A DNA stretch of 64,000 nt from Patescibacteria group bacterium (lineage in GTDB: Bacteria; Patescibacteriota; WWE3; 2-01-FULL-39-13), in contig JASNYX010000002.1 of the NCBI GenBank assembly GCA_048499955.1, positions 68,513-132,512 on the forward strand. The letters run 5' to 3'. Positions 1-64,000 of this stretch are shown here, piece by piece (within the stretch, counting starts at the first letter, position 1; each line of letters starts with the position of its first letter). Both the position numbers and the translations under genes were made by a program. Under the pieces are notes generated by a model, which had not been told where the DNA came from, made no database searches, and was given only the letters and a program-made list of their open reading frames with translations.

Positions 1-413
1 TAAATCAATAAATCATGCTTTGTAACCGTTATGAAACTTTCAAGATCCGGAAAATCAAAATGGTAAACCCACAATACGACCTTTAAATTCTTATCAGGGA
101 AATTTCCCAAAAGGCTTTTGATTTTATTGGAATGCATCCAAGTATTAAACATGGAAAATGGCCAGAAGTTGAAAATATTTGCGGGTCTATAAACAACTAA
201 ATTATTTTCACGAACTTCAGATCCGGTAAATAACTTAAAGATGTTTATGGATGGATTCCTCAGGAACGATCTCAGTGCCTTAAATCTTAATGGGGGGTCA
301 ATGAAAACCACCTGGTGGCCTCTTTTAGCAAGCCTCGTTGCTATATGCCATTTGTTTGTTTTTAATTCAAAATCAAAAGGCTGGTTTGAAAGAATAATGA
401 ATGTATATTTCAT
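1..413 (-). CDS. N-terminal part of a GT1/GT4-like glycosyltransferase. The ORF (MKYTFIILSNQPFDFELKTNKWHIATRLAKRGHQVVFIDPP...) runs off the window start, so it is absent from the ORF track.
   Basis: Manual minus-strand translation from the ATG at 413-411 finds no stop down to position 1. The N-terminus has the Rossmann-like beta-alpha pattern typical of GT-B glycosyltransferases. Confidence 0.4.
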   Translation of the reverse strand, partial: MKYTFIILSNQPFDFELKTNKWHIATRLAKRGHQVVFIDPPLRFKALRSFLRNPSINIFKLFTGSEVRENNLVVYRPANIFNFWPFSMFNTWMHSNKIKSLLGNFPDKNLKVVLWVYHFDFPDLESFITVTKHDLLI

Positions 414-452
414 GACTGCTAAGCTTTACCAATTATATCAGAGGTTTGCTAA

Positions 453-2036
453 CTAATTTTGTGCACCGGGAACTTTAGGGGTTAAATTTTGATAAATCCT
501 ATAATACGAGATCCCGGCGATAGTGATATCGTCTTCGGTATTTTTCAGCTTATAGGAACGTATGTATTCGCGATTTTGCTCATGACGATACTCGGGAATC
601 ACGAAATATTGTGCTTCAGCTCTTTTTTCAACATCATTTATATCAATAACCTGAAATCTGGCAAAAGGAACAATATAGTCTTTATCCGCCATCGCAACCT
701 TTATTAACTCCGGGTTATCTTTGCGATTAAAATAGTCGGCCAATTCATCATACCCAACCATCCATTTCGGCTCGATAATCTCCCGACCTCTATCGTACCC
801 GCCAACAAGCTGACTGTAATAAGCTAAATAGTTAGGATGAATCCCATAAAAAACTACTAATCCGGTAATTAGGTATATGAAGCAAACTAATGCCCACTTC
901 TTAAAATTATGTTGAATAACGCTTGGCAAATAGTAAACCGCAACTATAATCATCGGGAATATAAGAGGTAACGCATAACGATCCAATTTTTTTGAGGTCA
1001 AAGAGATCATAAGTATAAACCCTATAAAATAGATCAGATTTAAAATTACAAATTCCTTAAGATTTTGATCGATAATATTACGTTTAAATTTGTTGAGGAA
1101 ATAAATTATTCCGAAAAAGAATGAAAGAACTAACACCGTAGAATATCTTGACAAAACTACAAGTGGGTAAAAAGTCCATCCAGGATCCTGAACTTTTTGT
1201 CCAAACCAAATATGTTCGTGTCCTTCTTCTATCGCAACTCCCTGTACTCCTCGGAACAAATAAAGCTGAATTGTCTCAATCGGATTAACCCACATTGCAG
1301 GCCAAGCCAGAAAAAACACTAAAAGCGAAAAGGTGTATAGATATGTTAGCTTGAAAAAAACGGTTCGCTCTTTAGATTTAAAATAGCAATACAAACTTAT
1401 TAACAAATAGAATGGAATTAAGTAAAGTGCCGCACTTTTTGTTAACAATGCGAGTCCGGTAAATATACCTGAAAGTAATGTGTTTCTGTCAAATCTTATG
1501 CTTTTATTTTCCAACGACAAATAATAGTAAACAAATCCGTTAAACATTAATAACGACATCAATGAGTCTAGATGAATGGTTCGTGACAAAGCTGTGAAAA
1601 AAGGTTCCAAACATAAAACCAAAATCGCGAAAATCGCCGCTTTTCTTCCCATAATATTTTTCAAACCGACGTATAAGAATGCAATTAGAATAGAAGTGAA
1701 AATAACCACATAAGTATTTTGAATAACATGATTCATTAAAAACTCGGTTAATCCGAAACTTTGAGGTGTGTACCCGGCACGATTGAGTATTCCATATGTC
1801 TTTATGGCAGAAAATTGACTCCATAGAAGCGTGATTCCCGGATGGTAAGTAACCGCAGTACCTGCAAAATCGAGATTTGAAATAGCCGTACTGAAAGCAT
1901 AACCTCGAGTTTTCCAATGATGATCATCATTATTAACAAAATCTAAACCCAAACTAGGCATTCTGTACAATAGCGCGAACAGAAAAACTATCACCGGAAT
2001 AATAATTCCGTAAAATCGGGTATTAAAGCTTCTCAT
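453..2036 (-). CDS. Polytopic membrane glycosyltransferase of the GT-C fold (PMT_2 / ArnT-like, GT39/GT83 family)
   Basis: 527 aa with about 10 predicted TM segments. An acidic motif (NNDDHHW) sits in the first extracytoplasmic loop. It is paralogous to the neighbouring GT-C ORFs. Confidence 0.55.
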   Translation of the reverse strand: MRSFNTRFYGIIIPVIVFLFALLYRMPSLGLDFVNNDDHHWKTRGYAFSTAISNLDFAGTAVTYHPGITLLWSQFSAIKTYGILNRAGYTPQSFGLTEFLMNHVIQNTYVVIFTSILIAFLYVGLKNIMGRKAAIFAILVLCLEPFFTALSRTIHLDSLMSLLMFNGFVYYYLSLENKSIRFDRNTLLSGIFTGLALLTKSAALYLIPFYLLISLYCYFKSKERTVFFKLTYLYTFSLLVFFLAWPAMWVNPIETIQLYLFRGVQGVAIEEGHEHIWFGQKVQDPGWTFYPLVVLSRYSTVLVLSFFFGIIYFLNKFKRNIIDQNLKEFVILNLIYFIGFILMISLTSKKLDRYALPLIFPMIIVAVYYLPSVIQHNFKKWALVCFIYLITGLVVFYGIHPNYLAYYSQLVGGYDRGREIIEPKWMVGYDELADYFNRKDNPELIKVAMADKDYIVPFARFQVIDINDVEKRAEAQYFVIPEYRHEQNREYIRSYKLKNTEDDITIAGISYYRIYQNLTPKVPGAQN

Positions 2037-3591
2037 ATATATAAATAATATCTTTACTTAAATTTGGTGTTAATTCAAACGTTTGGATTAATCTGAATTT
2101 ATCCTCACCTAACGATTCCTCGGAAACAACCAATGACCCGGCATCAATCTCATCCGAATCATTATATCTCTTATATCCGTTGTTATTAATAGCATTAAAC
2201 GTGCTCACATCAGAACCTCTCATGTAAATAATCCGGTCGGAGTTTCGAATTGACTTGGCGGCTTCCGAAATATTAACGGGTATCAAAAATTTCGTTGATG
2301 CCTCAAATGAGTACGGAAGTAAAATGAACAATACGAAGGCGGGAAATAGTGATGTAAGTATGGACTTCATTTTTTGAACATACTCATCTCCCAAAACAGT
2401 TAGTGACAAAACCAAATGATAAAAATAAGCACTCAATAACACGGTAATAACATCCAACACTATGAAGTACCTAGGGCCGGCTCTTCCATATCTCGAAATA
2501 TATAAAAATAAAATTATAAACACGGTATATAATCCGATTGCTAATTTATCTTCATTGCTAAGCGCAATTACTTTTTTCTTCGCCCCTATTATTTTGACTA
2601 TGAGCAAAACTAAACCGGCTACTAATAAAATAATAGGAACGTATCCGATATTCTGGGCATAAGCAGATATGTAATTTCCAAAATTTGCGGGATACTCACT
2701 TACTGAAACCGCCTGAGAGTTCTCAAATATTTGCCATAATAAACCACGACCGGGTTCGTATGACCAAAAAATATGCGGATACTTGAATACACTTGGGATA
2801 GTAATGACAAAAGCCAGAATTGCGACACCATACATAATAGCTAATCGTTTTATAAAAGCAGGAATCTCTTTATACTTATTTTCAATTTGAAGTGCATATA
2901 ATTGCCAAAAATAAAATACAAATACCAACAGACTTAACATTACTGCGTTGTACTTTACAGACACTGCAATTCCCCAGAAAATTCCTGCGATTGCATATGA
3001 TTTATAACAACCACGTTTTACTGCTCGCAAAGACAAATAGATTGCAACAGAAACGAAAAATATTAACATCGGCTCAAGAAGTGCAAAGTGAGAAATGAAA
3101 ATTCCGTAGGGCATGAGTAAAAAAATTGCAGAAGCAAACAATGCTGTCTTTTTTGAAAACAAATTCTTAACAGTAAGATAAATAGGTACGACTGCAAGTG
3201 AATAAAGAATAGAATTCTGTAATCTACTTAAAAAGTAAAAAACGAAAGGGTCATCCCACAACACGGGGAAAATACCTTCTAAAGTAGAATTCCATCCTAA
3301 ACTATTAACTAAACCCCTCATTTTTATAAAAATTTCGAAGAATATAGCGTTAAGATAAAAGCTGAAATGGGGCCAATCAAAATGGTTTACCCAAAACGAG
3401 TTTCTAATCCCTAATGCACTTCGTACCAACGCGGGCTCATCAATATTATGGATAAACGGATATCCATGAAGTATTCCAATAAACCTGAAGATTAGCCCGA
3501 TGCTAAAAATGATTATCAATAACCGGTGCTGATTAATTTTTTCGATAAGATTTGTAAGCATAGAAGGCGATAAACATATAAACTGGTCCAA
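2023..3591 (-). CDS. GT-C fold membrane glycosyltransferase (PMT_2 / ArnT-like)
   Basis: 522 aa and polytopic. The conserved IDEPALVRS...FDWPHFSFYLNAIFFEIF block is shared almost verbatim with ORF 9465..11078 (IDEPALIST...FDWPHLYFYINALFFGIY). Confidence 0.65.
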   Translation of the reverse strand: MDQFICLSPSMLTNLIEKINQHRLLIIIFSIGLIFRFIGILHGYPFIHNIDEPALVRSALGIRNSFWVNHFDWPHFSFYLNAIFFEIFIKMRGLVNSLGWNSTLEGIFPVLWDDPFVFYFLSRLQNSILYSLAVVPIYLTVKNLFSKKTALFASAIFLLMPYGIFISHFALLEPMLIFFVSVAIYLSLRAVKRGCYKSYAIAGIFWGIAVSVKYNAVMLSLLVFVFYFWQLYALQIENKYKEIPAFIKRLAIMYGVAILAFVITIPSVFKYPHIFWSYEPGRGLLWQIFENSQAVSVSEYPANFGNYISAYAQNIGYVPIILLVAGLVLLIVKIIGAKKKVIALSNEDKLAIGLYTVFIILFLYISRYGRAGPRYFIVLDVITVLLSAYFYHLVLSLTVLGDEYVQKMKSILTSLFPAFVLFILLPYSFEASTKFLIPVNISEAAKSIRNSDRIIYMRGSDVSTFNAINNNGYKRYNDSDEIDAGSLVVSEESLGEDKFRLIQTFELTPNLSKDIIYIYEKL

Positions 3592-4960
3592 GAATATATG
3601 GGGAAATTCCTACATAATGTGCCACCAAAATAAACACGGAAATTATCAAATAAATCAGGTCTCTCGATCTAATCAGATAAAACCCGGCCTCATATCTGGT
3701 TAAGACCAACATTGAGATGTACGCAACCAAACCAGAGATCCCCATCGCTAAAGCAAAATTTGTTAACGTTCCTAAATCAACCGGAGGGTGTGTATATAAT
3801 AGATACGTTCCTAAAAATAATATCCCATGAGAAATAACTGCACCAATTAATTTTTTGGCAGGTACAGAAAATCCGGATCTAAGTAAATTTATTTGCGAGT
3901 ATGACCAAAAGGCTAAAACAAGCGGATCCATTAAAACAAATGAATCTCGATACCCGATAGACAGCGAGGTTCCCCTCATCGGCATAAAAATAAAATCAAT
4001 AATCTGAAAAAACAATTCTTTAAACAGTATAAATAACACACATACCGTGGCAATTAAAATATGAGAAGCCGAATTACCCCTCAGAAATTTATCTTTATAC
4101 TCACCTAGACTTTTCTTATATAAAGCAGACATTGATGGCAAAGTCACATCCGTAATTGCATCCGAAAACACTACGATCTTAGAAGTAACTAAAAGTGCAA
4201 AGCTAAATAGGCCAATCATATAATCATCAAGTCTAAAAGCCAGCACGAACGGTCCTAATTTTTGCCACTGGGTATCAATAATTCTTATTAAATAAACGAA
4301 TAAACCAATGGCAAAGACAGATTTAACTATCACCCAAAATTCCTTCTTACTAGGTAAAACAAAATGCCCATCAAGAAGTCTGTAAACGTAAGCGGCCAGT
4401 ACTAAAGTGGACACAAGGTTAAACGCTAATAAACCATAAAAATATCCGATTAATTGGTACTGCATAAGAAAGGGTATAAAGATCAGTAAACTTACAGCAG
4501 CGATTACAACCTGAAATATAAATAAAAACTTAAATGCCTTCATCCCCGAAATAACCGAATTGAGAGTCGACTGCAACGCCTGGATTAATAGAGTCAAAGC
4601 AAAAAGCCTAAGGGGAAGAATAATTTCGCTACGGTTATTTAACTCTTCCGAAATAAAACCGGCAAAGAAAAATAATATTATCACGAGTGGAATAGAAATA
4701 AGGTACCTCACCAACAATGATGCAAGAAAAACCTTCGATACATCTTCTTTTCCATCGGCAGCTGCAATTTCACGCGTCGACCCGGATGAGATTCCCAGAT
4801 TTTGATAAACACCGACACTTGCTCCGATTCCGGTGATGGTTCCCCACAGTCCGTAATCCGAAACGCTCAAAATCTTTACAATGATTATGGACTGAACTAA
4901 ACCGATCAGAGTTGCCGATAATCGTGAACCGATAGAAATAATAGGCCAACTGAATTTCAT
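3533..4960 (-). CDS. Wzx-like polysaccharide/oligosaccharide flippase (MOP superfamily)
   Basis: 475 aa with about 12 TM segments and an N-terminal pattern typical of polysaccharide biosynthesis proteins (PF01943-like). It is embedded among GT genes. Confidence 0.55.
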   Translation of the reverse strand: MKFSWPIISIGSRLSATLIGLVQSIIIVKILSVSDYGLWGTITGIGASVGVYQNLGISSGSTREIAAADGKEDVSKVFLASLLVRYLISIPLVIILFFFAGFISEELNNRSEIILPLRLFALTLLIQALQSTLNSVISGMKAFKFLFIFQVVIAAVSLLIFIPFLMQYQLIGYFYGLLAFNLVSTLVLAAYVYRLLDGHFVLPSKKEFWVIVKSVFAIGLFVYLIRIIDTQWQKLGPFVLAFRLDDYMIGLFSFALLVTSKIVVFSDAITDVTLPSMSALYKKSLGEYKDKFLRGNSASHILIATVCVLFILFKELFFQIIDFIFMPMRGTSLSIGYRDSFVLMDPLVLAFWSYSQINLLRSGFSVPAKKLIGAVISHGILFLGTYLLYTHPPVDLGTLTNFALAMGISGLVAYISMLVLTRYEAGFYLIRSRDLIYLIISVFILVAHYVGISPYILGPVYMFIAFYAYKSYRKN

Positions 4961-7044
4961 TTAGTTATGTTTACCTTTCCCAAATATATTTTTGATGCTC
5001 TGACAAGATCCCCAATTCCATAATAAACCTCATATTCACCGGGAGTTGTTTCGCTATCGAATCTGGGGAAATAGGTTTCTTTAATATAGTCTTCTTCCGG
5101 AATAATTGTATTAGGATTTAACCCGGATCCGGAAGTCAAATAATCAAGAAATGCATATTCTGCCGAACCATCTGTCTTGCGAAATTCCCAGAAAGTTACT
5201 TTATCGTAAAAATTTCCATGTACAACCATTAAAGCAAGTTCAATAGGGTTGGGATCATTGATTGAAATAGATTCAGGGAAATTAAGTATTCCGACATTAA
5301 TTGCCATACTACTTGTTTCGATTCCATACATCTGGGGAATATCATTTGATTCAGGAACGTATGAAACAACCACATTCACATCATCATATGCCATGTCGTT
5401 TAAGTGTGATTCAAAAACTGAAATCATCCCACAACTATAATAATGATGGTATCGACCTGAAGATGTTAAACGAGTTAGAGCCTCTTTATTAGCCATCCAT
5501 CCTTTTACTCCGACACGATCCAAAGCTTTTTCATCAAATATATCAACTACGATTAGGTCTGAATTTAGTATTCCGGCAGGAAATAAAGCATTAACCTTGC
5601 GATTTGCAGTATGAGCGCCTAAATAGTCAGGCCCTGAATAAATTTGTGGGTTTTTCTCTTCGACAATCGCAAAAACCTTATCGAGGCATGTAATATTATT
5701 CCGTGGGATTTGAGCTTTCATTTGCTCTCCCACTCTTGAATCGTTTTCCACTATATGTGGTGTCTCTTGTGCCGAAATTTTCTTGATTATCTTTTCTTGT
5801 ACAAAACTTACACCGGAAATAAATAACGGATTTTCGGATTTATACGAGAACCAGATATTCAAAATGAATACGCAAATAGCGATCACAACTACTAAAGGAA
5901 AAAATCTAACCCGATTCTGCAATTTATCATTTACCATCGATAGTAAATAGATATAACAAATGAATAAAGCAGATATGATAAACGCCACTCTATGATTATC
6001 AATTGCAAATATATTTTCTTTACTCAAAACTAAAATTGCAAGATCAGGGAGAGTCATGAGCCAAAATGGAACGATCACAACTACATAACCGAACGGGCCA
6101 ACTAAGTTATTGATTGCTTTCAGGTTATGATCAGAAAAAACTACTTTAAAAACAAGATCAGGTCTTAATATCATATTCCGAGCAATCTCTGAATATGAAC
6201 TACCTAAATATGAATATCTTGTCAGGAAAAAGTTCTCTCCTTGTACAGATTCGGGGCTTGCCCCTTCAATTCCGGCTGTTTCAATGAAATGATTGATACC
6301 GCTTTCACGGAGTCCCGCATATCCGGGGATAATCATAAAAAAACATATTAATGACCAAATAGCAGAAACAACAAAGGTGCTTGTTGCAAGCTTCAAGTTA
6401 TACTTCCTCAAAAATATAGCCCCGATTGCAAGTAGAAACCCAATTTCTTCTTTTCCGAAAAGCATCAAGACTATTAGAGTCCAATAGATTAGGTAGTCCT
6501 TAAATCGGGCTTCATTGAGGAATTCCTTTTTTTCCAAAAAGTAGATCAACCATATTAATAGCGGAGCAACAAAGGAAATTCCATGATATGTAGTCCAGAT
6601 TAATGTATAGCCGATTGCAGGATAAAAAATATAGCTCAAAACAACCAATAACGCGGTCACGCGTGAGTTTAATTTTCTGAAAGTTAACCAATATAACGGA
6701 TAAATCGCCGATAGCACCAGAATATGTTGAAGAAACACCAATACCATCGGATGATCCACAATCCAATATATCGGCACAAAAAGAACCAATACCGGATCAA
6801 CATGACTCATACCCCACCTTGGCATATTCGTACCAAACTGGTCGGTAACTTCCATAAAATCTCCCCGGGAGGTGTTCCACACCATCTGAGCCATGTTACC
6901 TAAATCGAATTTACCGTATTCATAGTTCTGGTATCTTTTCATTGCAAGCGAAAACGAATAAGTTAACGCCATTATGAAAATCACTGTAAGTATCAGTAAG
7001 TAGGTTCCGTTTGAGAGTTTTGATATCTTTGCAAGAATGCTCAT
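4957..7044 (-). CDS. DUF2079-like polytopic membrane protein (putative GT-C-type glycosyltransferase) with a large C-terminal extracytoplasmic domain
   Basis: 695 aa with N-terminal TM helices (YGKFDLGNMAQMVWNTSRGDF...) resembling the DUF2079 family. The C-terminal ~300 aa are soluble. Its start overlaps the flippase stop by 4 nt (ATGA coupling). Confidence 0.45.
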   Translation of the reverse strand: MSILAKISKLSNGTYLLILTVIFIMALTYSFSLAMKRYQNYEYGKFDLGNMAQMVWNTSRGDFMEVTDQFGTNMPRWGMSHVDPVLVLFVPIYWIVDHPMVLVFLQHILVLSAIYPLYWLTFRKLNSRVTALLVVLSYIFYPAIGYTLIWTTYHGISFVAPLLIWLIYFLEKKEFLNEARFKDYLIYWTLIVLMLFGKEEIGFLLAIGAIFLRKYNLKLATSTFVVSAIWSLICFFMIIPGYAGLRESGINHFIETAGIEGASPESVQGENFFLTRYSYLGSSYSEIARNMILRPDLVFKVVFSDHNLKAINNLVGPFGYVVVIVPFWLMTLPDLAILVLSKENIFAIDNHRVAFIISALFICYIYLLSMVNDKLQNRVRFFPLVVVIAICVFILNIWFSYKSENPLFISGVSFVQEKIIKKISAQETPHIVENDSRVGEQMKAQIPRNNITCLDKVFAIVEEKNPQIYSGPDYLGAHTANRKVNALFPAGILNSDLIVVDIFDEKALDRVGVKGWMANKEALTRLTSSGRYHHYYSCGMISVFESHLNDMAYDDVNVVVSYVPESNDIPQMYGIETSSMAINVGILNFPESISINDPNPIELALMVVHGNFYDKVTFWEFRKTDGSAEYAFLDYLTSGSGLNPNTIIPEEDYIKETYFPRFDSETTPGEYEVYYGIGDLVRASKIYLGKVNITK

Positions 7045-7047
7045 GGA

Positions 7048-7749
7048 TCAATCGTAAATTCGATATTTAAACAAAGTCCACATTGCTTCCCACCCATCCT
7101 TCAATGCATTCAACTTTTTGCCGGAATTAGTAGTTCTTGGAAAGTAGCTAATGGGTACATTCACAATTTTATAACCTTTCTTACTGACCTTAGCTGTGAT
7201 TTCCGGGCAAAACTCAAATCTCTTGCACTCGAGCTTAATACTTTTAAGAATTTCGGTTTTAAACATTTTGTAACATGTCGCCTCATCCGGAACATACTGA
7301 CCGTATAGCAAACTTGCAGTCAATGGAAGTAGAATGTTGTTCCCAAGAAAATTCTTCCAATCCATGCCTTCATAAAACCTCTTTGATGCGAATCTGTTTC
7401 CGTAAACAACGTCCAAATCATCTTTTAAAGCAAGATCGAACATTTTAACCAGATCCTGAGGATCGTATTCGAAATCAGCATCTTGAACAACTGTATATTC
7501 GCCTGTAACGTATTTGAATCCTTCCCGTAGTGCAGTACCTTTACCCCCATTTCTTTCCATCAAGTGCACGCGCACTTGTTCATTCTTGCTTCTGTATTCT
7601 TTTAGCAATTCCCTGGATCCGTCAGTTGACCCGTCATCTACAACAATAATTTCTTTATCAATCGGAAGGCTTTCCAACTCTTTCAAAACCTGTATTACAG
7701 AGCTGACTTCGTTGTATACCGGGATCACTATAGACAATTTAGAACTCAT
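7048..7749 (-). CDS. GT2 polyprenol-phosphate sugar synthase (Dpm1/GtrB-like)
   Basis: MSSKLSIVIPVYNE...IIVVDDGSTDGS is the classical GT2 N-terminal motif with a DxD. At 233 aa it is a soluble, single-domain Dpm1-type enzyme. Confidence 0.75.
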   Translation of the reverse strand: MSSKLSIVIPVYNEVSSVIQVLKELESLPIDKEIIVVDDGSTDGSRELLKEYRSKNEQVRVHLMERNGGKGTALREGFKYVTGEYTVVQDADFEYDPQDLVKMFDLALKDDLDVVYGNRFASKRFYEGMDWKNFLGNNILLPLTASLLYGQYVPDEATCYKMFKTEILKSIKLECKRFEFCPEITAKVSKKGYKIVNVPISYFPRTTNSGKKLNALKDGWEAMWTLFKYRIYD

Positions 7750-7782
7750 AATATAAACATTTTCTCAACAAATAGACTAAAA

Positions 7783-9441
7783 TCACAGCACTTCATATAT
7801 CTTAGTTCTGAAAGTGAAGTAACCCGGATCGATCGCGGGAATGTACTTAGAAAGGGCCATCTCAAGAAAATCATCGATTGGAACGCTATAAACAGCAAGT
7901 AACATATAACGCTGATCCGATCTCGGATCAATGAAGTTACTCCCCCGATTAAACTCATCCGTTAATAAAACATACTTTACATTATTTTGCTTAAGGATGT
8001 CATACTGTTCATCGAAATTAGACATAACTGTATCAGGAGGTAAATAGTACGACCTATTTCTAAGGTACCAGCTACTGTTCCCTGTTTCGTCTGCATATGC
8101 TACAACTCCTTCGGTTTTAGCTAGATATTCGAGTCCCTGTTTTACTGACTTATAAACATCCTTCTGATTATAGATAACAACAGAAGACACCAGAATGTTC
8201 AAAGTTAGAAGACTTATCATAATGAGGCGTATGCTCCACCTGTTTTTAATTAACATTAAAATAGAAATTAACACCGAAACTCCAATAATAATAAAAAACA
8301 TAGGCTTCGATGCCCCGAGGAAATAAAGTTTCTGAGATCCCTGCAACCCGGCAAAAATTGCCGTCAAAAGTATTGTCACAAAACAATATTTCATTCTAGC
8401 TTTACTTGAAAAGTCCTCCGCGAAGAATTTGAACATGCCATAAGTTCCGATCATCACAATAAACGGTATTATCGGCATATAAATCCGAGGTAAAGACGGT
8501 GTCCATATAAAGCCAATTAATAGCTCCTGCAGAATAAATAGTGAAAGTGGCAAGTATGGTAGATATTTCCCCAAGTTATTTCGCACATTTGCATTTAAGT
8601 ATATTTGCCGAGCTCCCCAGAATATAAAAAAGACGAATACAGGGATAACTAAGAGGTAAATTGTATATGTACTAAAGTAAGTAAACCTCTCCAGATTGAA
8701 AACAAAACCTTCGGCTTCCTTGAAATAATCATTTTCCACTTGGCCGGGATACAAGAATTTCGCATAAAAGGTCCACGGTACATAAACCAGCAACTGTGGA
8801 ACGATAAACAGTATCAAATCTCTAAGTCTTTTTGTCACAAACAGAAAGAGTAATACACCTGAAAGCATGAATAAACCCTCAAGTCTTGTCATTGTAATTA
8901 TTAGAAGCACCAAAGATAAAAGCCCTTTATTTACAGTAAATCTAGGTATGTAACGTTGAAATTCTTGTAAAAAATGATAGGCGAATACCACAATCATCAA
9001 GGTAAAAAGCGGGTCAGCCATTACCCGGAAACTCCAATATGCGAAAACGGAACTCGATGCGACTAATAACGTCGAAAATACTGCATGAGTATCATCAGGT
9101 TCTGAACCATCAATATCAGTAACAAGTTTTTTATAAAAAAAGTATATGTATATTAGGGTTAAAAGACTTATTAATATGCCGATAACTCTACCAAATAAGA
9201 TGGGCTGACCAAACAAAATTCCCGGAATCAATACAACTGAATAAAACGGCCAACGCTTTTCGTCCCATGGCCAATCAAAATTAGCTAGGAACTCAGAACC
9301 CCTAACCATCCGAAAAGTATCTCCCCATTCGGTATAGTTCAGATTAATCAACAAAATACGTGCTAATAGATAAAAAGCCAATATCAACAGAAAATTACGG
9401 GATAATTTCGAGAAAATCACCATAATGACATTATAATCCAA
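7783..9441 (-). CDS. Polytopic membrane protein, probable GT-C glycosyltransferase
   Basis: 552 aa with many TM helices and N-terminal loop acidic/aromatic residues (NYTEWGDTF). It lies between the Dpm1-like GT2 and further GT-C paralogs. Confidence 0.45.
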   Translation of the reverse strand: MDYNVIMVIFSKLSRNFLLILAFYLLARILLINLNYTEWGDTFRMVRGSEFLANFDWPWDEKRWPFYSVVLIPGILFGQPILFGRVIGILISLLTLIYIYFFYKKLVTDIDGSEPDDTHAVFSTLLVASSSVFAYWSFRVMADPLFTLMIVVFAYHFLQEFQRYIPRFTVNKGLLSLVLLIITMTRLEGLFMLSGVLLFLFVTKRLRDLILFIVPQLLVYVPWTFYAKFLYPGQVENDYFKEAEGFVFNLERFTYFSTYTIYLLVIPVFVFFIFWGARQIYLNANVRNNLGKYLPYLPLSLFILQELLIGFIWTPSLPRIYMPIIPFIVMIGTYGMFKFFAEDFSSKARMKYCFVTILLTAIFAGLQGSQKLYFLGASKPMFFIIIGVSVLISILMLIKNRWSIRLIMISLLTLNILVSSVVIYNQKDVYKSVKQGLEYLAKTEGVVAYADETGNSSWYLRNRSYYLPPDTVMSNFDEQYDILKQNNVKYVLLTDEFNRGSNFIDPRSDQRYMLLAVYSVPIDDFLEMALSKYIPAIDPGYFTFRTKIYEVL

Positions 9442-9464
9442 ATCTCGAGAGTTCTCATTAAAGC

Positions 9465-11078
9465 TTATTTTGTGGTCGGGATATTAGTTACGTAAAAAAT
9501 ATATATCGGAGGACCTAGTCTTCCTCGGTTATCAACCTCATATACTAATTCAGCATGTTTTAATATTGGGCTCGAGTTTCCCTCAATTAGGTCGGGATCT
9601 CGATCCCCACTTATAATTTCCTCACGTAGCACTCCTCTAGCACCAATAACTAAGTAAAAAGGCGCCTTTGAAACATCTACATGGTCAACATCAACTCTTT
9701 TTAGACGCTTAGATTTCTTTTCCTGAAATGGTACCATTTCCAGATCTTCCCCATATACGTATAGATAATCCACTTCCTCATAAACGTTATTTTTAATCCA
9801 ATCATACGCATAGTTTCTTGTATCCCTTACCGAGTAAAGGTAAGAAATTTTAGCTGACAAGTATAAAGTACTACCCATTACGAACAAAAGTGCAACATAC
9901 GTAATTACTTCCAAGCGACCTTTGAATACTCGGGAATTCAGAAAATCACGGATTTCAAGTATAAAATGTGCTATCGCAGGTATATAAAGCGGTATCAAAA
10001 ATATAAAATAGTGAGAAGGAGAGCGTTCAAAACTGCTTATGTATAGGCAGAAAATAAGAACTGGCAACAATGTCAACACATACGGCTTTGACCGCTTATT
10101 AAAAAAGATAAACAAGACCATTAACAGAGTAAAAATAAACCAAAGGGAAACACCTAAATCCTTTAAATACATTTTCCCGAACGTTTCATATAGAGCCAAA
10201 GGATAATCTACAACATCAATCCTGCCGACATTCTCAAATTGCCACATTGCACCTACTGCGTGCTCTTTAGACCAAAAATTATTCCAGTCTAGAAGGGCGA
10301 ATGGGGTTCCCAAATAAAAAAATAGTATGGAAATTAGTCCGGACAACAAAAAACTTACAAATATGCGGGTCCATTCTCGGAAATTTTTCCAGTCAGCCCA
10401 ATTGAACCTTAGTAGTACTGCGATCACCATAGGTAAAAAAACAAGGAATCCGTTGTATTTGATAGAAGTTGCGATACCAATTAATGCTCCGACAAACAGG
10501 AAAAACCTCCGCTCTCCAGTCTCGAAAATCCTAACGATATAGTAAATTGCCCAACTGATAAAAAAAGCCTGTGGAATATCCAGCTTGGCAAAGTGTGATT
10601 CATCAACGTGTACAGGTAATATCGCAAGTAACAATGCTGCTACTAATGCAGTCTTTCGGCTTTTGAATAAACTACGGGCAATAAGGTAAACAGGTACGAT
10701 CGTGGCAGTGGCAAAAAGGATATGCACAAACCTTGATACTACAAATAAGGCTGAAGTTGAATATAAACCTTCAAATTCTACAAAAACCGAAATAATAGCT
10801 CGAATAACTCCATATATTCCGAAAAATAAAGCGTTGATATAAAAATATAGATGAGGCCAATCAAAACGACCAGGGTGCAAACTGTCATTTAGGTTCGCAG
10901 TGGTACTTATAAGTGCAGGCTCATCAATGTTTATTTGTAGTGGCAATCCGTACCAAATACCCGCAAGTCGTATGAAAAAGCCTAATCCGATTATCGAGAT
11001 TAATACTCGATCCTTCTTCACAAATTTGATCAGCCGTATGAATTTTTGTTTAAAATTATGAATCATATTTACGAGCAT
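9465..11078 (-). CDS. GT-C fold membrane glycosyltransferase (PMT_2 / ArnT-like), paralog of 2023..3591
   Basis: 537 aa containing the IDEPA motif and the FDWPHLYFYINALFF block. Confidence 0.65.
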   Translation of the reverse strand: MLVNMIHNFKQKFIRLIKFVKKDRVLISIIGLGFFIRLAGIWYGLPLQINIDEPALISTTANLNDSLHPGRFDWPHLYFYINALFFGIYGVIRAIISVFVEFEGLYSTSALFVVSRFVHILFATATIVPVYLIARSLFKSRKTALVAALLLAILPVHVDESHFAKLDIPQAFFISWAIYYIVRIFETGERRFFLFVGALIGIATSIKYNGFLVFLPMVIAVLLRFNWADWKNFREWTRIFVSFLLSGLISILFFYLGTPFALLDWNNFWSKEHAVGAMWQFENVGRIDVVDYPLALYETFGKMYLKDLGVSLWFIFTLLMVLFIFFNKRSKPYVLTLLPVLIFCLYISSFERSPSHYFIFLIPLYIPAIAHFILEIRDFLNSRVFKGRLEVITYVALLFVMGSTLYLSAKISYLYSVRDTRNYAYDWIKNNVYEEVDYLYVYGEDLEMVPFQEKKSKRLKRVDVDHVDVSKAPFYLVIGARGVLREEIISGDRDPDLIEGNSSPILKHAELVYEVDNRGRLGPPIYIFYVTNIPTTK

Positions 11079-11124
11079 CTGCCCATTCTATGACAATAAA
11101 GTTGGGAAATATACCACCAACAAA

Positions 11125-12939
11125 CTATTGCAAAGTATTATCAGCCTCATCAGAACGTTCGGTCTCTTCACACAACATTCGCCCCTCCGGATAAAGGTTT
11201 TCATTTCCATATATAAAAGTCACAGGGTAATTCTCAGAATAAATAGTATGCAACAATTTATACCGTTCAGGAAGATCCTGTGCTTTGTAATATTGCCAAC
11301 TGTGGGGACCCTCTACAATAATCATATTATCAGCGTCTGTTTCGACTTCCCAACGATCAAGCTTTTTCTGATCAAATTGCAGGTAGAAATAAGTGATCGA
11401 GTTCTTTTCGTTCGAATTGAATGTTCCAACGAGACAACCTTTTTCGTATAAATTCGCGACCTGCTCCCAGCCTCGATAGTTGTTAAAACCAAAAACTCCT
11501 TCAATCTTTTCATGTCGAACTCGCTTAATCCGATAGATTTCATATCCCAAAAAATCTTTGTCCCACCAAGGATATTCAGGTGATCTGTCCGCAAATACAA
11601 CATAATTAACTCCTGAAACAAATACCAGAACAGATGTAAGTAAACCTAGTAAAGTCCATTTCAAATATTCATATTTAAATTTACTCAAAAGGAAAATAAC
11701 CCCTTGCCCGGCTAGTATGAATAAAGGCATCATCGAAACATACACATGTGTACGAGCATCCCTCATTATATAAAAGTAGAAGCAATACGCACCTAAAAAC
11801 CAGGCCACTAACGCAGCCTTATACCACGGCACGCGTTTATATATTGTTAAAATTCCTACAACAGCTAGAGAAGCAAACAGCACTAATAAGGAAGAGGCTC
11901 TCGGTTTGATGGGATACAAACTAAACCATGAAACAAATAAGATTCCTGCAATTAATGACAAATATAGCGTTCTAAAAATTTGTTTTCCCAACACAAAACG
12001 TTTGATCTTAAAAGTATCAAAGTATTCAACATACGAAGCGATCCCTATTAAACCTAATACAAAAAATAAATAAATGAAAAACTTAGGGATATACATGGTT
12101 AGAAGCTTTAATGATAATGCAGTGCCGGGCATGAATAGGTTCAATATGGAGTTAAATTCTCCTCCAAATAACCTTCCCTGCAAGTACCCGGAGGTTGTTT
12201 CATCAAAAGCCTGATTCGTATAGAACGGAACATAGTAAACCAAAGCCAATCCCATAGCTAGGGTAAAAAACAGAAGTGATCCCTTTGTAAATCTAATAAT
12301 TACCTCTTTAATAGGTTTCTCGTGAAGTTTGATTTCGCGGTGTGCGAAGGCTAAAAATCCAATAATAAAAAAGGGCATCACTGACATAGTGTCGTAGTGA
12401 ATAAGCAGACTTACTGCTGTCAGAACCCCTGAAAGTGTCAGATTACGGTAATTTATTCCTGAATCACTAAATGATTTTATGAAAACCCATACGGCAATAG
12501 GAACAAGAAAATACATTAAAGCCTGATACTGTGTAATTCTGGCAAAAGCAATGAATAATCCGTTAACTGACATTAGTAGCACAGCTATCAATGCAACATT
12601 TCGATCGAATATTTTTCGTGCCAAATTATAGGTAGTGAGAAGTGCCAGGACTCCGAAAATCATGTAAGGCAAACGGATAAAGACTTCCCCATGATATCCG
12701 AAGACCCAGGTATTAAAGATATTCAGCAAATACTGGACCGGACCTCGCTTTTGAGACATAAGGTAATTCCAGACACCGTCTTTCATCATATAAAGAAAAT
12801 CGATTGTATTGACCTCATCTCCCTGAAAATTTGAATATCCCAAACCTTGGAATCTTATGTAAACCGCAAAAATAATAAGTAGAAACGACACTACGGTAAA
12901 CCAAACCGGGAAGCTGTATTTTTTAATAAATTGGAGCAT
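11125..12939 (-). CDS. GT-C fold membrane glycosyltransferase (ArnT/PMT family)
   Basis: 604 aa. The FQGDEVNTIDF first-loop DE motif and the ...LARKIFDRNVALIAVLLMSVNGLFIAFARITQYQ block are typical of ArnT/PMT. The C-terminal region is soluble. Confidence 0.7.
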   Translation of the reverse strand: MLQFIKKYSFPVWFTVVSFLLIIFAVYIRFQGLGYSNFQGDEVNTIDFLYMMKDGVWNYLMSQKRGPVQYLLNIFNTWVFGYHGEVFIRLPYMIFGVLALLTTYNLARKIFDRNVALIAVLLMSVNGLFIAFARITQYQALMYFLVPIAVWVFIKSFSDSGINYRNLTLSGVLTAVSLLIHYDTMSVMPFFIIGFLAFAHREIKLHEKPIKEVIIRFTKGSLLFFTLAMGLALVYYVPFYTNQAFDETTSGYLQGRLFGGEFNSILNLFMPGTALSLKLLTMYIPKFFIYLFFVLGLIGIASYVEYFDTFKIKRFVLGKQIFRTLYLSLIAGILFVSWFSLYPIKPRASSLLVLFASLAVVGILTIYKRVPWYKAALVAWFLGAYCFYFYIMRDARTHVYVSMMPLFILAGQGVIFLLSKFKYEYLKWTLLGLLTSVLVFVSGVNYVVFADRSPEYPWWDKDFLGYEIYRIKRVRHEKIEGVFGFNNYRGWEQVANLYEKGCLVGTFNSNEKNSITYFYLQFDQKKLDRWEVETDADNMIIVEGPHSWQYYKAQDLPERYKLLHTIYSENYPVTFIYGNENLYPEGRMLCEETERSDEADNTLQ

Positions 12940-12942
12940 AGA

Positions 12943-14172
12943 TTATATCTGCAGAACTTCTATATACTTGGAAATCATAGCGTTTTTACTGAATTTTTTA
13001 AAGCCTTTCTCTGTTGCGTTTAAACTTAACTTAGCCAACATTTCCCGATCTACATATAATAGCTTTATCTTATCTGCCAAGTCTGAAGCCGAATACGAAA
13101 CAAATAGGCCGTTAATACCATCTTGAATTAGGTCTTTTAATCCGCCTTTTTCTGTGCAAACAACGGGTAACCCGGAACAAAAGGCTTCAGAAACGGTCAC
13201 AGGATGCCCTTCTTCCCGCCTTGTAGGTAAAACGAACACATGACAGTGTTGATAATATTCAGACAACTTGGAGTTTTCAACCCCGCCCAAAAACGCAACC
13301 TCATTATCCAGTAAACCGTATCGTTGGGCTTGAGGTTTAAACCTTTCAATATCGGAACCGGTTCCAATTAATTTTGCATATACCGGGATACCGCCATTCT
13401 TCAAAATAGAAATCGCATCTATTATCAGATCAATACCCTTCTCAACCTGCATTCTTCCTACATATAATATTGTAAAGAGTGGGTACTTTTCTTTTCCCGG
13501 TTTAAAAACCTCAGTGTCCACACCATTATTGATAACAGCAGTTTTACCAAACAAACTAGGATAGTCTCCTAAAAAACTGTTTTTTAAGTCATCACTAACA
13601 GAGATTATTCCCCTACACTTTTCAAAAAACTGCTTATTTTTGAATACTGATTCCCATTTCAGACGAGGAAAATCTAATAATAAAAACCGAGCGAGGCTTT
13701 TTATTCCGGTTGCGGAACGTAGACGGTTTTTAATTTCGGCATTAATAGTTCCATGAATTATTGAGTAAATGGGTATATCAACGCTCTGGTAAACACCATA
13801 TGCGGCGGTGCTCTGACTAATAATTAAATCCAACTTATCATTTGTATGCAGATCCTTGAGGTTCTTTAAACTTTCCTCAAAATAATTTTTTGATCCCAAC
13901 TTTTCGACTTTTAGCAATCCCAACTTATAAAATAGTTTTTCCCAAGTGTTTAAAGGATATTGACCCGGAGTTGTATTACCAATGAAATAGTACTTAACTC
14001 CGTTGATCAATTCCAAAATATTTTCGTTCTGATCTTGTGATTTAGCAGTAGTTATAACCGTAACGGAATGCCCGGCTTCCACCAAACCTTCGCATAAAGT
14101 TTTCAAATGAGTTTCCATTCCTCCTGAAATAAAATGGTGAGTGGTAGAGCGTGAGAAAACTACAATTTTCAT
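12943..14172 (-). CDS. GT4 (group 1) glycosyltransferase
   Basis: 409 aa with the C-terminal EX7E-type motif (REEGHPVTVSEAFCSGLPVVCTEKGG). Confidence 0.75.
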   Translation of the reverse strand: MKIVVFSRSTTHHFISGGMETHLKTLCEGLVEAGHSVTVITTAKSQDQNENILELINGVKYYFIGNTTPGQYPLNTWEKLFYKLGLLKVEKLGSKNYFEESLKNLKDLHTNDKLDLIISQSTAAYGVYQSVDIPIYSIIHGTINAEIKNRLRSATGIKSLARFLLLDFPRLKWESVFKNKQFFEKCRGIISVSDDLKNSFLGDYPSLFGKTAVINNGVDTEVFKPGKEKYPLFTILYVGRMQVEKGIDLIIDAISILKNGGIPVYAKLIGTGSDIERFKPQAQRYGLLDNEVAFLGGVENSKLSEYYQHCHVFVLPTRREEGHPVTVSEAFCSGLPVVCTEKGGLKDLIQDGINGLFVSYSASDLADKIKLLYVDREMLAKLSLNATEKGFKKFSKNAMISKYIEVLQI

Positions 14173-15302
14173 ATTAGTTGTTTGAAAACATTAATATACT
14201 GAAGAGCAATTTTGTTCCAACCATATTTTTCGACTAAATCTAAACCGTTTACAGACAATCTCATCCGGAGTCCACTGCTGGCATACATCTCTTTTATTTT
14301 TGAAACAAGATCTTCTACATTTTCATTTTCAAAAAACAAACAGGACTTCTGATCATCCAACAAATCAATCAAACCTCCGGTTTTTGAAGCAATTAAAGGA
14401 ACTCCTGCGGCCAGAAATTCGAGCGAAACGATTCCAAACGGCTCATTTCTTGAAGGCATAACACCAAAAACAGCACCTTTCATCATGCCTATTTTCTGAT
14501 CATGTGTGAGTTTTCCTTCAGTAAATAAAACTTTGTCATTAATTTGCAAATGACCAACAAGAGTTTTGAGATATTCTAACTCATCTCCCAAACCTTCAAT
14601 GACCAACTTTAGATCTGGAATATTAGCTTTTGAAAATGCCTTAATCAATATGTCTGCCCCTTTTTTCTTTACTAATCGTCCCACAAAGAAAATATACGAC
14701 TCCTTGAAAATTTTTGATTGTGGAACCGAAGTAATATATTCCAGATCTAAACCATTTGGTATGATAAGCACCTTATTTTTTAGTTCTGCATTATATTTGG
14801 CTACCTCCTCTTTCATATATGAGGAATTTACGAGAATCTTTTGACTAGAAATCAATAGTTTGCTGATAAAAAATTTATACCCGGGCATTCGTGCAAAAAC
14901 CATAATGTCATTACCATGTATGCTGGTTACGATGGGTATATTTCTAAAAACTTTGGAAATAATCCACACATACAAAGAGGCGTCGTCGGGGAAATGAAAA
15001 TTAATAACATCCGGTCGACTCGTCTTTACATATCGATATAGTGCCGCGATACTCAGGGGGAACCTTACGATAAATGCTAAATAGCCGAGCTTACTACGAG
15101 GAACGGACATCCAAATTCTTTTCACCCTATACCCATCACGCATAGTCTCTTCATCTTCAACGTCAAAGAAACGGCTGTTAAGAGAAGTCAGCACATTAGT
15201 CTTAACTTTTTGACCTGTAAAGGCTTTTGCCAGATATTCCACTACATTTTCGACCCCACCAATATGAGGGTGAAATCTTGTCGAAATCATTAATAATTTC
15301 AT
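14169..15302 (-). CDS. GT4 (group 1) glycosyltransferase
   Basis: 377 aa. MKLLMISTRFHPHIGGVE at the N-terminus and NEPFGIVSLEFLAAGVPLIASKTGG at the C-terminus are the canonical GT4 motifs. Confidence 0.75.
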   Translation of the reverse strand: MKLLMISTRFHPHIGGVENVVEYLAKAFTGQKVKTNVLTSLNSRFFDVEDEETMRDGYRVKRIWMSVPRSKLGYLAFIVRFPLSIAALYRYVKTSRPDVINFHFPDDASLYVWIISKVFRNIPIVTSIHGNDIMVFARMPGYKFFISKLLISSQKILVNSSYMKEEVAKYNAELKNKVLIIPNGLDLEYITSVPQSKIFKESYIFFVGRLVKKKGADILIKAFSKANIPDLKLVIEGLGDELEYLKTLVGHLQINDKVLFTEGKLTHDQKIGMMKGAVFGVMPSRNEPFGIVSLEFLAAGVPLIASKTGGLIDLLDDQKSCLFFENENVEDLVSKIKEMYASSGLRMRLSVNGLDLVEKYGWNKIALQYINVFKQLI

Positions 15303-15418
15303 ATTTTCATTTAACTTTCTATTTCCCGGTAATTCCGCGATAACTCATTAGTCAAATATTACACTAAATACAATAAGTGACCATTATTAAGCCTATAGGA
15401 AACATAGAAATGAGGATC

Positions 15419-16369
15419 TTAACTAACGAGCCTTTCATATATACTCTCTAGTTCTCTGACCCTAGTTTTCCAACTAAATAGCTTAGAGGCGATTTCAACA
15501 TCTACGGTTAGATCCCCTTCACATATATTTTTTATGTGTTTGGCAATAATTCTTGGAGCAATGGACTCCATAGTGACCAATCCGTCAAATTTATAGTCAT
15601 CTATCGGGTAAAGAACCACGGTACCGCACATCAAAGCTTCATGAGCTTTAAACACTTCGTCGAATTCCTTCGATGGAGTTACGTAAATGTTTGATTCTCT
15701 GCATTTGTCTCGGAATAATTTCTCGTCGTATTCGGAAATTATTTCCACCTTAGATTCGACTCCAAGATTTGATATTAAATCCTTCATCTGATCATAATAT
15801 GATTGATCAAAAATTCTACCCATGCATGTAAGGAAATACTCTGCAGGTAAATATTTCATTGCTTCAATCACGACATACATCTTTGAACCACTATAGAAAT
15901 CCCCGCAACTCAAAAGTTCTTTTTTAAATGACAGCTGTTTCAGAGCCTGTGGATATAGAGCATCTTCATCAGCACCGTTAATCATAAGCTCGTTTTTGCC
16001 TCGAGCTTTTATATTTCTACGAAAAACTTTTAACAACTCACTGTGTGGAAATAAGAAAATATCCGGAACGTCCTTTAATTTTTTGTTCAAATCATTAAAA
16101 CTTTCCATTGCCGGGATATCAGTAAAATGACAAATGACTTTCGCCTTTTTAAATATTCCTAACAATTTTTCTATACGAAGAATTGATTTAGGCGGGTCAT
16201 ACAAATGTATAATATTAAAGCCTTTAACCCCAGAAGTTATCCTTTTCACAAAATAGGCATTAAAGCTATGTGTAACTCGGTAAGCTATTCCCCTCTTTAA
16301 CCCATTCATAAACCTATAGGGGAATTCCTTTTTATCAAATTTGCTCGGGATGTAATACAAAACTTTCAT
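15419..16369 (-). CDS. Hypothetical protein, possibly a divergent GT-B-fold glycosyltransferase
   Basis: 316 aa. A weak EALMCGTVVL motif resembles the GT4 C-terminal acceptor-binding region. No stronger match recognised. Confidence 0.3.
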   Translation of the reverse strand: MKVLYYIPSKFDKKEFPYRFMNGLKRGIAYRVTHSFNAYFVKRITSGVKGFNIIHLYDPPKSILRIEKLLGIFKKAKVICHFTDIPAMESFNDLNKKLKDVPDIFLFPHSELLKVFRRNIKARGKNELMINGADEDALYPQALKQLSFKKELLSCGDFYSGSKMYVVIEAMKYLPAEYFLTCMGRIFDQSYYDQMKDLISNLGVESKVEIISEYDEKLFRDKCRESNIYVTPSKEFDEVFKAHEALMCGTVVLYPIDDYKFDGLVTMESIAPRIIAKHIKNICEGDLTVDVEIASKLFSWKTRVRELESIYERLVS

Positions 16370-16493
16370 TTTAGGCTCGATGATTAATTATTTATGTCAA
16401 CAAAGGCAAAAGCAGACGACGAAATTATTACAAGTTAACGAAATGGAAAACAATTCACTGACACTTTTCACACTTTCACTATATAATTGTTAC

Positions 16494-18308
16494 ATGGATA
16501 ATACAGAAAAAAGTTCGATCCGTACATGGAATTTAGCAGACTTATTTGAAAAGGATGATGACCCTGCAATAGAAAAATATAAAAGGTCCATCGAAGCAGC
16601 CTATAAAAAATTTATTAACGATTGGAAGAATCGTACCGATTATCTTGAGAATCCTTCAGTACTCAAAACTGCACTTGATGAGTATGAATTGCTGGTAAGA
16701 GAATACGGGGGTGGAGGAAAACTCGGATACTACCTTTCGCTTAGAACTTCACAAGATTCACTAAATACAAATCTAAAAGCCGAAGAAAACAAATTCGATC
16801 AATTTATCCAAGAACTGGATAATGAAATCATGTTTTTCACTCACAATATTGCCAAGATTTCCCCTGAGGAACAACCAAAATTCCTCGAACACGAATCGCT
16901 AAGTCCTTACAAGCATTTTCTTAAACAAGCCTTTGATTCGGCAAAATACTTACTGAGCGAACCCGAGGAAAAAATTCTGAATCTACTAAGCGGTCCTAGT
17001 CACTCGAGTTGGACCAGGATGACTGATACATTTCTGAGTAAGGAAGAGCTTGAAACTTTAAACGAAGATGGGAGTAAATCGCTAAAGAACTTTTCTCAAA
17101 TACTAGGACTTATTAACAATAACAATAAAAGTGTCCGAGACGATGCAGCAAACGCACTAAATGAAATTCTGGAAAAACACGCGGATGCAGGTGAGAACGA
17201 GCTTAACGCTATTATGCAAACTAAAAAGATTTCAGATGAATTAAGAAAAATTAACAGACCTGATCTTGTAAGACATATTAGCGACGACATTGAATCAGAA
17301 ATCGTAGATCAACTTATAAAAGTAACTTCCGACTCTTTTGAAATTTCCAAAGAGTTCTATAAACTGAAGGCACAAATCTTAAATGTACCCAAGCTTGCAT
17401 ATCATGAAAGAAATATCTCAGTATCAACTACTTCGCAAAAATATACATACGATGAAAGTCTAAACCTTGTATTGAAGTCGTTTCGTAATTTGGATGAAGA
17501 ATTTTATACAATCGCCGAAAAATTAAATCATAATGGTTATATTGATGTTTTCCCTAAAAAAGGAAAACGCTCCGGGGCATTTTGTGCATATTTTAATCCC
17601 AATACACCAACATACGTTTTACTAAATCATACGGATGAGTTGAAAGACGTACTAACAATCGCACATGAGTTCGGTCATGCCATCAATAACGAATTGATGA
17701 AGAAGAAGCAAAATGCATTAAATTTTGGTACTCCGTTGGCCACAGCTGAAGTGTCCAGCACTTTTATGGAGGATTTTGTTCTTGAAGAGATTCTTAAAGA
17801 AGCTGATGACGAACTCAGATTTTCGATTCTGATGGACAAACTGAATGATGATGTTTCAACAATATTCAGGCAAGTAGCTTTTTACAAATTCGAATGGGAT
17901 CTGCACCGGGAATTCCGGGAAAAAGGATACCTCTCTAAAGATGAGATTGGCCAATTATTCCAAGATCATATGAAAGCCTATATGGGAGATTATGTAGACC
18001 ATCCGGATACCTCTAAAAACTGGTGGTTATTTGTTAATCACTTTAGATATTTCTTTTATGTATATTCATATGCAAGCGGGCTATTAATTTCCAAATCATT
18101 GCAAGGATCCGTAAAGAAAGATAAGGAATTCATTTCAAAAGTTAAAGATTTTATGTCTGAGGGAGAGTCCAAATCGCCTAAAGACATTTTTATGAACTTA
18201 GGAATCGATATATCACAAGAAGATTTCTGGAAAGTCGGGATTGAAGAAATCAAAACGCTACTCGAAGAAACAAAAACTCTCGCACGAGAATTAGGGAAAA
18301 TTTCTTAA
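16494..18308 (+). CDS. pepF: Oligoendopeptidase F (M3B family metallopeptidase)
   Basis: Has the HEFGHAINN zinc HExxH motif and a PepF-like N-terminus (W-x-L-x-D-L-F). The track ORF starts at 16380, only 10 nt from the divergent gene. The Met at 16494 is the more plausible start. Confidence 0.8.
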   Translation: MDNTEKSSIRTWNLADLFEKDDDPAIEKYKRSIEAAYKKFINDWKNRTDYLENPSVLKTALDEYELLVREYGGGGKLGYYLSLRTSQDSLNTNLKAEENKFDQFIQELDNEIMFFTHNIAKISPEEQPKFLEHESLSPYKHFLKQAFDSAKYLLSEPEEKILNLLSGPSHSSWTRMTDTFLSKEELETLNEDGSKSLKNFSQILGLINNNNKSVRDDAANALNEILEKHADAGENELNAIMQTKKISDELRKINRPDLVRHISDDIESEIVDQLIKVTSDSFEISKEFYKLKAQILNVPKLAYHERNISVSTTSQKYTYDESLNLVLKSFRNLDEEFYTIAEKLNHNGYIDVFPKKGKRSGAFCAYFNPNTPTYVLLNHTDELKDVLTIAHEFGHAINNELMKKKQNALNFGTPLATAEVSSTFMEDFVLEEILKEADDELRFSILMDKLNDDVSTIFRQVAFYKFEWDLHREFREKGYLSKDEIGQLFQDHMKAYMGDYVDHPDTSKNWWLFVNHFRYFFYVYSYASGLLISKSLQGSVKKDKEFISKVKDFMSEGESKSPKDIFMNLGIDISQEDFWKVGIEEIKTLLEETKTLARELGKIS

Positions 18309-18336
18309 TATACCTGCGTACTTCAGTTAGCTTGTG

Positions 18337-19665
18337 TTACTTTCTACCGATAGCATGATACTCACACCCGAGGCCACGCATGATTAAAGGGTCAAGTAAA
18401 TTCCTACCATCAAAGACAACTTTAGATTTCATTGAGCCTAGCAGTTTAGAGTAATCATACTCAGAAAACTCTTTCCATTCGGTAAGGATCACAACACAAT
18501 CAACGCCATCAAAAACTTGATCGCCTGAATTACAATACTCGAGATAAGTGTCTCCTAACTCTATCTTAGAAGTTTCCATCGCAGCAGGATCATATAGCTT
18601 CAGACTCGCCCCAGCCCCTTTTAGAACTCTAATGATCTCGATAGCGGGAGATTTACGAACATCATCGGTTCCGTTCTTAAAAGCTGCACCAAGGACTCCT
18701 ATGTTTAAACCGTTTAGATTTTCGCCATACTTGTTAAAGATTTTCTCTAAAAAATAGTATCGTTGGCGACTGTTGGCATCCATAACACCCCTCAATAGTC
18801 GAAAATCGTAAAGGTTTTCGCTACTTGTTCTATAAAGTGCTTCAACATCTTTTGGAAAGCATGACCCGCCGTAACCTATACTAGCATTGAGAAATTTTGG
18901 CCCGATACGATTATCCATACCCATTCCATGAGCTACGGCTTTAACATCGGCACCGGTTCGCTCACATACTTGAGAAATCTCATTAATAAAGGCGATCTTA
19001 GTTGCCAGAAACGCATTAGATGCGTATTTAATCAGTTCTGCACTTTCGAGGTCAGACTTAATAATCGGAGAGTTAAGGTGAGCATATAAATCCTCGAGTA
19101 CCTTTAAAGCTGTTTCGGAATCAGATCCGATGATAATTCTGTCAGGATTTTGCGCATCGTATATAGACGTACCTTCCCTCAAAAACTCCGGGTTTGAAAC
19201 TATATCAAACAATATTTGTCGGCTTTCTGACTCAGATGATTGTCTTATCCGGTCTCCGACTCGCCTGTTTGTACCAACCGGGACAGTGCTTTTTGTCACA
19301 ACTACTTTGTATGCATTTTCAGGAATAAGCTGCCCTAATTTTGTTGCTACATCAAAAACATACCTAAGATCTGCGGCTCCCGATTGATTACTGGGAGTTC
19401 CCACACAAATAAAGATTATTTCGCCATGTTCAACAGCCATTTTATAATCTGTTGTTGCTCTAAAACGGCCTTCAGCTTTTACTTTAGCAACAAGTTCTTC
19501 TAGACCTTCTTCATATATAGGCATGATGCCTTGATTTAGCTTGTTAATTTTGTCTTCACTTATATCAAGACATGTAACGTCATTTCCCCAGTCAGCAAAA
19601 ACAGCACCGGAAACCAAACCAACATATCCTGCACCGATCACCGTTATTTTATAGTTTTTTTTCAT
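18337..19665 (-). CDS. UDP-glucose 6-dehydrogenase (nucleotide-sugar dehydrogenase family)
   Basis: N-terminal VIGAGYVGLVSG Rossmann motif and the catalytic GGSCFPKD motif. 442 aa. Confidence 0.85.
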   Translation of the reverse strand: MKKNYKITVIGAGYVGLVSGAVFADWGNDVTCLDISEDKINKLNQGIMPIYEEGLEELVAKVKAEGRFRATTDYKMAVEHGEIIFICVGTPSNQSGAADLRYVFDVATKLGQLIPENAYKVVVTKSTVPVGTNRRVGDRIRQSSESESRQILFDIVSNPEFLREGTSIYDAQNPDRIIIGSDSETALKVLEDLYAHLNSPIIKSDLESAELIKYASNAFLATKIAFINEISQVCERTGADVKAVAHGMGMDNRIGPKFLNASIGYGGSCFPKDVEALYRTSSENLYDFRLLRGVMDANSRQRYYFLEKIFNKYGENLNGLNIGVLGAAFKNGTDDVRKSPAIEIIRVLKGAGASLKLYDPAAMETSKIELGDTYLEYCNSGDQVFDGVDCVVILTEWKEFSEYDYSKLLGSMKSKVVFDGRNLLDPLIMRGLGCEYHAIGRK

Positions 19666-20423
19666 GAATATTTTCCCACTAATGAATTGAACTTTACCTG
19701 AAACACATCTCGAGCATTATAGTATGAGTCTTTGAAATTATGGACTTTACTATCCCCATCGTAAACCCAAGTTACAGGAACTTCCTTAATTTTATAACCT
19801 AACTTCTTAGCAAGATAAAGTATTTCCACATCAAAGGCTGATACACGTCCACCCTTTATCTCTTTATCTTGCAGGGAATACAATTTCGTACGTTTGAAAA
19901 TTTCCTGTATAACCGGGGTACGGAACATTTTAAATCCGCACTGAGTATCATTAATGCCCGGCAATACAGCTACTTGAACCAAGGCATTAAAAACTCTACC
20001 CATAATATGTCGAGTATTAGGTTCGTTTATCCTTTTTGCTCCGGTTCCTTCCCTCGAAGCAATCGCCACGTCATAATTTTGATTTTCAAGCCAGTTTAAA
20101 AGCTTAGGTGTTTCATCAATGGAAACAGATAAATCTACATCCGTGAAAAGCACGAATTTGCCGGAGGCCCTATTTATACCTGAAATAACAGTAACGGCTT
20201 TACCCCTGTGTATGTTTTCATGAAGAATCAAATTAGGCCAATCTCTTTGATATTTTTTTACGATATCACGAGTACGATCAGATGACCCATCATCGGAGAT
20301 AATCACTTCGTAAAGATAATCTTGTGATCGCATGAATCTGAAAATTTCTTTTATGCAACCTTCTATTCTTCTTTCCTCGTTATAAGCCGGAACTACAATC
20401 GAGAGATAAATACCTGAGGACAT
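19662..20423 (-). CDS. GT2 polyprenol-phosphate glycosyltransferase (Dpm1/GtrB-like)
   Basis: LSIVVPAYNEERRI...VIISDDGSSDRT GT2 motif. 253 aa. Confidence 0.75.
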   Translation of the reverse strand: MSSGIYLSIVVPAYNEERRIEGCIKEIFRFMRSQDYLYEVIISDDGSSDRTRDIVKKYQRDWPNLILHENIHRGKAVTVISGINRASGKFVLFTDVDLSVSIDETPKLLNWLENQNYDVAIASREGTGAKRINEPNTRHIMGRVFNALVQVAVLPGINDTQCGFKMFRTPVIQEIFKRTKLYSLQDKEIKGGRVSAFDVEILYLAKKLGYKIKEVPVTWVYDGDSKVHNFKDSYYNARDVFQVKFNSLVGKYS

Positions 20424-20477
20424 ATTATCTTTATTCTAGAGCCCATCACAAAACTAAGCAAACCGATTTTTGGGAGT

Positions 20478-21659
20478 TCATTTTACTTTCCAGATGAACC
20501 TCTTGTAAAAGTAGAAGTTCCACACTAAACCTAAAAGAATACCTACTATTTGATATATATAATTTTGGATCAATCCGACGCCAAACAACGAGGCGAGAGC
20601 TTGGCCTACAAACAACTGGATTATAATGGCACCCGTAACAACAAGATGGTTTTTAAGAAAACCACGAATAAGCTTTGTTCCATGGAGTCTACTATCTCCG
20701 AATGCCCATCGATTATTGATTGTAAAGGCAGTAAGTATTCCAACCTCTATTGAAAGTAGTTGGGAAATCAAAAATCTAGGATGAATTTCAAATCCAAACA
20801 GCACTCCATTGAGAGGGAGTCCAAAAATATTCTGATTTTCAATTATTCCATGGAAAATCGCGTATACAAATAGTTGAGAAACAGCTCCACCTCCGCCTGC
20901 AATGGCAACCTTACCCAATCGTGATTTAATAAAATCATTAATTCTCAGCTCAACAATAAATTTGAACGCATTAAAGAAATATTCAGAAGTCATCTTAGAT
21001 TTTCCTGCGATTCTATCCCTAAATTTATAAGGTATTTCAAAAGGTTTAAAACCTGATCTTATTGGCTCGATTCCAAGTGCGATAACAAAAGTATATCCGC
21101 TGTATCTATAACCGATTTTGTCTTTTATATTCTCAAAAACCTCCCTGGTAAAACTTTTAAAGCCTGAGGTGAAATCAGTAAGCCCATAGTTAAAAAACAT
21201 TGTTCTCGCAAATATATTACCTCCGTAGCTTAGTAATTTGCGGTGAAATGCCCACTCATCCGGAATTCCTCCACCTCGTTTATATCTGGAACCCGAAATA
21301 AATTTATAGCCTTCCGCCAGTTTTCTTACCATTTGAGGAATCAGCTTATGATCATGTGATAAATCAGCATCAAAGGTCACCACAGCATCCGCATTAAGTT
21401 TTTCGAACGCGTGTTTCATAGCATCTGTATATGCAGCACCTAGCCCTCTTTTTGTTCCCTCGACAATCAAATGAATATTAGAATATTGGACTTGTAAATC
21501 CCTCACAATATCAGCAGTTCCGTCAGGAGAATTTCCATCCGTGACTAAAATGCTCATATCGTGATCTGATGTTTCCTTGAAAGTTTCTTCTAGAGTTTTT
21601 ATTGTATCAGCAATATTTTCCGCCTCATTATAAGTAGGGACAATAACGACAATTTTCAT
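20478..21659 (-). CDS. GT2 polyprenol-phosphate sugar synthase fused to a C-terminal GtrA-like membrane domain
   Basis: MKIVVIVPTYNEAENI...VTDGNSPDGT GT2 N-terminal domain. The C-terminal ~120 aa carry four TM helices with GtrA-like character. Confidence 0.7.
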   Translation of the reverse strand: MKIVVIVPTYNEAENIADTIKTLEETFKETSDHDMSILVTDGNSPDGTADIVRDLQVQYSNIHLIVEGTKRGLGAAYTDAMKHAFEKLNADAVVTFDADLSHDHKLIPQMVRKLAEGYKFISGSRYKRGGGIPDEWAFHRKLLSYGGNIFARTMFFNYGLTDFTSGFKSFTREVFENIKDKIGYRYSGYTFVIALGIEPIRSGFKPFEIPYKFRDRIAGKSKMTSEYFFNAFKFIVELRINDFIKSRLGKVAIAGGGGAVSQLFVYAIFHGIIENQNIFGLPLNGVLFGFEIHPRFLISQLLSIEVGILTAFTINNRWAFGDSRLHGTKLIRGFLKNHLVVTGAIIIQLFVGQALASLFGVGLIQNYIYQIVGILLGLVWNFYFYKRFIWKVK

Positions 21660-21674
21660 AGGGGAGCCTTATTT

Positions 21675-21941
21675 TCAAAAAAATCTTATGATTCCCAAGC
21701 CTAGTGCGGCAAGCAATATGACCAAAAGGGAAACCAAAGAATACTCAACTAAAACCAAAGTATTTAAGCGGTCTTTCGAGTAGTGATGCCAACACCCCCA
21801 GATAACATAAAGAACCGCATCCACAAAAATTATGAAAAAACGGCTAGCAGTATCCGCAGTATAATTAAATATCATAGAAGAAACAGCTAAGATAGCAAAA
21901 AGTACCAGGAACTGAAAAACTTCCAGAGTGCTTATTTTCAT
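21675..21941 (-). CDS. Small membrane protein (hypothetical)
   Basis: Three predicted TM helices. The start was moved to the internal Met to avoid a 47-nt overlap with the upstream gene. Confidence 0.3.
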   Translation of the reverse strand: MKISTLEVFQFLVLFAILAVSSMIFNYTADTASRFFIIFVDAVLYVIWGCWHHYSKDRLNTLVLVEYSLVSLLVILLAALGLGIIRFF

Positions 21942-21948
21942 AGTGATA

Positions 21949-22884
21949 TTATAATACCAACCCAACATTTGTATACCAAATACCCAAAATTGCAAACACT
22001 AGAAGCAAAACGTGCAATGCGGTATGACCGGAAACTCTAAAAACTCCGGACACTTTGGCATAATACCCATCAATTAAGAATAATCCGGTTAAAAACAAAC
22101 CTAATATCAAAGCAATATATCTTGATGCACTAAAAACATCTGAGCTATTTAATACACTACCTTGATCAGTGATAAAAGATTGAGTGGGAAGATCTTCCGC
22201 TATATTAATTTGATCCAAAATTACAGTTTCTACAGGAACTTCCTCAGGCTGCGATAAATACGATTCTTCAACAACGACGTCATCAGTAATCTTAGAAATC
22301 TCAGGTACTCCGGAGTTTTCGATTATAGGAACATTTTTCGGTTGACCAAACATCTGCACAACCAACGTGGTTTTTCGTCCATGAAGCTCCCCGTTAACAA
22401 TAGCAAATCCGACTTCCGTGTAGTTCTGACTAAGTAGATTGGATTTATGTGAGGGCGAATTATACCAAGCATTAACTACACTTTTGGAATTAGCGAAATC
22501 AACTGCTAAGTTTTCCCCTGCAAACGTATATTGGTATCCGGCCGAACGTATAAAATCCCAAGGCTCTTTGCCTGAGGGAGAAGTATGTGCCCAATAATCA
22601 TGTGTAAACATATCTTCTGCTTTCTTTTGTGCAGCTGTATTAAGCTTGGAACTTATTTTCAAATCTGTGAGTCCAGCATCCTTTCGTCTTTCATTCGTAT
22701 GCTTCAACAAGTCTCCCTGACTAATATTAGTAGCAAATCCAAGAATATTGGTGAGTGGATATGTTAGAACCGAAGTAGACAGAATAAAAAGCATTAAGAA
22801 TACGCTGTACCCTAATAGAGAATGTGATCTTAGTAATACTGATCTTTTCTTATCTTCTTTTGCAGGAATAAGTAGATATATCAT
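21949..22884 (-). CDS. CAP/SCP/PR-1 domain protein (YkwD-like), membrane anchored
   Basis: CAP signature HYTQVVW-like block (YTEVGFAIVNG...) plus HDYWAHTSPSG...AGENLAV. Has an N-terminal TM and a C-terminal TM. Confidence 0.6.
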   Translation of the reverse strand: MIYLLIPAKEDKKRSVLLRSHSLLGYSVFLMLFILSTSVLTYPLTNILGFATNISQGDLLKHTNERRKDAGLTDLKISSKLNTAAQKKAEDMFTHDYWAHTSPSGKEPWDFIRSAGYQYTFAGENLAVDFANSKSVVNAWYNSPSHKSNLLSQNYTEVGFAIVNGELHGRKTTLVVQMFGQPKNVPIIENSGVPEISKITDDVVVEESYLSQPEEVPVETVILDQINIAEDLPTQSFITDQGSVLNSSDVFSASRYIALILGLFLTGLFLIDGYYAKVSGVFRVSGHTALHVLLLVFAILGIWYTNVGLVL

Positions 22885-22893
22885 TACAGGGAA

Positions 22894-23244
22894 TTAGTTA
22901 CGGAATTTAGGCTGTTGCAATAATCTCCTAAAAGCAAGTTCCTCTAGACGTCCTCGGGTTTCCGCCTCATTTTCACTATCTTTAGCTTTTTTTAACATTA
23001 AATCAGCCTTGGGCCACGCAATAATCCAAAAAAGCAGGATAAATCCGACACCAAATGCCACAATGAATATTTTAAAAAGTTCCCAAAGACTTGGCTCTTT
23101 GCTAATCAAAAAAACTAGTAACGCTACGGTGAATAACAAGATTGAAGTTATCAGGTTTCTAATTTCTATACTGACAAAAGTAAATCCTGATATCCGAATA
23201 TGTAGAAGAACAAAAATGTTTTCAAGTGATCGAAACGTACTCAT
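22894..23244 (-). CDS. Small membrane protein (hypothetical)
   Basis: 116 aa with two TM helices and a charged C-terminal tail. Confidence 0.35.
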   Translation of the reverse strand: MSTFRSLENIFVLLHIRISGFTFVSIEIRNLITSILLFTVALLVFLISKEPSLWELFKIFIVAFGVGFILLFWIIAWPKADLMLKKAKDSENEAETRGRLEELAFRRLLQQPKFRN

Positions 23245-23304
23245 GTAAGCCTATTTTACACTCTATATCTAACGTTTCAATGGAAATAATTATGCCTGAC
23301 CCGA

Positions 23305-24603
23305 TTATTTCAGATGCCAATAAAGAGACATTTTATCGTCATCATGAAAAATGAAAACTCCGTTACCCCCATCCCCTAAGCAATTTCGACAAAAATAGGC
23401 TTCACCGTCAGCAATTGACCTAATTGAAATATTACCAATGCCCACCATATCAAGGGCAGGGTGAGGTTTACCTCCGTACATCCAGTTATAGCAGGTGTTA
23501 CTGCCAAAGTTTTGAGTGATTCGCGGGCTCGACATGGGCCAACTATACTTCCCTTTTCCGGATGTTTGGGTTCCTTTTGGATCACGGCTACAACCCGTGT
23601 CCCATACTATGCTTTTAGATTTTAGATATTTAAGTGGATCAAGGTAATTACTGTGATACCAACCCCAACTGGATTTCTTTTCAAAGTCTTCCCGACTGTA
23701 AGAATAAATGGAAAAATGAAGGTGGGCACCGGTTGAAAAACCTGAGTTGCCCATAGTGCCGACAATCTCGCCTTCTTCGACCTCAACGCCTTTACCTTCC
23801 CTAACAACAATATTTGCTGCACTTTGAATTTGTGAAAGCTCTTTTTTCGCTGACTCCAAAAGATCCTGATATCTTTTCTCATCATTTTTTGTAACTCTGA
23901 GCAGATCATCCTTAGAAGATTTTTGGTGTGCCAGATTTTCTCTTAGTTCTACTGCCTGAGCCTTTTTAGCCTCAATGCTTTTCTTTAATATTTCCACTTC
24001 CTGTTTTTTATCCTCAAGCAAATCCTGCTGGCTCTCATAGTTATCTTTAGTAACGTTCATCTTGGCAATGATTTCCTTATCTTCTGCCTGTACCCGTTTA
24101 AGGTAAGTAATACGTGAAATGAAGTCGCCAATAGTGTCGGTACTCATAAGAACCTCAATAAATGTCTGCTGTCTGTTCTTGTATTCTTTTTTGAGCCTCT
24201 CAGCCAAAAGCTTTTCGTGCGTATCAATAGTTCCATCGAGTCGGGAAAGCCTGATTTCCAACAAACGAATATCTTCTTTAAGTAGGGTCAGTTCCTCTTC
24301 TTTTTGAATTACCTGAAGCTCGGCCTGAGCAATCTGTACTGTCTTCAGATTTATATTATTTTCAATGATATCTATATCTCGTGAAAGGCTGGAAGCTTTA
24401 TTTTTCGCACTATCCAGTTTCGCTTCAAGTTCACGTACTCGTTTTTCCAGGTCTTCAGTCTGGGCTTCCGTTGCCGACAAAACGTCCGTTGCCTCATAAT
24501 TCATCACCAACGGCAATGTCAGAAAAATAAAACCTGCAATACATAGGAACTTAATTATTTTAGTTAGTTTTTTTTTGGAAAAATCAGATTTGGTGATTCT
24601 CAT
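23305..24603 (-). CDS. Coiled-coil M23 (LytM-type) peptidoglycan metalloendopeptidase with a circularly permuted catalytic domain, the EnvC/PcsB-like partner of FtsEX
   Basis: Has a signal anchor and a coiled coil of about 220 aa. The catalytic HxH block (GNSGFSTGAHLHFSIY) comes before the HxxxD block (HPALDMV...GNGVFIFHDD..SLYWHLK-stop). That is the reverse of the canonical M23 order. Confidence 0.75.
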   Translation of the reverse strand: MRITKSDFSKKKLTKIIKFLCIAGFIFLTLPLVMNYEATDVLSATEAQTEDLEKRVRELEAKLDSAKNKASSLSRDIDIIENNINLKTVQIAQAELQVIQKEEELTLLKEDIRLLEIRLSRLDGTIDTHEKLLAERLKKEYKNRQQTFIEVLMSTDTIGDFISRITYLKRVQAEDKEIIAKMNVTKDNYESQQDLLEDKKQEVEILKKSIEAKKAQAVELRENLAHQKSSKDDLLRVTKNDEKRYQDLLESAKKELSQIQSAANIVVREGKGVEVEEGEIVGTMGNSGFSTGAHLHFSIYSYSREDFEKKSSWGWYHSNYLDPLKYLKSKSIVWDTGCSRDPKGTQTSGKGKYSWPMSSPRITQNFGSNTCYNWMYGGKPHPALDMVGIGNISIRSIADGEAYFCRNCLGDGGNGVFIFHDDDKMSLYWHLK

Positions 24604-24626
24604 GGCAGGAATATAGATTGCTTATG

Positions 24627-25508
24627 CTAGTAGTCGATGTATCTGCGGGTAGCAAAGTAACTACTTACAAAGGCAAGGAATCCCGCAAAAATAAATTGAA
24701 CCAACATACCACTTAAGATAACTTCCGGACTCATTCTAAAAATCGAGTCATCTCTACTGACTAACTTCATAACATCATTATATTTAAAAAACAAGACAGC
24801 ACCCCAAATCAACGATGAAATCGCCACAGAGGCAAAAGCCATTATAAAGCTTTGCATAATATACGGGGCTTGAACATACCAATTATTGGCACCAACTAAT
24901 TTCATAATAATTATTTCGGACTTGTGTGCATAAATTGTCATACCTATCGCCAAAGTCATTACCAACATGGTTGATATAGAGAATATTACAAGCAGCACAA
25001 TACTAATAACCTGTATTCCAAATACCACCTTACTTAGTACATCTAGAGATTCCCGAGGATCATGAACTTCGTCAATTGCCGCACTTCTCGACTTCAACGC
25101 TTCAACAACCATAGGAACCTCACCCAATGAGTCCGCTTTGATATTTAAATGCGCAGGAAACGGATTAGATGTAACAGAAGCCGTTATATCTTCCCTATCC
25201 CTATTGTCTTCCAGAAATGACCTCATAGCTTCCTCTTTGGAAATATAGCGGATTTCATGGACAAACTCCTCTGCTTCAAGCTCTCTTTTTATTTGTAAAA
25301 TTTGGGCTTCATCAACTTCATCTTTGAAAAACCCTATAACCTCAGGTTTTTGAACAAGGAATTTCACAACATTATGAGAAGTAAAAATGACCGTAAGCAA
25401 CATACCTAACGCAACAAAAGTTATTACCATCATAAAAATAATAGCGTAACTTCGCCATCCGCTTCTTTTTATATTCGTAAAAGTTCTGGACCAGAGTGAA
25501 TTACTCAT
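24627..25508 (-). CDS. ftsX: Cell-division ABC transporter permease FtsX
   Basis: Four-TM topology with a large first periplasmic loop. It directly follows ftsE. Start trimmed to the internal Met (MSNSLW) to give the usual short ftsE/ftsX overlap. Confidence 0.75.
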   Translation of the reverse strand: MSNSLWSRTFTNIKRSGWRSYAIIFMMVITFVALGMLLTVIFTSHNVVKFLVQKPEVIGFFKDEVDEAQILQIKRELEAEEFVHEIRYISKEEAMRSFLEDNRDREDITASVTSNPFPAHLNIKADSLGEVPMVVEALKSRSAAIDEVHDPRESLDVLSKVVFGIQVISIVLLVIFSISTMLVMTLAIGMTIYAHKSEIIIMKLVGANNWYVQAPYIMQSFIMAFASVAISSLIWGAVLFFKYNDVMKLVSRDDSIFRMSPEVILSGMLVQFIFAGFLAFVSSYFATRRYIDY

Positions 25509-26187
25509 ATCGACCTCCTTGAACATCATGAATCACTTTTCCTTTTTCAATATGTATAACTCTTTTTTTTAGTGTGTTAACGATCTCCGTGTCATGTGTG
25601 CCGAATATAATTGTGGTTCCCCAATCATTAATTTTCTTTATTAAGTCAACGACAACCCAGGTCGAGGCTCGATCAAGGTTTCCTGTAGGCTCATCGGCTA
25701 AGAGAATTTTGGGCTCATGTGCCAATGCTCTTGCTAAAGCCAAACGTTGTTTTTCCCCACCAGATAAAGCACCCGGAAATTTATTTTCCTTTCCACCCAA
25801 ACCAACCATTTGAAGCAAATTCGTGACAACAGCATTAACATGGTCTTGCGGCTTTCCTACGACATAGAGGGATAATGCAACATTTTCAAATACATTATTT
25901 GAATCCAATAGTCTAAAATCCTGATAAATAAATCCGACCTTACGTCTTAAATTGGGAAGATTTCGCTTCTTTAAGTTAACGACATTATCACCATCGACAA
26001 TAACATCACCGGTTGTCGGAAGCTCTTCTCTAACTATATGTTTCATAAGAGTGGTTTTCCCGGCTCCGGAAGTTCCAATTAGAAATATAAACTCTCCGGG
26101 TTCGATGACCAGATTAATATCCTCTAGTCCTTTGGTACCATCAGGATAATCCTTATTGAGATTTCTGAATTCTATTATTGACGACAT
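25501..26187 (-). CDS. ftsE: Cell-division ABC ATPase FtsE
   Basis: Walker A GTSGAGKTT, ABC signature LSGGEKQRLALARAL and Walker B ILLADEPTGNLD. 228 aa. Confidence 0.85.
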   Translation of the reverse strand: MSSIIEFRNLNKDYPDGTKGLEDINLVIEPGEFIFLIGTSGAGKTTLMKHIVREELPTTGDVIVDGDNVVNLKKRNLPNLRRKVGFIYQDFRLLDSNNVFENVALSLYVVGKPQDHVNAVVTNLLQMVGLGGKENKFPGALSGGEKQRLALARALAHEPKILLADEPTGNLDRASTWVVVDLIKKINDWGTTIIFGTHDTEIVNTLKKRVIHIEKGKVIHDVQGGRYE

Positions 26188-26248
26188 AAATTCGACCTAA
26201 TACTTCCGGCGCTGACTATATCTAAATCAGGGCAGGAAAACAAGCACA

Positions 26249-26791
26249 TCACTTTAATTTTACAGACTTAACATGAATTACATCAAGACCATTATATTTA
26301 CCTCGTATATCACCATATATTTCTACCATATATCCTTGAGACAAACTCAAATCATTCTGCTCCGCATATAAGTAAGCCACAGCCTGATTATTCCTGTCTA
26401 ATAATTTAAACTTATACTCTTCCATGTCCGCCAATCCATTTGATATTATTTTTCCGCTGAAATTATTTGATAATGTCTGCTCATCAGGTAAGTATATTAC
26501 CCCTTGGTATGTGTCTGAAGTAGGTAAAATCTCAACTTCTTCAATAGTTGGGGATCGATACGAAAGGATAAAAATAACGGAGGCAATCAAGAAAATTATT
26601 AATGCTACGATGTAAATTCTGGATCTAACCTTGCCGATGTCGACTGTCGAATCCTGATTGGGATCAAAAGGAACGTCCATTTCCAGGAGCTTTCCGGTGT
26701 TAGCAAGTGATTCTAATTTCTGTTCGCTACTAAGTTTATTAAGGGATGTTTCCGCATTCTCTGCGGAATTTATATTTTTGCTATTGGGCAT
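26249..26791 (-). CDS. Hypothetical single-pass membrane protein
   Basis: 180 aa with one TM helix after a ~60 aa polar N-terminus. No recognised motif. Confidence 0.35.
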   Translation of the reverse strand: MPNSKNINSAENAETSLNKLSSEQKLESLANTGKLLEMDVPFDPNQDSTVDIGKVRSRIYIVALIIFLIASVIFILSYRSPTIEEVEILPTSDTYQGVIYLPDEQTLSNNFSGKIISNGLADMEEYKFKLLDRNNQAVAYLYAEQNDLSLSQGYMVEIYGDIRGKYNGLDVIHVKSVKLK

Positions 26792-26869
26792 GGCAGTTGA
26801 TGTAAGTATACCAGAACAAATCGAGCGGTTTCCGCCTAAGATTTATAAATCCCTTAGCACGGACGGGCT

Positions 26870-27880
26870 CTACTCAAAACCTACTGACAGATTTGATTTT
26901 AAGAACTCCTCTATTTCTCCATCTAAAACAACATCTACGTTACCTACTTCATATCCGCTTCTATGATCCTTTATCAATTTATATGGCTGAAGCACGTAAG
27001 ACCTTATCTGATTTCCCCAGCCTGCTTCCTTATAAACTCCTTTAAGTTTCATTTCGGTTTCTTTCCTTTTCTGCTCTTCAAGTAACACTAGCTTAGCCAT
27101 AAGCATACGCATAGCAATTTCCCTGTTCTTAAACTGGCTCCTTTCCTGCTGAGAGGCGACGACTATACCAGTCGGGATGTGCTTGATACGCACAGCGGTT
27201 TCCACTTTATTAACATTTTGGCCGCCGGCACCTCCGGATCTTGTGGTTGAAAATTCTATGTCTTCATCTTTTATTTCAATTTTCTTATCAGATTCATCGA
27301 TTAGTGGCATAACTTCTACACCTGCGAAAGATGTTTGCCTAAGGTTCTGAGCATTAAATGGGGAAAGACGAACAAGCCTATGAGCTCCTGATTCATTTTT
27401 AAGAAAACCATAGGCATATAGACCTTCAACCTGTACTGTAACTGTTTTTATTCCGGCTTCCTCCCCATCCAGTTTGTAGATAGTTTCGTACTTCCAACCT
27501 TTTTTTTCAAAATAACGAGTGTACATTCTTAAAAGAATAGAAACCCAATCCATGGCTTCCGTTCCGCCGGCTCCGGCGTGAATAGTTAGATAAGCTCCGC
27601 CTTTATCGTATTCGCCAGACAGATAAAGACTTGTCTCTAAGTCTTTTAGAGTTTTTTCAATTTCTGATTCATTTCCTTCAGAAATAAGCAAATCAAGAAA
27701 CTCAATATTTTCGAGAACTTTCTTTAATGCCGACAATTCCTGGCTAAGAGTAGCACCACGATTATAATCAGACCAAAAAGCAGGGCTTTTCATTTCATTC
27801 TCAATTTCCTCAACTCTGGATTTAATTGTTTCTTCTTTTAAAGAAGTCTTTACCTTTTTTATTCTTTCATCAATTTCCAT
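26870..27880 (-). CDS. prfB: Peptide chain release factor 2
   Basis: SPF tripeptide (RLSPFNAQN) and the GGQ motif ([23 protein letters not shown]). It is a contiguous ORF with no CTTTGAC frameshift site. Confidence 0.85.
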
Positions 27881-27908
27881 AAGTTTTTGATCAATAAATT
27901 GGGGACAT

Positions 27909-30440
27909 TTATTCTAAAGTATCGAGCTGATAAGAGTCTCCGGGCTTAATTTCACCGGAAATGATTAAATTTGCAATCCGAGTTTCAAGATCTTGTTCTA
28001 TCACTCTATTTAACGGCCTAGCTCCCCATTCTCTTGAATAGCCTTTTGCAGCAATTTCTTTAATTAGGTTTTTGCTGAACATAAGATTAATATGTTTTTC
28101 CTTTAGTCTCTGTGCCACTAAATTAACTTTGATATGTGCAATCAGCTCCATTTGTTCCGGAGTTAACGGATAAAATGGTATTAATGCCGAAAACCTGTTT
28201 AAAAACTCGGGAGGATAAAACTCTTTCAAAGACTCAAGTCCAATTGCAATTGCTTGTTCGGGAGTAGCTCCTTGATCTAATGATTTAACCATTTCCATGG
28301 TTCCTGCATTTGAAGTCATAATTATAAGATTATTTTCAAAATTCACCGTATACCCTGTAGCATCTGTAAGACGGCCATCATCCAAGACCTGCAAAAACAG
28401 GTTGAAAATATTACGATCGGCTTTTTCAATCTCGTCTAATAGTATCAAGCTATACGGATGAGTCTTAACCTGAGAAGTGAAAGTTCCGACACTATTTCCT
28501 CCTGCTCCAATCAAGCGGTTGATACTATCTTGCGTTTGAAACTCACTCATATCAACTCGAACCATGTACTCTGCAGATCCAAAATAAAGGTCGGCCAATG
28601 CCTTTGCGGTTTCAGTTTTCCCAACTCCGGTCGGGCCAAAAAATAAGAAGCTGGCAATAGGTTTACCCTCAGCCCTGACACCAACACGAGCACGCTTTAA
28701 GGCATTTGAAATTTGCGTTACGGCCATATCCTGTCCGATCACTCTTAAATGCAGATTCTCCTCAAGCTGCATAAGCTTGTCCTTTTCATCTTCAGTTATA
28801 GATTTTGCAGGAACCTTTAGTGCAACCGAAATTGCTTCTGCTACCGTGTTTTTATCAAGCACTCTTGTCGAGGGGCTTAAAGAGCTTAAAGCATTCATTA
28901 ATAGCTGAATACCTTTGTCGGGAAACGCACGATCATATATATATCTTTTCGCTAGATCATAAGTTAAATCTAATGAAGGGTAACTTACAATCAATCCTTT
29001 GGATTCCATACCTCTTACCAAATGAACCATCATCTCAATAGTTTCAGACTTGGTAGATTCACGCATTTCAACAATATCAAACGAATTTGCAAATGACTGG
29101 TCTGTCGCAATATATTTTTCGTATTCCTGTCTGGAAGTAGTACCGATAAACTGGAACTTACCTGAAGATAAACTATTATTCAAAGCTTCCATAATAATTG
29201 AACCGCTTTTATCGACGTTCAATAGGTTATGTATATCATCAATAAATAAAATGATATTTCCTGAGGCGGAGATCTCTCTTAACAGTAAGCTCATCCTCCG
29301 AGCAGTTTCTGCAGTACCTCCTGAAATTATTTCTGCTACATTCAAAGAAATAATTCTTTTATACTGCAAGGCAGGAAGTGAAGTACCAAGTGCAATCTCG
29401 CGTGCAAGACCTTTTACAAAAGTTGTTTTACCTGTACCGGATCTCCCTACTAGCATAACGTTGTTCTTGCTCCCTTTGCTTAACACACGAACAACCTGAG
29501 TCTTCACATCATCTCTCCCGATTAATTTAGGCATATACCCTTTTAATGCCGCTTTAGTATAGTCTTCCCCATATCTATTTAAATTTGCTGTATAAGATAC
29601 TGCCCAGCCTTTATCAATTCCGCCTGAGGGCGGTATCTGGAAATCTTTATCCCAAATTTGAGGATGACGATTTTTCAAAACTCGGACCTGATTAACTGCA
29701 CCGATTACCTGTTCCGTAGTTGAGGAGTATTTACCTAAAAATGGCTCATGTTTTTCTACTGCAAGTATTAACGATGCAAGTATAAGTTCATGTGAAACTA
29801 ACTTTAGTTTTACTTCATTATTAATTTCCAACATCGACGCGGAAAAAATCTGGTTATCCATTTTACCTGCACTTGAATACAAATGATTCAAAATTTGTTC
29901 AGCCGGTAGTTCAAGCCTTAAGAAGAAATTTACGGTTTCATGTTTTTTGGACAAACTTACAACCAAATCCGTGAATTTGCTCTCAAAAGCCAAGCTAAGT
30001 AGCATCCGCATATAGATATCCCCGGCAAGATGATACTGAGACAAATCTAAATAATTATCGATAAGTGAAATAGGATGATAATAGTAGCTGTAAACTTTTA
30101 GCAGAACAATTACGAGTATGATTAGTGCGGCATATGCAAAATATCCTTTAAATATCAGGATTGCAGGCAAAGCAAATACACCAATAAACCCTAACAATAA
30201 AGCAACGGATGCAAGTACAAGTACAACAATAGAAAGTGTAATCGTTAATGTTCGTATCACGACCCCGTTGATCCTGGAAAATACACCCGGGAAACCGAAT
30301 AACGGTTTAAAGAAACTTCTAACCATCACTGATAAACCGAAGTTTTGGCTCAAGAGCACTAACGATCTATATATAACCGTTGCTAAATCCCTGGGGAATT
30401 CGTATGTAAAAAATTTGACCAGATATGTTCCGAGATCCAT
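27909..30440 (-). CDS. Clp/Hsp100-family double AAA+ ATPase (ClpC/ClpB-like) with an N-terminal polytopic membrane domain
   Basis: The N-terminal ~230 aa have 3-4 TM helices. The D1 module has Walker [10 protein letters not shown] and an atypical Walker B ILFIDDIH (DD instead of DE). The D2 module has Walker [10 protein letters not shown], Walker [11 protein letters not shown], a sensor region and a C-terminal small domain ([11 protein letters not shown]). Confidence 0.75.
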
Positions 30441-30449
30441 GTGTTTGCC

Positions 30450-31553
30450 TTAGCTGGCAGGACTGTTTGTTATGGATTTACGCAATTTTTCGTGAACCAC
30501 ATAAGGGTTACTTTCGATAATACTTTGACCGTAAAGCTCCATTGGACCAACATCTGCCGTCTTTTCCGTTAATTTTCCTCTATCCACTATTCTAACAATA
30601 ATCGGCATATGATCCCAGACCTCAGGCGTTTTCAGTAGAGGCTTGAAAATCAAGGATAAGTTGAAACTGGCAACGCCAAGCTCTTCCTTTAAAGTCGTGA
30701 GACTGTCACTAATTAAGTCAGCGAGATTAGTATTTATGTCATTGGCAAGAATCATGATTTCTTTTTCTTTTATCGGAGTAATCTTTACCATGAATCGTGC
30801 CCCATCTTTCTCAAAAGAAAGCCCTAGCTTGTCATGTATGGCAAACACATCATCAAAATAATTGCTGCGATATTTTTCCTGATACTTAAGTGAAAGATAT
30901 CTCAACTGTTCAATCTTTGTATATGCTTGCCCGGTAGCAAGTACAACTTGTGAATGTCCATGAATAATCGAAGCACCCGATTTCCATAGGCAACTCCATG
31001 TATAAAACGGATAAATTGCTTCCTTGTTCGTCTGATGTGCTTTATTAATCCATTTTTTTAATACATCAATGTAGTCCCGCACTCTTTTACGTGAAAATAG
31101 CAAAGGATCGTGAGTATTATTAATAATTAATCCGTGAAGCCCATCGTATTTCGCAATGTTAGAAGCCGTTATACAATATTTACCTTCTATTCTGCCGAAA
31201 GTATCTTCCGGTGTACCCGTTTGCGGATGAGAAAACGGACCTGTTCGTGCATTTTCAATTGCTTCAAGAACACTTCCGAAATCTTTATCGCCTACAACCG
31301 GACGCATCGTTCTTAGCTCATTAAATATCGCACCTTCATAAGTTATGGTATCAGTAATACGAAGAAAATCCTGGGTGGTAACATTTTCAACAGATCCGAA
31401 GTTTGATTCAATCCACGAAATCATTTCTTTAGGAGGAACCAAAGAGCCTTTATTCTCACAGACCCAATAGATCCGCTCGAAAAGCTCTCGATCACTTTCA
31501 CTAAAATTACTTAACTTATTAAGGAAGGTATCTTTAAACCCGTTTTTTATCAT
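30450..31553 (-). CDS. Hypothetical protein, possibly a HIT/GalT-like nucleotidyltransferase superfamily member
   Basis: IIHGHSQVV resembles the HxHxQ active-site motif of GalT/Ap4A-phosphorylase-type enzymes. Otherwise unrecognised. Confidence 0.3.
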   Translation of the reverse strand: MIKNGFKDTFLNKLSNFSESDRELFERIYWVCENKGSLVPPKEMISWIESNFGSVENVTTQDFLRITDTITYEGAIFNELRTMRPVVGDKDFGSVLEAIENARTGPFSHPQTGTPEDTFGRIEGKYCITASNIAKYDGLHGLIINNTHDPLLFSRKRVRDYIDVLKKWINKAHQTNKEAIYPFYTWSCLWKSGASIIHGHSQVVLATGQAYTKIEQLRYLSLKYQEKYRSNYFDDVFAIHDKLGLSFEKDGARFMVKITPIKEKEIMILANDINTNLADLISDSLTTLKEELGVASFNLSLIFKPLLKTPEVWDHMPIIVRIVDRGKLTEKTADVGPMELYGQSIIESNPYVVHEKLRKSITNSPAS

Positions 31554-31786
31554 TGAATATCTTTCAAACTATTTTATCTTGATGATGCGCTATGACCCCG
31601 GCCTCTTAACTATCGGCTTGGGAATAAACTGCTGACTATTACCAAATTCTCGCACAGGGCATGAGAAGATACCACAGGTGTAAACCAACGGTGCTTCATT
31701 TATAGGAAGATATTAGCATTAGAAGCTAAACAGTAGAAGGGCGTTATTAAAAATAACAAACTTATGATTGCAAAACTAATCTACGA

Positions 31787-33340
31787 TTAACGGACCTTCG
31801 GAGTGTGATAAAGATTTTTGAGTTTTTTTCCAAACATCACACGCGTCTGTGCATCTATAAACGGTATAAAAGAAAATGTTAATAAATTGACGATCATCAG
31901 TGGAACTTCTACCAGAATGATTGCTCTTTTCCAAAGCGGCCATTCTTTTGGCATAGGAGCAGATAACTTATATCTCAATATCACTGCAGGAACCAAAAAT
32001 GCCATAGCAATCGTCAGTATAAAACTTGTAATAGGAGGTAAAGCATATGCGTAAGAACTTTGCCTAAACTCCGGATTAATCGACGAGGCAATTGTAAAAC
32101 CGAACGTCAAAACGTACGCCGTATTTATCAGCAGAACCCTTTTTCTAAAATGCTCGAACATCCAAGTAACCTTTGATGTAAGTGGAATCCTGTTATTAAC
32201 AAGAAACTCTTTAACCGACAACGGAAAATCTATAACACCGTAACCCCACCTTAGTAGCTGTTTATATAAACTTCGATATGAATCAACATAATTTTTGCCT
32301 TCTACAGCATCCGAAGAGAATGGAATAAAATGACTTACGCCTTTAAAAACACCATCGTAATATATAAACGCTCTCCAATAGAAAATAGTGTCATCAACGC
32401 CAAGCGTCACATCCCAATAATCAATGTTTACCAGAGTTTGCAATGAAGCCGAATAGCATGAAAAAGTATCTTTAAACTCAACCTCATTTTCGGAAAGCAC
32501 CCAATCTGCAATAGTTCCCAGAGTAATAAAATAAGTCTCAATACGCATCAACGCCGGTACTCTCCACAAATTATTGTTAAATAGGTAAACAGCACTCGAA
32601 AAATATTTACGATCCCGATCACCTAAGGTCAAATATTGATAAGTAATTCTCGACAAAAAGTGTTTACTTAAAACATGGTCGCAATCGATAGTCGTAAATA
32701 AATAATTTCTAATATTCATTCCACGTTTTTCCATCTCGATGACAGCATTTCTTGCACCCCAAGTTCTATTTGCTGCACCTGCTCCGATAGCTTCACCTTC
32801 AATACCGGCAGGATGCACAAAAATCATTACATCTTCAAATTTATGTTTACGGGTTTCCAGTAACTTATTTAGACGGATTTTTACATCTTCTGAATACTTT
32901 TCTTCTACAGTAAAAACAGCCAAAATCTTTTCACTAGGATACGACTGGTTAAGAAGTGCATCCATCATAGGCTCAAGAACATCATCCGGCTCATTAACCA
33001 TCGGCACTAAAACAAAATGCTTCATCTCATCTAGGCTTGGAGGGAGTGATTCTTTATCCGGTAAAGTTGAAAAGTCCAACTTTTCGCATTTTTCATTCCA
33101 GTCTATTGAATTCTCTCTTTTGAATCTTCGGTAACCGAAAATTCCACCGATAGTACCTCGAAAAGCAAGATAGAACCAATAAATCGTAACGAATGTTGTA
33201 ATATAAACAACGCCTTTTGGATACAAAAACCCCAACCAAACCGGCGATAGAATGAAAATCCAGGTTGATAACCCTGGGATTATCTCTAGAATCCTCGTAA
33301 CAAGGTAATCATTTTTTCTTACGAAATCAGCTACACTCAT
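31787..33340 (-). CDS. Membrane-embedded processive GT2 glycosyltransferase (cellulose/chitin/hyaluronan-synthase-like)
   Basis: Two N-terminal TM helices, a GT2 domain with a DCD (DxD) motif and a QLLRWGYG (QxxRW) motif, and 4-5 C-terminal TM helices. Confidence 0.7.
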   Translation of the reverse strand: MSVADFVRKNDYLVTRILEIIPGLSTWIFILSPVWLGFLYPKGVVYITTFVTIYWFYLAFRGTIGGIFGYRRFKRENSIDWNEKCEKLDFSTLPDKESLPPSLDEMKHFVLVPMVNEPDDVLEPMMDALLNQSYPSEKILAVFTVEEKYSEDVKIRLNKLLETRKHKFEDVMIFVHPAGIEGEAIGAGAANRTWGARNAVIEMEKRGMNIRNYLFTTIDCDHVLSKHFLSRITYQYLTLGDRDRKYFSSAVYLFNNNLWRVPALMRIETYFITLGTIADWVLSENEVEFKDTFSCYSASLQTLVNIDYWDVTLGVDDTIFYWRAFIYYDGVFKGVSHFIPFSSDAVEGKNYVDSYRSLYKQLLRWGYGVIDFPLSVKEFLVNNRIPLTSKVTWMFEHFRKRVLLINTAYVLTFGFTIASSINPEFRQSSYAYALPPITSFILTIAMAFLVPAVILRYKLSAPMPKEWPLWKRAIILVEVPLMIVNLLTFSFIPFIDAQTRVMFGKKLKNLYHTPKVR

Positions 33341-34551
33341 AAATTTTTTCCGTTTAAAACTTCTAAACCCTCGACCAAAAATTTTCCATCTTTCTGTATG
33401 CTCCGACCATCAATAATTACTTCTCCGCCTCCATATTCAGGAAGCATCATAATTGTTAAGTCCCAGTGAATTGAGCTACGATTTCCATTATCTATATGCA
33501 CAACATTCCCGTTTTCCTCACGGTCTTCGTATGCTTTACCCGGTGTAATGTGAAAACTCCCACCGACTTTCTCGTTCAAAAGAGGATTAAATACGTTTCG
33601 TCGAATTCCGGGATTTGTTCCCAATGCTACTTCACCAAAAAATCTTGCACCTTCATCACGATCCAAAAATTCGTTTAATTCCTGTTGACCTTTTGAAGCT
33701 TTCGCCTCAATGATTTTTCCGTTTTCAACTTTAAAATAGACATCTTCGACAATCTTAGCGTCATGTCCAAGCAATTTTTTGCCCGGAGCAAATAGCTGTC
33801 CGTCAACTGAATCACGCACAGGCGATGAGAAAACTTCTGATCCCGGATAATTATTATCAATAGTTGAGTTAATGAAACCCATACCTTCGATACTCATTTC
33901 AAGGTACGTTCTCTTAGAAACATCAGGGTTATTTGGATCTGCAATTAAAATCAGTTGCCTGGCCTTTCCCAGCATTTCGCAAAGAATTTTTTGAGCTTCC
34001 TCAATCTTATCCCAAGGCTGGTCGCTAGCCTTTGCGAATAACTCCACATATTCTTCCAATGATATGCCCTCGATTTCAGCTTCACTTGGAGTTGGCCAAT
34101 ATACCAATTGCCAGTTCGTATAATTCACACGGTAATCAAGATAAATGGGTTTCATGGCCTGACTATAAAGTGCCATTTTATCGGAAGGAACACCTTTCAT
34201 AATTTCAGGGTCTCGAAGAGCCCTTATCATAAAAACTACATCTGCTTGAGAGATTTCGTTATTAATATGTGAATAATATCTGGAAATATCTCTGTCTCCG
34301 GAATTAGGTAATATTACAGAATCCAGATCCATATCTCTAACCCGATACCAAACTCGACATCCTTTTTCAGCACACAAACGGGAAATTTCTTTAGCAAGTT
34401 GCCGACCACCAATATCATAAATGACCATAACATGATCGCCTTTTTTCACCTTAGCTGCTTGCTCAACCATGTCAGAGGCAACCTTGCTTACAAGCTTTGC
34501 CGAAAATTCAGCTAGCTCAGAGGTTAATGATTTTTCAATAAGCTTTGCCAT
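33337..34551 (-). CDS. Aminopeptidase, M29 (aminopeptidase T/AmpS) family
   Basis: 404 aa. The N-terminal organisation and length fit the thermophilic-aminopeptidase family. This is my recognition only, without a decisive motif. Confidence 0.5.
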   Translation of the reverse strand: MAKLIEKSLTSELAEFSAKLVSKVASDMVEQAAKVKKGDHVMVIYDIGGRQLAKEISRLCAEKGCRVWYRVRDMDLDSVILPNSGDRDISRYYSHINNEISQADVVFMIRALRDPEIMKGVPSDKMALYSQAMKPIYLDYRVNYTNWQLVYWPTPSEAEIEGISLEEYVELFAKASDQPWDKIEEAQKILCEMLGKARQLILIADPNNPDVSKRTYLEMSIEGMGFINSTIDNNYPGSEVFSSPVRDSVDGQLFAPGKKLLGHDAKIVEDVYFKVENGKIIEAKASKGQQELNEFLDRDEGARFFGEVALGTNPGIRRNVFNPLLNEKVGGSFHITPGKAYEDREENGNVVHIDNGNRSSIHWDLTIMMLPEYGGGEVIIDGRSIQKDGKFLVEGLEVLNGKNL

Positions 34552-34620
34552 ATTAGGGAAATTTTAGCACATAGAGGGAACGAAACTCCGAGTGCAAAAT
34601 CCGAAAAAAATACGATTTAT

Positions 34621-35388
34621 TTAGTAGAATTTCTCATAGTAAATATTATTGGGGCTAACCCCTTTTTCCAGCAATAACATCTCTGTAGAATTAATCATGT
34701 CACCACCACCGCAAATAAAGAATTGGCTCTCAGACAAGATCACGGAGGACAATGATTCAAGATACCTAGTCACATATCCATGATTTACATTTTTTGTTTC
34801 AGGTGATCTGGATAAATAAAGTTGGTAATCTTTGATTAATCCTTTTTCTTTATAGTTCTCAAATAACTGCCTGTAAAAGATATCTGTTTCAAACCGTGTA
34901 CCAAAAATTACATATATATTGTGATTCTTGCTTTCACCAGACAAAATCAACTCCTCAATCATAGATTTCAATGGAGCAATACCGGTTCCTGTAGAAATAA
35001 AGTAAAGATTCTTCTTAAGCTCTTCCGCTAAAACGAATAATCCGATTTGACCGACAAAGTTTATCTTATCAAAGCGCTTTAAGCCTTTAAGAAAGTTCAC
35101 ACCGACACCGTTTGGTTTAGTATCGATAAGAAGTTCGAAATCAGTCCTACTGAAGGCCGGAGCAGAAGAAATTGAATACTGTCTTCTGACATTCGGTTCA
35201 ATAACTAGTGCGATGTACTGTCCGGCTTTGAAATTTAGTTCTCTTGGCTCTAACATTTTAAATTTCATTTCAAGCACGTCTGCTGCGATTTGATTTGCGG
35301 ATTCAAATTGTGCAATTCCGCGTATCGGAGTCGCTTTTAGTGTAGATACTTGATCAGAAGTTTTCGCGGGAAAAACAAGTTTTTTCAT
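34621..35388 (-). CDS. Ferredoxin-NADP reductase-like FAD/NAD(P)-binding oxidoreductase
   Basis: RRQYSIS (RxYS FAD-binding motif) and GTGIAPL NAD(P)-binding motif. Confidence 0.65.
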   Translation of the reverse strand: MKKLVFPAKTSDQVSTLKATPIRGIAQFESANQIAADVLEMKFKMLEPRELNFKAGQYIALVIEPNVRRQYSISSAPAFSRTDFELLIDTKPNGVGVNFLKGLKRFDKINFVGQIGLFVLAEELKKNLYFISTGTGIAPLKSMIEELILSGESKNHNIYVIFGTRFETDIFYRQLFENYKEKGLIKDYQLYLSRSPETKNVNHGYVTRYLESLSSVILSESQFFICGGGDMINSTEMLLLEKGVSPNNIYYEKFY

Positions 35389-35394
35389 GCGTCT

Positions 35395-35646
35395 TTATTT
35401 CGGATAAATTAAATTGCCCTCTTTATCGTAAATCTTTATAGCCAACACGGGGCAACTCATTGCAGCGGTAATAATCTCATCATCGGAATCACCGGTCGGA
35501 TCAACAACAACAGCTTTACCTTCCTCATTAATATGAAATGTATTAGGAGCAAAAGTAGCACACGGCCCTGCTCCGATGCATAAGTCAGAATCAACGATGA
35601 CTTTACCGATTTTTGAATTTTCTTTATTCTTCAGATCCTGATTCAT
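35395..35646 (-). CDS. Small [4Fe-4S]/[3Fe-4S] ferredoxin
   Basis: 83 aa with a CIGAGPC...CP cysteine pattern. Confidence 0.55.
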   Translation of the reverse strand: MNQDLKNKENSKIGKVIVDSDLCIGAGPCATFAPNTFHINEEGKAVVVDPTGDSDDEIITAAMSCPVLAIKIYDKEGNLIYPK

Positions 35647-35899
35647 CTTTCTTATTAATAACCTGATTAATCTCAGAAACTAACTCATCTACTTCCTCTT
35701 CCGACATCCCATGAATTTGTGCTCCTTGTTCAATAGTATCGAAGGCATTTGCAAAGCACCCGACACAGTGAAGCCCGAACGACAATAACACATCAGCAGA
35801 CTCAGGATACCTAAATACCAGATCTGCAATATTAGCATCTTTAGTTATTTTTACTTCTTTTTTTGATGTCGACATAAGAATCCCTTCATTATCATTCAA
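35624..35899 (-). CDS. DUF1858-like protein (hybrid-cluster-protein-associated redox disulfide domain)
   Basis: 91 aa with the LHCVGC motif flanked by the conserved ...IADLV..YPE...L...G pattern. Confidence 0.45.
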   Translation of the reverse strand: MNDNEGILMSTSKKEVKITKDANIADLVFRYPESADVLLSFGLHCVGCFANAFDTIEQGAQIHGMSEEEVDELVSEINQVINKKDESGSEE

Positions 35900-35901
35900 A
35901 C

Positions 35902-37170
35902 TTACTTGCGAGGTCTGGCAAGTCTTTTAACTTTATCCAAACCTGTTATAAGAGAATCAATATCATCTTCCGTATTGTAAAAATACAAACTCATTCTGAC
36001 CGTCGTAGTATTCGGTTGATCCATATGCCAAGGCATTACACAGTGGTGACCGGATCGAACCGCTACACCTTCAGTATCTAAAATAATTGCTACATCATGA
36101 GCTGAAATATTTTTTATATTAAATGGTATTACCCCAATCTTCTTCGTATAATCAGTCGAACCATAAATAATAACATCGTCACGTTTGCTCAATTCATCTA
36201 ACGCATATTTGGCTAGTTTAGTTTCGTGTTCAAAAATTTTCTCCATACCGATGCTATTAAGATAGTTGGCCGCGGCGGCAAGGCCTATGGCCCCGCTCAC
36301 GTTTGGTGTTCCGGCTTCAAGCATTTCAGGCATTTCACCAAAAGTTGTTTTATCAAATGAAACAGACTTAATCATTCCTCCACCTGAATAGAACGGCTTC
36401 ATCTGAGAAAACAACTCACGATTCACCCACAAGACACCGATCCCCATAGGACCGCACATTTTATGTCCGCTAAAGGCAAGAAAATCGCAACCAAGTTTTT
36501 TTACATCAACAGGCATATGAGGCACAGACTGAGATGCATCCACCATAATTTTAGGTAAATGATTTGCACTTTCGGAATCAGTGATTCTCAAAGCTTCTAT
36601 AACACGCTTTTTTATATATTTTTTAATACCTCTAATATCATTAACAACTCCAAGCACATTCGAAGCATGGGTAACTGAGACGAACTTTACTTTTTCCCAA
36701 TTTGTGAAAACTTTTGTAATATCCAGTAACCCTTCTTCGGTTAATGGAATATCCACTAACTCGCATCCGACTTTTTCCGCGACTATCTGCCAGGGAACTA
36801 AATTGGAATGATGCTCGGCTTTCGAGACTAAAATTACATCACCTTGTTTTAAATTATTTAACGCCCAACTGAATGCCACTAAATTTATTGCTTCAGTTGA
36901 ATTTCTGACAAAAACAATTTCCTCGGGTACAACAGCACCAATGAACGAGGCGATTGTTTTACGAGAAATTTCAAACATATCCGTTGATTCTCTACTTAAC
37001 GTATGGGCTCCACGATGAACATTCGCCCGATGCTTTGTTTCGAAATCTACAATAGCGTCAAGTACCTGCTTTGGCATTTGAGATGTTGCGGCATTATCCA
37101 AGTAGACTAATGGCTTACCATTAATTTCTCTATTTAAAATTGGAAAATCTTTACGCCAAATATTTTGCAT
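35902..37170 (-). CDS. sufS: Cysteine desulfurase SufS (class V aminotransferase)
   Basis: LDNAATSQ N-terminal motif, PLP-lysine region SGHKMCGPMGIGVL, and active-site RSGHHC. The track ORF extends to 37242 and overlaps sufD by 92 nt. The internal Met (MQNIWRKDFPIL) is the more plausible start. Confidence 0.85.
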   Translation of the reverse strand: MQNIWRKDFPILNREINGKPLVYLDNAATSQMPKQVLDAIVDFETKHRANVHRGAHTLSRESTDMFEISRKTIASFIGAVVPEEIVFVRNSTEAINLVAFSWALNNLKQGDVILVSKAEHHSNLVPWQIVAEKVGCELVDIPLTEEGLLDITKVFTNWEKVKFVSVTHASNVLGVVNDIRGIKKYIKKRVIEALRITDSESANHLPKIMVDASQSVPHMPVDVKKLGCDFLAFSGHKMCGPMGIGVLWVNRELFSQMKPFYSGGGMIKSVSFDKTTFGEMPEMLEAGTPNVSGAIGLAAAANYLNSIGMEKIFEHETKLAKYALDELSKRDDVIIYGSTDYTKKIGVIPFNIKNISAHDVAIILDTEGVAVRSGHHCVMPWHMDQPNTTTVRMSLYFYNTEDDIDSLITGLDKVKRLARPRK

Positions 37171-37744
37171 ATGCTTTAATTTTTGAAACTTCCTCCATAT
37201 CTTTCGTCTCAAGTTTCGAAATAAAATCCCTAAGAAAGCCACTGATAATCAGCCGCTGAGATTCTTTGGAATTTAATCCACGACTTCTTAAATAATACTC
37301 TTCCAGAAGTTCGATTGTCTTGATGGTAACACCATGAGAAGCTTTTACATCCTGATTCGCGATCTCAAGTTGCGGACTGGAATTAATAATCACATTTTCA
37401 CCCATTACCAAATTATCATTTTTTAAATATGCATCGGAAAGTGAAGCTTCAACTCCAATTTTTATCATTCCTTCAAATTCAAATTTAGCATCACCATCAA
37501 ATAGCCCCTTAACGTGCACCCTAGATCTAGACCCGGGCACAACATGATTCATTGTCGAAATAACTTTTTGATAATCATATCCTGCTCCAACGATCAACAT
37601 ATAAACATTAACTTCCACATTTTCTTCTGTGATTTCAAAATCAAGGTTACTTTCGAAATTATCATATCCGATGATAAAGAAATCCTCATTCGCCTTTAAT
37701 TTAAATTTCTCGTCTTTTGTTTCATTCAACTTAATAATTTTCAT
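37151..37744 (-). CDS. sufD: SufD-like Fe-S assembly protein (short form, beta-helix core only)
   Basis: 197 aa with the conserved C-terminal SufB/SufD block (ASHGVTIKTIELLEEYYLRSRGL). It sits between sufB and sufS. Confidence 0.6.
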   Translation of the reverse strand: MKIIKLNETKDEKFKLKANEDFFIIGYDNFESNLDFEITEENVEVNVYMLIVGAGYDYQKVISTMNHVVPGSRSRVHVKGLFDGDAKFEFEGMIKIGVEASLSDAYLKNDNLVMGENVIINSSPQLEIANQDVKASHGVTIKTIELLEEYYLRSRGLNSKESQRLIISGFLRDFISKLETKDMEEVSKIKAYAKYLA

Positions 37745-37759
37745 ATTTAAATTGGAGGA

Positions 37760-39175
37760 TTAACCTACTGAACCTTCCATCTCCAGTTCAATTAGTCGAT
37801 TTAATTCGTAGGCATATTCCATCGGAAGTTGCTTCACAATTGGGGAGATAAATCCGTTCACAATCAGCGCTGAAGACTCCGCCTCAGACAAACCTCTACT
37901 CATCAGATAGAATAATTGTTCTTCACTAACTTTACTTACGCTCGCCTCGTGCCCAATTTTGACTTTCTTATTGTCGATTTTCATAAACGGATATGTATCT
38001 GTTCTGGAATTTTTATCGAGTAGCAATGCATCACATTCCACATTCGACTTTACATTTTCTGCTTTCTTTATTACTTTTATCAATCCACGGTAGCTTGACC
38101 TTCCATTCCCCTTTGAAACAGATTTCGAAATTACATTTGAAGAAGTATTCGGTGCTAAGTGAACCATTTTGGCTCCTGTGTCCTGGTGTTGTCCGTCTCC
38201 GGCAAATGCCAATGACATAACTTCTCCTGAAGCTCCCGGTTCCATCAAATAAACTGAGGGATACTTCATCGTCACCTTAGAACCAATGTTTCCATCCACC
38301 CATTCCATACGGGCATTCTCATATGCAAAAGCCCTTTTTGTGACGAGGTTATATACAGTCTGGTACCAGTTTTGTATCGTGGTATACCTAAAATGTGCCT
38401 TCTTCTTAACAATCACCTCAACAACCGCCGAATGCAAAGAGTTCGTAGAATACATCGGGGCGGAACATCCTTCTACATAATGACCTTGAGATTCTTCATC
38501 ACAAATAATTAACGTTCTCTCAAATTGCCCTGCATGTGCTGCATTGATTCTGAAATACGCTTGAAGCGGACGATCAACCTTAACGCCTTTCGGAATATAT
38601 ATAAAAGATCCACCTGACCAAACAGCACTATTAAGTGCAGCAAATTTATTATCAGCAGCAGGAACAATTTTCCCAAAGTACTCCTCGAAGTATTCCGGAT
38701 ACTTTTGTAACGCTTCATCTGTTCCTAAGAATATTACACCCTCATCCTCGAGTTCTTTTCTTAAGGATCCGTATACCACTTCTGAATCATATTGGGCTTT
38801 AACACCCGCAAGGAATTCTCTTTCTGCTTGAGGAACTCCTAATCTGTCAAAAGTCGTCTTGACCTCGATAGGGACATCCTCCCATTTACGTTGCTGTTTG
38901 TCTGTCGGCTTAATGTAATAATGTATTTCGTCGAAATTAATATCAGATAAATCAGCTCCCCAAGTAGGCATCTGCTTTGATAAAAATATTTGGTATGCCT
39001 TTAATCTATAATCCAACATCCATTTAGGTTCGTTTTTTCTTTTGGATAACTCTCGAATAACATCCTCATTTAAACCCTTGGGAGACTTGAAAACCGATTT
39101 ATCCGGCATCGAAAATCCCTCTCGGTAACCGCTTGGCTCTTTTAATTTACGTTCCTGTTCAGATAATTGTTTCAT
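37760..39175 (-). CDS. sufB: Fe-S cluster assembly protein SufB
   Basis: 471 aa with typical SufB conservation throughout (e.g. [24 protein letters not shown]). Confidence 0.9.
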
Positions 39176-39908
39176 AACCGCTTTCCTCTAAACTTTGAGC
39201 GAGTTCGACTCCCCCACTTTTAACTATTTTCCCCTTCATTAATATATGTACGTGAGTCGGATTTAGATACTCAAGCATTCGATTGTAATGCGTTATCACT
39301 AATATCCCCATGTTATTTCTTTTTGCTAATTCGCTTGCACCTTGAGCTACAATTTTTAATGCGGAAATATCAAGTCCGCTATCAGTTTCATCTAAGATTG
39401 CGTAAGAAGGTCCCAACAACGACATTTGTAAAATTTCCGATTTCTTTTTTTCTCCTCCACTAAATCCTTCGTTAAGATTTCTTAACAGAAATGATTCGTC
39501 CATTTTTAATTCACTCATTTTTTCTTTGATAATCTTTCTGAATCCATATGGAGATGCTTCCTTAAAGCCTGGAGTTCTGTTCTTATTAAGATTATTGTAA
39601 ATAGATCTTAAAAAATCTAAATAACTAAGTCCGGGAATTTCATTCGGATATTGGAACGCCAAAAACAAACCTTTAAGTGCACGCTCATTCGTTTCCATGT
39701 CGGAAATATCTTCCCCATCGAGAATGATTTTTGAACTTTCGGAAACCTCGATTTCAGGATGACCCATTAATGCTAGAGATAAAGTAGATTTGCCGCTACC
39801 GTTTGGCCCCATCAATGCATGAACCTCACCTTTATTTATGACTAAATTAATGTCATCTAGAATGTTTTGTCCTTGTCTGGACGCACTCAAGTTTTTTACT
39901 TCTAACAT
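39159..39908 (-). CDS. sufC: Fe-S cluster assembly ATPase SufC
   Basis: Walker [13 protein letters not shown] signature [14 protein letters not shown] and Walker [11 protein letters not shown]. Confidence 0.9.
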
Positions 39909-39939
39909 AATGTTTTCCAGCAGAAAATTAAACTAAGGG

Positions 39940-40200
39940 CTACAATAAGAAACACTTCTGTTCATCGTGTGGACAATTATATGAAACAGAATAATAAACC
40001 TGACGACCTGCGTTTATCTTAAAAAGAAGGCCTGAATCTTTCATCGCCTTCAAGTGGTAACTTACGGTCGGCTGTCTAAGGTTAACGTGCTTTGTAATCT
40101 CGTTAACATTTGCCTTTCCATTGTTAACAACATATCTATATATATCCATTCTGGATCTAATGCTTAGGTTCTTAAAACACTCTATGCATTGTTTCTTCAT
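39940..40200 (-). CDS. ArsR/SmtB-family HTH regulator with N- and C-terminal cysteine pairs, probable suf-operon regulator
   Basis: 86 aa. HTH core (ITKHVNLRQPTVSYHLKAMKDSGLL) flanked by C5/C8 and a CPHDEQKC tail. It is directly upstream of sufC. Confidence 0.55.
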   Translation of the reverse strand: MKKQCIECFKNLSIRSRMDIYRYVVNNGKANVNEITKHVNLRQPTVSYHLKAMKDSGLLFKINAGRQVYYSVSYNCPHDEQKCFLL

Positions 40201-40255
40201 ACATAGATGATAATCTATATTACCTTAATTTTCAACCTTATCGATAGCATCTCCC

Positions 40256-40924
40256 CTACCTAGAAAGCCTCCATTTAGTATAGATTCCGGGCAAACCAAG
40301 CTCCAGGTGCTCAATACTTGCAAGAGGAAATGTCTTTAGAATAAGCTCAATAATGTGATTCAGAACAGCTCCTGAAAGACCAAGATGGTCAATAATTATG
40401 GCGAACTTGCTTATGTCCTCAGGCAATTCATACAGTAGCAGATCCTCAATACTTAAAAATTCTAGTTCTTCAGATTTTAAGGTATTACAAATGATCATGT
40501 TTTCAGATTTTTCGTAGAAAAAACAGGAACTCACCTCACCAACATATAAATATAAGATGGATGGCTCTATCACAACTGACAAGCACTGTTTAAAAAATGC
40601 CGATACAAAAGATATCAAGACATGCTTACCGGGTAGTAGCCTATCCAATACAACTTCTAGCCCTTCAATATACTCATTGGTTAACTTATCGGAAACAATA
40701 ACATCAATTCTGTCTAACACTGAAACATTAGAGTAGGTTGAAAAGAAAGTTTTAAGAAACGACTCAGTCCTAAGAACAAGTTCATGCATTGTTAACTGAT
40801 TTTTCATTTTTAGTTTATCTTTGAATTTTTTGTGTCTGATTACTTTGGAAGCAAATGTTTGAAGGTTAATTTTAGATATGCTTATACTCAGTGGACTAAC
40901 ATCCACTACAAGTGCAAATTTCAT
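40256..40924 (-). CDS. Hypothetical protein
   Basis: 222 aa ORF. The N-terminus (FALVVDVSPLSISISKI) is faintly actin-like ATPase-like. Nothing firm. Confidence 0.35.
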   Translation of the reverse strand: MKFALVVDVSPLSISISKINLQTFASKVIRHKKFKDKLKMKNQLTMHELVLRTESFLKTFFSTYSNVSVLDRIDVIVSDKLTNEYIEGLEVVLDRLLPGKHVLISFVSAFFKQCLSVVIEPSILYLYVGEVSSCFFYEKSENMIICNTLKSEELEFLSIEDLLLYELPEDISKFAIIIDHLGLSGAVLNHIIELILKTFPLASIEHLELGLPGIYTKWRLSR

Positions 40925-40959
40925 TATGATATGATTGAAAAAGAGCGATAACTCAACAA

Positions 40960-40976
40960 GGACCTAAATTTTAGGT
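40960..40976. promoter_or_regulatory. Perfect 17-bp palindrome GACCTAAATTTTAGGTC in the divergent intergenic region
   Basis: Read directly from the sequence. It lies between the start of 40256..40924 (-) and the XRE regulator gene (+), so it is a candidate operator. Confidence 0.3.
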
Positions 40977-41154
40977 CAAACAAAAGAGTATTGCCTATTA
41001 AGGCTCAAAGAATTGGAAATGCTGGCACGCTTAACCTTTCTCGGAGCCGAAGCCCCCCGGTAAAGGGCATATTTATTAGTTACCTCGTTGAGTCTACCAT
41101 TTGTAGAATTTACCCTACTAAATGTAGATTCAGAATACACCAAAGTCAGATAAA

Positions 41155-41451
41155 ATGTCAACAAAAGACATTGGGAAAAAAATACGTGAAGCAAGAAATG
41201 AGCTTGGTATATCACAAAAGAAGCTTGGAGAGGCATTAATTATCAGTGAAAAAGCTATCAGCTCTTACGAATCCGGAAGAACCGCTCCTTCAATCCAAAT
41301 TCTTCAGAAGATTGCGAAAAGAACAAACAAGCCAATAACATACTTCACTGATGAACTTACCAAAGAAACATCCCTCATATTCTTACTCGAAAATATAGAG
41401 AACCAGCTTAAGGAAATCAGAAGACTCCTAGAAGAATCGACAAATAATTAG
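41155..41451 (+). CDS. XRE-family helix-turn-helix transcriptional regulator
   Basis: IREARNELGISQKKLGEALIISEKAISSYESGRTAPSIQILQKIAK is a canonical HTH_XRE pattern. Confidence 0.7.
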   Translation: MSTKDIGKKIREARNELGISQKKLGEALIISEKAISSYESGRTAPSIQILQKIAKRTNKPITYFTDELTKETSLIFLLENIENQLKEIRRLLEESTNN

Positions 41452-41503
41452 CAAATATCTACCCAGACCATTGAAATTCCCCGCCAGAACAAGATAAGTT
41501 ATA

Positions 41504-42811
41504 ATGGTTTCCATGAAAGTCGGATACGAGCTATATACCTTAAAAAACGGTGCCCAGATACTTCTAATTCCCAGTGATGCGGTAAATTCCATCAATATTA
41601 TTGGCCTACTTAAATCAGGCTCTGCACTCGAAAAACAGGATAATCAAGGAATTACCCACTTTGTGGAACACATGACACTTACCTGCACCGAGAAATGGAA
41701 AACTAAAGAATCGATGAGTGAAGAAATAGAATTCAATGGCGGGATCACAAATGGTGGGACAGCCCATGAATATCTTAGCTATAACATTAACATTCCCAAC
41801 ACGAAACTCGAATTCGGACTCACTTATATCCATCAAATTCTTTATCATGCATCATTTGAAGATGAAAATATTGAGATCGAAAGAAGCATTATATTAGACG
41901 AGCTTTCTAAATACGAAGATAATGTTTATTACAGAGCCGGAGAATTCACACTCGACAATCTTTTAGAAAAAAAATCGGCATACTCATTTGAAATTGGAGG
42001 AAACAAAGATACTGTTAAAGGTTTCACAAAAGAAGATTTGCTTAATCAATATAAATACTCCCACTCACCGGAGAGATTGCTATTATGTGTGGTAGGGAAT
42101 TTCAAACTTCATCAAGCAAAAAAAATCATTGGAGAACTTTTTGAACCTATCCCATGTGCCAACATACCAAATGAATATCCGACAGAAGCACTAAAAGATG
42201 GAATCGTATTATCAAAAGCCGATAAAAAAACGGATCTGGTGATCTGTGATGTAATCATGAAATATAAAGGAATACCTGATATATCATTTGAAGAATATAT
42301 CTTGAGCCAGTTTTCATGTGTGGTGCTGTCCGGACCTCAAACCAGCAGGCTTAACCAAAGGCTACGTGAAAAGGAAGGATTGCTTTACAGTATCTCCTGC
42401 AGCTCATCAACAAGAATTCCGTATGGAAATTTCCAAATTGGTTTTGAAGTCAAACCGAAGTTCTACGAAAAAACTATTAATGTGTTACTCGATGAGCTAT
42501 CAAAATTCTACGAGAACGGACTATCAGAAAAAGAACTGGAACACTACAAGGAATACATAACAAATAGGTTTATAGTCAAATACGATAACATTTATACATA
42601 CTCCAATCTAATCAGGATACCGGTATTCTATAATGAGGATGTAAAAACACTAAACGAAATTATAGAAGCATTTAAATCTCTTACGTTAAAAGAAGTGAAC
42701 ACGTATATTCGGAACTTTTTCAATCCATTTACCGCAAGTTATGTTGCTTATGGAGCCGTCGACAAAGAAACAAAACCGATGATCGAAAATACGTTGTCAA
42801 AATACAAATAA
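41504..42811 (+). CDS. M16 (pitrilysin/insulinase) family zinc peptidase
   Basis: Inverted zinc motif HFVEH (HxxEH) near the N-terminus. 435 aa. Confidence 0.65.
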   Translation: MVSMKVGYELYTLKNGAQILLIPSDAVNSINIIGLLKSGSALEKQDNQGITHFVEHMTLTCTEKWKTKESMSEEIEFNGGITNGGTAHEYLSYNINIPNTKLEFGLTYIHQILYHASFEDENIEIERSIILDELSKYEDNVYYRAGEFTLDNLLEKKSAYSFEIGGNKDTVKGFTKEDLLNQYKYSHSPERLLLCVVGNFKLHQAKKIIGELFEPIPCANIPNEYPTEALKDGIVLSKADKKTDLVICDVIMKYKGIPDISFEEYILSQFSCVVLSGPQTSRLNQRLREKEGLLYSISCSSSTRIPYGNFQIGFEVKPKFYEKTINVLLDELSKFYENGLSEKELEHYKEYITNRFIVKYDNIYTYSNLIRIPVFYNEDVKTLNEIIEAFKSLTLKEVNTYIRNFFNPFTASYVAYGAVDKETKPMIENTLSKYK

Positions 42812-42829
42812 GCACAACTCAAATACAAA

Positions 42830-45388
42830 TCAATTTGAGGAAGTTTTTCCGTGACAATGTTTATATTTCTTTCCACTTCCACATGGGCAAGGGTCATTTC
42901 TTCCTACCTTAGCAACAGTTGCTTGTGGCGATATTTTTGAGTCTGCATTATTTCGTACTTCGTTGAGATGCGACGATTCATCAGAAAATCCGCTCTCGAC
43001 ATCAGGAGAAATGTAAGCAAGCTTTTGGTTTGTTGTATCTTGAACCGCTTTTTTAATTTCAACTTTAACGTTTGATAAACGCTCTCCAATATTCGACCAT
43101 ATTTGTGTCATCATGGTATCAAATAAAATTTTTCCCTCACGCTTATACTCAACAATCGGGTTTCCTGAACCATACGTTTTAAGTCGGACATCGTTTCCTA
43201 AGTCATCCATCGTAGCGATGTGATCCATCCAAAGAAGATCTATAACTTCAATACAAATCCTTTTTGTGACTTCAAACCACACTTCTGCAGGATATTCCTT
43301 AAGTCTTTTATTATTTACTTCCTGAAAATCAGGAAAATAAACCGTAATGCGACTATTCAACCATTCATAAAATGATTCTAAATCATTAAATTCTGCGAAT
43401 AAAATCTTGCGTCGAACACTGTACATTGCTTCTCTCTGAACATTTACCACATCATCATACTCAACTAATGCACGTCGTCGATCAAAATTAATTCCTTCGA
43501 CTTTTTTCTGAGCGTTTTCAATAGATCGGGAAATCATACCTGCCTCAATCGGCATATCATCACCAACACCTAAGCGGTTCATAATGTTTTCAATGGCGGA
43601 ACCGCCAAAAATACGCATTAGGTCATCCTGAAGCGACAGATAAAATCTGGACTCACCCACATCACCCTGACGGCCTGAACGCCCACGAAGCTGATTATCA
43701 ATTCTCCTCGAATCATGCCGTTCCGTACCAATAACATATAACCCACCAATATCTATAATTTCTTCATACACTTCCTTATCAAAGGGATCACCACCGAGAA
43801 TGATATCAACCCCACGACCGGCCATATTAGTAGCCACCGTGACGGCTCCTTTTTTACCTGCTTGCCTAATTATTAATGCCTCTCTTTCGTGTTGCTTCGC
43901 ATTTAAAATTTCGTGAGGTATGTTTAACCGTTTTAAAAACTTAGAAAGTAATTCTGATTTTTCGATACTTATAGTACCAATGAGGATAGGTTGACCGTTA
44001 GCGTGTCGCTCTGAGATATCTTTTGCAATGGCTTTGTATTTTCCTGTTTCCGTTTTATAAACAACATCAGTGTGGTCAATTCTTCTTACCTGCTTGAAGG
44101 TAGGTATTACGACAACATCTAAACCATAAATTCTGAAGAATTCTTCGGCTTCGGTTTCAGCCGTACCGGTCATCCCGGCTAACTTATCGTATAGCCTGAA
44201 ATAATTTTGATAAGAAATTGTTGCAACCGTTTTGTTTTCTGCATTTATCTCCACGTTCTCCTTGGCTTCTATTGCCTGATGCAAGCCTTTCGACCAACGA
44301 TTGCCATAAAGAACTCTACCGGTATTCTGATCGACGATTAAGATGTTTTTGTCTTTAACAATATAATCTCTATTTTTTAAATAGAACTCTTTGGCGGATA
44401 AAGCATTCTCGATCCGGTGAATGGTATCGAAATCTTTTTCGTATAAGTTTTCAACTCCCAATCGTCTTTCAATCTTATTAATTCCGATTTCGGTAATAGT
44501 AACTAATCGATCTTTTTCATCAACATCATAATCTGTTCCTTGAATTAAAGTATCAGCGAGTTCGGCAAACTTATAATATATATCAGACTTAACTTCGGTC
44601 GGTGCAGAAATAATCAAAGGAGTTCGGGCAATATCAATTAAAATAGAATCAACCTCATCGACAATTGCATAGCGATGCTTGCCAAAATTCCCCAACGAGT
44701 TCAACTGAACAATATCATTCTGACTTCTGGACATATTGTCCCGAAGGTAATCAAAACCGAATGAACTTGCTGTACCATAAGTTATATCAGCACTATATGC
44801 ATATCTTCTTTGAACAGGCTTCAAATGTTTAGTATATTCATCGATTACCTTATCTACCGTATAAGCAGAATCATAAACGTATGATTCACGATCCAAAATG
44901 ACACCAACTGAAATACCTAAAAAATCATATACAGGACCATACCACCCGGCTCCGTGTTTAGATAAATAATCGTTCGGGGTAATAAGATGTGTGCCAAGTC
45001 CCGGTAGTGAATTCAAAATTAAGGGTAGGGTAGCTGTAAGTGTTTTTCCTTCACCGGTTTTTTGCTCTGAAATTTTATTCTGGTGAAGCACTATTCCGGA
45101 AATAATCTGCACATCTCGATGTCTCTGCCCCATAACTCGCTTTGAGGCTTCACGCACTATAGCGTAAACATCGGGCATCAGATCATCTAACCTTTGATTT
45201 ATTTCATCTATGCTAAGATCCGGTTGTCGTAATTCGTCTTTCCAATCTTTAATAAGAGACTTAAGATCCGAGTCTGAATATTTGGAATACTTTTCTTCTA
45301 ATGAATTTATTTTATCAACCAAAGGTTGAAGCGTAGAAATCTTGTATTCGTTTGAGTTTATGAATCTTCCGATAATCCGCTTAAACAT
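42830..45388 (-). CDS. secA: Preprotein translocase ATPase SecA
   Basis: 852 aa with characteristic SecA DEAD-like motor motifs and a C-terminal zinc-binding tail CPCGSGKKYKHCHG. Confidence 0.9.
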   Translation of the reverse strand: MFKRIIGRFINSNEYKISTLQPLVDKINSLEEKYSKYSDSDLKSLIKDWKDELRQPDLSIDEINQRLDDLMPDVYAIVREASKRVMGQRHRDVQIISGIVLHQNKISEQKTGEGKTLTATLPLILNSLPGLGTHLITPNDYLSKHGAGWYGPVYDFLGISVGVILDRESYVYDSAYTVDKVIDEYTKHLKPVQRRYAYSADITYGTASSFGFDYLRDNMSRSQNDIVQLNSLGNFGKHRYAIVDEVDSILIDIARTPLIISAPTEVKSDIYYKFAELADTLIQGTDYDVDEKDRLVTITEIGINKIERRLGVENLYEKDFDTIHRIENALSAKEFYLKNRDYIVKDKNILIVDQNTGRVLYGNRWSKGLHQAIEAKENVEINAENKTVATISYQNYFRLYDKLAGMTGTAETEAEEFFRIYGLDVVVIPTFKQVRRIDHTDVVYKTETGKYKAIAKDISERHANGQPILIGTISIEKSELLSKFLKRLNIPHEILNAKQHEREALIIRQAGKKGAVTVATNMAGRGVDIILGGDPFDKEVYEEIIDIGGLYVIGTERHDSRRIDNQLRGRSGRQGDVGESRFYLSLQDDLMRIFGGSAIENIMNRLGVGDDMPIEAGMISRSIENAQKKVEGINFDRRRALVEYDDVVNVQREAMYSVRRKILFAEFNDLESFYEWLNSRITVYFPDFQEVNNKRLKEYPAEVWFEVTKRICIEVIDLLWMDHIATMDDLGNDVRLKTYGSGNPIVEYKREGKILFDTMMTQIWSNIGERLSNVKVEIKKAVQDTTNQKLAYISPDVESGFSDESSHLNEVRNNADSKISPQATVAKVGRNDPCPCGSGKKYKHCHGKTSSN

Positions 45389-45618
45389 AATTTAAATATA
45401 AACGAAGAGGCACTCTATTGCGGCTACTCCAATATAAGTACATCATCATTCCCAAGAAGCTTAACTGCTTCAAGGCATATTATACGATGAAACAATCAAA
45501 TTTATCATGGCGCTACTTAAGAAAACCGTGACCGTAAAGTCACGAATGAATCGAGAGGCGATACCATATTAACGCGTAGTTCCTTGAGAAGATACATCCT
45601 GCGTAAGCTGGTGGATAT

Positions 45619-46428
45619 TCATAAGTACAGCAAAATTAGCAGGGCAAGTAATATCCTATAAATAATAAATACGTTTAACGAATATCGCCTGAGAAACTTC
45701 ATTAAAAAACCGACGGCCAGCAACCCTGACACAAATGCTGATAGCATACCTGAGAGTACATATATCGACTCATCATTACCACCGGAAAATAAAACGGGCA
45801 ATTTCACCAATGCCGCTCCTAAAATAATTGGCGTTGCCAATAAAAACGAAAATTTTGCGGCACTTTCCCTCGAGTAGCCTCGAAGTAAACCGGTTGAAAT
45901 TGTCATTCCCGATCTTGAGGATCCGGGAATCAAGGCAACGATTTGACTTAAGGAAATAACTAAAGCATCCAATAGCCCGGGAGAATTTTTCTTTTCAGAA
46001 TATTTTTTGGAAACCCATTCCGAAAAATACATAAATGCTGATACAATGACCAACATTACCGACACAATATATGGGGAACGTAACGTATCTTCGATATAAT
46101 CACCAATCAACAAACCCACAACCCCAACCGGAACCGTAACGATTAGTATTTTCAACAATTGCCTGGAATCATTTTCCATCTGCTCCCAACTGAAATTTAT
46201 TCGAAATAAATCTCTAAGTAAGGATGTGATCATCCGTTGCCAATCTTTATGATAGTAAACTAAAACGGCCAAGGCAGTACCAAAATGCAATGCAACATCA
46301 AATGACAAAGATTGTTCCGACCAATTGAAAAAATAGGGGACAAGTAGCAAATGCCCCGAAGACGAAACAGGTAAAAACTCGGTTAATCCTTGAACAATAC
46401 CTAAAAAGATTGATTGAAAATGGGTCAT
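45619..46428 (-). CDS. uppP: Undecaprenyl-diphosphatase UppP (BacA)
   Basis: N-terminal GIVQGLTEFLPVSSSGHL motif. 269 aa with 7-8 TM helices. Confidence 0.85.
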   Translation of the reverse strand: MTHFQSIFLGIVQGLTEFLPVSSSGHLLLVPYFFNWSEQSLSFDVALHFGTALAVLVYYHKDWQRMITSLLRDLFRINFSWEQMENDSRQLLKILIVTVPVGVVGLLIGDYIEDTLRSPYIVSVMLVIVSAFMYFSEWVSKKYSEKKNSPGLLDALVISLSQIVALIPGSSRSGMTISTGLLRGYSRESAAKFSFLLATPIILGAALVKLPVLFSGGNDESIYVLSGMLSAFVSGLLAVGFLMKFLRRYSLNVFIIYRILLALLILLYL

Positions 46429-46952
46429 TTAATCCTTCTAAAACTAATGTCGTAATGTGCCAACATCCAGGAAATTACAAAGCCAAGAACAATTCCCGCA
46501 ATAATATCTGAATAAAAGTGCAATCCGGCATATACTCTAAATAATGCTGTGAGCATAGCTAAAACAAACAAGTACAACAAAAAAGCGACATCTTTACTCG
46601 AAAGAAAGGGGAGTTTAATCTTAGCTAAGCTGTTATTTCCCCTATCCTGTTTGGATGACAAAACCTGACATGAGATTATATAGAAAAAAAATATCGCAAA
46701 GGCAAAAGTCGTGTGAGTCGAAGGGAAACTGGTTCCCGTACTTCTAAAGACTTCCTCAAAATCAGGACGCGGTTTATCTGTCAGAAACTTTATAAATTCG
46801 GATGCAAAAAATGCGATCAGTACAGTGATACCCAGATCCTCCAGCCTTGTTCTATGCGATCTATAGACTATAAATAAAACCGACAAAAACAGAAGACCAA
46901 GGGTGAAATAACTTAATACATCAAACAAATAAAAGTTGCTCAAATACTGCAT
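46425..46952 (-). CDS. PAP2-family membrane phosphatase (PgpB-like, possibly a second C55-PP phosphatase)
   Basis: PAP2 motifs KPRPDF, PSTHT and YAGLHFYSDIIAG. It is overlap-coupled to uppP. Confidence 0.65.
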   Translation of the reverse strand: MQYLSNFYLFDVLSYFTLGLLFLSVLFIVYRSHRTRLEDLGITVLIAFFASEFIKFLTDKPRPDFEEVFRSTGTSFPSTHTTFAFAIFFFYIISCQVLSSKQDRGNNSLAKIKLPFLSSKDVAFLLYLFVLAMLTALFRVYAGLHFYSDIIAGIVLGFVISWMLAHYDISFRRIK

Positions 46953-46979
46953 AATTCAATTTTAACAATTAATAGGCAT

Positions 46980-48254
46980 TTATTCGGCATCAATTTTATC
47001 AAAGCCTGTGTACTTCCTCAGAACTTCCGGAACAATAATAGACCCATCTTCCTGTTGGTAATTTTCAATAACTGCCGCAAACAATCTCGGAGTTGCTGCA
47101 ACGGTGTTATTTAATGTGTGAACATATTTAGTTTCTCCCGATGAAGTCCGATATTTCATATTTAATCTCCGTGATTGAAAATCAAGGAAATACGAATCCG
47201 AATGAGTCTCGCGATATTTATTCTGGCTAGGGAACCACGTTTCAATATCATACTTTTTTCTTTGCCCGGGCCCCATATCACCGGTACACATTAACAACAC
47301 TTGATAATGTAAGCCTAAGTTTTGCAAAATGGTTTCCGAGTATTCCCTCATTTTATCGTGCCATTCTCTGGATATATTTTCATCAGAAGGAACAATTACT
47401 ACTTGCTCAACTTTATTAAAGGTATGCACTCTAAAAATACCTCGAGTGTCTTTTCCGTGACTACCGATTTCCCTTCTAAAACACTGTGAAAGGCCAACCA
47501 TTTTAATCGGAAGATCTTGCTCTTTTAACACTTCATCCGCGTAGTATGCAGTAAGCGAAACCTCAGCAGTTCCTACTAAAGCCTCGTCGTCTTGAGTATA
47601 ATAGTGATCGTCTTCACCCCACGGAAAATACCCTGTACCTGTAAGCCACTTTTTATTAACCATTACCGGTACATTTATGGGAGAAAATCCTTGCTCGACC
47701 ATATAATCCAACGAATAACGCAAAAGTGCTTGTTCCAAAAGCATTCCTTTTCCGGTTATAAAATATCCCCTGAATCCGGCAATTTTAGACCCACGCTTGG
47801 TGTCGATAATCTTTAGGGTTTCACCAAGAGTAAGATGATCTTTTGGCTCGAAGTTAAATTCTTTCTTTTCACCCTTAACATACAAAACTTTATTACCCAA
47901 TTCATCAGATCCGATTGGAACATCATCTGCAGGTATATTGGGAACCCAAAGCATAATACTCTCAAACTCAGGTTTAATAATTGACAACCTCTCTTCTAAA
48001 TCTTTAACTTTGGGCTTTAGCTCGGATGCATAATCAATCAAAGACTTTCTCTCAGAGTCATCTTTAGAGAATTTGATTTTTTCATCTAACGAATTTCGCT
48101 GCATACGCAGCCCATCAAGCTCAAGATTTATTTCCTGAATTTCTTTATCCAACTTAAGTAGCTGATCAATATCCACAGTATCCGCAAGATTTTTATTTTT
48201 AACTGCATTTTTTACAACTTCAGTATTTTGACGAATAAATTTAATATCTAACAT
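46980..48254 (-). CDS. serS: Seryl-tRNA synthetase
   Basis: MLDIKFIRQN... N-terminal coiled coil plus class II motifs in the C-terminal core. 424 aa. Confidence 0.9.
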   Translation of the reverse strand: MLDIKFIRQNTEVVKNAVKNKNLADTVDIDQLLKLDKEIQEINLELDGLRMQRNSLDEKIKFSKDDSERKSLIDYASELKPKVKDLEERLSIIKPEFESIMLWVPNIPADDVPIGSDELGNKVLYVKGEKKEFNFEPKDHLTLGETLKIIDTKRGSKIAGFRGYFITGKGMLLEQALLRYSLDYMVEQGFSPINVPVMVNKKWLTGTGYFPWGEDDHYYTQDDEALVGTAEVSLTAYYADEVLKEQDLPIKMVGLSQCFRREIGSHGKDTRGIFRVHTFNKVEQVVIVPSDENISREWHDKMREYSETILQNLGLHYQVLLMCTGDMGPGQRKKYDIETWFPSQNKYRETHSDSYFLDFQSRRLNMKYRTSSGETKYVHTLNNTVAATPRLFAAVIENYQQEDGSIIVPEVLRKYTGFDKIDAE

Positions 48255-48500
48255 TTTTGATTTTGGGATTGGAAGGGATAAACAACAGAGCCATCCGCAT
48301 CCAAGCTCCTTAAAATAAGAAACCTGTTTTACGGAGACGACTTTTCAGCCGCGGTACCACTCCTGTTCCTTCAATATATTTTATAGAAGGCACTTTAGAT
48401 GATAACTTACGGTTACCTCTCGTTCAGGTTAGCGCTTTTTTATTAAGCTTTTCCCGGAAAAATCCAGAGGAGCTACCCTCTTTCTTGATGAACATATTAT
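48255..48500 (-). promoter_or_regulatory. Candidate T-box-type leader upstream of serS, with a TATAAT -10 element and a 19-codon uORF
   Basis: The minus-strand leader contains AGGAGUGGUACCGCGG (T-box core consensus AGGGUGGNACCGCG). It can fold into an antiterminator, with A1 GGAG/CUCC, a bulge UGGUACCG and A2 CGGC-UGAAAA-GUCG. A ttgTATAATatg -10 element lies about 230 nt upstream of the serS ATG. The uORF (AAGGAGcttggATG...) ends overlapping serS codons. Confidence 0.45.
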
Positions 48501-48516
48501 ACAACATTACAAAACT

Positions 48517-49254
48517 TTACCTGGCAAATCTTTCTCTTAGACCTTTCCTGAAGTCTTTCCAGTGATTCGAAGACTGCAATACTAAATTCCAATATGCCAT
48601 TTCAAAGCATAAAAATTTGGTGAATTGCTCTATAGAGGATTTCCCATGCATAGTTTCAATATCTACTAAGGCAATCCGATCGTCTTCAGATATGAATATA
48701 TTTTTGGAATTATCAAGCGGCCGAAGAAATTTTCTCAATCGCTCTTTAAAGCTACTTGACCCGGAACCTTCATCACCACCAGTTGTGCCGATTAAATCCA
48801 AACAATGCCCATTTCTTAAATAAGAATTTCTGCTGGCTCTCAATAGAGTTTTCAAGTCTTCAGCATGTTCTTGTCTAACATTTTCGATATCTTCAGCACT
48901 AATAAGTGGCTGCCCTCTCACTCTTGCTTGTATTTTATATGCAACAGGATATCCATCGTTACCGCTTGCCACAAGGAAGTGTTCTTCGGGTGCATATATC
49001 TCATCAGGAATATGCTCTCGTGCTTCACTAGTCTTCACTCGTTGGTGATTAATGACTTCAAATGCATGGCGATTTCGTGCATCAAAGTACTCGGAATCAG
49101 TCTGTCCCGGCTCTCTTTGAACATCGTACGAAAATCCCATTTCCTTTATTACAGTTTCACCGGAATTTATTGTCGAGACCCTGGTAAATTTACTTGAATC
49201 AAGATACTCAGGTGTATCTTCTATTGGCAAGGCATTGATAGCACGATTATCCAC
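48517..49254 (-). CDS. Hypothetical protein, possibly an atypical kinase-fold protein
   Basis: 245 aa. Weak resemblance to RIO/Kdo-kinase-like motifs (...VAYKIQ..., NGHCLDLIGTTGG, LVDIE). GC is higher than the surrounding genes. Confidence 0.35.
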   Translation of the reverse strand: MDNRAINALPIEDTPEYLDSSKFTRVSTINSGETVIKEMGFSYDVQREPGQTDSEYFDARNRHAFEVINHQRVKTSEAREHIPDEIYAPEEHFLVASGNDGYPVAYKIQARVRGQPLISAEDIENVRQEHAEDLKTLLRASRNSYLRNGHCLDLIGTTGGDEGSGSSSFKERLRKFLRPLDNSKNIFISEDDRIALVDIETMHGKSSIEQFTKFLCFEMAYWNLVLQSSNHWKDFRKGLRERFAR

Positions 49255-49278
49255 CTATCTAATATATAGGTTAATAAT

Positions 49279-49755
49279 TTATAATGCGATACTTTGATCT
49301 AATTCTGAAGCAAATAAATGAGGAAATGCCTGCTCTAATGAACGTATTGTCATCTGGAGCAATTTTACCGGAGCATAACCGGGTTTCCAATTCCAATCTT
49401 TCAACATAACGTCTAGGGCAATACAGTGCATCGCATGTGTGGCAAATATCTCTTGTTCATAGATATATCCTGGCACCAAAGAACAATCAGGCCGAACTTC
49501 GGGAGATGCTGCTTGAACCTCAAGCACATCAGGCACTCTGTGGAGTAAAGCAATTTCAACATATGCGCGCATATGCTCAGATACCCTCTGAACGGCTCTG
49601 CTGGTCTTACCGGTTTCACCCCAAGAAATTTCAACCGGTCCTAACCTATGGGCATCAATATCCCTTAGTACTCCTTGCATACATCGAAGTGTATATGGAT
49701 CCGGTTCGGGGACGAATAAATCGGTCTCAGGCCGAAAAGTTTCATCATAATTCAT
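49279..49755 (-). CDS. Hypothetical protein encoded in a compositionally atypical (GC-rich) segment
   Basis: 158 aa ORF. A 106-aa ORF lies antisense on the + strand, but the minus-strand ORF fits the operon direction. No recognised domain. Confidence 0.35.
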   Translation of the reverse strand: MNYDETFRPETDLFVPEPDPYTLRCMQGVLRDIDAHRLGPVEISWGETGKTSRAVQRVSEHMRAYVEIALLHRVPDVLEVQAASPEVRPDCSLVPGYIYEQEIFATHAMHCIALDVMLKDWNWKPGYAPVKLLQMTIRSLEQAFPHLFASELDQSIAL

Positions 49756-50348
49756 AAACCGATAGCAGAACTATTTTCCTGCATACTTTCTAACACAATT
49801 GTAATAAATTCGGGAAGAGGTATTCCTAATCTTGTTTCACATTGCTCGATCTGGCTACGCTCGACTCCTTTTGCAAACGCGGGTTGCTTCCACTTCTTTA
49901 AGATATTTTCCAATTTCACTGAAGTAAGTTTTTTATCGGGCATCACCAAGGCACAAGCGACAATAAAACCGGTGAGTTCATCACAACACTCTAGAGCCCA
50001 TTCCATCTGACTTTGAGGCTCTCTTAAGTTGGTTATTTTGTTATTGTGAGACTGTATCGCTCTGTATAAGTGACTATCTTCAGAAAGGCCTTCGCTTTTC
50101 AGCCATTCTAGTGTCAACAACGTGTGCCTGCTCCAATCATCTTTAGTTAGTTCATAATCGGCATCATGAAGGATTCCTAATATTTCCCATGACTCACGAT
50201 CAGAAGGAGAATCTTCATTTAAATTTCCCTGCATCTGAAAATAATCGTATATGCCACCCAACGCAATACCGACGGCATAACAATGACGACGCAGGTTCTG
50301 GTTTTGCATGTTTTTGTGAAGTATTGTTATTGCGTCTTCTTTATTCAT
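49752..50348 (-). CDS. HD-domain phosphohydrolase, YqeK-like (possible Ap4A hydrolase)
   Basis: 198 aa. H...HD metal-binding pattern (RRHCYAVGIALGG...ILGILHDADYE) and an MNKEDAI... N-terminus like YqeK-family proteins. Confidence 0.5.
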   Translation of the reverse strand: MNKEDAITILHKNMQNQNLRRHCYAVGIALGGIYDYFQMQGNLNEDSPSDRESWEILGILHDADYELTKDDWSRHTLLTLEWLKSEGLSEDSHLYRAIQSHNNKITNLREPQSQMEWALECCDELTGFIVACALVMPDKKLTSVKLENILKKWKQPAFAKGVERSQIEQCETRLGIPLPEFITIVLESMQENSSAIGL

Positions 50349-51066
50349 TGGTTTCAGGTTTCAACAATGGGAACATAACACATTCCTTAATAGGTTTATT
50401 GGCGAGTGTCGAAAAGGTCCTTTCACTCACTCCAAACCCGCAAACAGGTGGCATTCCGTATTCCAGAGCTCTCACAAAATCATGGTCATACATTTGAGCC
50501 TCATCATCACCGCTATCTCTTAGCCTTTGTTGTTCTTCAAATCTTTCTGCTTGGTCAATAGGATCATTCAACTCGCTATAACCATTACCTTGTTCACTAC
50601 CTGCAATGAGAACCTGAAATCGTTCAACTTTTTGCGGCTGCTTAGGATCTCTCTTTGCTAATGGAGAAACCTCAACCGGATGACCCACCAAAAATGCCGG
50701 GCCGGAAATATTCTTTCTAACTTGTTTCCATAGAATATCGGCAATTCGGCCTCTTTCATCATTTTCAGAAAATTCTAGTTTTAATTCTGACGCTTTGTTT
50801 TTTAGTATATCTAAGGAATCGTGTAATATATCTACCCCCAAATCTTTTTTTATGGCTTCAGTGAAATCTATTTTTTCCCATTCCTTGCCTAAATCTACTT
50901 CATGCTCACCAATCGTAAATTTCATTGTTCCAAAAGTTTGGTTTGCTACATATTTGTACATCTCTTCAACCAATTTCATGCCATTCTCATAGTTAGCATA
51001 TGCCCAATAGAATTCCATCTGACTATAGTCTTGGAGATGCTCGAGGCTTTGTCCTTCATTTCTAAA
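50341..51066 (-). CDS. lysS: Lysyl-tRNA synthetase (class II), C-terminal portion downstream of an in-frame TAA
   Basis: In the same frame as the upstream part. Begins FRNEGQSLEHLQDYSQMEFYWAYANYE... (motif 2, FRNEG) and continues through motif 3 (GFGVSERTFSTL). Confidence 0.8.
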   Translation of the reverse strand, partial: FRNEGQSLEHLQDYSQMEFYWAYANYENGMKLVEEMYKYVANQTFGTMKFTIGEHEVDLGKEWEKIDFTEAIKKDLGVDILHDSLDILKNKASELKLEFSENDERGRIADILWKQVRKNISGPAFLVGHPVEVSPLAKRDPKQPQKVERFQVLIAGSEQGNGYSELNDPIDQAERFEEQQRLRDSGDDEAQMYDHDFVRALEYGMPPVCGFGVSERTFSTLANKPIKECVMFPLLKPETNE

Positions 51067-51846
51067 TTACGTCTCCCACGATTTCCAAAGTTTTTCAAAC
51101 CCCGCCAACCATAAGTCTTTTTGCCCAAGCTCACCCATCGAAATACGCAAAAACACATCAATATCTAATGAATTATGATGAGTAACAAATGGACGAGCAT
51201 CAGCTCCTCCGGCAGTATTTTCGAGTACCGGCGTTTCGACTTCCAAAAACCCTTTTTCAAGAAGAAAACTTCGGAAACTATTCCAAAACTTTGCCTTCTT
51301 ATAAAACAGCTCCCTTAATTCAGGATTTAAAATGAAATCAACGTATCTTTGACGATACCTTTCTTCTTCATCTTTAATCCCAAAATGCATACTCGGAAGT
51401 GGTCTGACTGATTTTGTCAGCAACTTTAGCTCATGAACTAAAATTGAGATTTCACCTCTTTTAGTTTTTGTAACCTCACCTGTAACCTCAACAAAATCAC
51501 CAATATCTAAAAGATTTAGCTTTTCAAAGTCTAGCGTTCCTTTTTCCGCATTAAACAACATTCCCTGATCAGCTTTCAAATATAGCTGAATGTGACCTGA
51601 TTCATCTGAAACATCAGCAAAAGCCAGAGCTCCGTGCTCCCTCCAAGATAATATACGACCACACACAGAAACATTTGATCCTTCAAGTTTTTCAAAATTA
51701 TCAACAATCTCCGAAATATCATGTGATCGATTCCCACTTGCTAGATAAGGGTCAATTCCTAATTCGCGAATCTTATTAATTTTTTGAATTCTGATTTGTC
51801 GTAGCTGGTCTAGAGGAAGTTGAGTTGGAGAAATATTCGTATCCAT
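51067..51846 (-). CDS. lysS: Lysyl-tRNA synthetase (class II), N-terminal portion (anticodon-binding OB domain and start of catalytic core), ending at an in-frame TAA at 51067-51069
   Basis: FLEVETPVLENTAGGADARPFVTHHNSLDIDVFLRIS...GFEKL matches the LysRS core. The stop falls one codon before the conserved FRNEG. Confidence 0.8.
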   Translation of the reverse strand: MDTNISPTQLPLDQLRQIRIQKINKIRELGIDPYLASGNRSHDISEIVDNFEKLEGSNVSVCGRILSWREHGALAFADVSDESGHIQLYLKADQGMLFNAEKGTLDFEKLNLLDIGDFVEVTGEVTKTKRGEISILVHELKLLTKSVRPLPSMHFGIKDEEERYRQRYVDFILNPELRELFYKKAKFWNSFRSFLLEKGFLEVETPVLENTAGGADARPFVTHHNSLDIDVFLRISMGELGQKDLWLAGFEKLWKSWET

Positions 51847-51887
51847 GCGGGAATTTTAACATCCGCTAAAGGAAAAGCACAGATACC

Positions 51888-53255
51888 TTACTCGGAATGG
51901 TATCGGGATTCCATCAATTTATATATATCGTAGTTTTCGTACTTGTTGAAAAGTTCGCGTGCAGAATTTTCGTCCCCGGACTTCTTCATCTCATCAGTAA
52001 TATCGGCGAGTTCGATTAGTCCCATAGATAACTTCATGTAATCCACATCGATTAATCCATCTTCTGCTATTTTTATACCGCCAACTTCGGAGAGATAATT
52101 AAGTGCTAAAGTGTAACCTCGTACATACGGAACTAAAGCCTTACTATACGTCTTGGGGTCCAGATTACTAAAATAATTGCTGATTGCTCTACCAATAAAT
52201 CTTAATACCATCATCATTTCGTATTCCTCATGCCTTAATGCTCCAACTAACACATGTTGTGCAGCAATTTTAGTACCCATCAGCGAAGAGTGAAGCTCTT
52301 TCAGCGGCAAATACATATCTTTAAATCGTTGTTCTTCGTTAGGGTATTTAAGAAATGCCTCGGCGATTTCGTGTGTCAAAACACTTCTTACAAAACCGGT
52401 TCTAATATCATACTCAGAAAATTTGGCCAATGAATCTTCCGTTATAAATTTCTTCATAACAGGAGAAAGCACGCCTTTTTCACGTTCAATTATATTTGTT
52501 GTATTTATGAGAATCTTTGTTCCGAATTTTTTAAGCTTTTCGTAATTGTTTGGATAATTAGAACCCATCGCCGGAGAGTATGCCTGTTTTCCGGCTCTAG
52601 CTAAAACATCATCCACACGGATTATTACTTTTTGATCCGCCATTTCATCTGAAGATTTCGTAGTAGAAGACATCCTAATAGCCCTAACAATCTCTATGTA
52701 AGGGTCCGGCCTAAAGTCGACAGTCGAGGTAGTCATTCTTAAACTTCCCTGGAACCCATATTTAATGTTCAACAAACCGTCGATATAAGGCTCAACAGGT
52801 GCCAACTGTAAATCAAGTACATTTCCCTCCTGAACTAACCAGTAGTCTTCCAATTGATCCCAATCGTTTGTGTTACAAGCAATGATTAGCTTACTAATAT
52901 AGCCTGATAGTCTGGCATCAGTAATAAATTCTAAGGCCTGATTGGCAAGTACAACAATTCTTTGGAGGTCTTCTTTATATTCTTCTGAAAATGGGACTGA
53001 GTACAGGTCACCTGATTCTGCTCGCTTAATTACTGTAAAGTGGCTTAAAAGTGTCGGATCTTTTTCACCTGCTTTTAGAACTTCTTCTTTTGTAGCGTCA
53101 TGAGGGTAAAAATTGCTCCCGACAAAATCAAGATTGATCTGCTTCTCAAATATTTCACCACAGATTTTGAGCATGTCTTGAATAAGGGCGACAGCTTTCA
53201 AATCTACATCGGACAAGGCAGTTTTATTAAATTCCTGTTCAGTATAATAATTCAT
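51888..53255 (-). CDS. Hypothetical protein
   Basis: 455 aa soluble ORF. No confident motif (THEIAEAF is not a true HExxH). Confidence 0.4.
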   Translation of the reverse strand: MNYYTEQEFNKTALSDVDLKAVALIQDMLKICGEIFEKQINLDFVGSNFYPHDATKEEVLKAGEKDPTLLSHFTVIKRAESGDLYSVPFSEEYKEDLQRIVVLANQALEFITDARLSGYISKLIIACNTNDWDQLEDYWLVQEGNVLDLQLAPVEPYIDGLLNIKYGFQGSLRMTTSTVDFRPDPYIEIVRAIRMSSTTKSSDEMADQKVIIRVDDVLARAGKQAYSPAMGSNYPNNYEKLKKFGTKILINTTNIIEREKGVLSPVMKKFITEDSLAKFSEYDIRTGFVRSVLTHEIAEAFLKYPNEEQRFKDMYLPLKELHSSLMGTKIAAQHVLVGALRHEEYEMMMVLRFIGRAISNYFSNLDPKTYSKALVPYVRGYTLALNYLSEVGGIKIAEDGLIDVDYMKLSMGLIELADITDEMKKSGDENSARELFNKYENYDIYKLMESRYHSE

Positions 53256-53280
53256 TAATTATTTTCTTTTGAGCGGGGCT

Positions 53281-53760
53281 TCACCTGATTTCCAAAACAC
53301 GATACTCGGAAACGATAATAGGTGTTTTCACAATTACAATATCACCTTTCTTTGCTCCAATGAGAGCTTTACCAACCGGCGATTCATTCGAAATCAGTCG
53401 TTCCGACGGATTTGCTTCTGCACTACCAACAATCTTGAAAGTCTGTTCCTGTCCGTTTACTTTTAAAACCACAACTGAACCAAGCTCAACTGTGTAGTGC
53501 GTTTTAGCCTCTTCGACAACAACTGAGCTCGAAAGAATACTCTCAATCTCAGCAATTCTTCCTTCGATGTAACCTTGTTGTTCCAATGCAGCATCATAAA
53601 CAAGATTTTCCTCTATATTTCCCATGTCGCGGGCTTCCTTGATTTTAGTGGCAATCTCAGTACGCGCAACCTGGCGTAGGTGATCCAATTCCTCTTTAAG
53701 CTTTTTATAGCCTGTTTGAGTTAAATAATTTTGAGTTGTTGCCATTTTATTTAATATCAA
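53281..53760 (-). CDS. GreA-family transcript cleavage factor paralog with an altered acidic tip (GNIEEN)
   Basis: 159 aa with GreA N-terminal coiled-coil and C-terminal FKBP-like domains. The first catalytic acidic residue is replaced (D to N). Confidence 0.7.
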   Translation of the reverse strand: MILNKMATTQNYLTQTGYKKLKEELDHLRQVARTEIATKIKEARDMGNIEENLVYDAALEQQGYIEGRIAEIESILSSSVVVEEAKTHYTVELGSVVVLKVNGQEQTFKIVGSAEANPSERLISNESPVGKALIGAKKGDIVIVKTPIIVSEYRVLEIR

Positions 53761-54220
53761 TAATTTTATATTTTATTACTCCCATAGGAGCATTCACCTC
53801 AATGATTTCTCCTATTTCGCGTCCTAAAAGTGCTTGACCTAACGGAGACTCATGCGAAATTTTACCGGCAAGAGAATCTACCTCCTCGGTACCTACAACG
53901 GAATATTCCACTGTTTGCTTCTGGGACTCAAGTTTGACTTTTGATCCCAATGATACAGCTTTACTACCTCCATTATCAATAGGGGTTTCAGCAACCTGTG
54001 CATTTTTAATAATATCTTCAACTTCAAAAATACGGCCCTGAACCTGCCCCTGCTTTTCACGCATAGCAGTGTACATACCGTTTTCGCTTAAATCACCCAT
54101 AGATCTAGCCTCTTGTAGGTTTCTTAGCACCTCAGGCAATTGCACTGTCTGCAATTCATGGAGTTCTTTCTTTAATTCTTCGTACCCATCACGGGTAAGT
54201 AATATTTTTTGTCCTATCAT
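53747..54220 (-). CDS. greA: Transcription elongation factor GreA
   Basis: 157 aa with the MGDLSENGMY acidic tip motif. C-terminal domain conserved. Confidence 0.8.
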   Translation of the reverse strand: MIGQKILLTRDGYEELKKELHELQTVQLPEVLRNLQEARSMGDLSENGMYTAMREKQGQVQGRIFEVEDIIKNAQVAETPIDNGGSKAVSLGSKVKLESQKQTVEYSVVGTEEVDSLAGKISHESPLGQALLGREIGEIIEVNAPMGVIKYKIIDIK

Positions 54221-54655
54221 GGTTTTCCTTTTTTCTAGAAACAGCGGTCTAACCCAAAGCGGGCTTAGAAGCTATTTATAAGAATGAGAGATGTGTAACT
54301 CAGAAATTGTATCTGAATTATAGATCAAGTCAATCTCCCCCGGGAAACGTGATGATACACCTTCCCCAACGAAGATACAATATATAGATCTGCATGAATA
54401 TTAATATAAATAGATGCTTTTGGTCAATAGCATCCCTAACTACTCTTATATATCCCTTTATACGCCCGCTACGCCGAATTTATTCGATTATTCTGGGCAA
54501 GCTAAATAAAAGTCCAAATCTGATATACCTGCCCCTCAGAGCTCGATAGGCAGAAAGCTTCACACACACGGTATTGTTGTCGCCATTTAGTAACCAGAAA
54601 TCCTTCGACAGACGCGATTAGGCTGATTCGTGATAAAATTTGTCAGATTAAATTC

Positions 54656-54730
54656 GGCCCCTTCGTCTATCGATTAGGACACCAGGTTCTCATCCTGGAA
54701 AGATGGGTTTGATTCCCATAGGGGTCACCA
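54656..54730 (+). tRNA. tRNA-Glu(CUC)-like gene, 75 nt, with non-canonical D- and T-loops, overlapping the 3' end of the recombinase gene; probable integration target/attL
   Basis: Hand-folded. Acceptor stem GGCCCCU/AGGGGUC, D-stem GUCU/GGAC, anticodon stem CCAGG/CCUGG with loop UUCUCAU (anticodon CUC), T-stem AUGGG/CCCAU, discriminator A, encoded CCA. The 5' half is near-identical to E. coli tRNA-Glu (GUCCCCUUCGUCUA...AGGACACC). G18G19 and C56 are absent. Confidence 0.5.
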
Positions 54731-56397
54731 TCAGGGACTAAGGCCGCAGCAAACTGCGGTTTTAGTCCTAAATATCGGACTAATTTTGGTGTTCCAGAAA
54801 GCAAATCTTGGTAGGTTGGCGTTTCTTCAAAAAGTAGGCTGAAATACTCTGCCTGCTTGAGTGGATTTTGCCCGTGTAGCAACAATTCTTCGAGGTGTTC
54901 CAGAAAATATCCTACGTTATCCATAACGACATCCATCCGAGTCTCCTTTCCTTGGTCTGACTTTTCTTGTTTGCTGTTTTCAAGTTGAGTGATTTCCTGC
55001 TCAACTTTGATCAAATCTTCCTCCATATATTTAATTGCCACTTCAGAAGACAGATAGCGGATTTTCTCGGCGATAGCTTTGGCGGTCATTCTTAGTTCAG
55101 AGATTTTGGTTTCTATAGTGGTAGTATCTTTTTCCTGCTCATCCTGGCGCTGATTCCACAACTCCATAACGTGCGCTTTGAGCTTCTCGACATATTCTGG
55201 TGTGATATCCAAGTTTTTCACAAAGTTTTCTATGGTCTGATTGAAGTCTTTGTTGGGTACTCGGAAATAGTGGCCACGTTTATTGCAATGGTATGCAGGA
55301 TAGTATTTGCCCAGCTTGCCTCTCGATGCACTGCCAAACAGTGGCTTGCGGCAGTGTGGACATAGAACATGACGTTTGTATGGAAAATCCGGATTTTTGA
55401 CCTGTTTGTTTAACAGCCAAGGTTTTGGCGTTTGTTTCCAAAACCGCACCTCTCCATTTTCTTCAACCAAAACTCTTTTGCCTTTATTTGCCTTGTTGTA
55501 CAACTCTATAGATACCAAGCCTTCAAATTTGCCCTTTACCGGTTGGCCTTCCGTCCATTTTTCGACATTAACACCAGCATAGATAGGATTTTGTATAAAT
55601 CTCCAGAATTGTTTTATTCTGAGTTTGTTGTTACCAATTTCACCGATCACTTTTGTTTTGTCTTTTGAGTCACGTTTGTACATCTTTCTGGTACGGAAAC
55701 CCAATGCATTTACTTCGTCAACGATCTGTTCATCGTTTAATGTCCCTCTAGCACGTAGCTCGAACATTTTGGCAATCCATTCTGATTCTTCTGGATGTGG
55801 CTTTAGGACCACACGTTTACCGTGAGAAGTCTCAATTTTCTCGTTCACATAGCCAAATGGCGGTTGTCTGACTCTAAATCCCAAGCGTACATAGCGGATT
55901 TCAGCACCGATCATGCGGGTCATGATGTCGCGCATCTCGTCTTTAGCCCGCTCAGCTTCGAGTATTTCAGCCTTTTTAGTTGGACTGTAAATGCTCCAGT
56001 CATATTGGATGTTTAGATGTTCTAATGTATTTACTTCTTGGCTGCCGATAATGCCATAGATATCAACCAGTCTGACTCCATATTTAGTAAGTTGCATTTT
56101 CAAATGGTCATACAAATATGATCCGCCGCGAGTAAACCGATCGATGGATTTGATTATGAAAAGCTGCACATCATTTTTAGGATCTTTGCAGTAATCTATG
56201 GCTTCCTGAACAGGTTGCTCTTCTTTGGAAGCTGACTCCATAAAGATAAAGAATTTCTTGATCTTGATGTTGTGTGCTTGGGCAAACCGCTCAATCTGTT
56301 CTTTCTGCGCTTCCGGTGAATCGCCCTGCAAACCCTGCTTTACTGATGAAATTCTGATGGCGGCGACGGCATTTTCCTGAGCAGTTTGGCTATTCAT
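54667..56397 (-). CDS. Large serine recombinase (resolvase-domain integrase)
   Basis: 576 aa. N-terminal resolvase catalytic domain (AVAAIRISSVKQ... with Ser nucleophile context, DRFTRG), recombinase domain, a zinc-ribbon-like Cys pattern (CPHCRK...C) and a C-terminal coiled-coil. Confidence 0.85.
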   Translation of the reverse strand: MNSQTAQENAVAAIRISSVKQGLQGDSPEAQKEQIERFAQAHNIKIKKFFIFMESASKEEQPVQEAIDYCKDPKNDVQLFIIKSIDRFTRGGSYLYDHLKMQLTKYGVRLVDIYGIIGSQEVNTLEHLNIQYDWSIYSPTKKAEILEAERAKDEMRDIMTRMIGAEIRYVRLGFRVRQPPFGYVNEKIETSHGKRVVLKPHPEESEWIAKMFELRARGTLNDEQIVDEVNALGFRTRKMYKRDSKDKTKVIGEIGNNKLRIKQFWRFIQNPIYAGVNVEKWTEGQPVKGKFEGLVSIELYNKANKGKRVLVEENGEVRFWKQTPKPWLLNKQVKNPDFPYKRHVLCPHCRKPLFGSASRGKLGKYYPAYHCNKRGHYFRVPNKDFNQTIENFVKNLDITPEYVEKLKAHVMELWNQRQDEQEKDTTTIETKISELRMTAKAIAEKIRYLSSEVAIKYMEEDLIKVEQEITQLENSKQEKSDQGKETRMDVVMDNVGYFLEHLEELLLHGQNPLKQAEYFSLLFEETPTYQDLLSGTPKLVRYLGLKPQFAAALVPDGDPYGNQTHLSRMRTWCPNR

Positions 56398-56576
56398 ACG
56401 TTTACCTGATGTTTATTGGTAGTTACCCGTACTATTCCGCTTTTCTTGTCTTCTATGATCCGGTCTACTATCAGATGGGCCAGCGTTTTTAGCCATTCTT
56501 CGTTGTGATCAGCACTCGAAGTTTTTGAGGTTTCAGAGGTTGTTGTAATTTGTTTTACCCGATTGTCTTGTCTCAT
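56394..56576 (-). CDS. Small hypothetical protein overlap-coupled upstream of the recombinase (possible directionality factor)
   Basis: About 60 aa. The track ORF starts at a TTG, and the ATG at 56576 is the more likely start. Its stop overlaps the recombinase start (ATGA). Confidence 0.25.
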   Translation of the reverse strand: MRQDNRVKQITTTSETSKTSSADHNEEWLKTLAHLIVDRIIEDKKSGIVRVTTNKHQVNV

Positions 56577-56736
56577 ACCTGCTCTATACAACTATCCATT
56601 ATACGGATAGTATAGACACTTTCAAGCAGAGTGTCAAGGCAAAATATTAACCAATTTGGACTGTTATTTCTTTACTCTTGATGTGTTTTGATATAGACTG
56701 CTTGCTAATCTGCCTCTAGTAAAAAACTAAGGCAAA

Positions 56737-59385
56737 ATGGACGCTCTAAACACTAACCCACTGCTTCAATATCTTAACCCCAGCTTTGATAATTTGTCCT
56801 CTAGATTCCAACTGATTTTGTCGATTTTTCCTTTCAGTGAGATTGTATTCTGGCTAGGTATATTTTTACTCGCGATAGTAGTTTTTAGCGGAGTGCTTTA
56901 TCTCGTCCACAAGTTTGTGCTCGTATATCTCCAGCTAAAGGAAACGTATACATTTCTAGAAGTCACTCCACCCAAAGAAACACTCAAAAGCTCATATACC
57001 ACCCAACAGCTGTTTAATCTATTGCACGGATTGGCTAGACAACGCTCCTGGTGGCAAAGGTTTATTGGAAGTCAAAAAAACTATGCCTTTGAAATAGTAT
57101 CGACCAAGGACGATGGGATCAGGTACTTGCTTCGGGTCAACGAAGAAGATGCGGATCTGATTAAGAAGAGCTTGCTGTCTTATCTCCCAGGTTTAAGCGT
57201 CACTGTTGCTAAGGATTATATGACTGAAAGTTTTGATACTCACAAAAGAGTTATTGCCCAATTTGGACTGGCAAATCACTTTGCATTTCCTCTCAAAAAA
57301 CAGGATGAGTTGGGAGAACACGATCCGATTGCATATATTACCGGCAACATGACCAAGCTTTCAAAGGATGAGCTGGTAGTTTTCCAACTGGTTGCTTCAC
57401 CGGTCAACAAAAGTGCTATTTCTGATATCAGGCGTATCTCTCATCTGATTTATGCTAATAAAGATTTAATTTCCGGTTTAAAGGCAATTAGAGCAGCCGG
57501 TTTATTTGTTGGTATCTTTAAGGGAGTTATTTTTCTTGGCTTTTATGTACTGACTTTGCCGATAGGCATTGTAGTATTTCTGGCTTCTAATGGGCGTGAA
57601 GGTCCGTTATTGCCATTGCCTTTTGGAAATGAACCGGCCAAAACAGCTAATCCGTACCAAGAGGAATTGGAGATTTCAATCAAAGCCAAGCTCGATCAGC
57701 AGCTTTTTGCCACCAGCATCAGGCTATTAGTAGTCGGCAACAACAGGACTGATAACTACAAAAGAGTCCGGGGTTTTGTTTCCTCACTGGCTTCTTTTAG
57801 CAATTCGGCCTATCAGTTCATCAAAAGAGCAAGAGAACTAAAGGTTAATTACTATGAAAGATATAAACAGTTCTGTTTCAGACAACGCCTTCCTGCATTT
57901 TTCACTTCTATCCTGTCCGTTTCAGAAGTGGCTGACCTCTATCATTTTCCTTTCACCAAAACCACTAGAACTGAGGATATTCAAAAAATTCACAGTAAAG
58001 AATTGCCAGCTCCAGTTTCATTAAAAAAAGCTAACGACTTGGATGTAGTCTTTGCCAAAAACACGTATGGCGGCAACACTACTATGATTGGGCTTAACCA
58101 GGAAGAGCGCCGTCGACACATGTATATTCTTGGTGCAACCGGTACGGGTAAGTCCACCATGCTTTTATCCATGATTAACCAGGATTTGCAGAACGGGAAA
58201 GGCCTCTGCGTCATTGATCCGCATGGTGAGCTGATTGATAGCATCTTGCCGCTTATCCCTGAAAACAGAATCAAAGATGTTGTGTATTTCAACCCTGATG
58301 ATATTAGTTATCCCGTTGGATTGAATCTGCTGGAACTGCCAACCGATATCACCGGCGATCCGTTGCTGCGGGAAAAAGAGCTCATTACTGAAAGCATTAT
58401 TTCGCTTTTTCATAAAATCTATGATGATAAGTACTCCGGCCCTAGAATGGAATATATTCTGCGGAACACTATCCATACGGCATTTACTACCGAAAATCCG
58501 ACCTTATTTACGATCTATAAGTTGCTGATAAATGAAGACTTCCGAAAGAAAGTAACAAGCAAGCTGGAAGAAGAAAACCTACATGATTTTTGGAAATATG
58601 AATTTTCCAAAGCCGGTGACTACCAGAAAGTGAAAATGATTTCCCCGATTACTAACAAAATAGGTCGGTTTTTATTCTCGCCAACTGCCAAACGCATCCT
58701 GGAACAGGAAAAATCCACTATTAACTTTGATGACATTATGGATTCCGGCAAAATCCTTCTTTGTAATGTCTCCAAGGGTAAGATCGGGGAAGACAACTCG
58801 CAGGTATTCGGAACATTGGTAATGACCAAGATTCAACTGGCAGCACTCAAACGGGCAAGACAAAAGAGCGATACTAGACGGGACTTTTATCTCTATGTGG
58901 ATGAATTCCAAAACTTTGCCACACCATCATTCGCCCAAATACTCTCTGAAGCCAGAAAGTACCGCCTGAATGCAATCCTGGCTCACCAAACAACTTCTCA
59001 GCTGGAAGACAAGTCACTAGTGCATGTCACACTTGCCAATACTGGTACCGTCATTTGTTTTAGGACTGCCAATCCCGAAGATGAACGGTTGATCCTGCCG
59101 CAATTCATTCCCTATGTCCAGCCGGGTGAAATTGATAATCTGCCCTCATTCCACTTCTATATCAAGATTGCCGCCCTCCGGCCGGAAGAACCATTTTCCG
59201 GGGAAACCATGCCAGTCAAGGTGCCAGACATTCCGGCAATGGTACAACAAATTATTGAGGCTTCGAGAGTTCATTTTGCCAAGGAGTTTGTGGCAACGGC
59301 TTCGACGTTTAAGCCGAAAGCTATTCCCAATAAGCGTGCGTTTAAGACAAAGACGAATAAGAAAAGCGATGTTTTTCCTGACTGA
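56737..59385 (+). CDS. TraD/TraG/VirD4-family type IV coupling protein-like ATPase with a long N-terminal membrane/unknown domain
   Basis: N-terminal TM helices. Walker A ILGATGTGKST, Walker B YLYVDEFQNF, and the conserved ARKYRLNAILAHQTTSQL block characteristic of TraG/TraD/HerA-FtsK-like DNA translocases. Confidence 0.6.
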   Translation: MDALNTNPLLQYLNPSFDNLSSRFQLILSIFPFSEIVFWLGIFLLAIVVFSGVLYLVHKFVLVYLQLKETYTFLEVTPPKETLKSSYTTQQLFNLLHGLARQRSWWQRFIGSQKNYAFEIVSTKDDGIRYLLRVNEEDADLIKKSLLSYLPGLSVTVAKDYMTESFDTHKRVIAQFGLANHFAFPLKKQDELGEHDPIAYITGNMTKLSKDELVVFQLVASPVNKSAISDIRRISHLIYANKDLISGLKAIRAAGLFVGIFKGVIFLGFYVLTLPIGIVVFLASNGREGPLLPLPFGNEPAKTANPYQEELEISIKAKLDQQLFATSIRLLVVGNNRTDNYKRVRGFVSSLASFSNSAYQFIKRARELKVNYYERYKQFCFRQRLPAFFTSILSVSEVADLYHFPFTKTTRTEDIQKIHSKELPAPVSLKKANDLDVVFAKNTYGGNTTMIGLNQEERRRHMYILGATGTGKSTMLLSMINQDLQNGKGLCVIDPHGELIDSILPLIPENRIKDVVYFNPDDISYPVGLNLLELPTDITGDPLLREKELITESIISLFHKIYDDKYSGPRMEYILRNTIHTAFTTENPTLFTIYKLLINEDFRKKVTSKLEEENLHDFWKYEFSKAGDYQKVKMISPITNKIGRFLFSPTAKRILEQEKSTINFDDIMDSGKILLCNVSKGKIGEDNSQVFGTLVMTKIQLAALKRARQKSDTRRDFYLYVDEFQNFATPSFAQILSEARKYRLNAILAHQTTSQLEDKSLVHVTLANTGTVICFRTANPEDERLILPQFIPYVQPGEIDNLPSFHFYIKIAALRPEEPFSGETMPVKVPDIPAMVQQIIEASRVHFAKEFVATASTFKPKAIPNKRAFKTKTNKKSDVFPD

Positions 59386-59487
59386 AAATGTAACAGCCGG
59401 TTGTTACAAAAAATCAATCAATTTTCAGGCTAAGGGAATACCTTTTCTTTACCTCTTTTCCTTTCTTAGAAAGGGAGGAATGAATAT

Positions 59488-60258
59488 ATGACTATATACG
59501 ATCTAACCGACAAACAACTTGAAATACTTCTGCTTATCTATCGGTTCCGTTTCCTTAATAGAAACCATATTCAACAATTCCTCAATCATAAAAATCATAG
59601 TCTTATCATCCGCTACCTAAATCAACTATCAGACTACCAACTCATCAACAAAATCCACTCCACCAAAAGAACAGACATCAACTCACCATCAGTCTATTAT
59701 CTGGCCACCAAAGCCAAGTCACTGCTTAAAGACTATGACAAATGTAACCCTGACCTCCTGGGGAGAGTCTATCGGGAAAAATACCGCTCCGAATCCTTTA
59801 GAAACCATTGTTTACTACTCGCTGACCTCTACTTCCTATTCCAAAAAGCAGCTGAAGAACAAAAAGCCATCTGTCACTTTTACACCGCAACCGATATTTC
59901 CACTGTTGCCTACGCACCACTACCACTGCCGGATGCTTATGTCACAATTAAAGAAAAGAATAAGCACATCAAGCGTTATTTTCTGGATATTTTTAATGAC
60001 GGTATGCCCATGTTTGCCGTGAGGAGGAGAATCAACCAGTACTGCCGCTACTATGCCGGCAATTTCTGGCAGGATCACAATAAAGATCCGTTTCCAAAAG
60101 TTTTTCTAATTTGCCCCACGGTCCGGGTCCAGAAATCACTCCTAAAATTTATCCCGCAAACATTGACGGTCGAAGGCGCCGATATTTCTTTCTTTCTTGG
60201 GTTAAAAGAAGACCTTGTAAAACGGGGAATCCGGCCGGATTCTTGGGAAGCAACCTAA
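59488..60258 (+). CDS. Replication-relaxation family protein
   Basis: N-terminal winged-helix-like LTDKQLEILLLIYRFRFLNRNHIQQFL pattern typical of the Replic_Relax family, found next to coupling proteins on Gram-positive ICEs/plasmids. Strong RBS AGGGAGGAATG. Confidence 0.5.
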   Translation: MTIYDLTDKQLEILLLIYRFRFLNRNHIQQFLNHKNHSLIIRYLNQLSDYQLINKIHSTKRTDINSPSVYYLATKAKSLLKDYDKCNPDLLGRVYREKYRSESFRNHCLLLADLYFLFQKAAEEQKAICHFYTATDISTVAYAPLPLPDAYVTIKEKNKHIKRYFLDIFNDGMPMFAVRRRINQYCRYYAGNFWQDHNKDPFPKVFLICPTVRVQKSLLKFIPQTLTVEGADISFFLGLKEDLVKRGIRPDSWEAT

Positions 60259-60259
60259 A

Positions 60260-60427
60260 CTACTTCCTCTTTTCTTCTTCTGATAGTATCTCGTGCCCAG
60301 CTCGCATAATTTTCTGCACCAGTACCGTTACAACCCCTTGCAAGTCGCTTCGGGTGAACTCGTTCTGGTTGTCGATGAGTTCCATGATTTCATCCTCATA
60401 CTGACTTGTTAGTCTTGGATCAATCAT
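60260..60427 (-). CDS. Unlisted 55-aa ORF (MIDPRLTSQYEDEIMELIDNQNEFTRSDLQGVVTVLVQKIMRAGHEILSEEEKRK) with a near-perfect Shine-Dalgarno sequence
   Basis: Manual translation. AAAGGAGGTGAATAAAT precedes the ATG. It lies downstream of the DUF2958 gene on the same strand. Confidence 0.3.
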   Translation of the reverse strand: MIDPRLTSQYEDEIMELIDNQNEFTRSDLQGVVTVLVQKIMRAGHEILSEEEKRK

Positions 60428-60467
60428 ATTTATTCACCTCCTTTATATTTTACTAAACTCACACTAC

Positions 60468-60488
60468 CGGCCGCGGGGTTATTCCCCG
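60468..60488. terminator. GC-rich hairpin CCGCGGGG-uuauu-CCCCGCGG between convergent/co-directional element genes
   Basis: Perfect 8-bp stem read from the sequence. It overlaps the DUF2958 stop codon region and is followed by UUUAU on the + strand. Possible bidirectional terminator or intercistronic structure. Confidence 0.35.
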
Positions 60489-60802
60489 CGGTTTATCGGT
60501 ATCTCTTGAATATCTTTGAACCTGGTTGGCTTAAAGTGCAGATCTCTTTCTATTCCCAGGCCAAATTTGCCTTTGTAACTTTCCAGCTCCAAAAGTGAAA
60601 AGTAGCCCCATTCATCGTTCCAGTCCCCAAAGATTGAAACGTATCCATAGAATGTTTGATCTTCCGGGTAATACTCGGTGGCATACCAAGTACCCGCACC
60701 GGTAGGATTAAAAAATCTAGCAATGACTAGCGGATCACTGCTTGCTTCTTGCCTTCCGGCTTTCTCAAACTCTTCCAGTAGTTCCTTAGTTAATAGTTTC
60801 AT
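60479..60802 (-). CDS. DUF2958-family protein (common on plasmids/ICEs)
   Basis: 107 aa with the ...FFNPTGAGTWYATEY...YGYVSIFGD...EWGYFSLLELE...GLGIERDLHFKP pattern of DUF2958. Strong RBS AAAGGAGGTGA. Confidence 0.5.
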   Translation of the reverse strand: MKLLTKELLEEFEKAGRQEASSDPLVIARFFNPTGAGTWYATEYYPEDQTFYGYVSIFGDWNDEWGYFSLLELESYKGKFGLGIERDLHFKPTRFKDIQEIPINRGE

Positions 60803-61022
60803 ATAGCTTCACCTCCTTTTTGCATCTTCCTGATAATTTTTGTTTGGGAAGCATGCCCATGCTTCCCATACTTGGAGATTTTTAAGCGGGGTGAAGTTTG
60901 CAAGGGTCACGACCAACGGGAGTGACTTGCGCAGCCCTTGCAAAATGAGGGGCAAGGCCCCTTAATAAAGAAGCTTATTCTGGTCAACTATCGTTTTTGC
61001 GGGTATACTTTATTGGTATCTA
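60803..61022. promoter_or_regulatory. Highly structured intergenic region with nested inverted repeats; candidate oriT / operator region of the element
   Basis: The inverted repeats are GGGAAGCATGcc/CATGCTTCCC (10-bp arms, 60864-60885), TTGCAAGGG...CCCTTGCAA (9-bp arms enclosing GTCAC...GTGAC) and GGGGCaagGCCCC. It lies between the DUF2958 and Xis genes, next to the coupling protein and replication-relaxation genes. Confidence 0.3.
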
Positions 61023-61211
61023 TTGGTAAGTAAACATATGGAAGAACTGCTAACATTAAGTGAGGCAGCCAAAATACTAAAAGTCCATCCTAATACTCTT
61101 AGGTTGTGGGATAAAAGCGGCGTACTTAAAGCCGTTAGAATTGGCGTTAAAAAAGTAAGAAGATACCGAAAACAAGATATTGAAGCATTTATAGACAAGA
61201 AGAATAAATAA
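61023..61211 (+). CDS. xis: Excisionase-family (MerR-like) HTH DNA-binding protein
   Basis: 62 aa. LLTLSEAAKILKVHPNTLRLWDKSGVLKAVRIG...RRYRKQDIEAFI is the canonical excisionase/MerR HTH signature. Confidence 0.6.
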   Translation: MVSKHMEELLTLSEAAKILKVHPNTLRLWDKSGVLKAVRIGVKKVRRYRKQDIEAFIDKKNK

Positions 61212-61214
61212 TTT

Positions 61215-64000
61215 ATGTCTCTTATTGACAATCAAAACCAAACAATGCACCAAGCGCTTATTAACGCGCTTTCAACTGCTGGCAGGATCGACATTCAGGT
61301 TGGGTACTTTTATTTTTCCGGCTTCGAACTTCTCGCAAAACACTTAAAAGACAAACAAGTAAGAATCCTCGTTGGTAAACAAATTGACCCAAATGCCGTT
61401 CCCAATATTATTTCTATGCAGCAGAAAACTGGTAAGCCAGTGGATTTAGAGCGTTTCCAGTCATGGGATACCTTTGTTTCCAGAACAGAACAAAAATCTA
61501 AATACTTCGAAGGATTCTCCAAGCTCTTTAATGAATCTCAAGTATTTGACAGTCCAGAGTCACAAGAGGCATATAAGATTTTTGAAGAAAAAATCATAGA
61601 CGGCTCGTTACAAATTAAACTCACCAACAATGATGAGCACGGAAAAATGTATCTGGTGTACAACAAGCCAGAAATGAATCAAGGTGGTGATTTTCCAGGT
61701 ACGATGTTTTTGGGCTCAAGCAACTTTACATACAACGGACTGATTGACCAAGGAGAGCTCAATAAAACTGATAGAGATAAGGCCAGTTTTGAAGAAGCCA
61801 CAAGTAAATTCGAAGCGATGTGGTCAGAAAGCCAAAACATAGATATTGCCACCCCTGATAATAACCAAGAATTCAAAGAGGTAGTTAAAAAACTTTGGAT
61901 TAACACTGTAGTGAAGCCTTATCTCATGTACATTAGGGTACTACACGAACTCTTTGGTAAAGATCGAAATACGGATATCGAATCTCCAGGCAAAATTACC
62001 GACGACTCATTTATCGACCTCGAATATCAGCTTGATGCTATTCGGATGGGAATTGATCGTATCAATCAATATGGCGGTGTGATTGTTGCTGATGTCGTAG
62101 GGTTAGGTAAAAGTATTATTGCTTCCGCGATTGCCTACAACATCGCTCAAAAAGATCGCATTAACGTGGTAATTATTTGTCCACCCCATCTTATAACCCA
62201 ATGGGAAGAATATCAGGCTCACTTTAGGCTACCTGGAACTAAAATATTCAGCTCAGGAAAAATAGAAGATGCCTACCGTTGGTGTACTGATCAAGTTACC
62301 GGTCCAGTACTGTTGGTGCTGGATGAAGCCCATCGATACCGCAATGAATTGACAGATGACTACACACTCCTCCATTCACTTTCCAGAAGCAATCCAAATA
62401 ACAAAGTTGTCGTTTTAACCGCAACACCTTTTAACAATGACCCAAAAGATGTGTTCGCGTTAGTTAAGCTATTCCAAACCCCCGGACAATCAACAATTCG
62501 ATCAGTGGATAACCTCTCTCTTAGATTTAGGGAGCTTATAGATAGATACAAAAAGCTTCGATCAAGCATGAGGAGAAACAATCTAACTACTGATGAGATA
62601 AATGACGAAGCAAAAGAAATCGCTTTGGAATTGCGACGACTTATTGAGCCCGTCATTGTCCGCAGATCTCGTCTTGATCTGCAAACTATTTCGCGTTATC
62701 GCAATAACCTCATTAAGCAAGGGATCGCGTTTGCAGCAGTTGAGGGGCCAGAACTGCTCGAATACGAGTTGGGTGATTTATTTGACTTATATCTCAACAC
62801 ACTTGAAACTCTTACCAACGAAGATCATGGCTTCATCGGCGCTCGATATAAACCTGTTACCTATATTGCTGATGAAAAACGCGATGAGTTTAAAGAAAAG
62901 TACGGCGCATATTTAGATGATGTAGACCTGCAAACCGCACAAAGCAACTTGGCGTCATTCATGAAGCGTTTACTCGTTATGCGTTTTGAGAGTTCTAAAG
63001 AAGCATTCCGGATCACACTCCAAAATATGATTGACTCCAATCAAATGATCGCTCGTTGGTATCGCGATCAAGGTAGAGTGCCAATTTTGAAAAAAGGCAG
63101 AATTCCAGATCCTGATACATTTATGACTGACGCAGGAGATGATATTACCTCAGAATTGGACGAACAATTTAATGAAGAAAGTGACTCCAAATACAAACTC
63201 CTCTTTGTAGAAAAAGAGTGGCTGAAACCCGAATTTATTAAAGAAGTTGAGTCAGATACACAACTTCTTCTTTCCATCAGGGACCAATGGTTTAACAATA
63301 ACAAAGCGATCATCGATTTGGATCCCAAGCTGGATTCTCTCGTTGAAAATATCAAACGCCTTCTTAGTGAAAACCCCGACAGAAAGATTGTTATTTTTTC
63401 AGCATATGCGGACACGGTTGATTACTTGGGAGATGCGATCAAAAAAGCAGGATTTTCAAGAGTCTATAAATATACTGCTAAAGATGCATCAAAAGCAAAT
63501 CGTGAATTACTTCGCTCCAACTTCGATGCTGGAATAAAGCCTGAATTACAAGCCAACGACTACGATGTGCTTGTTGCCACCGATGCACTTTCGGAAGGGT
63601 ATAACCTCCACCGCGCCGGAGTTATCTTCAATTACGACATACCATTTAACCCGACCCGTGTTATTCAGAGAATTGGTCGTATCAATCGCATTAACAAAAA
63701 AGTTTTTGATAGCATCTTTGTTTACAACTTCTTCCCAACGACGATTGGTGAAGCTGAAACTAGAATTCAACAAATCAGCACTCTGAAAATGACCCTTATC
63801 AATGCAGTAGTTGGTAGTGATACCAAAACGCTTACTAGCGATGAAGAGCTAAAGAGCTTCTTCAAGGACGAGTATGTCAAGGCAAATAAAGAGGTTGAGT
63901 TTGAATCATGGGATGCAAAGCATCGTGAAGCATATGATCAAACTCCTGATGAAGTGATAGATGAGGCTATGAATATTCGTCCAAGAAGCCGTGTTATGCG
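61215..64000 (+). CDS. Large PLD-family (HKD) nuclease + SNF2/Swi2 helicase fusion protein, truncated at the window end; candidate element-borne defence or anti-defence gene
   Basis: Manual translation. No stop codon from the ATG at 61215 to 64000, which is why it is absent from the ORF track. The N-terminal PLD HxK motif is EHGKMYLVYN...GSSNFT. The SNF2 ATPase has motif I VVGLGKSIIA, motif II LVLDEAHRYRN (DEAH), motif III LTATPFNN, and helicase-C motif VI QRIGRINR. Confidence 0.8.
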   Translation, partial: MSLIDNQNQTMHQALINALSTAGRIDIQVGYFYFSGFELLAKHLKDKQVRILVGKQIDPNAVPNIISMQQKTGKPVDLERFQSWDTFVSRTEQKSKYFEGFSKLFNESQVFDSPESQEAYKIFEEKIIDGSLQIKLTNNDEHGKMYLVYNKPEMNQGGDFPGTMFLGSSNFTYNGLIDQGELNKTDRDKASFEEATSKFEAMWSESQNIDIATPDNNQEFKEVVKKLWINTVVKPYLMYIRVLHELFGKDRNTDIESPGKITDDSFIDLEYQLDAIRMGIDRINQYGGVIVADVVGLGKSIIASAIAYNIAQKDRINVVIICPPHLITQWEEYQAHFRLPGTKIFSSGKIEDAYRWCTDQVTGPVLLVLDEAHRYRNELTDDYTLLHSLSRSNPNNKVVVLTATPFNNDPKDVFALVKLFQTPGQSTIRSVDNLSLRFRELIDRYKKLRSSMRRNNLTTDEINDEAKEIALELRRLIEPVIVRRSRLDLQTISRYRNNLIKQGIAFAAVEGPELLEYELGDLFDLYLNTLETLTNEDHGFIGARYKPVTYIADEKRDEFKEKYGAYLDDVDLQTAQSNLASFMKRLLVMRFESSKEAFRITLQNMIDSNQMIARWYRDQGRVPILKKGRIPDPDTFMTDAGDDITSELDEQFNEESDSKYKLLFVEKEWLKPEFIKEVESDTQLLLSIRDQWFNNNKAIIDLDPKLDSLVENIKRLLSENPDRKIVIFSAYADTVDYLGDAIKKAGFSRVYKYTAKDASKANRELLRSNFDAGIKPELQANDYDVLVATDALSEGYNLHRAGVIFNYDIPFNPTRVIQRIGRINRINKKVFDSIFVYNFFPTTIGEAETRIQQISTLKMTLINAVVGSDTKTLTSDEELKSFFKDEYVKANKEVEFESWDAKHREAYDQTPDEVIDEAMNIRPRSRVM

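Follow-up and report, generated by a model that had tools for sequence, protein, structure and literature searches.

A probable integrative and conjugative element with a split recombinase ORF at a tRNA-Glu gene of a Patescibacteria genome

Near the right end of the window, the 64,000-nucleotide stretch of a Patescibacteria genome analyzed here, a recombinase gene runs into the 3′ end of a tRNA gene, which raises the question of what kind of DNA lies behind this tRNA and why the two genes overlap. Positions 54729–64000, ~9.3 kb in all, are very probably the left end of an integrative, likely conjugative element (ICE) that spans ~25 kb, has a split recombinase ORF and resides in a CPR/Patescibacteria host. 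The closest named relatives of this host are WWE3/Microgenomates: the nearest named SecA homologues belong to candidate division WWE3 and Patescibacteria (55–60% identity), and a nearly identical remnant of the element, L001, comes from ‘Microgenomates group bacterium ADurb.Bin238’. An earlier, sequence-only reading had raised the possibility of a CPR-like host, which these two observations bear out, and had placed at the tRNA-Glu gene an element running past the window edge, in agreement with the copies at other tRNAs and the mapped attL and attR described below.

The tRNA-Glu(CTC) gene (54656–54730, + strand) was identified with ARAGORN and Rfam RF00005 (52.1 bits), and comparison with the junctions in L002, L003, L004 and L006 defines it as the host half (B arm) of attL; its last two bases, CA at 54729–54730, are supplied by the element and complete the encoded CCA end. 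The common core of attL, TCAC, lies at 54725–54728 and marks the crossover region, as the same element follows [G/C]TCAC, beginning with CATCAGGG, at four different tRNAs; it corresponds to acceptor-stem positions 71–72, the discriminator base and the first C of CCA. Element DNA thus begins at 54729 at the latest, and attL in every copy reads [G/C]TCAC joined to CATCAGGGACTAAGG. Copies with 93–97% nucleotide identity are found 3′ of tRNA-Glu(CTC) in the window, of tRNA-Ile(TAT) in L002 and L006, of another tRNA-Glu in L003 and of a fourth tRNA in L004. Across other metagenomes, copies at this same identity level are inserted at the 3′ ends of at least seven different tRNA genes, and within one recombinase cluster of 90% identity at least seven different protein tails part after ...ALVPDG at the same codon. 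Three contigs (L003, L004 and L006) end precisely at the attL junction. At the other end, attR consists of GGGACAGCGGGCTCAC followed by host DNA; it was mapped in four independent host settings (L171/L011, L175, L176 and L178), which part from one another at one and the same base, the element side ending in ...GGGCTCAC. The contig of 26,235 bp behind L003 and L177 extends exactly from attL to attR and represents a whole element.

In three lineages, the common core of attL and attR comprises 4–8 bp only, from TCAC to GGCTCACA. A ~20-nt direct repeat of the tRNA 3′ end had been predicted as attR; it does not exist, because the shared core is so short, with only TCAC or GCTCAC common to the two sites. 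Within the window no repeat of the tRNA 3′ end was found, and GATTCCCATAGGGGTCACCA is present once. Treating the missing repeat as a refutation, as the sequence-only reading proposed, would have wrongly rejected the element. A tRNA-targeting island with a tyrosine integrase was considered separately and discarded: a distal repeat of 15–50 bp or longer would be expected, and attR has only GGGCTCAC. Five bases past the tRNA CCA end, within the antisense recombinase coding sequence, an inverted-repeat search located a 16-bp stem-loop, GGGACUAAGGCCGCAG-CAAA-CUGCGGUUUUAGUCC (54734–54769, + strand), with a fold energy of −27.2 kcal/mol (z = −9.1; none of 200 shuffles as stable). It is a candidate tRNA terminator or processing signal and could instead belong to the P′ arm. 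Positions 54762–54783 form another terminator-like hairpin that has a T-run, and relatives carry hairpins at the same place with a weak consensus structure.

The integrated, hybrid form of the recombinase gene (54667–56397, − strand) encodes 576 aa, of which residues 1–557 are element-encoded and residues 558–576 (DPYGNQTHLSRMRTWCPNR) are read from the antisense tRNA. The overlap with the tRNA 3′ end had been recognized from the sequence; it amounts to the last 64 nt of the ORF in antisense orientation, and the gene product carries a Resolvase domain (PF00239, E 2.8e-09, 37.6 bits against a cut-off of 23.3). Among 30 family members, Pfam Resolvase was matched by all, Recombinase by 20 and Zn_ribbon_recom (PF13408) by 10; R15 and S17, in the motif IRISSVKQ, are invariant in the family, as are C346, C349, H370 and C371. 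The Recombinase domain PF07508 gave no match in the window protein at E < 0.01; it is precomputed for P0001 and P0002, which are 95–98% identical to this protein. A search for the tyrosine recombinase domain Phage_integrase likewise gave no match in the recombinase. In Foldseek, the AF2 model matches serine integrase complexes from end to end (E 1e-15 for 9y66/9dxh; E 4e-12 for Bxb1, 9iu2). It contains long helices at residues 400–448 and 452–482, which together with the PF13408 matches and the invariant Cys/His residues support a zinc ribbon with an embedded coiled coil; the hybrid tail is modeled with pLDDT < 40. The PDB, searched with the family profile, returned no serine recombinase by sequence, and the link to serine recombinases rests on Pfam and fold. 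Pfam matches, conserved residues and the Foldseek alignments together identify the predicted integrase as a divergent large serine recombinase.

The recombinase family comprises 1777 protein clusters (E ≤ 1e-20). In the best 120 of these, the native end motif is absent from every one, and nearly all end in antisense-tRNA tails. An antisense tRNA abuts the recombinase 3′ end in 54 of the 77 genome loci with an alignable C-terminus, nearly all of them CPR MAGs, and the tRNAs involved include Glu, Lys, Gln, Arg, Ser, Asn, Asp, Val and Ile. In this family, with its more than 1700 clusters, large serine recombinases integrate at tRNA genes as a rule. According to Mageeney et al. 2020 (PMC7192596), who listed 14 unverified S-Int cases, there had been no previous report of large serine integrases using tRNA genes. 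The phiRSM group also pairs a serine recombinase with a tRNA gene; its enzymes are small and resolvase-like and belong to filamentous phages.

Joining the two ends indicates that attP lies inside the 3′ part of the recombinase's own ORF, which is why recombinase and tRNA overlap; integration therefore removes the final 47 native codons from the gene and puts a tail of antisense tRNA in their place. These codons are located at the far end of the element, adjoining a small PLD nuclease gene (PLD146), and when attL and attR are joined the frame is kept, giving ...ALVPDG-EPAVPQVEPQELFDSLIRTYEKLKELGFTYYNGEVCVIESGEEDNHV. The in-frame join was also obtained in L160 and in the element of WWE3 MAG_289 (27.9 kb; L092 and L184), which represent two diverged lineages, and their tails are homologous. 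The native tail peptide is also found upstream of the PLD gene in L053, L067, L087 and L152, and in the relative L013 an unsplit 596-aa recombinase gene lies immediately upstream of it. IMG/VR searches with the attP string and with the PLD146 protein found nothing, and neither an excised circle nor an empty attB of this lineage was recovered. The placement of attP within a gene, as the cause of the tRNA overlap, is the main peculiarity of the locus and was absent from the earlier reading.

In the proposed mechanism, the recombinase would use TCAC as the shared core to recombine the attP carried in its own coding sequence with a tRNA gene, at the 3′ end of the latter. The tRNA would be left intact, its last bases and a downstream hairpin being provided by the element. 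The last 47 recombinase codons would be moved ~25 kb away, beside the PLD nuclease gene, and the recombinase gene at attL would gain a short tail from the antisense tRNA. Excision would restore the full-length gene, predicted to encode 604 aa.

A comparable arrangement exists in SSV1-type systems, in which attP lies in the integrase ORF, the two parts of the gene are found at the two ends of the element, excision rebuilds the gene and the enzymes are tyrosine recombinases. The element resembles them in that its attP is part of the integrase ORF, which is split upon insertion at a tRNA gene and would be rebuilt by excision, but its enzyme is a serine recombinase and its host is bacterial. Since no tyrosine recombinase domain is present, the element would work as SSV1-type systems do without being a member of them. 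Only the last ~8% of its recombinase is detached, and the catalytic and DNA-binding domains are therefore intact in the integrated state. In mycobacteriophages with integration-dependent immunity, which use a tyrosine integrase, the repressor gene contains attP. There, as in the element, attP is located in coding sequence, and integration thereby gives one of the encoded proteins a different C-terminus; the protein affected is the repressor in the phages and the recombinase itself here. Partitioning of the int gene by integration into tRNA genes in SSV1-type archaeal viruses and plasmids is reviewed in PMC8371274.

With somewhat less than an even chance, the overlap and the split gene are incidental: attP would merely lie near the stop codon, the C-terminal 47 residues would be dispensable and the tail swap would carry no regulatory meaning. 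The antisense-tRNA tails vary with every insertion and are predicted to be disordered, as expected under this explanation, and the 3′ end of the native tail doubles as the SD/start region of the PLD gene, which could account for part of its conservation. Against it, between lineages that are ~60% identical overall, conservation of the tail peptide (LFxSLIxTxxKLxELGFTYYNGKVxVIE) is about equal to that of the remaining protein, and the split arrangement is maintained across the family and its more than 1700 clusters.

The recombinase gene is immediately preceded by, and overlaps at its start codon with, a small ORF (56394–56576, − strand; 60 aa from the ATG) recognized by a motif kept in relatives: in ~70 related loci, an ORF of 45–78 aa with the motif EERLKIFANLIVDRI[LI]E occupies this position. 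It gave no Pfam or NCBIfam match and is a candidate accessory protein or directionality factor. A consensus scan placed two overlapping sigma-70-like promoter matches (56598–56637, − strand; TTGACA-17-TATACT and TTGAAA-16-TATAAT, 11/12 each) upstream of this small ORF/recombinase operon; promoter-like sites are no more common in the region than in shuffled sequences, and the pair is therefore only a lead. Another potential partner is a 57-aa HTH_17/MerR-type DNA-binding protein (61038–61211, + strand; Pfam HTH_17, E 5.7e-13), which had been described as Xis-like. It does pass the cut-off of the TIGR01764 excisionase domain (31.2 bits against 28.8); it also matches the PADLOC mad1 defence-system HTH (E 5.7e-12), and its gene lies 4 nt upstream of the HKD-SNF2 gene discussed below, so that a regulator of a defence operon fits this ambiguous protein at least as well as an excisionase. 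The HTH protein is identical in 47 blocks of the assembly collection. As a candidate partner of the recombinase, the small ORF is the better conserved of the two, and neither resembles a known RDF.

Rightward of the recombinase follow candidate transfer genes. A type IV coupling protein, a VirD4/TraD-like ATPase of 882 aa (56737–59385, + strand; Pfam TrwB_AAD_bind, DUF87, TraG-D_C and T4SS-DNA_transf), has an N-terminal membrane region and partial matches to NCBIfam SXT_TraD and conju_CD1115. Its gene contains an internal pseudo-att site, GGCTCACCA (58980–58988, + strand), which is the right endpoint of a recurrent 4.26 kb deletion in L001, L005 and L007 that takes out the recombinase and most of the coupling-protein gene; the deleted copies read tRNA-Glu...GGGGTCACCA joined to AACAACTTC, and their homology to the window resumes from 58980. 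The next gene (59488–60258, + strand) encodes a Replic_Relax protein (PF13814, E 8.9e-12, 45.9 bits against a cut-off of 25.3), a candidate MOBC-type relaxase. PF13814 corresponds to MOBC (Coluzzi et al. 2017, PMC5357655), and Replic_Relax proteins are also annotated as replication or regulatory proteins (PMC3424549). A 55-aa ORF with a strong SD (60260–60427, − strand) is kept beside a DUF2958 gene, likewise with a strong SD (60479–60802, − strand; Pfam E 1.1e-19); the ORF is 89% identical in close copies and 67–69% identical in L038, L043 and L060, and matched no Pfam or NCBIfam family. A repeat search in the adjacent intergenic region (60842–60944) located the palindromes GTTTGGGAAGCATG/CATGCTTCCCATAC (60842–60871) and TTTGCAAGGG/CCCTTGCAAA (60897–60944), which may represent an oriT or an operator.

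The T4SS genes lie beyond position 64000, and the presence of a T4SS in the window's own copy is therefore predicted from relatives. Copies that are 93–100% identical encode TrbC/T4SS_pilin, a 405-aa T4SS_pilin-domain protein, PrgI, TraC-like and P-loop_TraG VirB4 proteins and an M23 peptidase. Transfer would use the coupling ATPase, the putative MOBC-type (Replic_Relax) relaxase and a Gram-positive-type T4SS encoded further right, composed of VirB2-like pilins, a VirB6-like protein, PrgI/VirB3, a split VirB4 and an M23 hydrolase. Many copies are immobile, because decayed ones that have lost the recombinase (L001, L005, L007) or transfer genes (L091) are common.

In Firmicutes, large serine recombinases are found in conjugative transposons such as Tn5397 (TndX) and Tn4451 (TnpX). 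As in these Firmicutes elements with MPF-FATA-type T4SSs, the recombinase gene lies at one end of the element, VirB4, VirB6-like, PrgI/VirB3, a cell-wall hydrolase and a VirD4-like coupling protein are held in common, and the att sites share only a few bases. The element differs in that it targets the 3′ ends of many tRNA genes rather than a protein gene, and in its attP inside the recombinase ORF, its MOBC/Replic_Relax relaxase candidate, its VirB2-like pilins, its CPR hosts and a recombinase too divergent for a sequence match in the PDB. Streptococcal ICEs with serine integrases are described in PMC4701971.

Chromosomal T4SS loci of Patescibacteria contain the same component set as the element, i.e., VirB4, a TraC/TrsD-like N-terminal gene, PrgI/VirB3, VirB6-like proteins and VirB2-like pilins, with MOBC homologues occasionally near the t4cp gene (PMC12102498). 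In that work, Quinonero-Coronel et al. 2025 considered CPR T4SSs mostly non-conjugative and concluded co-option for other roles, with no integrase, att site or tRNA association reported; the T4SS described here belongs to a bounded, recently mobile unit that also encodes a recombinase, a coupling protein and a candidate relaxase. An unlikely alternative is that the element is integrative and mobile while its T4SS serves host interaction or uptake, the element spreading by natural transformation, helper elements or the like. Such a role would conform to the published view of CPR T4SSs as co-opted and devoid of relaxases (PMC12102498, PMC12857230); moreover, the sole relaxase candidate is a divergent Replic_Relax protein, and many copies persist after losing coupling protein or pilin genes. 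However, at least 14 related T4SS loci have a Replic_Relax homologue adjoining the gene of the coupling protein, a conserved pairing of coupling ATPase and MOBC-family protein beside the T4SS, and the whole set lies inside a discrete att-bounded element with recent insertions at at least seven sites in different genomes, as an ICE predicts. Conjugation is the probable route of transfer.

The window ends within an HKD(PLD)-SNF2 helicase gene (61215–64000, + strand; Pfam PLDc_2, SNF2-rel_dom and Helicase_C), whose product measures 1101 aa in relatives and matches PADLOC ‘HKD+Snf2’ (E 5e-39) as well as DrmD-like models. The gene opens a defence or anti-restriction module, which in relatives continues with a type IIG-like methyltransferase and a Cas4-like PD-(D/E)XK protein. 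Profile searches thereby find the domain of each gene listed in the sequence-only reading. Full copies of 25–28 kb combine the coupling ATPase, the MOBC-type Replic_Relax protein and the secretion module with swappable defence cargo: the HTH, HKD-SNF2, methyltransferase and Cas4-like genes are fixed, and a variable hot spot holds CBASS, Qat or a protease-AAA pair. Prophages, too, can have defence cargo and a serine integrase beside a tRNA, as well as repressors like the LexA-like and XRE-type ones located near the element's right end. Yet capsid, terminase, portal and tail domains are found in no ORF of the complete copies, whose large ORFs all belong to transfer, defence or regulation genes, and the two IMG/VR searches gave no relative, making a prophage or phage-like island very improbable.

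The composition check suggested earlier set the element apart from the host by every measure: GC is 41.3% in the element versus 37.2% in the host (host windows of the same size: sd 0.63%, maximum 38.5%), the tetranucleotide distance is 0.211 versus 0.090 ± 0.011 in host windows, and GC3 is 0.38–0.46 versus 0.31–0.38. A foreign translation-signal signature had been proposed as well, and the ribosome-binding sites quoted for it are all present: AAAGGAGGTGA upstream of DUF2958 (+ strand, 60809–60819) and of the 55-aa ORF (60434–60444), and AGGGAGGA upstream of Replic_Relax (59472–59479), with anti-SD duplex energies of −11.5 to −13.1 kcal/mol. GGAG/GAGG precedes 1 of 46 host genes versus 3 of 8 element genes in the window (Fisher p = 0.008). 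The signature is nevertheless not element-wide: strong SDs are confined to these three genes and, in relatives, the PLD146 gene, and the other five element genes in the window, like ~17 of 21 downstream genes checked in the full-length relative L011, lack an SD as host genes do. Although several genomes (L001, L005, L007) have a fixed remnant at tRNA-Glu that lacks the recombinase, the notion of a vertically inherited, immobile chromosomal island beside the tRNA by chance has a negligible probability, being contradicted by near-identical copies with unrelated flanks at at least seven tRNAs, by base-exact boundaries and by a composition strongly unlike that of the host.

The probable ICE holds secretion machinery that recent papers argue no longer serves DNA transfer in CPR bacteria. 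We tentatively hypothesize, as a less likely possibility, a self-reporting integrase throughout the family: the full-length isoform with its 47-aa tail would exist only on the excised circle and the tail-swapped isoform in the chromosome, the two differing in activity or directionality, in a broad-host ICE whose T4SS is still conjugative. If this is true, the full-length isoform might, for example, be integration-proficient and the hybrid excision-restricted or RDF-dependent, and the isoforms, together with relaxed recognition of the generic tRNA 3′ end, would make a broad-host ICE. The ‘co-opted’ T4SS of CPR bacteria would then still be a working conjugation system with a MOBC-type relaxase, at least in Microgenomates/WWE3.

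The only tRNA gene that both ARAGORN and Rfam find in the 64 kb, tRNA-Glu(CTC) at 54656-54730 (+), overlaps the recombinase ORF (576 aa, 54667-56397, -), which carries a Resolvase catalytic domain and whose final 64 nt are antisense to the tRNA. A small ORF (56394-56576) overlaps the recombinase start and is followed by a VirD4/TraD-like coupling ATPase of 882 aa (56737-59385), a Replic_Relax protein (59488-60258), a 55-aa ORF, a DUF2958 protein, a 57-aa HTH_17 protein (61038-61211) and an HKD/PLD-SNF2 helicase ORF that starts at 61215 and is cut by the window end. All genes that the sequence-only reading had assigned to an integrative element, and the recombinase/tRNA overlap, were recovered with ARAGORN, Rfam and domain searches.

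Across the assembly collection, 47 blocks contain a protein identical to the 57-aa HTH protein. From about 54705-54722 rightwards, the recovered loci match the window at 93-97% nucleotide identity, while the DNA left of the junction differs per locus: the window has tRNA-Glu(CTC) there, L002 and L006 have tRNA-Ile(TAT), L003 has another tRNA-Glu and L004 a fourth tRNA. At all of these tRNAs the attL junction reads [G/C]TCAC followed directly by CATCAGGGACTAAGGCCGCAG; the common core TCAC lies at 54725-54728, and the first element base is 54729 at the latest. The contigs of L003, L004 and L006 start inside the tRNA, a few bases short of the junction, which is the usual assembly break for a repeated mobile element. 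The 90% identity cluster of the window recombinase holds at least seven C-terminal tails, each diverging after ...ALVPDG, and therefore at least seven tRNA targets for essentially one element.

The right end falls outside the window; hence neither a second copy of the tRNA 3' end nor the attR string occurs within the 64 kb. attR loci were retrieved through homologues of the PLD-family nuclease and compared upstream of its gene. Four unrelated flanks (L171/L011, L175, L176, L178) part at one base upstream of this gene, where the element ends, in window orientation, with ...GGGACAGCGGGCTCAC. A 26,235-bp JGI contig (L003 + L177) runs from 33 nt inside the tRNA to one base past the core, and therefore represents one complete element from attL to attR; in L002/L011 the element is ~25.4 kb long. 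The two ends share TCAC only, or GCTCAC where the tRNA ends ...GCTCAC; the ~20-nt tRNA repeat predicted at attR is absent and is not to be expected.

The genes right of HKD-SNF2, outside the window, were read in L011 and other relatives. L011, recovered via the VirB6-like/pilin-domain protein, is a locus on a 277-kb contig that has the element of L002 and reaches 10 kb further. In order, these genes encode a type IIG-like methyltransferase (1059 aa), a Cas4-like PD-(D/E)XK protein and two ORFs without assignment; a TrbC/VirB2-like pilin (108 aa), a T4SS_pilin-domain membrane protein (405-413 aa) and PrgI/VirB3; a two-gene VirB4 (TraC-like N-terminal part and P-loop_TraG ATPase) and an M23 peptidase; a type III CBASS operon (CD-NTase, HORMA, TRIP13-like AAA, CARF-TM effector); and, last, a LexA-like S24 repressor, an XRE-type HTH, an 84-aa ORF and the 146-aa PLD-family nuclease. 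The two VirB4 genes (~200-aa TraC-like N-terminal part, ~600-aa ATPase) overlap in L011 (11922-14322), L178 and L184, and their recurrence across diverged elements suggests that the split is conserved and not due to a frameshift error. HTH, HKD-SNF2, methyltransferase and Cas4-like genes form a constant cargo block. The slot from the M23 to the XRE gene is variable, holding CBASS and LexA in L011, L091 and L178, a Qat-like system (KAP NTPase, QatB, TatD) in L177 and an S8 protease + AAA ATPase pair in L184; it is a cargo hot spot, and the cargo is modular. The slot spans 14955-18149 in L011 (CBASS with a CARF-2TM effector), 1071-5995 in L177 and 11059-14365 in L184, the elements being otherwise collinear.

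Joining the right to the left end yields attP as ...GGGACAGCGGGCTCAC-CATCAGGGACTAAGG... (reconstructed string GGGACAGCGGGCTCACCATCAGGGACTAAGG). On the recombinase strand an ORF runs in frame across this site, reading ...ALVPDG-EPAVPQVEPQELFDSLIRTYEKLKELGFTYYNGEVCVIESGEEDNHV and stopping at the PLD gene start codon, which predicts a recombinase of 604 aa on the circular form. In the integrated state the 47 native codons are ~25 kb distant, and the tail of the attL gene is supplied by the antisense tRNA; the hybrid tail in the window is DPYGNQTHLSRMRTWCPNR (residues 558-576). The same arrangement is found in L160, whose recombinase is 60% identical and which targets tRNA-Lys: its attL and attR have GGCTCACA in common, its attP is a perfect inverted repeat, CCCCGCTAC-GGCTCACA-GTAGCGGGG, and the joined ORF ends ...IFDSLILTSHKLIKLGFTYYNGKVAIIESSEEDSSV. 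On a 925-kb contig of WWE3 MAG_289, recombinase and tRNA-Glu (L092) lie 27.9 kb from the PLD gene (L184) in the same orientation, with a joined ORF ending ...EHLFESLIRTSERLQELGFTYYNGKVTVIETQEEGNNG. The native-tail peptide also precedes the PLD gene in L053, L067, L087 and L152, and in L013 an unsplit 596-aa recombinase with a homologous tail lies directly upstream of it. Its recurrence in several lineages makes the split a conserved property of the family. The native tail is about as conserved as the rest of the protein, but its coding sequence partly overlaps the PLD gene's SD and start.

Neither an excised circle nor an empty site was recovered for the window lineage; blastn of the 54 kb of host DNA against all retrieved loci found no close relative and therefore no empty site for comparison, and IMG/VR gave no match to the reconstructed attP string or to the 146-aa PLD protein. 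Two recombinases with non-tRNA tails, P0105 and P0068, were considered as possible excised forms and set aside, since their contigs have other neighbours and are uninformative.

The recombinase has homologues in 1777 clusters at E <= 1e-20. Of the best 120, none has the native tail motif at its C-terminus; almost all finish in peptides of the antisense tRNA T-arm type, such as ...GIRTQNQ or ...NRTPV.RMRT.CPNR. A genome scan gave 139 relatives, of which 80 loci were kept and 77 had an alignable recombinase C-terminus. An antisense tRNA abuts or overlaps the recombinase 3' end in 54 of these 77 (Glu-TTC 13, Glu-CTC 12, Gln 11, Lys 8, Arg 4, with single cases of Ser, Asn, Asp, Val and Ile), and in most of the others the contig ends at the recombinase 3' end. 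The acceptor end varies by sub-lineage (GGGGTCAC, GGCTCAC, CAGCCA, GCGCACCA). By title, the records are overwhelmingly CPR: Levy-, Shapiro-, Roizman-, Davies- and Collierbacteria, WWE3 (among them the complete genome CP006914.1) and Saccharibacteria. The loci L091-L170 include dozens of third-party MAGs titled 'uncultured Gammaproteobacteria/Pseudomonadales bacterium' that carry the CPR-type recombinase-tRNA locus, alongside Patescibacteria MAGs, one Micrarchaeota and one Methanobacterium; the non-CPR titles are likely due to mislabelling or misbinning.

Assignment to the large serine recombinases is based on Pfam domains, invariant residues and the fold of an AF2 model. Pfam detects Resolvase in 30/30 family members, Recombinase in 20/30 and Zn_ribbon_recom in 10/30; R15/S17 and the zinc ligands C346/C349/H370/C371 are invariant. 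PDB sequence searches with the protein and with a 30-member profile returned no recombinase match, which indicates a divergent branch and made fold comparison necessary. The best PDB matches of the model (pLDDT 75) were full-length serine integrase complexes and Bxb1 (E 1e-15 to 4e-12, alignments of 510-576 columns), consistent with this class.

The description of the 57-aa HTH_17 protein as Xis-like stands only in part: it exceeds the cut-off of the excisionase-domain model TIGR01764 (31.2 vs 28.8 bits), but the mad1 HTH of a defence system associated with methylation is an equally good match (E 5.7e-12), and a gap of just 3 nt separates the HTH_17 gene from the start codon of HKD-SNF2. Throughout the family, in ~70 loci, the recombinase gene is directly preceded by an ORF of 45-78 aa with a basic N-terminus and then the motif EERLKIFANLIVDRI[LI]E. 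This small ORF, whose window copy (56394-56576) has no Pfam, NCBIfam or PADLOC match, is possibly a directionality factor and a better-conserved candidate partner of the recombinase than HTH_17.

Several copies are reduced. L001, L005 and L007 read tRNA-Glu...GGGGTCACCA joined to AACAACTTC, their element portion starting at the position equivalent to window 58980, inside the coupling-protein gene, where a pseudo-site GGCTCACCA resembles the attP core. That they are independent short elements was rejected, since the full-length L003 has a tRNA-Glu with an identical 3' portion and their endpoint is the GGCTCACCA pseudo-site. The best reading is that in these copies the recombinase gene and the 5' portion of the coupling-protein gene were deleted in situ, between the attL core and the pseudo-site, either by the recombinase or through microhomology. 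The nearest relative in the genome collection, L091 (97% recombinase identity), lacks the genes from the coupling protein through the VirB6-like gene. The attR flank of L152 (1-135) is a piece from within another recombinase gene (...DWSVYSPTKK...RYVRMGYR), joined after its last residue at a GTGAGCC site, which indicates that a nested insertion or a rearrangement took place at a pseudo-site in that gene. Given these deletions, the loss in L091 and the L152 flank, many copies are no longer autonomous.

The element differs from its host in composition, as had been suspected from its visibly higher GC: 41.3% vs 37.2% in the host (equal-size host windows: sd 0.63%, maximum 38.5%), with a tetranucleotide distance to the host profile of 0.211 vs 0.090 +/- 0.011 for host windows and a GC3 of 0.38-0.46 vs 0.31-0.38. 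The ribosome-binding sites quoted by the sequence-only reading are present in the sequence, and a GGAG/GAGG motif precedes 1 of 46 host genes vs 3 of 8 element genes (Fisher p = 0.008). The three strong SDs in the window, at 59472-59479 (Replic_Relax), 60434-60444 (55-aa ORF) and 60809-60819 (DUF2958), are predicted to form duplexes with the anti-SD at -11.5 to -13.1 kcal/mol; a fourth precedes the 146-aa PLD gene in relatives (upstream of 20007 in L011). As in the host, strong SDs are missing upstream of the recombinase, coupling-protein, HTH and HKD-SNF2 genes and of almost every T4SS and cargo gene. The strong SDs are real, but a foreign translation-signal signature does not extend across the element: SD usage is a local feature. 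Near-perfect SDs occur in only four element genes, the rest of the element and the genome being without them.

Left of the tRNA lie housekeeping genes for two GreA paralogues, a class II aminoacyl-tRNA synthetase, SerRS, BacA and SecA. The nearest named SecA homologues belong to candidate division WWE3 and 'Patescibacteria group' bacteria (55-60% identity), and a degraded element copy with 92-94% nucleotide identity across the shared part is found in GCA_002069875.1, where a cluster member is named 'Microgenomates group bacterium ADurb.Bin238'. On both grounds the host is a CPR bacterium, as had been suspected. The GreA/GreB-family paralogues (159 and 157 aa) stand in tandem directly left of the tRNA (53281-54220), and the related context L005 has one GreA only. 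The class II synthetase (tRNA-synt_2, OB anticodon domain) occupies two ORFs (51067-51846 and 50341-51018), which could reflect a frameshift, a pseudogene or a true split gene. In ADurb.Bin238, the DNA polymerase III alpha gene (L001 2928-7100) contains an intein (PF14890, precomputed Pfam match).

The ends attL and attR are placed to the exact base, insertion sites are many and independent, the reading frame continues across attP, and the gene repertoire is established. The CPR bacterium carries a real integrative element, well bounded and recently active, which is very probably an ICE and whose recombinase targets tRNA ends and has its own gene partitioned by integration. We propose that the recombinase pairs attP with the tRNA 3' end, strand exchange presumably taking place within TCAC; the tRNA would be preserved, with the window-lineage element providing the terminal CA of CCA. 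Five bases past the tRNA end the element also supplies a very stable hairpin (-27.2 kcal/mol, z = -9.1), followed by a second one with a T-run; together they could end the tRNA transcript or aid its processing, and restrict antisense transcription into the recombinase gene. Across 20 relatives the consensus RNA structure of this region is weak (-0.69 kcal/mol) although individual hairpins are stable, and we therefore claim no conserved structured RNA. Excision would restore the full-length recombinase gene, and the coupling ATPase and Replic_Relax protein (a MOBC-type candidate relaxase; PMC5357655) would process and deliver DNA via the T4SS. Such a transfer role is supported by at least 14 diverged loci, found via the pilin-domain protein, in which homologues of both lie upstream of T4SS genes.

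ICEs with large serine recombinases and Gram-positive-type T4SSs are known in Firmicutes (PMC4701971); the present element differs in its tRNA 3' end target, an attP within the integrase ORF, a MOBC-type relaxase candidate and a CPR host. Mageeney et al. 2020 stated that tRNA gene use by S-Ints 'has not been reported previously' (PMC7192596). The attP-in-ORF arrangement resembles that of archaeal SSV1-type tyrosine integrases (PMC8371274), but the catalytic class is different and the recombinase is not a member of that group. Quinonero-Coronel et al. 2025 surveyed 2,474 virB4 genes in Patescibacteria, reported few relaxases (58 MOBC) and made no mention of integrases or tRNAs (PMC12102498), and a late-2025 review gives the same picture of the Patescibacteria T4SS (PMC12857230); in both, CPR T4SSs are treated as repurposed, with relaxases and mobile contexts not seen. 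Full-text searches of the openly accessible literature turned up no account of ICEs in CPR bacteria and none of this recombinase family.

Contrary to the earlier view (PMC7192596), tRNA genes are used across a serine integrase family of >1700 clusters, with sub-lineages fitted to different acceptor ends. An integrase ORF spanning attP is a bacterial serine-recombinase analogue of the archaeal SSV1 arrangement and suggests a built-in coupling of integration state to enzyme form. Serine integrases that have known attP/attB pairs and whose targets, like tRNA 3' ends, are short, generic and highly conserved have practical interest as tools for genome engineering. In reduced genomes, the element carries defence systems that can be exchanged (CBASS, Qat, HKD-SNF2/methyltransferase). 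CPR/Patescibacteria account for much of bacterial diversity, and their means of gene exchange are poorly known; the element provides a concrete, base-exact and very probable ICE with recombinase, coupling protein, MOBC candidate and T4SS, and its recent activity at many sites makes the question of conjugation in CPR bacteria directly testable.

Follow-up and report, generated by a model that had tools for sequence, protein, structure and literature searches.

MANTIS, also described as Gao_RL, Gao_29 and BREX-related Type-2 (bioRxiv 10.64898/2026.09.23.753747; PMC12839542), requires the DUF499 AAA+ ATPase MtsA, the small DUF protein MtsB, MtsC and MtsD, four proteins in all. The effector is MtsD, a dimer that combines HKD and SF2 domains and takes its direction from a methyltransferase. 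It targets unmethylated DNA, with specificity set by a separate N6-adenine methyltransferase and with one composite PLD site in the dimer; its nuclease activity is not yet reconstituted in vitro (MANTIS preprint, bioRxiv 10.64898/2026.09.23.753747). SauUSI is a Type IV ATP-dependent restriction enzyme that dimerises via its PLD domains (PMC7913695). In the Type ISP enzymes LlaGI and LlaBIII, a single polypeptide holds an Mrr/PD-(D/E)xK nuclease, an SF2 motor, a methyltransferase and a recognition domain. Finally, a coding sequence combining PLD and SNF domains has been described beside Cj0031-like Type IIG genes with programmed inversions (PMC9881135).

Here, a gene encoding a PLD(HKD)-SNF2 motor-nuclease occupies positions 61215..64000 (+ strand) of the window, a 64,000-nucleotide stretch of a Patescibacteria genome that ends mid-gene. 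Analysis of the sequence and its relatives suggests, with a probability of roughly 0.72, that the product serves as R-like subunit in an ATP-dependent restriction-modification-like module of two genes, self-contained and carried as cargo of a conjugative element.

The first-pass annotation had proposed a long unlisted open reading frame here, cut off by the window edge and encoding an N-terminal PLD domain fused to SNF2, and each of these points held. Translation gives 928 codons and zero stops, a run expected by chance at ~1.5e-27 given the local base composition, and the start codon, ATG at 61215, follows the stop of an upstream 57-aa helix-turn-helix (HTH) gene by 3 nt. Every motif quoted in that annotation is found in one exact copy: HGKMYLV (aa 142-148), GSSNF (167-171), GLGKS (296-300), DEAH (370-373), TATP (402-405) and QRIGRINR (818-825). 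Because homologue lengths fall in the narrow range of 1100-1108 aa, ~173 codons lie beyond the edge, and the window holds the first 928 of about 1101. For these last 173 codons and the gene that follows, the sequence comes from sister copies of the element (93-95% identical) rather than from the window's own contig.

Three Pfam families score above their cutoffs. The single PLD/HKD nuclease domain (PLDc_2; aa 20-203; 61272..61823, +; 41.5 bits versus a cutoff of 27) carries H142-x-K144 at 61638-61646 and GSSN at 61713-61724. Lobe 1 of the SNF2 ATPase (SNF2-rel_dom; aa ~267-490; 62013..62684, +; 50.4 bits versus 24.9) contains the Walker A motif GLGKS at 62100-62114, DEAH at 62322-62333 and TATP at 62418-62429. 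Lobe 2 (Helicase_C; aa 710-827; 63342..63695, +; 62.8 bits versus 23.5; 4.3e-17) contains the invariant motif VI, QRIGRINR, at 63666-63689. The catalytic residues are all invariant across homologues from 43% to 99% identity. In the HxK(x)4D motif of the PLD domain, Y or H stands where the canonical Asp is expected, a replacement tolerated by some PLD nucleases. The full-length homologue P0001 has no SRA or other reader domain by Pfam, and its search against the PDB returned generic SF2/SNF2 matches only.

The gene is under purifying selection. Codon differences between the window and L001, a 93% identical copy of the element, number 166 synonymous and 10 non-synonymous, and the reading frame is intact at 1101 aa in other copies of the element, whose nucleotide identity to the window is 92.7-95.3%. 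The decayed pseudogene that the first-pass annotation had raised was rejected on these grounds, namely intact relatives and dN far below dS. That annotation had also raised a RapA-like protein. In a wider form of this reading, PLD-SNF2 would be a non-defence SNF2 protein that happens to neighbour a methyltransferase, either a repair translocase or a factor that recycles RNA polymerase in the manner of RapA; RapA is the best Foldseek match (2.8e-12). It is an extremely improbable reading: the RapA model NF003426 reaches 50 bits, with its cutoff at 576; a conserved HKD nuclease domain occupies the N-terminus, where RapA has Tudor domains and no nuclease; distribution is patchy, following mobile elements and defence islands; and the link to a methyltransferase with swapping recognition domains is obligate.

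The first-pass annotation had placed the gene on an integrative element, and it is carried by an integrative conjugative element (ICE) at a tRNA-Glu of this Patescibacteria (CPR) genome. The integration site is tRNA-Glu(CUC) at 54656..54730 (+); homology between element copies starts at 54705-54722, within the tRNA 3' end, and GC content rises from 0.37 to 0.41 at this boundary. The integrase is a large serine recombinase of 576 aa (54667..56397, -; Pfam Resolvase), whose relative in the copy L106 also gives a weak Recombinase match. This is followed by an 882-aa type IV coupling protein (T4CP)-like ATPase (56737..59385, +; Pfam TrwB_AAD_bind, DUF87, TraG-D_C and T4SS-DNA_transf), a 256-aa Replic_Relax protein that is a putative relaxase or replication-relaxation factor (59488..60258, +; PF13814, 8.9e-12) and a 107-aa DUF2958 backbone protein (60479..60802, -; PF11171, 1.1e-19), which is divergent from the HTH/PLD-SNF2 operon. 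TrbC/T4SS pilin genes lie downstream in the 93-95% identical copies, and TraC-like, VirB4-like and M23 peptidase genes in L001 only.

The first-pass annotation had looked to an adjacent methyltransferase or DUF1998 protein as a check on its proposed defence or restriction affiliation. The first of these was decisive. The next gene 3' of PLD-SNF2, on the same strand, encodes a ~1050-aa Eco57I/MmeI-type N6-adenine methyltransferase with TaqI_C in 78/78 informative loci, which are species-representative loci from >10 phyla. The pair is thus widespread over bacterial phyla, among them Patescibacteria, Bacillota, Bacteroidota, Planctomycetota, Spirochaetota and Elusimicrobia. A 4-nt overlap of the two genes is the most frequent arrangement (30 loci), and the majority lie within about 15 nt. 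In near-identical elements an Eco57I/N6_Mtase/TaqI_C gene is directly 3', and in the window's own element the partner gene is accordingly expected just beyond the edge, where its start would overlap the stop of PLD-SNF2.

In these related copies, Pfam assigns the partner Eco57I (1.6e-27), N6_Mtase, TaqI_C (1.5e-18) and MmeI_Mtase domains, placing a gamma-class N6-adenine methyltransferase core and a C-terminal recognition domain on one chain. The DPACGSGAF and NPPY motifs are kept, and PDB profile matches include BrxX, BpuSI and MmeI. The predicted layout, with a nuclease-like N-terminus, helical spacer, methyltransferase core and TaqI_C/MmeI-type recognition domain, resembles that of Type IIG/IIL enzymes (MmeI, Eco57I, BpuSI, DrdV, Cj0031) and of BREX PglX/BrxX. 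If the partner were a complete Type IIG/IIL enzyme with its own active PD-(D/E)xK nuclease, PLD-SNF2 would be an accessory second effector, for instance a processive shredder that strengthens restriction. This domain order, shared with MmeI, DrdV and BpuSI, would fit, as would the best PADLOC matches, which are REase_MTase_IIG profiles (5.7e-70), and a structure model of the N-terminus with REase-like topology. D22 is also present in 18/24 and E56 in 20/24 homologues. Closer inspection of the N-terminus makes this reading unlikely: among the 24 homologues there is no conserved D...(D/E)xK triad; the Lys expected two residues after E56 is not conserved; and in the clade of the window's element D22 is replaced by N and E56 by I. 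Pfam finds neither MmeI_N nor another nuclease family, and a profile of the N-terminal 200 aa has no PDB match, even at E = 10. Linkage in every informative locus, with overlapping stop and start, is likewise hard to square with an optional accessory.

A second property of the partner is consistent with restriction-modification. Among copies on one ICE backbone, identity is 98-100% for PLD-SNF2 and 93-100% for methyltransferase residues 1-430, but only 30-41% for the recognition domain (791-end); the exception is the pair L102 and L106, identical throughout, recognition domain included. Copies of this CPR conjugative element would carry at least four different specificities among them. Falling recognition-domain identity on a constant backbone is the domain swapping expected for restriction-modification systems. 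Over 61 loci, N-terminal methyltransferase identity tracks PLD-SNF2 identity, and the recognition domain stays at ~22-26% at any relatedness. This co-variation of the methyltransferase N-terminus with PLD-SNF2 could reflect mere shared descent of adjacent DNA rather than contact.

On the ICE, the pair is flanked by the relaxase/T4CP module on one side and the T4SS module on the other, which raises the alternative that it serves conjugation itself. The first-pass annotation had left the choice between immunity and anti-restriction open; immunity is the likelier of the two. As a conjugation-establishment or anti-restriction device (compare phage P1 DarB and plasmid methyltransferase-helicases), the pair would shield incoming element DNA from the recipient's restriction systems by methylating or remodelling it, instead of attacking foreign DNA, and mobile elements do commonly bear methyltransferases that protect them at entry. 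This is very unlikely here. The same pair is found in many phyla at chromosomal sites without detectable conjugation genes, beside other defence genes; decayed remnants (L101, L105) have lost the recombinase and T4CP and kept the module; the invariant HKD residues would be superfluous for an anti-restriction methyltransferase-helicase; and hypervariable recognition domains on one backbone suit a diversifying defence specificity.

The broader distribution is that of a defence module. Neighbours of the loci include Gabija, ZorD, a Type I REase, RhuM, OLD-like proteins, ApeA, GmrSD and SIR2-HerA. Species-representative genomes hold at least 588 PLD-SNF2 matches, and >3,700 protein clusters are reached at E <= 1e-10, more distant relatives included; the class is especially frequent in CPR bacteria, gut Bacteroidales and Clostridia. 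A phage collection yielded 10 relatives, all <60% identical, and being nearly without close relatives it indicates that PLD-SNF2 is not a phage gene family. Among 55 large flanking ORFs from 80 loci, every family detected with PADLOC occurs in <=3. Since no flanking family recurs more often, there is no third conserved component and the module is self-contained.

This bears on whether the pair could be a degenerate or partial MANTIS/BREX-related Type-2, class 1 DISARM or BREX system, with other components elsewhere or missed. Among NCBIfam models, NF042964 (a PLD anti-phage model) and DrmD match PLD-SNF2 best, and PADLOC profiles matching the loci include DrmD, BrxHI/II, DpdE, HmaA and PLD_Helicase. 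From their names we take NF042964 and PLD_Helicase to represent the Gao_RL effector, in which case homology to it is found at 2.4e-46 and 2.6e-24. An HKD-Swi2/Snf2 fusion is also the defining effector of BREX-related Type-2 (PMC12839542). However, scores fall far under the equivalog cutoffs (NF042964, 158 bits versus 1100; the DrmD models NF038317, 144 versus 610, and NF038318, 93 versus 950), and none of the core partners recurs in the flanks of the 80 loci. DUF499 is absent from the Pfam-annotated neighbourhoods of 16 related loci and does not recur in the 55 flanking ORFs; DUF3780 is found neither in annotated neighbours nor in 40 inserted or downstream ORFs scanned; and PglZ and BrxC are missing from annotated neighbours and flanks alike. 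DUF1998/DrmB, the other neighbour named in the first-pass annotation, is present in no annotated neighbourhood, and DrmA is not recurrent among flanking ORFs, its profile matching PLD-SNF2 only via the common helicase core. By homology, the partner is of Eco57I/TaqI_C type and not the BrxXI-like methyltransferase described in PMC12839542. A remnant of a named system is therefore highly improbable. MANTIS/BREX-related Type-2 membership was rejected because core partners are missing; DISARM membership for the same reason and for its low DrmD scores, which also disposes of the DISARM-like or Mokosh-like composition first suggested (DrmA/DrmB absent); and BREX membership because PglZ and BrxC are absent and PglX profiles match the partner weakly (1e-19).

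Upstream, the 57-aa HTH_17/MerR-type gene (61038..61211, +; Pfam HTH_17, 5.7e-13) ends 3 nt before PLD-SNF2. All 9 differences from the L001 copy are synonymous (0 non-synonymous), and the product is 100% identical there. The first-pass annotation had called it an excisionase, which it probably is not. It lies directly 5' of PLD-SNF2 in differing contexts (L002, L011, L016, L094, L096), and it accompanies PLD-SNF2 and the methyltransferase at the 3-nt spacing in non-ICE contexts also; in other phyla an Xre-type HTH occupies the same position, and elsewhere an HTH of the identical type stands first in a SIR2 operon. Because it moves with the pair outside ICEs and a similar HTH heads the SIR2 operon, it is more likely the operon's own regulator, resembling a controller protein, than an ICE excisionase. 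The divergent intergenic region contains inverted repeats (60842-60871 and 60897-60906/60935-60944). A promoter-like site, TGGTCA-17-TATACT (60981..61009, +), lies 5' of the HTH gene and matches the consensus; such sites are no commoner than in shuffled sequence, and the promoter/terminator scan of this region carries no weight.

If the module is a restriction-modification-like system, its action likely involves: marking of self DNA; recruitment and activation of the motor at unmarked sites; and cleavage by paired nuclease domains. The first step would fall to the partner, which may recognise a short DNA sequence and methylate it. Next, PLD-SNF2 would have to contact the methyltransferase. One possibility is that the nuclease-like N-terminal domain of the latter, with its conserved triad lost, serves as the docking surface. 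Encounter with an unmethylated site would then activate the SNF2 motor in a methylation-sensitive manner and lead to translocation on double-stranded DNA.

The final requirement is cleavage. Since each PLD-SNF2 chain has one HKD half-site, cleavage by a dimer is anticipated, in which two PLD domains pair into one active site, the arrangement of Nuc, BfiI, SauUSI and MtsD. This dimer may be constitutive or may form when two translocating complexes collide, and the strands would be cut sequentially. The HTH_17 protein may regulate the operon. Together, these activities would guard host and element from phage and rival mobile DNA, and the module would probably also stabilise the element through post-segregational killing.

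Should this model be correct, it would represent the simplest known coupling of an HKD-SNF2 motor-nuclease to methylation-based self/non-self discrimination: two genes would suffice, where MANTIS uses four and DISARM and BREX at least five. It would also offer a tractable system for the open questions of MANTIS, namely how the methyltransferase recruits and licenses the PLD-helicase, whether the dimer is constitutive or forms on collision, and what ATP hydrolysis does. Catalogues would probably type such loci as 'Type IIG RM' from the methyltransferase, given its PADLOC matches, and leave the likely nuclease as 'helicase-related protein'. The locus also documents defence cargo with fast specificity turnover on conjugative elements of CPR/Patescibacteria, in which mobile elements and immunity are poorly known; a literature search on CPR conjugative elements carrying restriction-modification found nothing specific. 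A search for a name for the two-gene system returned PMC9881135 alone as relevant. We see an even chance that the pair constitutes an unnamed class, a minimal two-component ATP-dependent restriction-modification system in which a Type IIG-like methyltransferase with a decayed nuclease recruits a dimeric HKD-SNF2 translocase-nuclease.

The fused architecture itself had been judged not assignable at first pass, a judgement that does not survive comparison: SauUSI and MtsD are both effectors built in this way, from an N-terminal PLD domain and an SF2/SNF2 motor, PADLOC contains 'HKD+Snf2' and 'PLD_Helicase' profiles, and a PLD+SNF coding sequence is on record (PMC9881135). In CglI and NgoAVII (ATP-dependent Type II), a PLD nuclease, an SF2 helicase-like motor and a cognate methyltransferase occur together, as here. 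Class 1 DISARM (DrmA, DrmB, DrmC, DrmD, DrmMI) likewise unites these activities, DrmD being an SNF2 helicase, DrmC a PLD nuclease and DrmMI an N6-adenine methyltransferase, and its nuclease-plus-helicase logic had been recognised at first pass, but PLD and SNF2 are separate there and fused here, and the DrmA/DrmB (DUF1998) core is missing. The partner shares recognition-domain swapping with Type IIG/IIL enzymes and PglX/BrxX, from which it differs in lacking a conserved N-terminal catalytic triad, in being always paired with PLD-SNF2 and in having no PglZ/BrxC/BrxL. SauUSI has its own SRA-type recognition domain, a methylated-cytosine target and no methyltransferase partner, whereas the PLD-SNF2 chain has no recognisable recognition domain and an obligate partner.

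MtsD is also close in design. In both proteins a single N-terminal HKD/PLD nuclease precedes an SF2 (Swi2/Snf2-type) ATPase on one chain, and targeting of unmethylated DNA, a separate specificity-setting methyltransferase and a composite dimeric site are proposed for PLD-SNF2 likewise. In contrast to the four proteins of MANTIS, only two genes are conserved here, and the partner is a ~1050-aa Type IIG-like methyltransferase with its own TaqI_C and nuclease-like N-terminus. Relative to Type ISP, the parts are divided between two ORFs, the stop of one overlapping the start of the next, the nuclease belongs to the PLD/HKD type and the motor comes nearer to a bona fide SNF2; the parts list is compatible, by analogy, with Type ISP-style translocation from unmethylated asymmetric sites and cleavage on collision. 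Taken in this light, the closest functional analogy for the pair would be a split Type ISP or a minimal MANTIS, with MtsD and SauUSI as the nearest effector architectures, and the odds seem evenly balanced that the two-component class is in effect just that: a 'split Type ISP', or MANTIS minus its AAA+ loader.

The PLD-SNF2 gene occupies 61215-64000 (+) of the window, running off its right edge, and translates as 928 sense codons with zero stops. Such a stop-free run is expected by chance at ~1.5e-27, as computed from local base composition. Its ATG start at 61215 lies 3 nt past the stop codon of a 57-aa HTH gene. Six motifs each occur once: HGKMYLV (aa 142-148), GSSNF (167-171), GLGKS (296-300), DEAH (370-373), TATP (402-405) and QRIGRINR (818-825). 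Pfam finds, above gathering thresholds, one PLDc_2 domain (aa 20-203), SNF2-rel_dom/ResIII/DEAD (267-490) and Helicase_C (710-827). The ORF and motifs reported by the first-pass annotation are thus correct.

Among 5.8 billion proteins, at least 3,750 matched PLD-SNF2 at E <= 1e-10, with only candidates being scored. Nearly all of the best 120 of these 3,750 have lengths of 1100-1108 aa, and they come mainly from Patescibacteria/CPR, including Nomurabacteria, WWE3, Daviesbacteria and Microgenomates. One full-length homologue (P0001, 1101 aa) is 99% identical to the window protein across 928 residues, which implies ~173 further codons beyond the window. Nucleotide identity to other copies of the same conjugative element is 95.3% for 54722-64000 (L102 and L106) and 93.4% for 54705-64000 (L001), and the ORF is intact in all three. 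Codon differences in this ORF between the window and L001 number 166 synonymous against just 10 non-synonymous, indicating strong purifying selection. Alignments spanning 43-99% identity retain H142, K144, G167-S-S-N170, E181, GLGKS, DEAH, TATP and QRxGRxNR as invariant. The concern that a lesion just beyond the window might mark a decayed pseudogene therefore falls away for the family, in which the full ORF is intact in copies and the motifs are invariant; for the window copy, 928 codons are read.

The AF2 model of PLD-SNF2 (pLDDT 74.5, pTM 0.62) is closest to SNF2-family dsDNA translocases, with Foldseek returning RapA (2.8e-12), then SRCAP, Chd1, INO80 and ZorD. Despite this top match, a RapA-type identity was rejected, the RapA model giving 50 bits against a cutoff of 576. 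A role as a non-defence SNF2 protein, to which the structural match might point, is extremely improbable given the genetic context described below.

The methyltransferase (MTase) partner of PLD-SNF2 lies just outside the window and is, judged from sequence in element copies and relatives, obligate. In near-identical copies, there is a 4-nt overlap between the PLD-SNF2 stop and the MTase start. A locus scan confirmed at least 588 stretches among the 600 matches listed, and 80 loci on one-genome-per-species contigs, 38-85% identical to the PLD-SNF2 query, were compared. These span Patescibacteria, Elusimicrobia, Bacillota, Bacteroidota, Planctomycetota, Spirochaetota, Cloacimonadota, Caldisericia, Thermotogota, Chloroflexota and proteobacterial MAGs. 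An Eco57I/TaqI_C MTase homologue follows on the same strand in 78/78 loci with enough contig beyond PLD-SNF2, so that the adjacent methyltransferase sought by the first-pass annotation is present. The 4-nt overlap is the commonest spacing (30 loci), and most other spacings fall within ~15 nt. An extra 0.3-2 kb insert separates the genes in ~10 loci, mainly in Bacteroidota. Six loci, mostly from Bacteroidales, hold an ORF of ~330-650 aa at this position (L049 13280-14350; L052/L053 13224-14243; L061 4955-5944; L062 3300-4304; L069 13189-15135); a Pfam search with the L049 ORF gave zero matches. In a pooled scan of inserted and downstream ORFs, three match RhuM.

In near-identical copies, the MTase is 1055-1084 aa long and carries Eco57I, N6_Mtase, MmeI_Mtase and TaqI_C domains, with the SAM-binding motif DPACGSGAF and NPPY conserved. 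PADLOC assigns it to Type IIG REase-MTase profiles (5.7e-70) and, weakly, to PglX and DrmMI; a profile search of the PDB returns CamA, BseCI, BrxX/PglX, TaqI, BpuSI and MmeI. In the last of these, query positions 152-296 pair with MmeI 120-263, which we take to be the MmeI helical spacer. These PADLOC and PDB matches would suit a self-sufficient Type IIG enzyme to which PLD-SNF2 is an accessory. Such an enzyme would cut with its own nuclease; Pfam and PDB sequence searches detected none at the N-terminus, and the MTase alignment contains no conserved D...(D/E)xK triad and no conserved Lys. Acidic residues are semi-conserved only at D22 and E56, and the clade holding this element has N and I there instead. 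The N-terminus can thus be read, from its sequence, as a putative decayed nuclease domain that may have been reused as a scaffold. Self-sufficiency of the MTase is unlikely, if the most credible of the alternatives.

The region expected to set specificity behaves differently from the rest of the pair. Across 61 complete loci, identity in MTase regions 1-200, 200-430 and 430-790 climbs together with that of PLD-SNF2, reaching means of 80%, 80% and 59%, respectively, where PLD-SNF2 is 80-100% identical. The recognition domain (790-end) stays at 21-26% at every degree of relatedness. On a single element backbone (L101, L102/L106, L103, with its MTase gene at 9829-13008, and L104), PLD-SNF2 is 98-100% and MTase residues 1-430 are 93-100% identical; the MTase core is mosaic (65-96%), and recognition domains are 29-41% identical between groups. 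This divergence indicates at least four specificities within one element family, gained through recombination. Exchange between lineages is indicated by the recognition domains of L104 and the more distant locus L096, which are 69% identical, although their PLD-SNF2 proteins are only 88% identical. Recombined specificities would be expected of a restriction-modification (R-M) specificity module, but not of a housekeeping or conjugation factor. Among inserted or downstream ORFs of the 80-locus set (alignment A5), two match TaqI_C and one Eco57I. By analogy, these may be spare recognition-domain cassettes, as in the programmed inversions of Cj0031-like Type IIG genes, which Milman et al. independently describe with an adjoining PLD(cd09178)+SNF(cd18793) CDS (PMC9881135).

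The small HTH_17 protein encoded upstream, which ends 3 nt 5' of PLD-SNF2, is the same in the window and L001 (100% identity), all changes in its gene being synonymous. As a trio at 86-92% identity, HTH_17, PLD-SNF2 and MTase recur in differing surroundings: beside a portal-like gene and a C5-MTase (L002), with an OLD-like gene inserted (L094), and beside SIR2-HerA (L096). The HTH_17 protein is therefore probably not the excisionase of the element, as the first-pass annotation had proposed. This recurrence, together with a small Xre-type HTH that sometimes fills the position in other phyla, points instead to an operon regulator resembling an R-M controller. DUF2958 and the HTH-PLD-SNF2 operon diverge from an intergenic region (60803-61037) that contains a nearly perfect 14-nt inverted repeat (60842-60855/60858-60871) and a perfect 10-nt inverted repeat with a 28-nt spacer (60897-60906/60935-60944). 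The HTH protein may use these repeats as operators. A second HTH_17 in L094 (4460-6200, -) heads a SIR2 operon, encoding a 58-aa HTH_17, then a 188-aa ORF, a SIR2_2 protein and a 960-aa protein. Its presence there suggests that CPR mobile elements reuse this small HTH type to regulate defence cassettes.

On the left side of the surrounding element, GC content rises from 0.37 to 0.41 at ~54 kb, where tRNA-Glu(CUC) sits (54656-54730). To its right lie a serine recombinase (576 aa; 54667-56397, -) and an 882-aa T4CP-like ATPase (56737-59385), followed by Replic_Relax, DUF2958, the HTH_17/MerR protein and PLD-SNF2. Homology to other element copies begins at 54705-54722, within the tRNA 3' end, and the mechanical recombinase ORF ends at 54667, its last ~21 codons being antisense to the tRNA gene; the tRNA 3' end and the recombinase C-terminus thus seem to be provided by one and the same stretch of element DNA. 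Directly left of the integration site are two tandem, slightly overlapping full-length GreA/GreB-family genes (53281-53760, -, 159 aa; 53747-54220, -, 157 aa). The JGI name for the ATPase (cluster members P0246, P0247), 'tetrahydromethanopterin S-methyltransferase subunit F', looks like a mis-annotation, since Pfam finds TrwB_AAD_bind, DUF87, TraG-D_C and DUF8128. A conserved 60-65-aa ORF without a Pfam match (56394-56591, -; L001 1697-1879) overlaps the recombinase gene start and is, by position, a better candidate for recombination directionality factor than HTH_17.

Past PLD-SNF2, near-identical copies encode the MTase, a Cas4-like PDDEXK_1, two small ORFs and TrbC/T4SS pilins, and L001 additionally TraC-like and VirB4-like ATPases and an M23 peptidase. 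The recombinase at tRNA-Glu, the T4CP-like ATPase, Replic_Relax and the T4SS genes together identify an integrative conjugative element (ICE), in which PLD-SNF2 occupies a cargo slot between the DNA-processing and mating-pair modules. In the 80-locus set, PDDEXK_1 and HTH_17 genes are restricted to close CPR relatives. PDDEXK_1, or a longer DUF2779 form, lies 0-4.5 kb 3' of the MTase in this clade, non-ICE contexts included (L001 13051-13818 and equivalents; L005 17783-19297; L096 20025-21578), and could be a clade-specific third module component or a separate cargo gene.

Two decayed remnants of the element were also observed, L101 8043-18617 (GCA_002069875.1, Microgenomates ADurb.Bin238) and L105 8449-14010. 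Both lack the recombinase; the T4CP is a 98-aa fragment in L101 and missing in L105. Replic_Relax, DUF2958, HTH_17 and PLD-SNF2 are intact in both, as are MTase and PDDEXK_1 in L101, an island bounded on its two sides by host genes (GatCAB, DnaE and L19; cupin and hydrolase); the L105 contig stops inside the MTase gene. An R-M module that outlasts conjugation genes fits with selection for, or addiction to, the module. The cargo position would also suit an ICE establishment or anti-restriction device; with the pair recurring outside the ICE, this reading is improbable.

The pair keeps company with other defence genes: Gabija, ZorD, Type I REase, Dpd, RhuM, OLD-like ATPase-TOPRIM, ApeA, GmrSD, YhcG, Schlafen/HEPN and SIR2-HerA. 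On a Parabacteroides plasmid, TIR and AAA genes adjoin the same pair at 41% identity. PLD-helicases of lower identity (24-33%), from plasmids of Thermus, Allomeiothermus, Rhodococcus, Thermococcus and Lactococcus, each have a DNA methyltransferase of another kind as neighbour. These neighbours and the obligate MTase with its hypervariable specificity bear out the earlier proposal that PLD-SNF2 is defence cargo.

Taken together, we consider it probable, at roughly 0.7, that the pair is an MTase-directed PLD-SNF2 restriction system. The activity we infer, in every aspect, would begin with the MTase reading and methylating a short DNA site, with PLD-SNF2 docked onto its conserved N-terminal half. 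At an unmodified site, the SNF2 motor would translocate along dsDNA. PLD-SNF2 carries a single HKD half-site per chain, and in Nuc and BfiI two HKD domains pair into one active site. The same pairing occurs in SauUSI (PMC7913695) and MtsD (bioRxiv 10.64898/2026.09.23.753747). Two PLD domains would thus form one HKD site, cutting the strands in turn, either in a constitutive dimer, the SauUSI and MtsD mode, or upon collision, as Type ISP and Type III enzymes do.

The architecture, which the first-pass annotation could not assign, has precedents. The best PADLOC profile is 'C3a139 HKD+Snf2', so the fusion is already catalogued, and an HKD-Swi2/Snf2 fusion is the defining effector of 'Type-2 BREX-related' systems (PMC12839542). 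PLD-SNF2 scores below cutoff against NF042964, the NCBIfam PLD anti-phage model (158 bits, cutoff 1100), and DrmD (144 bits, cutoff 610), as against RapA, which makes it kin to these families yet a member of none. PADLOC on 55 flanking ORFs (>=650 aa) found no family in more than three loci and no recurrence of DrmA, DrmB (the suggested DUF1998 partner), BrxC, PglZ or DUF499-type proteins. The DISARM and Mokosh comparison offered earlier is thus ill-fitting. Kinship to these families could suggest that a named multi-gene system is represented here in part; with the defining partners of MANTIS, DISARM and BREX absent around the pair, this is very unlikely.

The 'Type-2 BREX-related' systems are now characterised under the name MANTIS (Gao_RL), which comprises MtsA (DUF499 AAA+), MtsB, MtsC (MTase) and MtsD (a dimeric PLD-SF2 effector); its asymmetric 6-bp sites are hemimethylated, restriction prefers inverted sites, and MtsD nuclease activity has yet to be reconstituted (bioRxiv 10.64898/2026.09.23.753747). 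A literature search found no paper that names or tests the two-gene system. Unsurprising in principle, the pair is among the few described defence cargoes of CPR conjugative elements, and is simple and tractable for open questions on the licensing of MTase-directed PLD-helicase effectors. It shares with Type ISP the same parts list (nuclease, dsDNA motor, gamma-MTase and recognition domain), but splits these over two genes and uses a PLD rather than an Mrr-type nuclease. Widespread and, as far as the literature found, uncharacterised, the pair is related to both MANTIS and Type ISP, in a minimal two-gene form.
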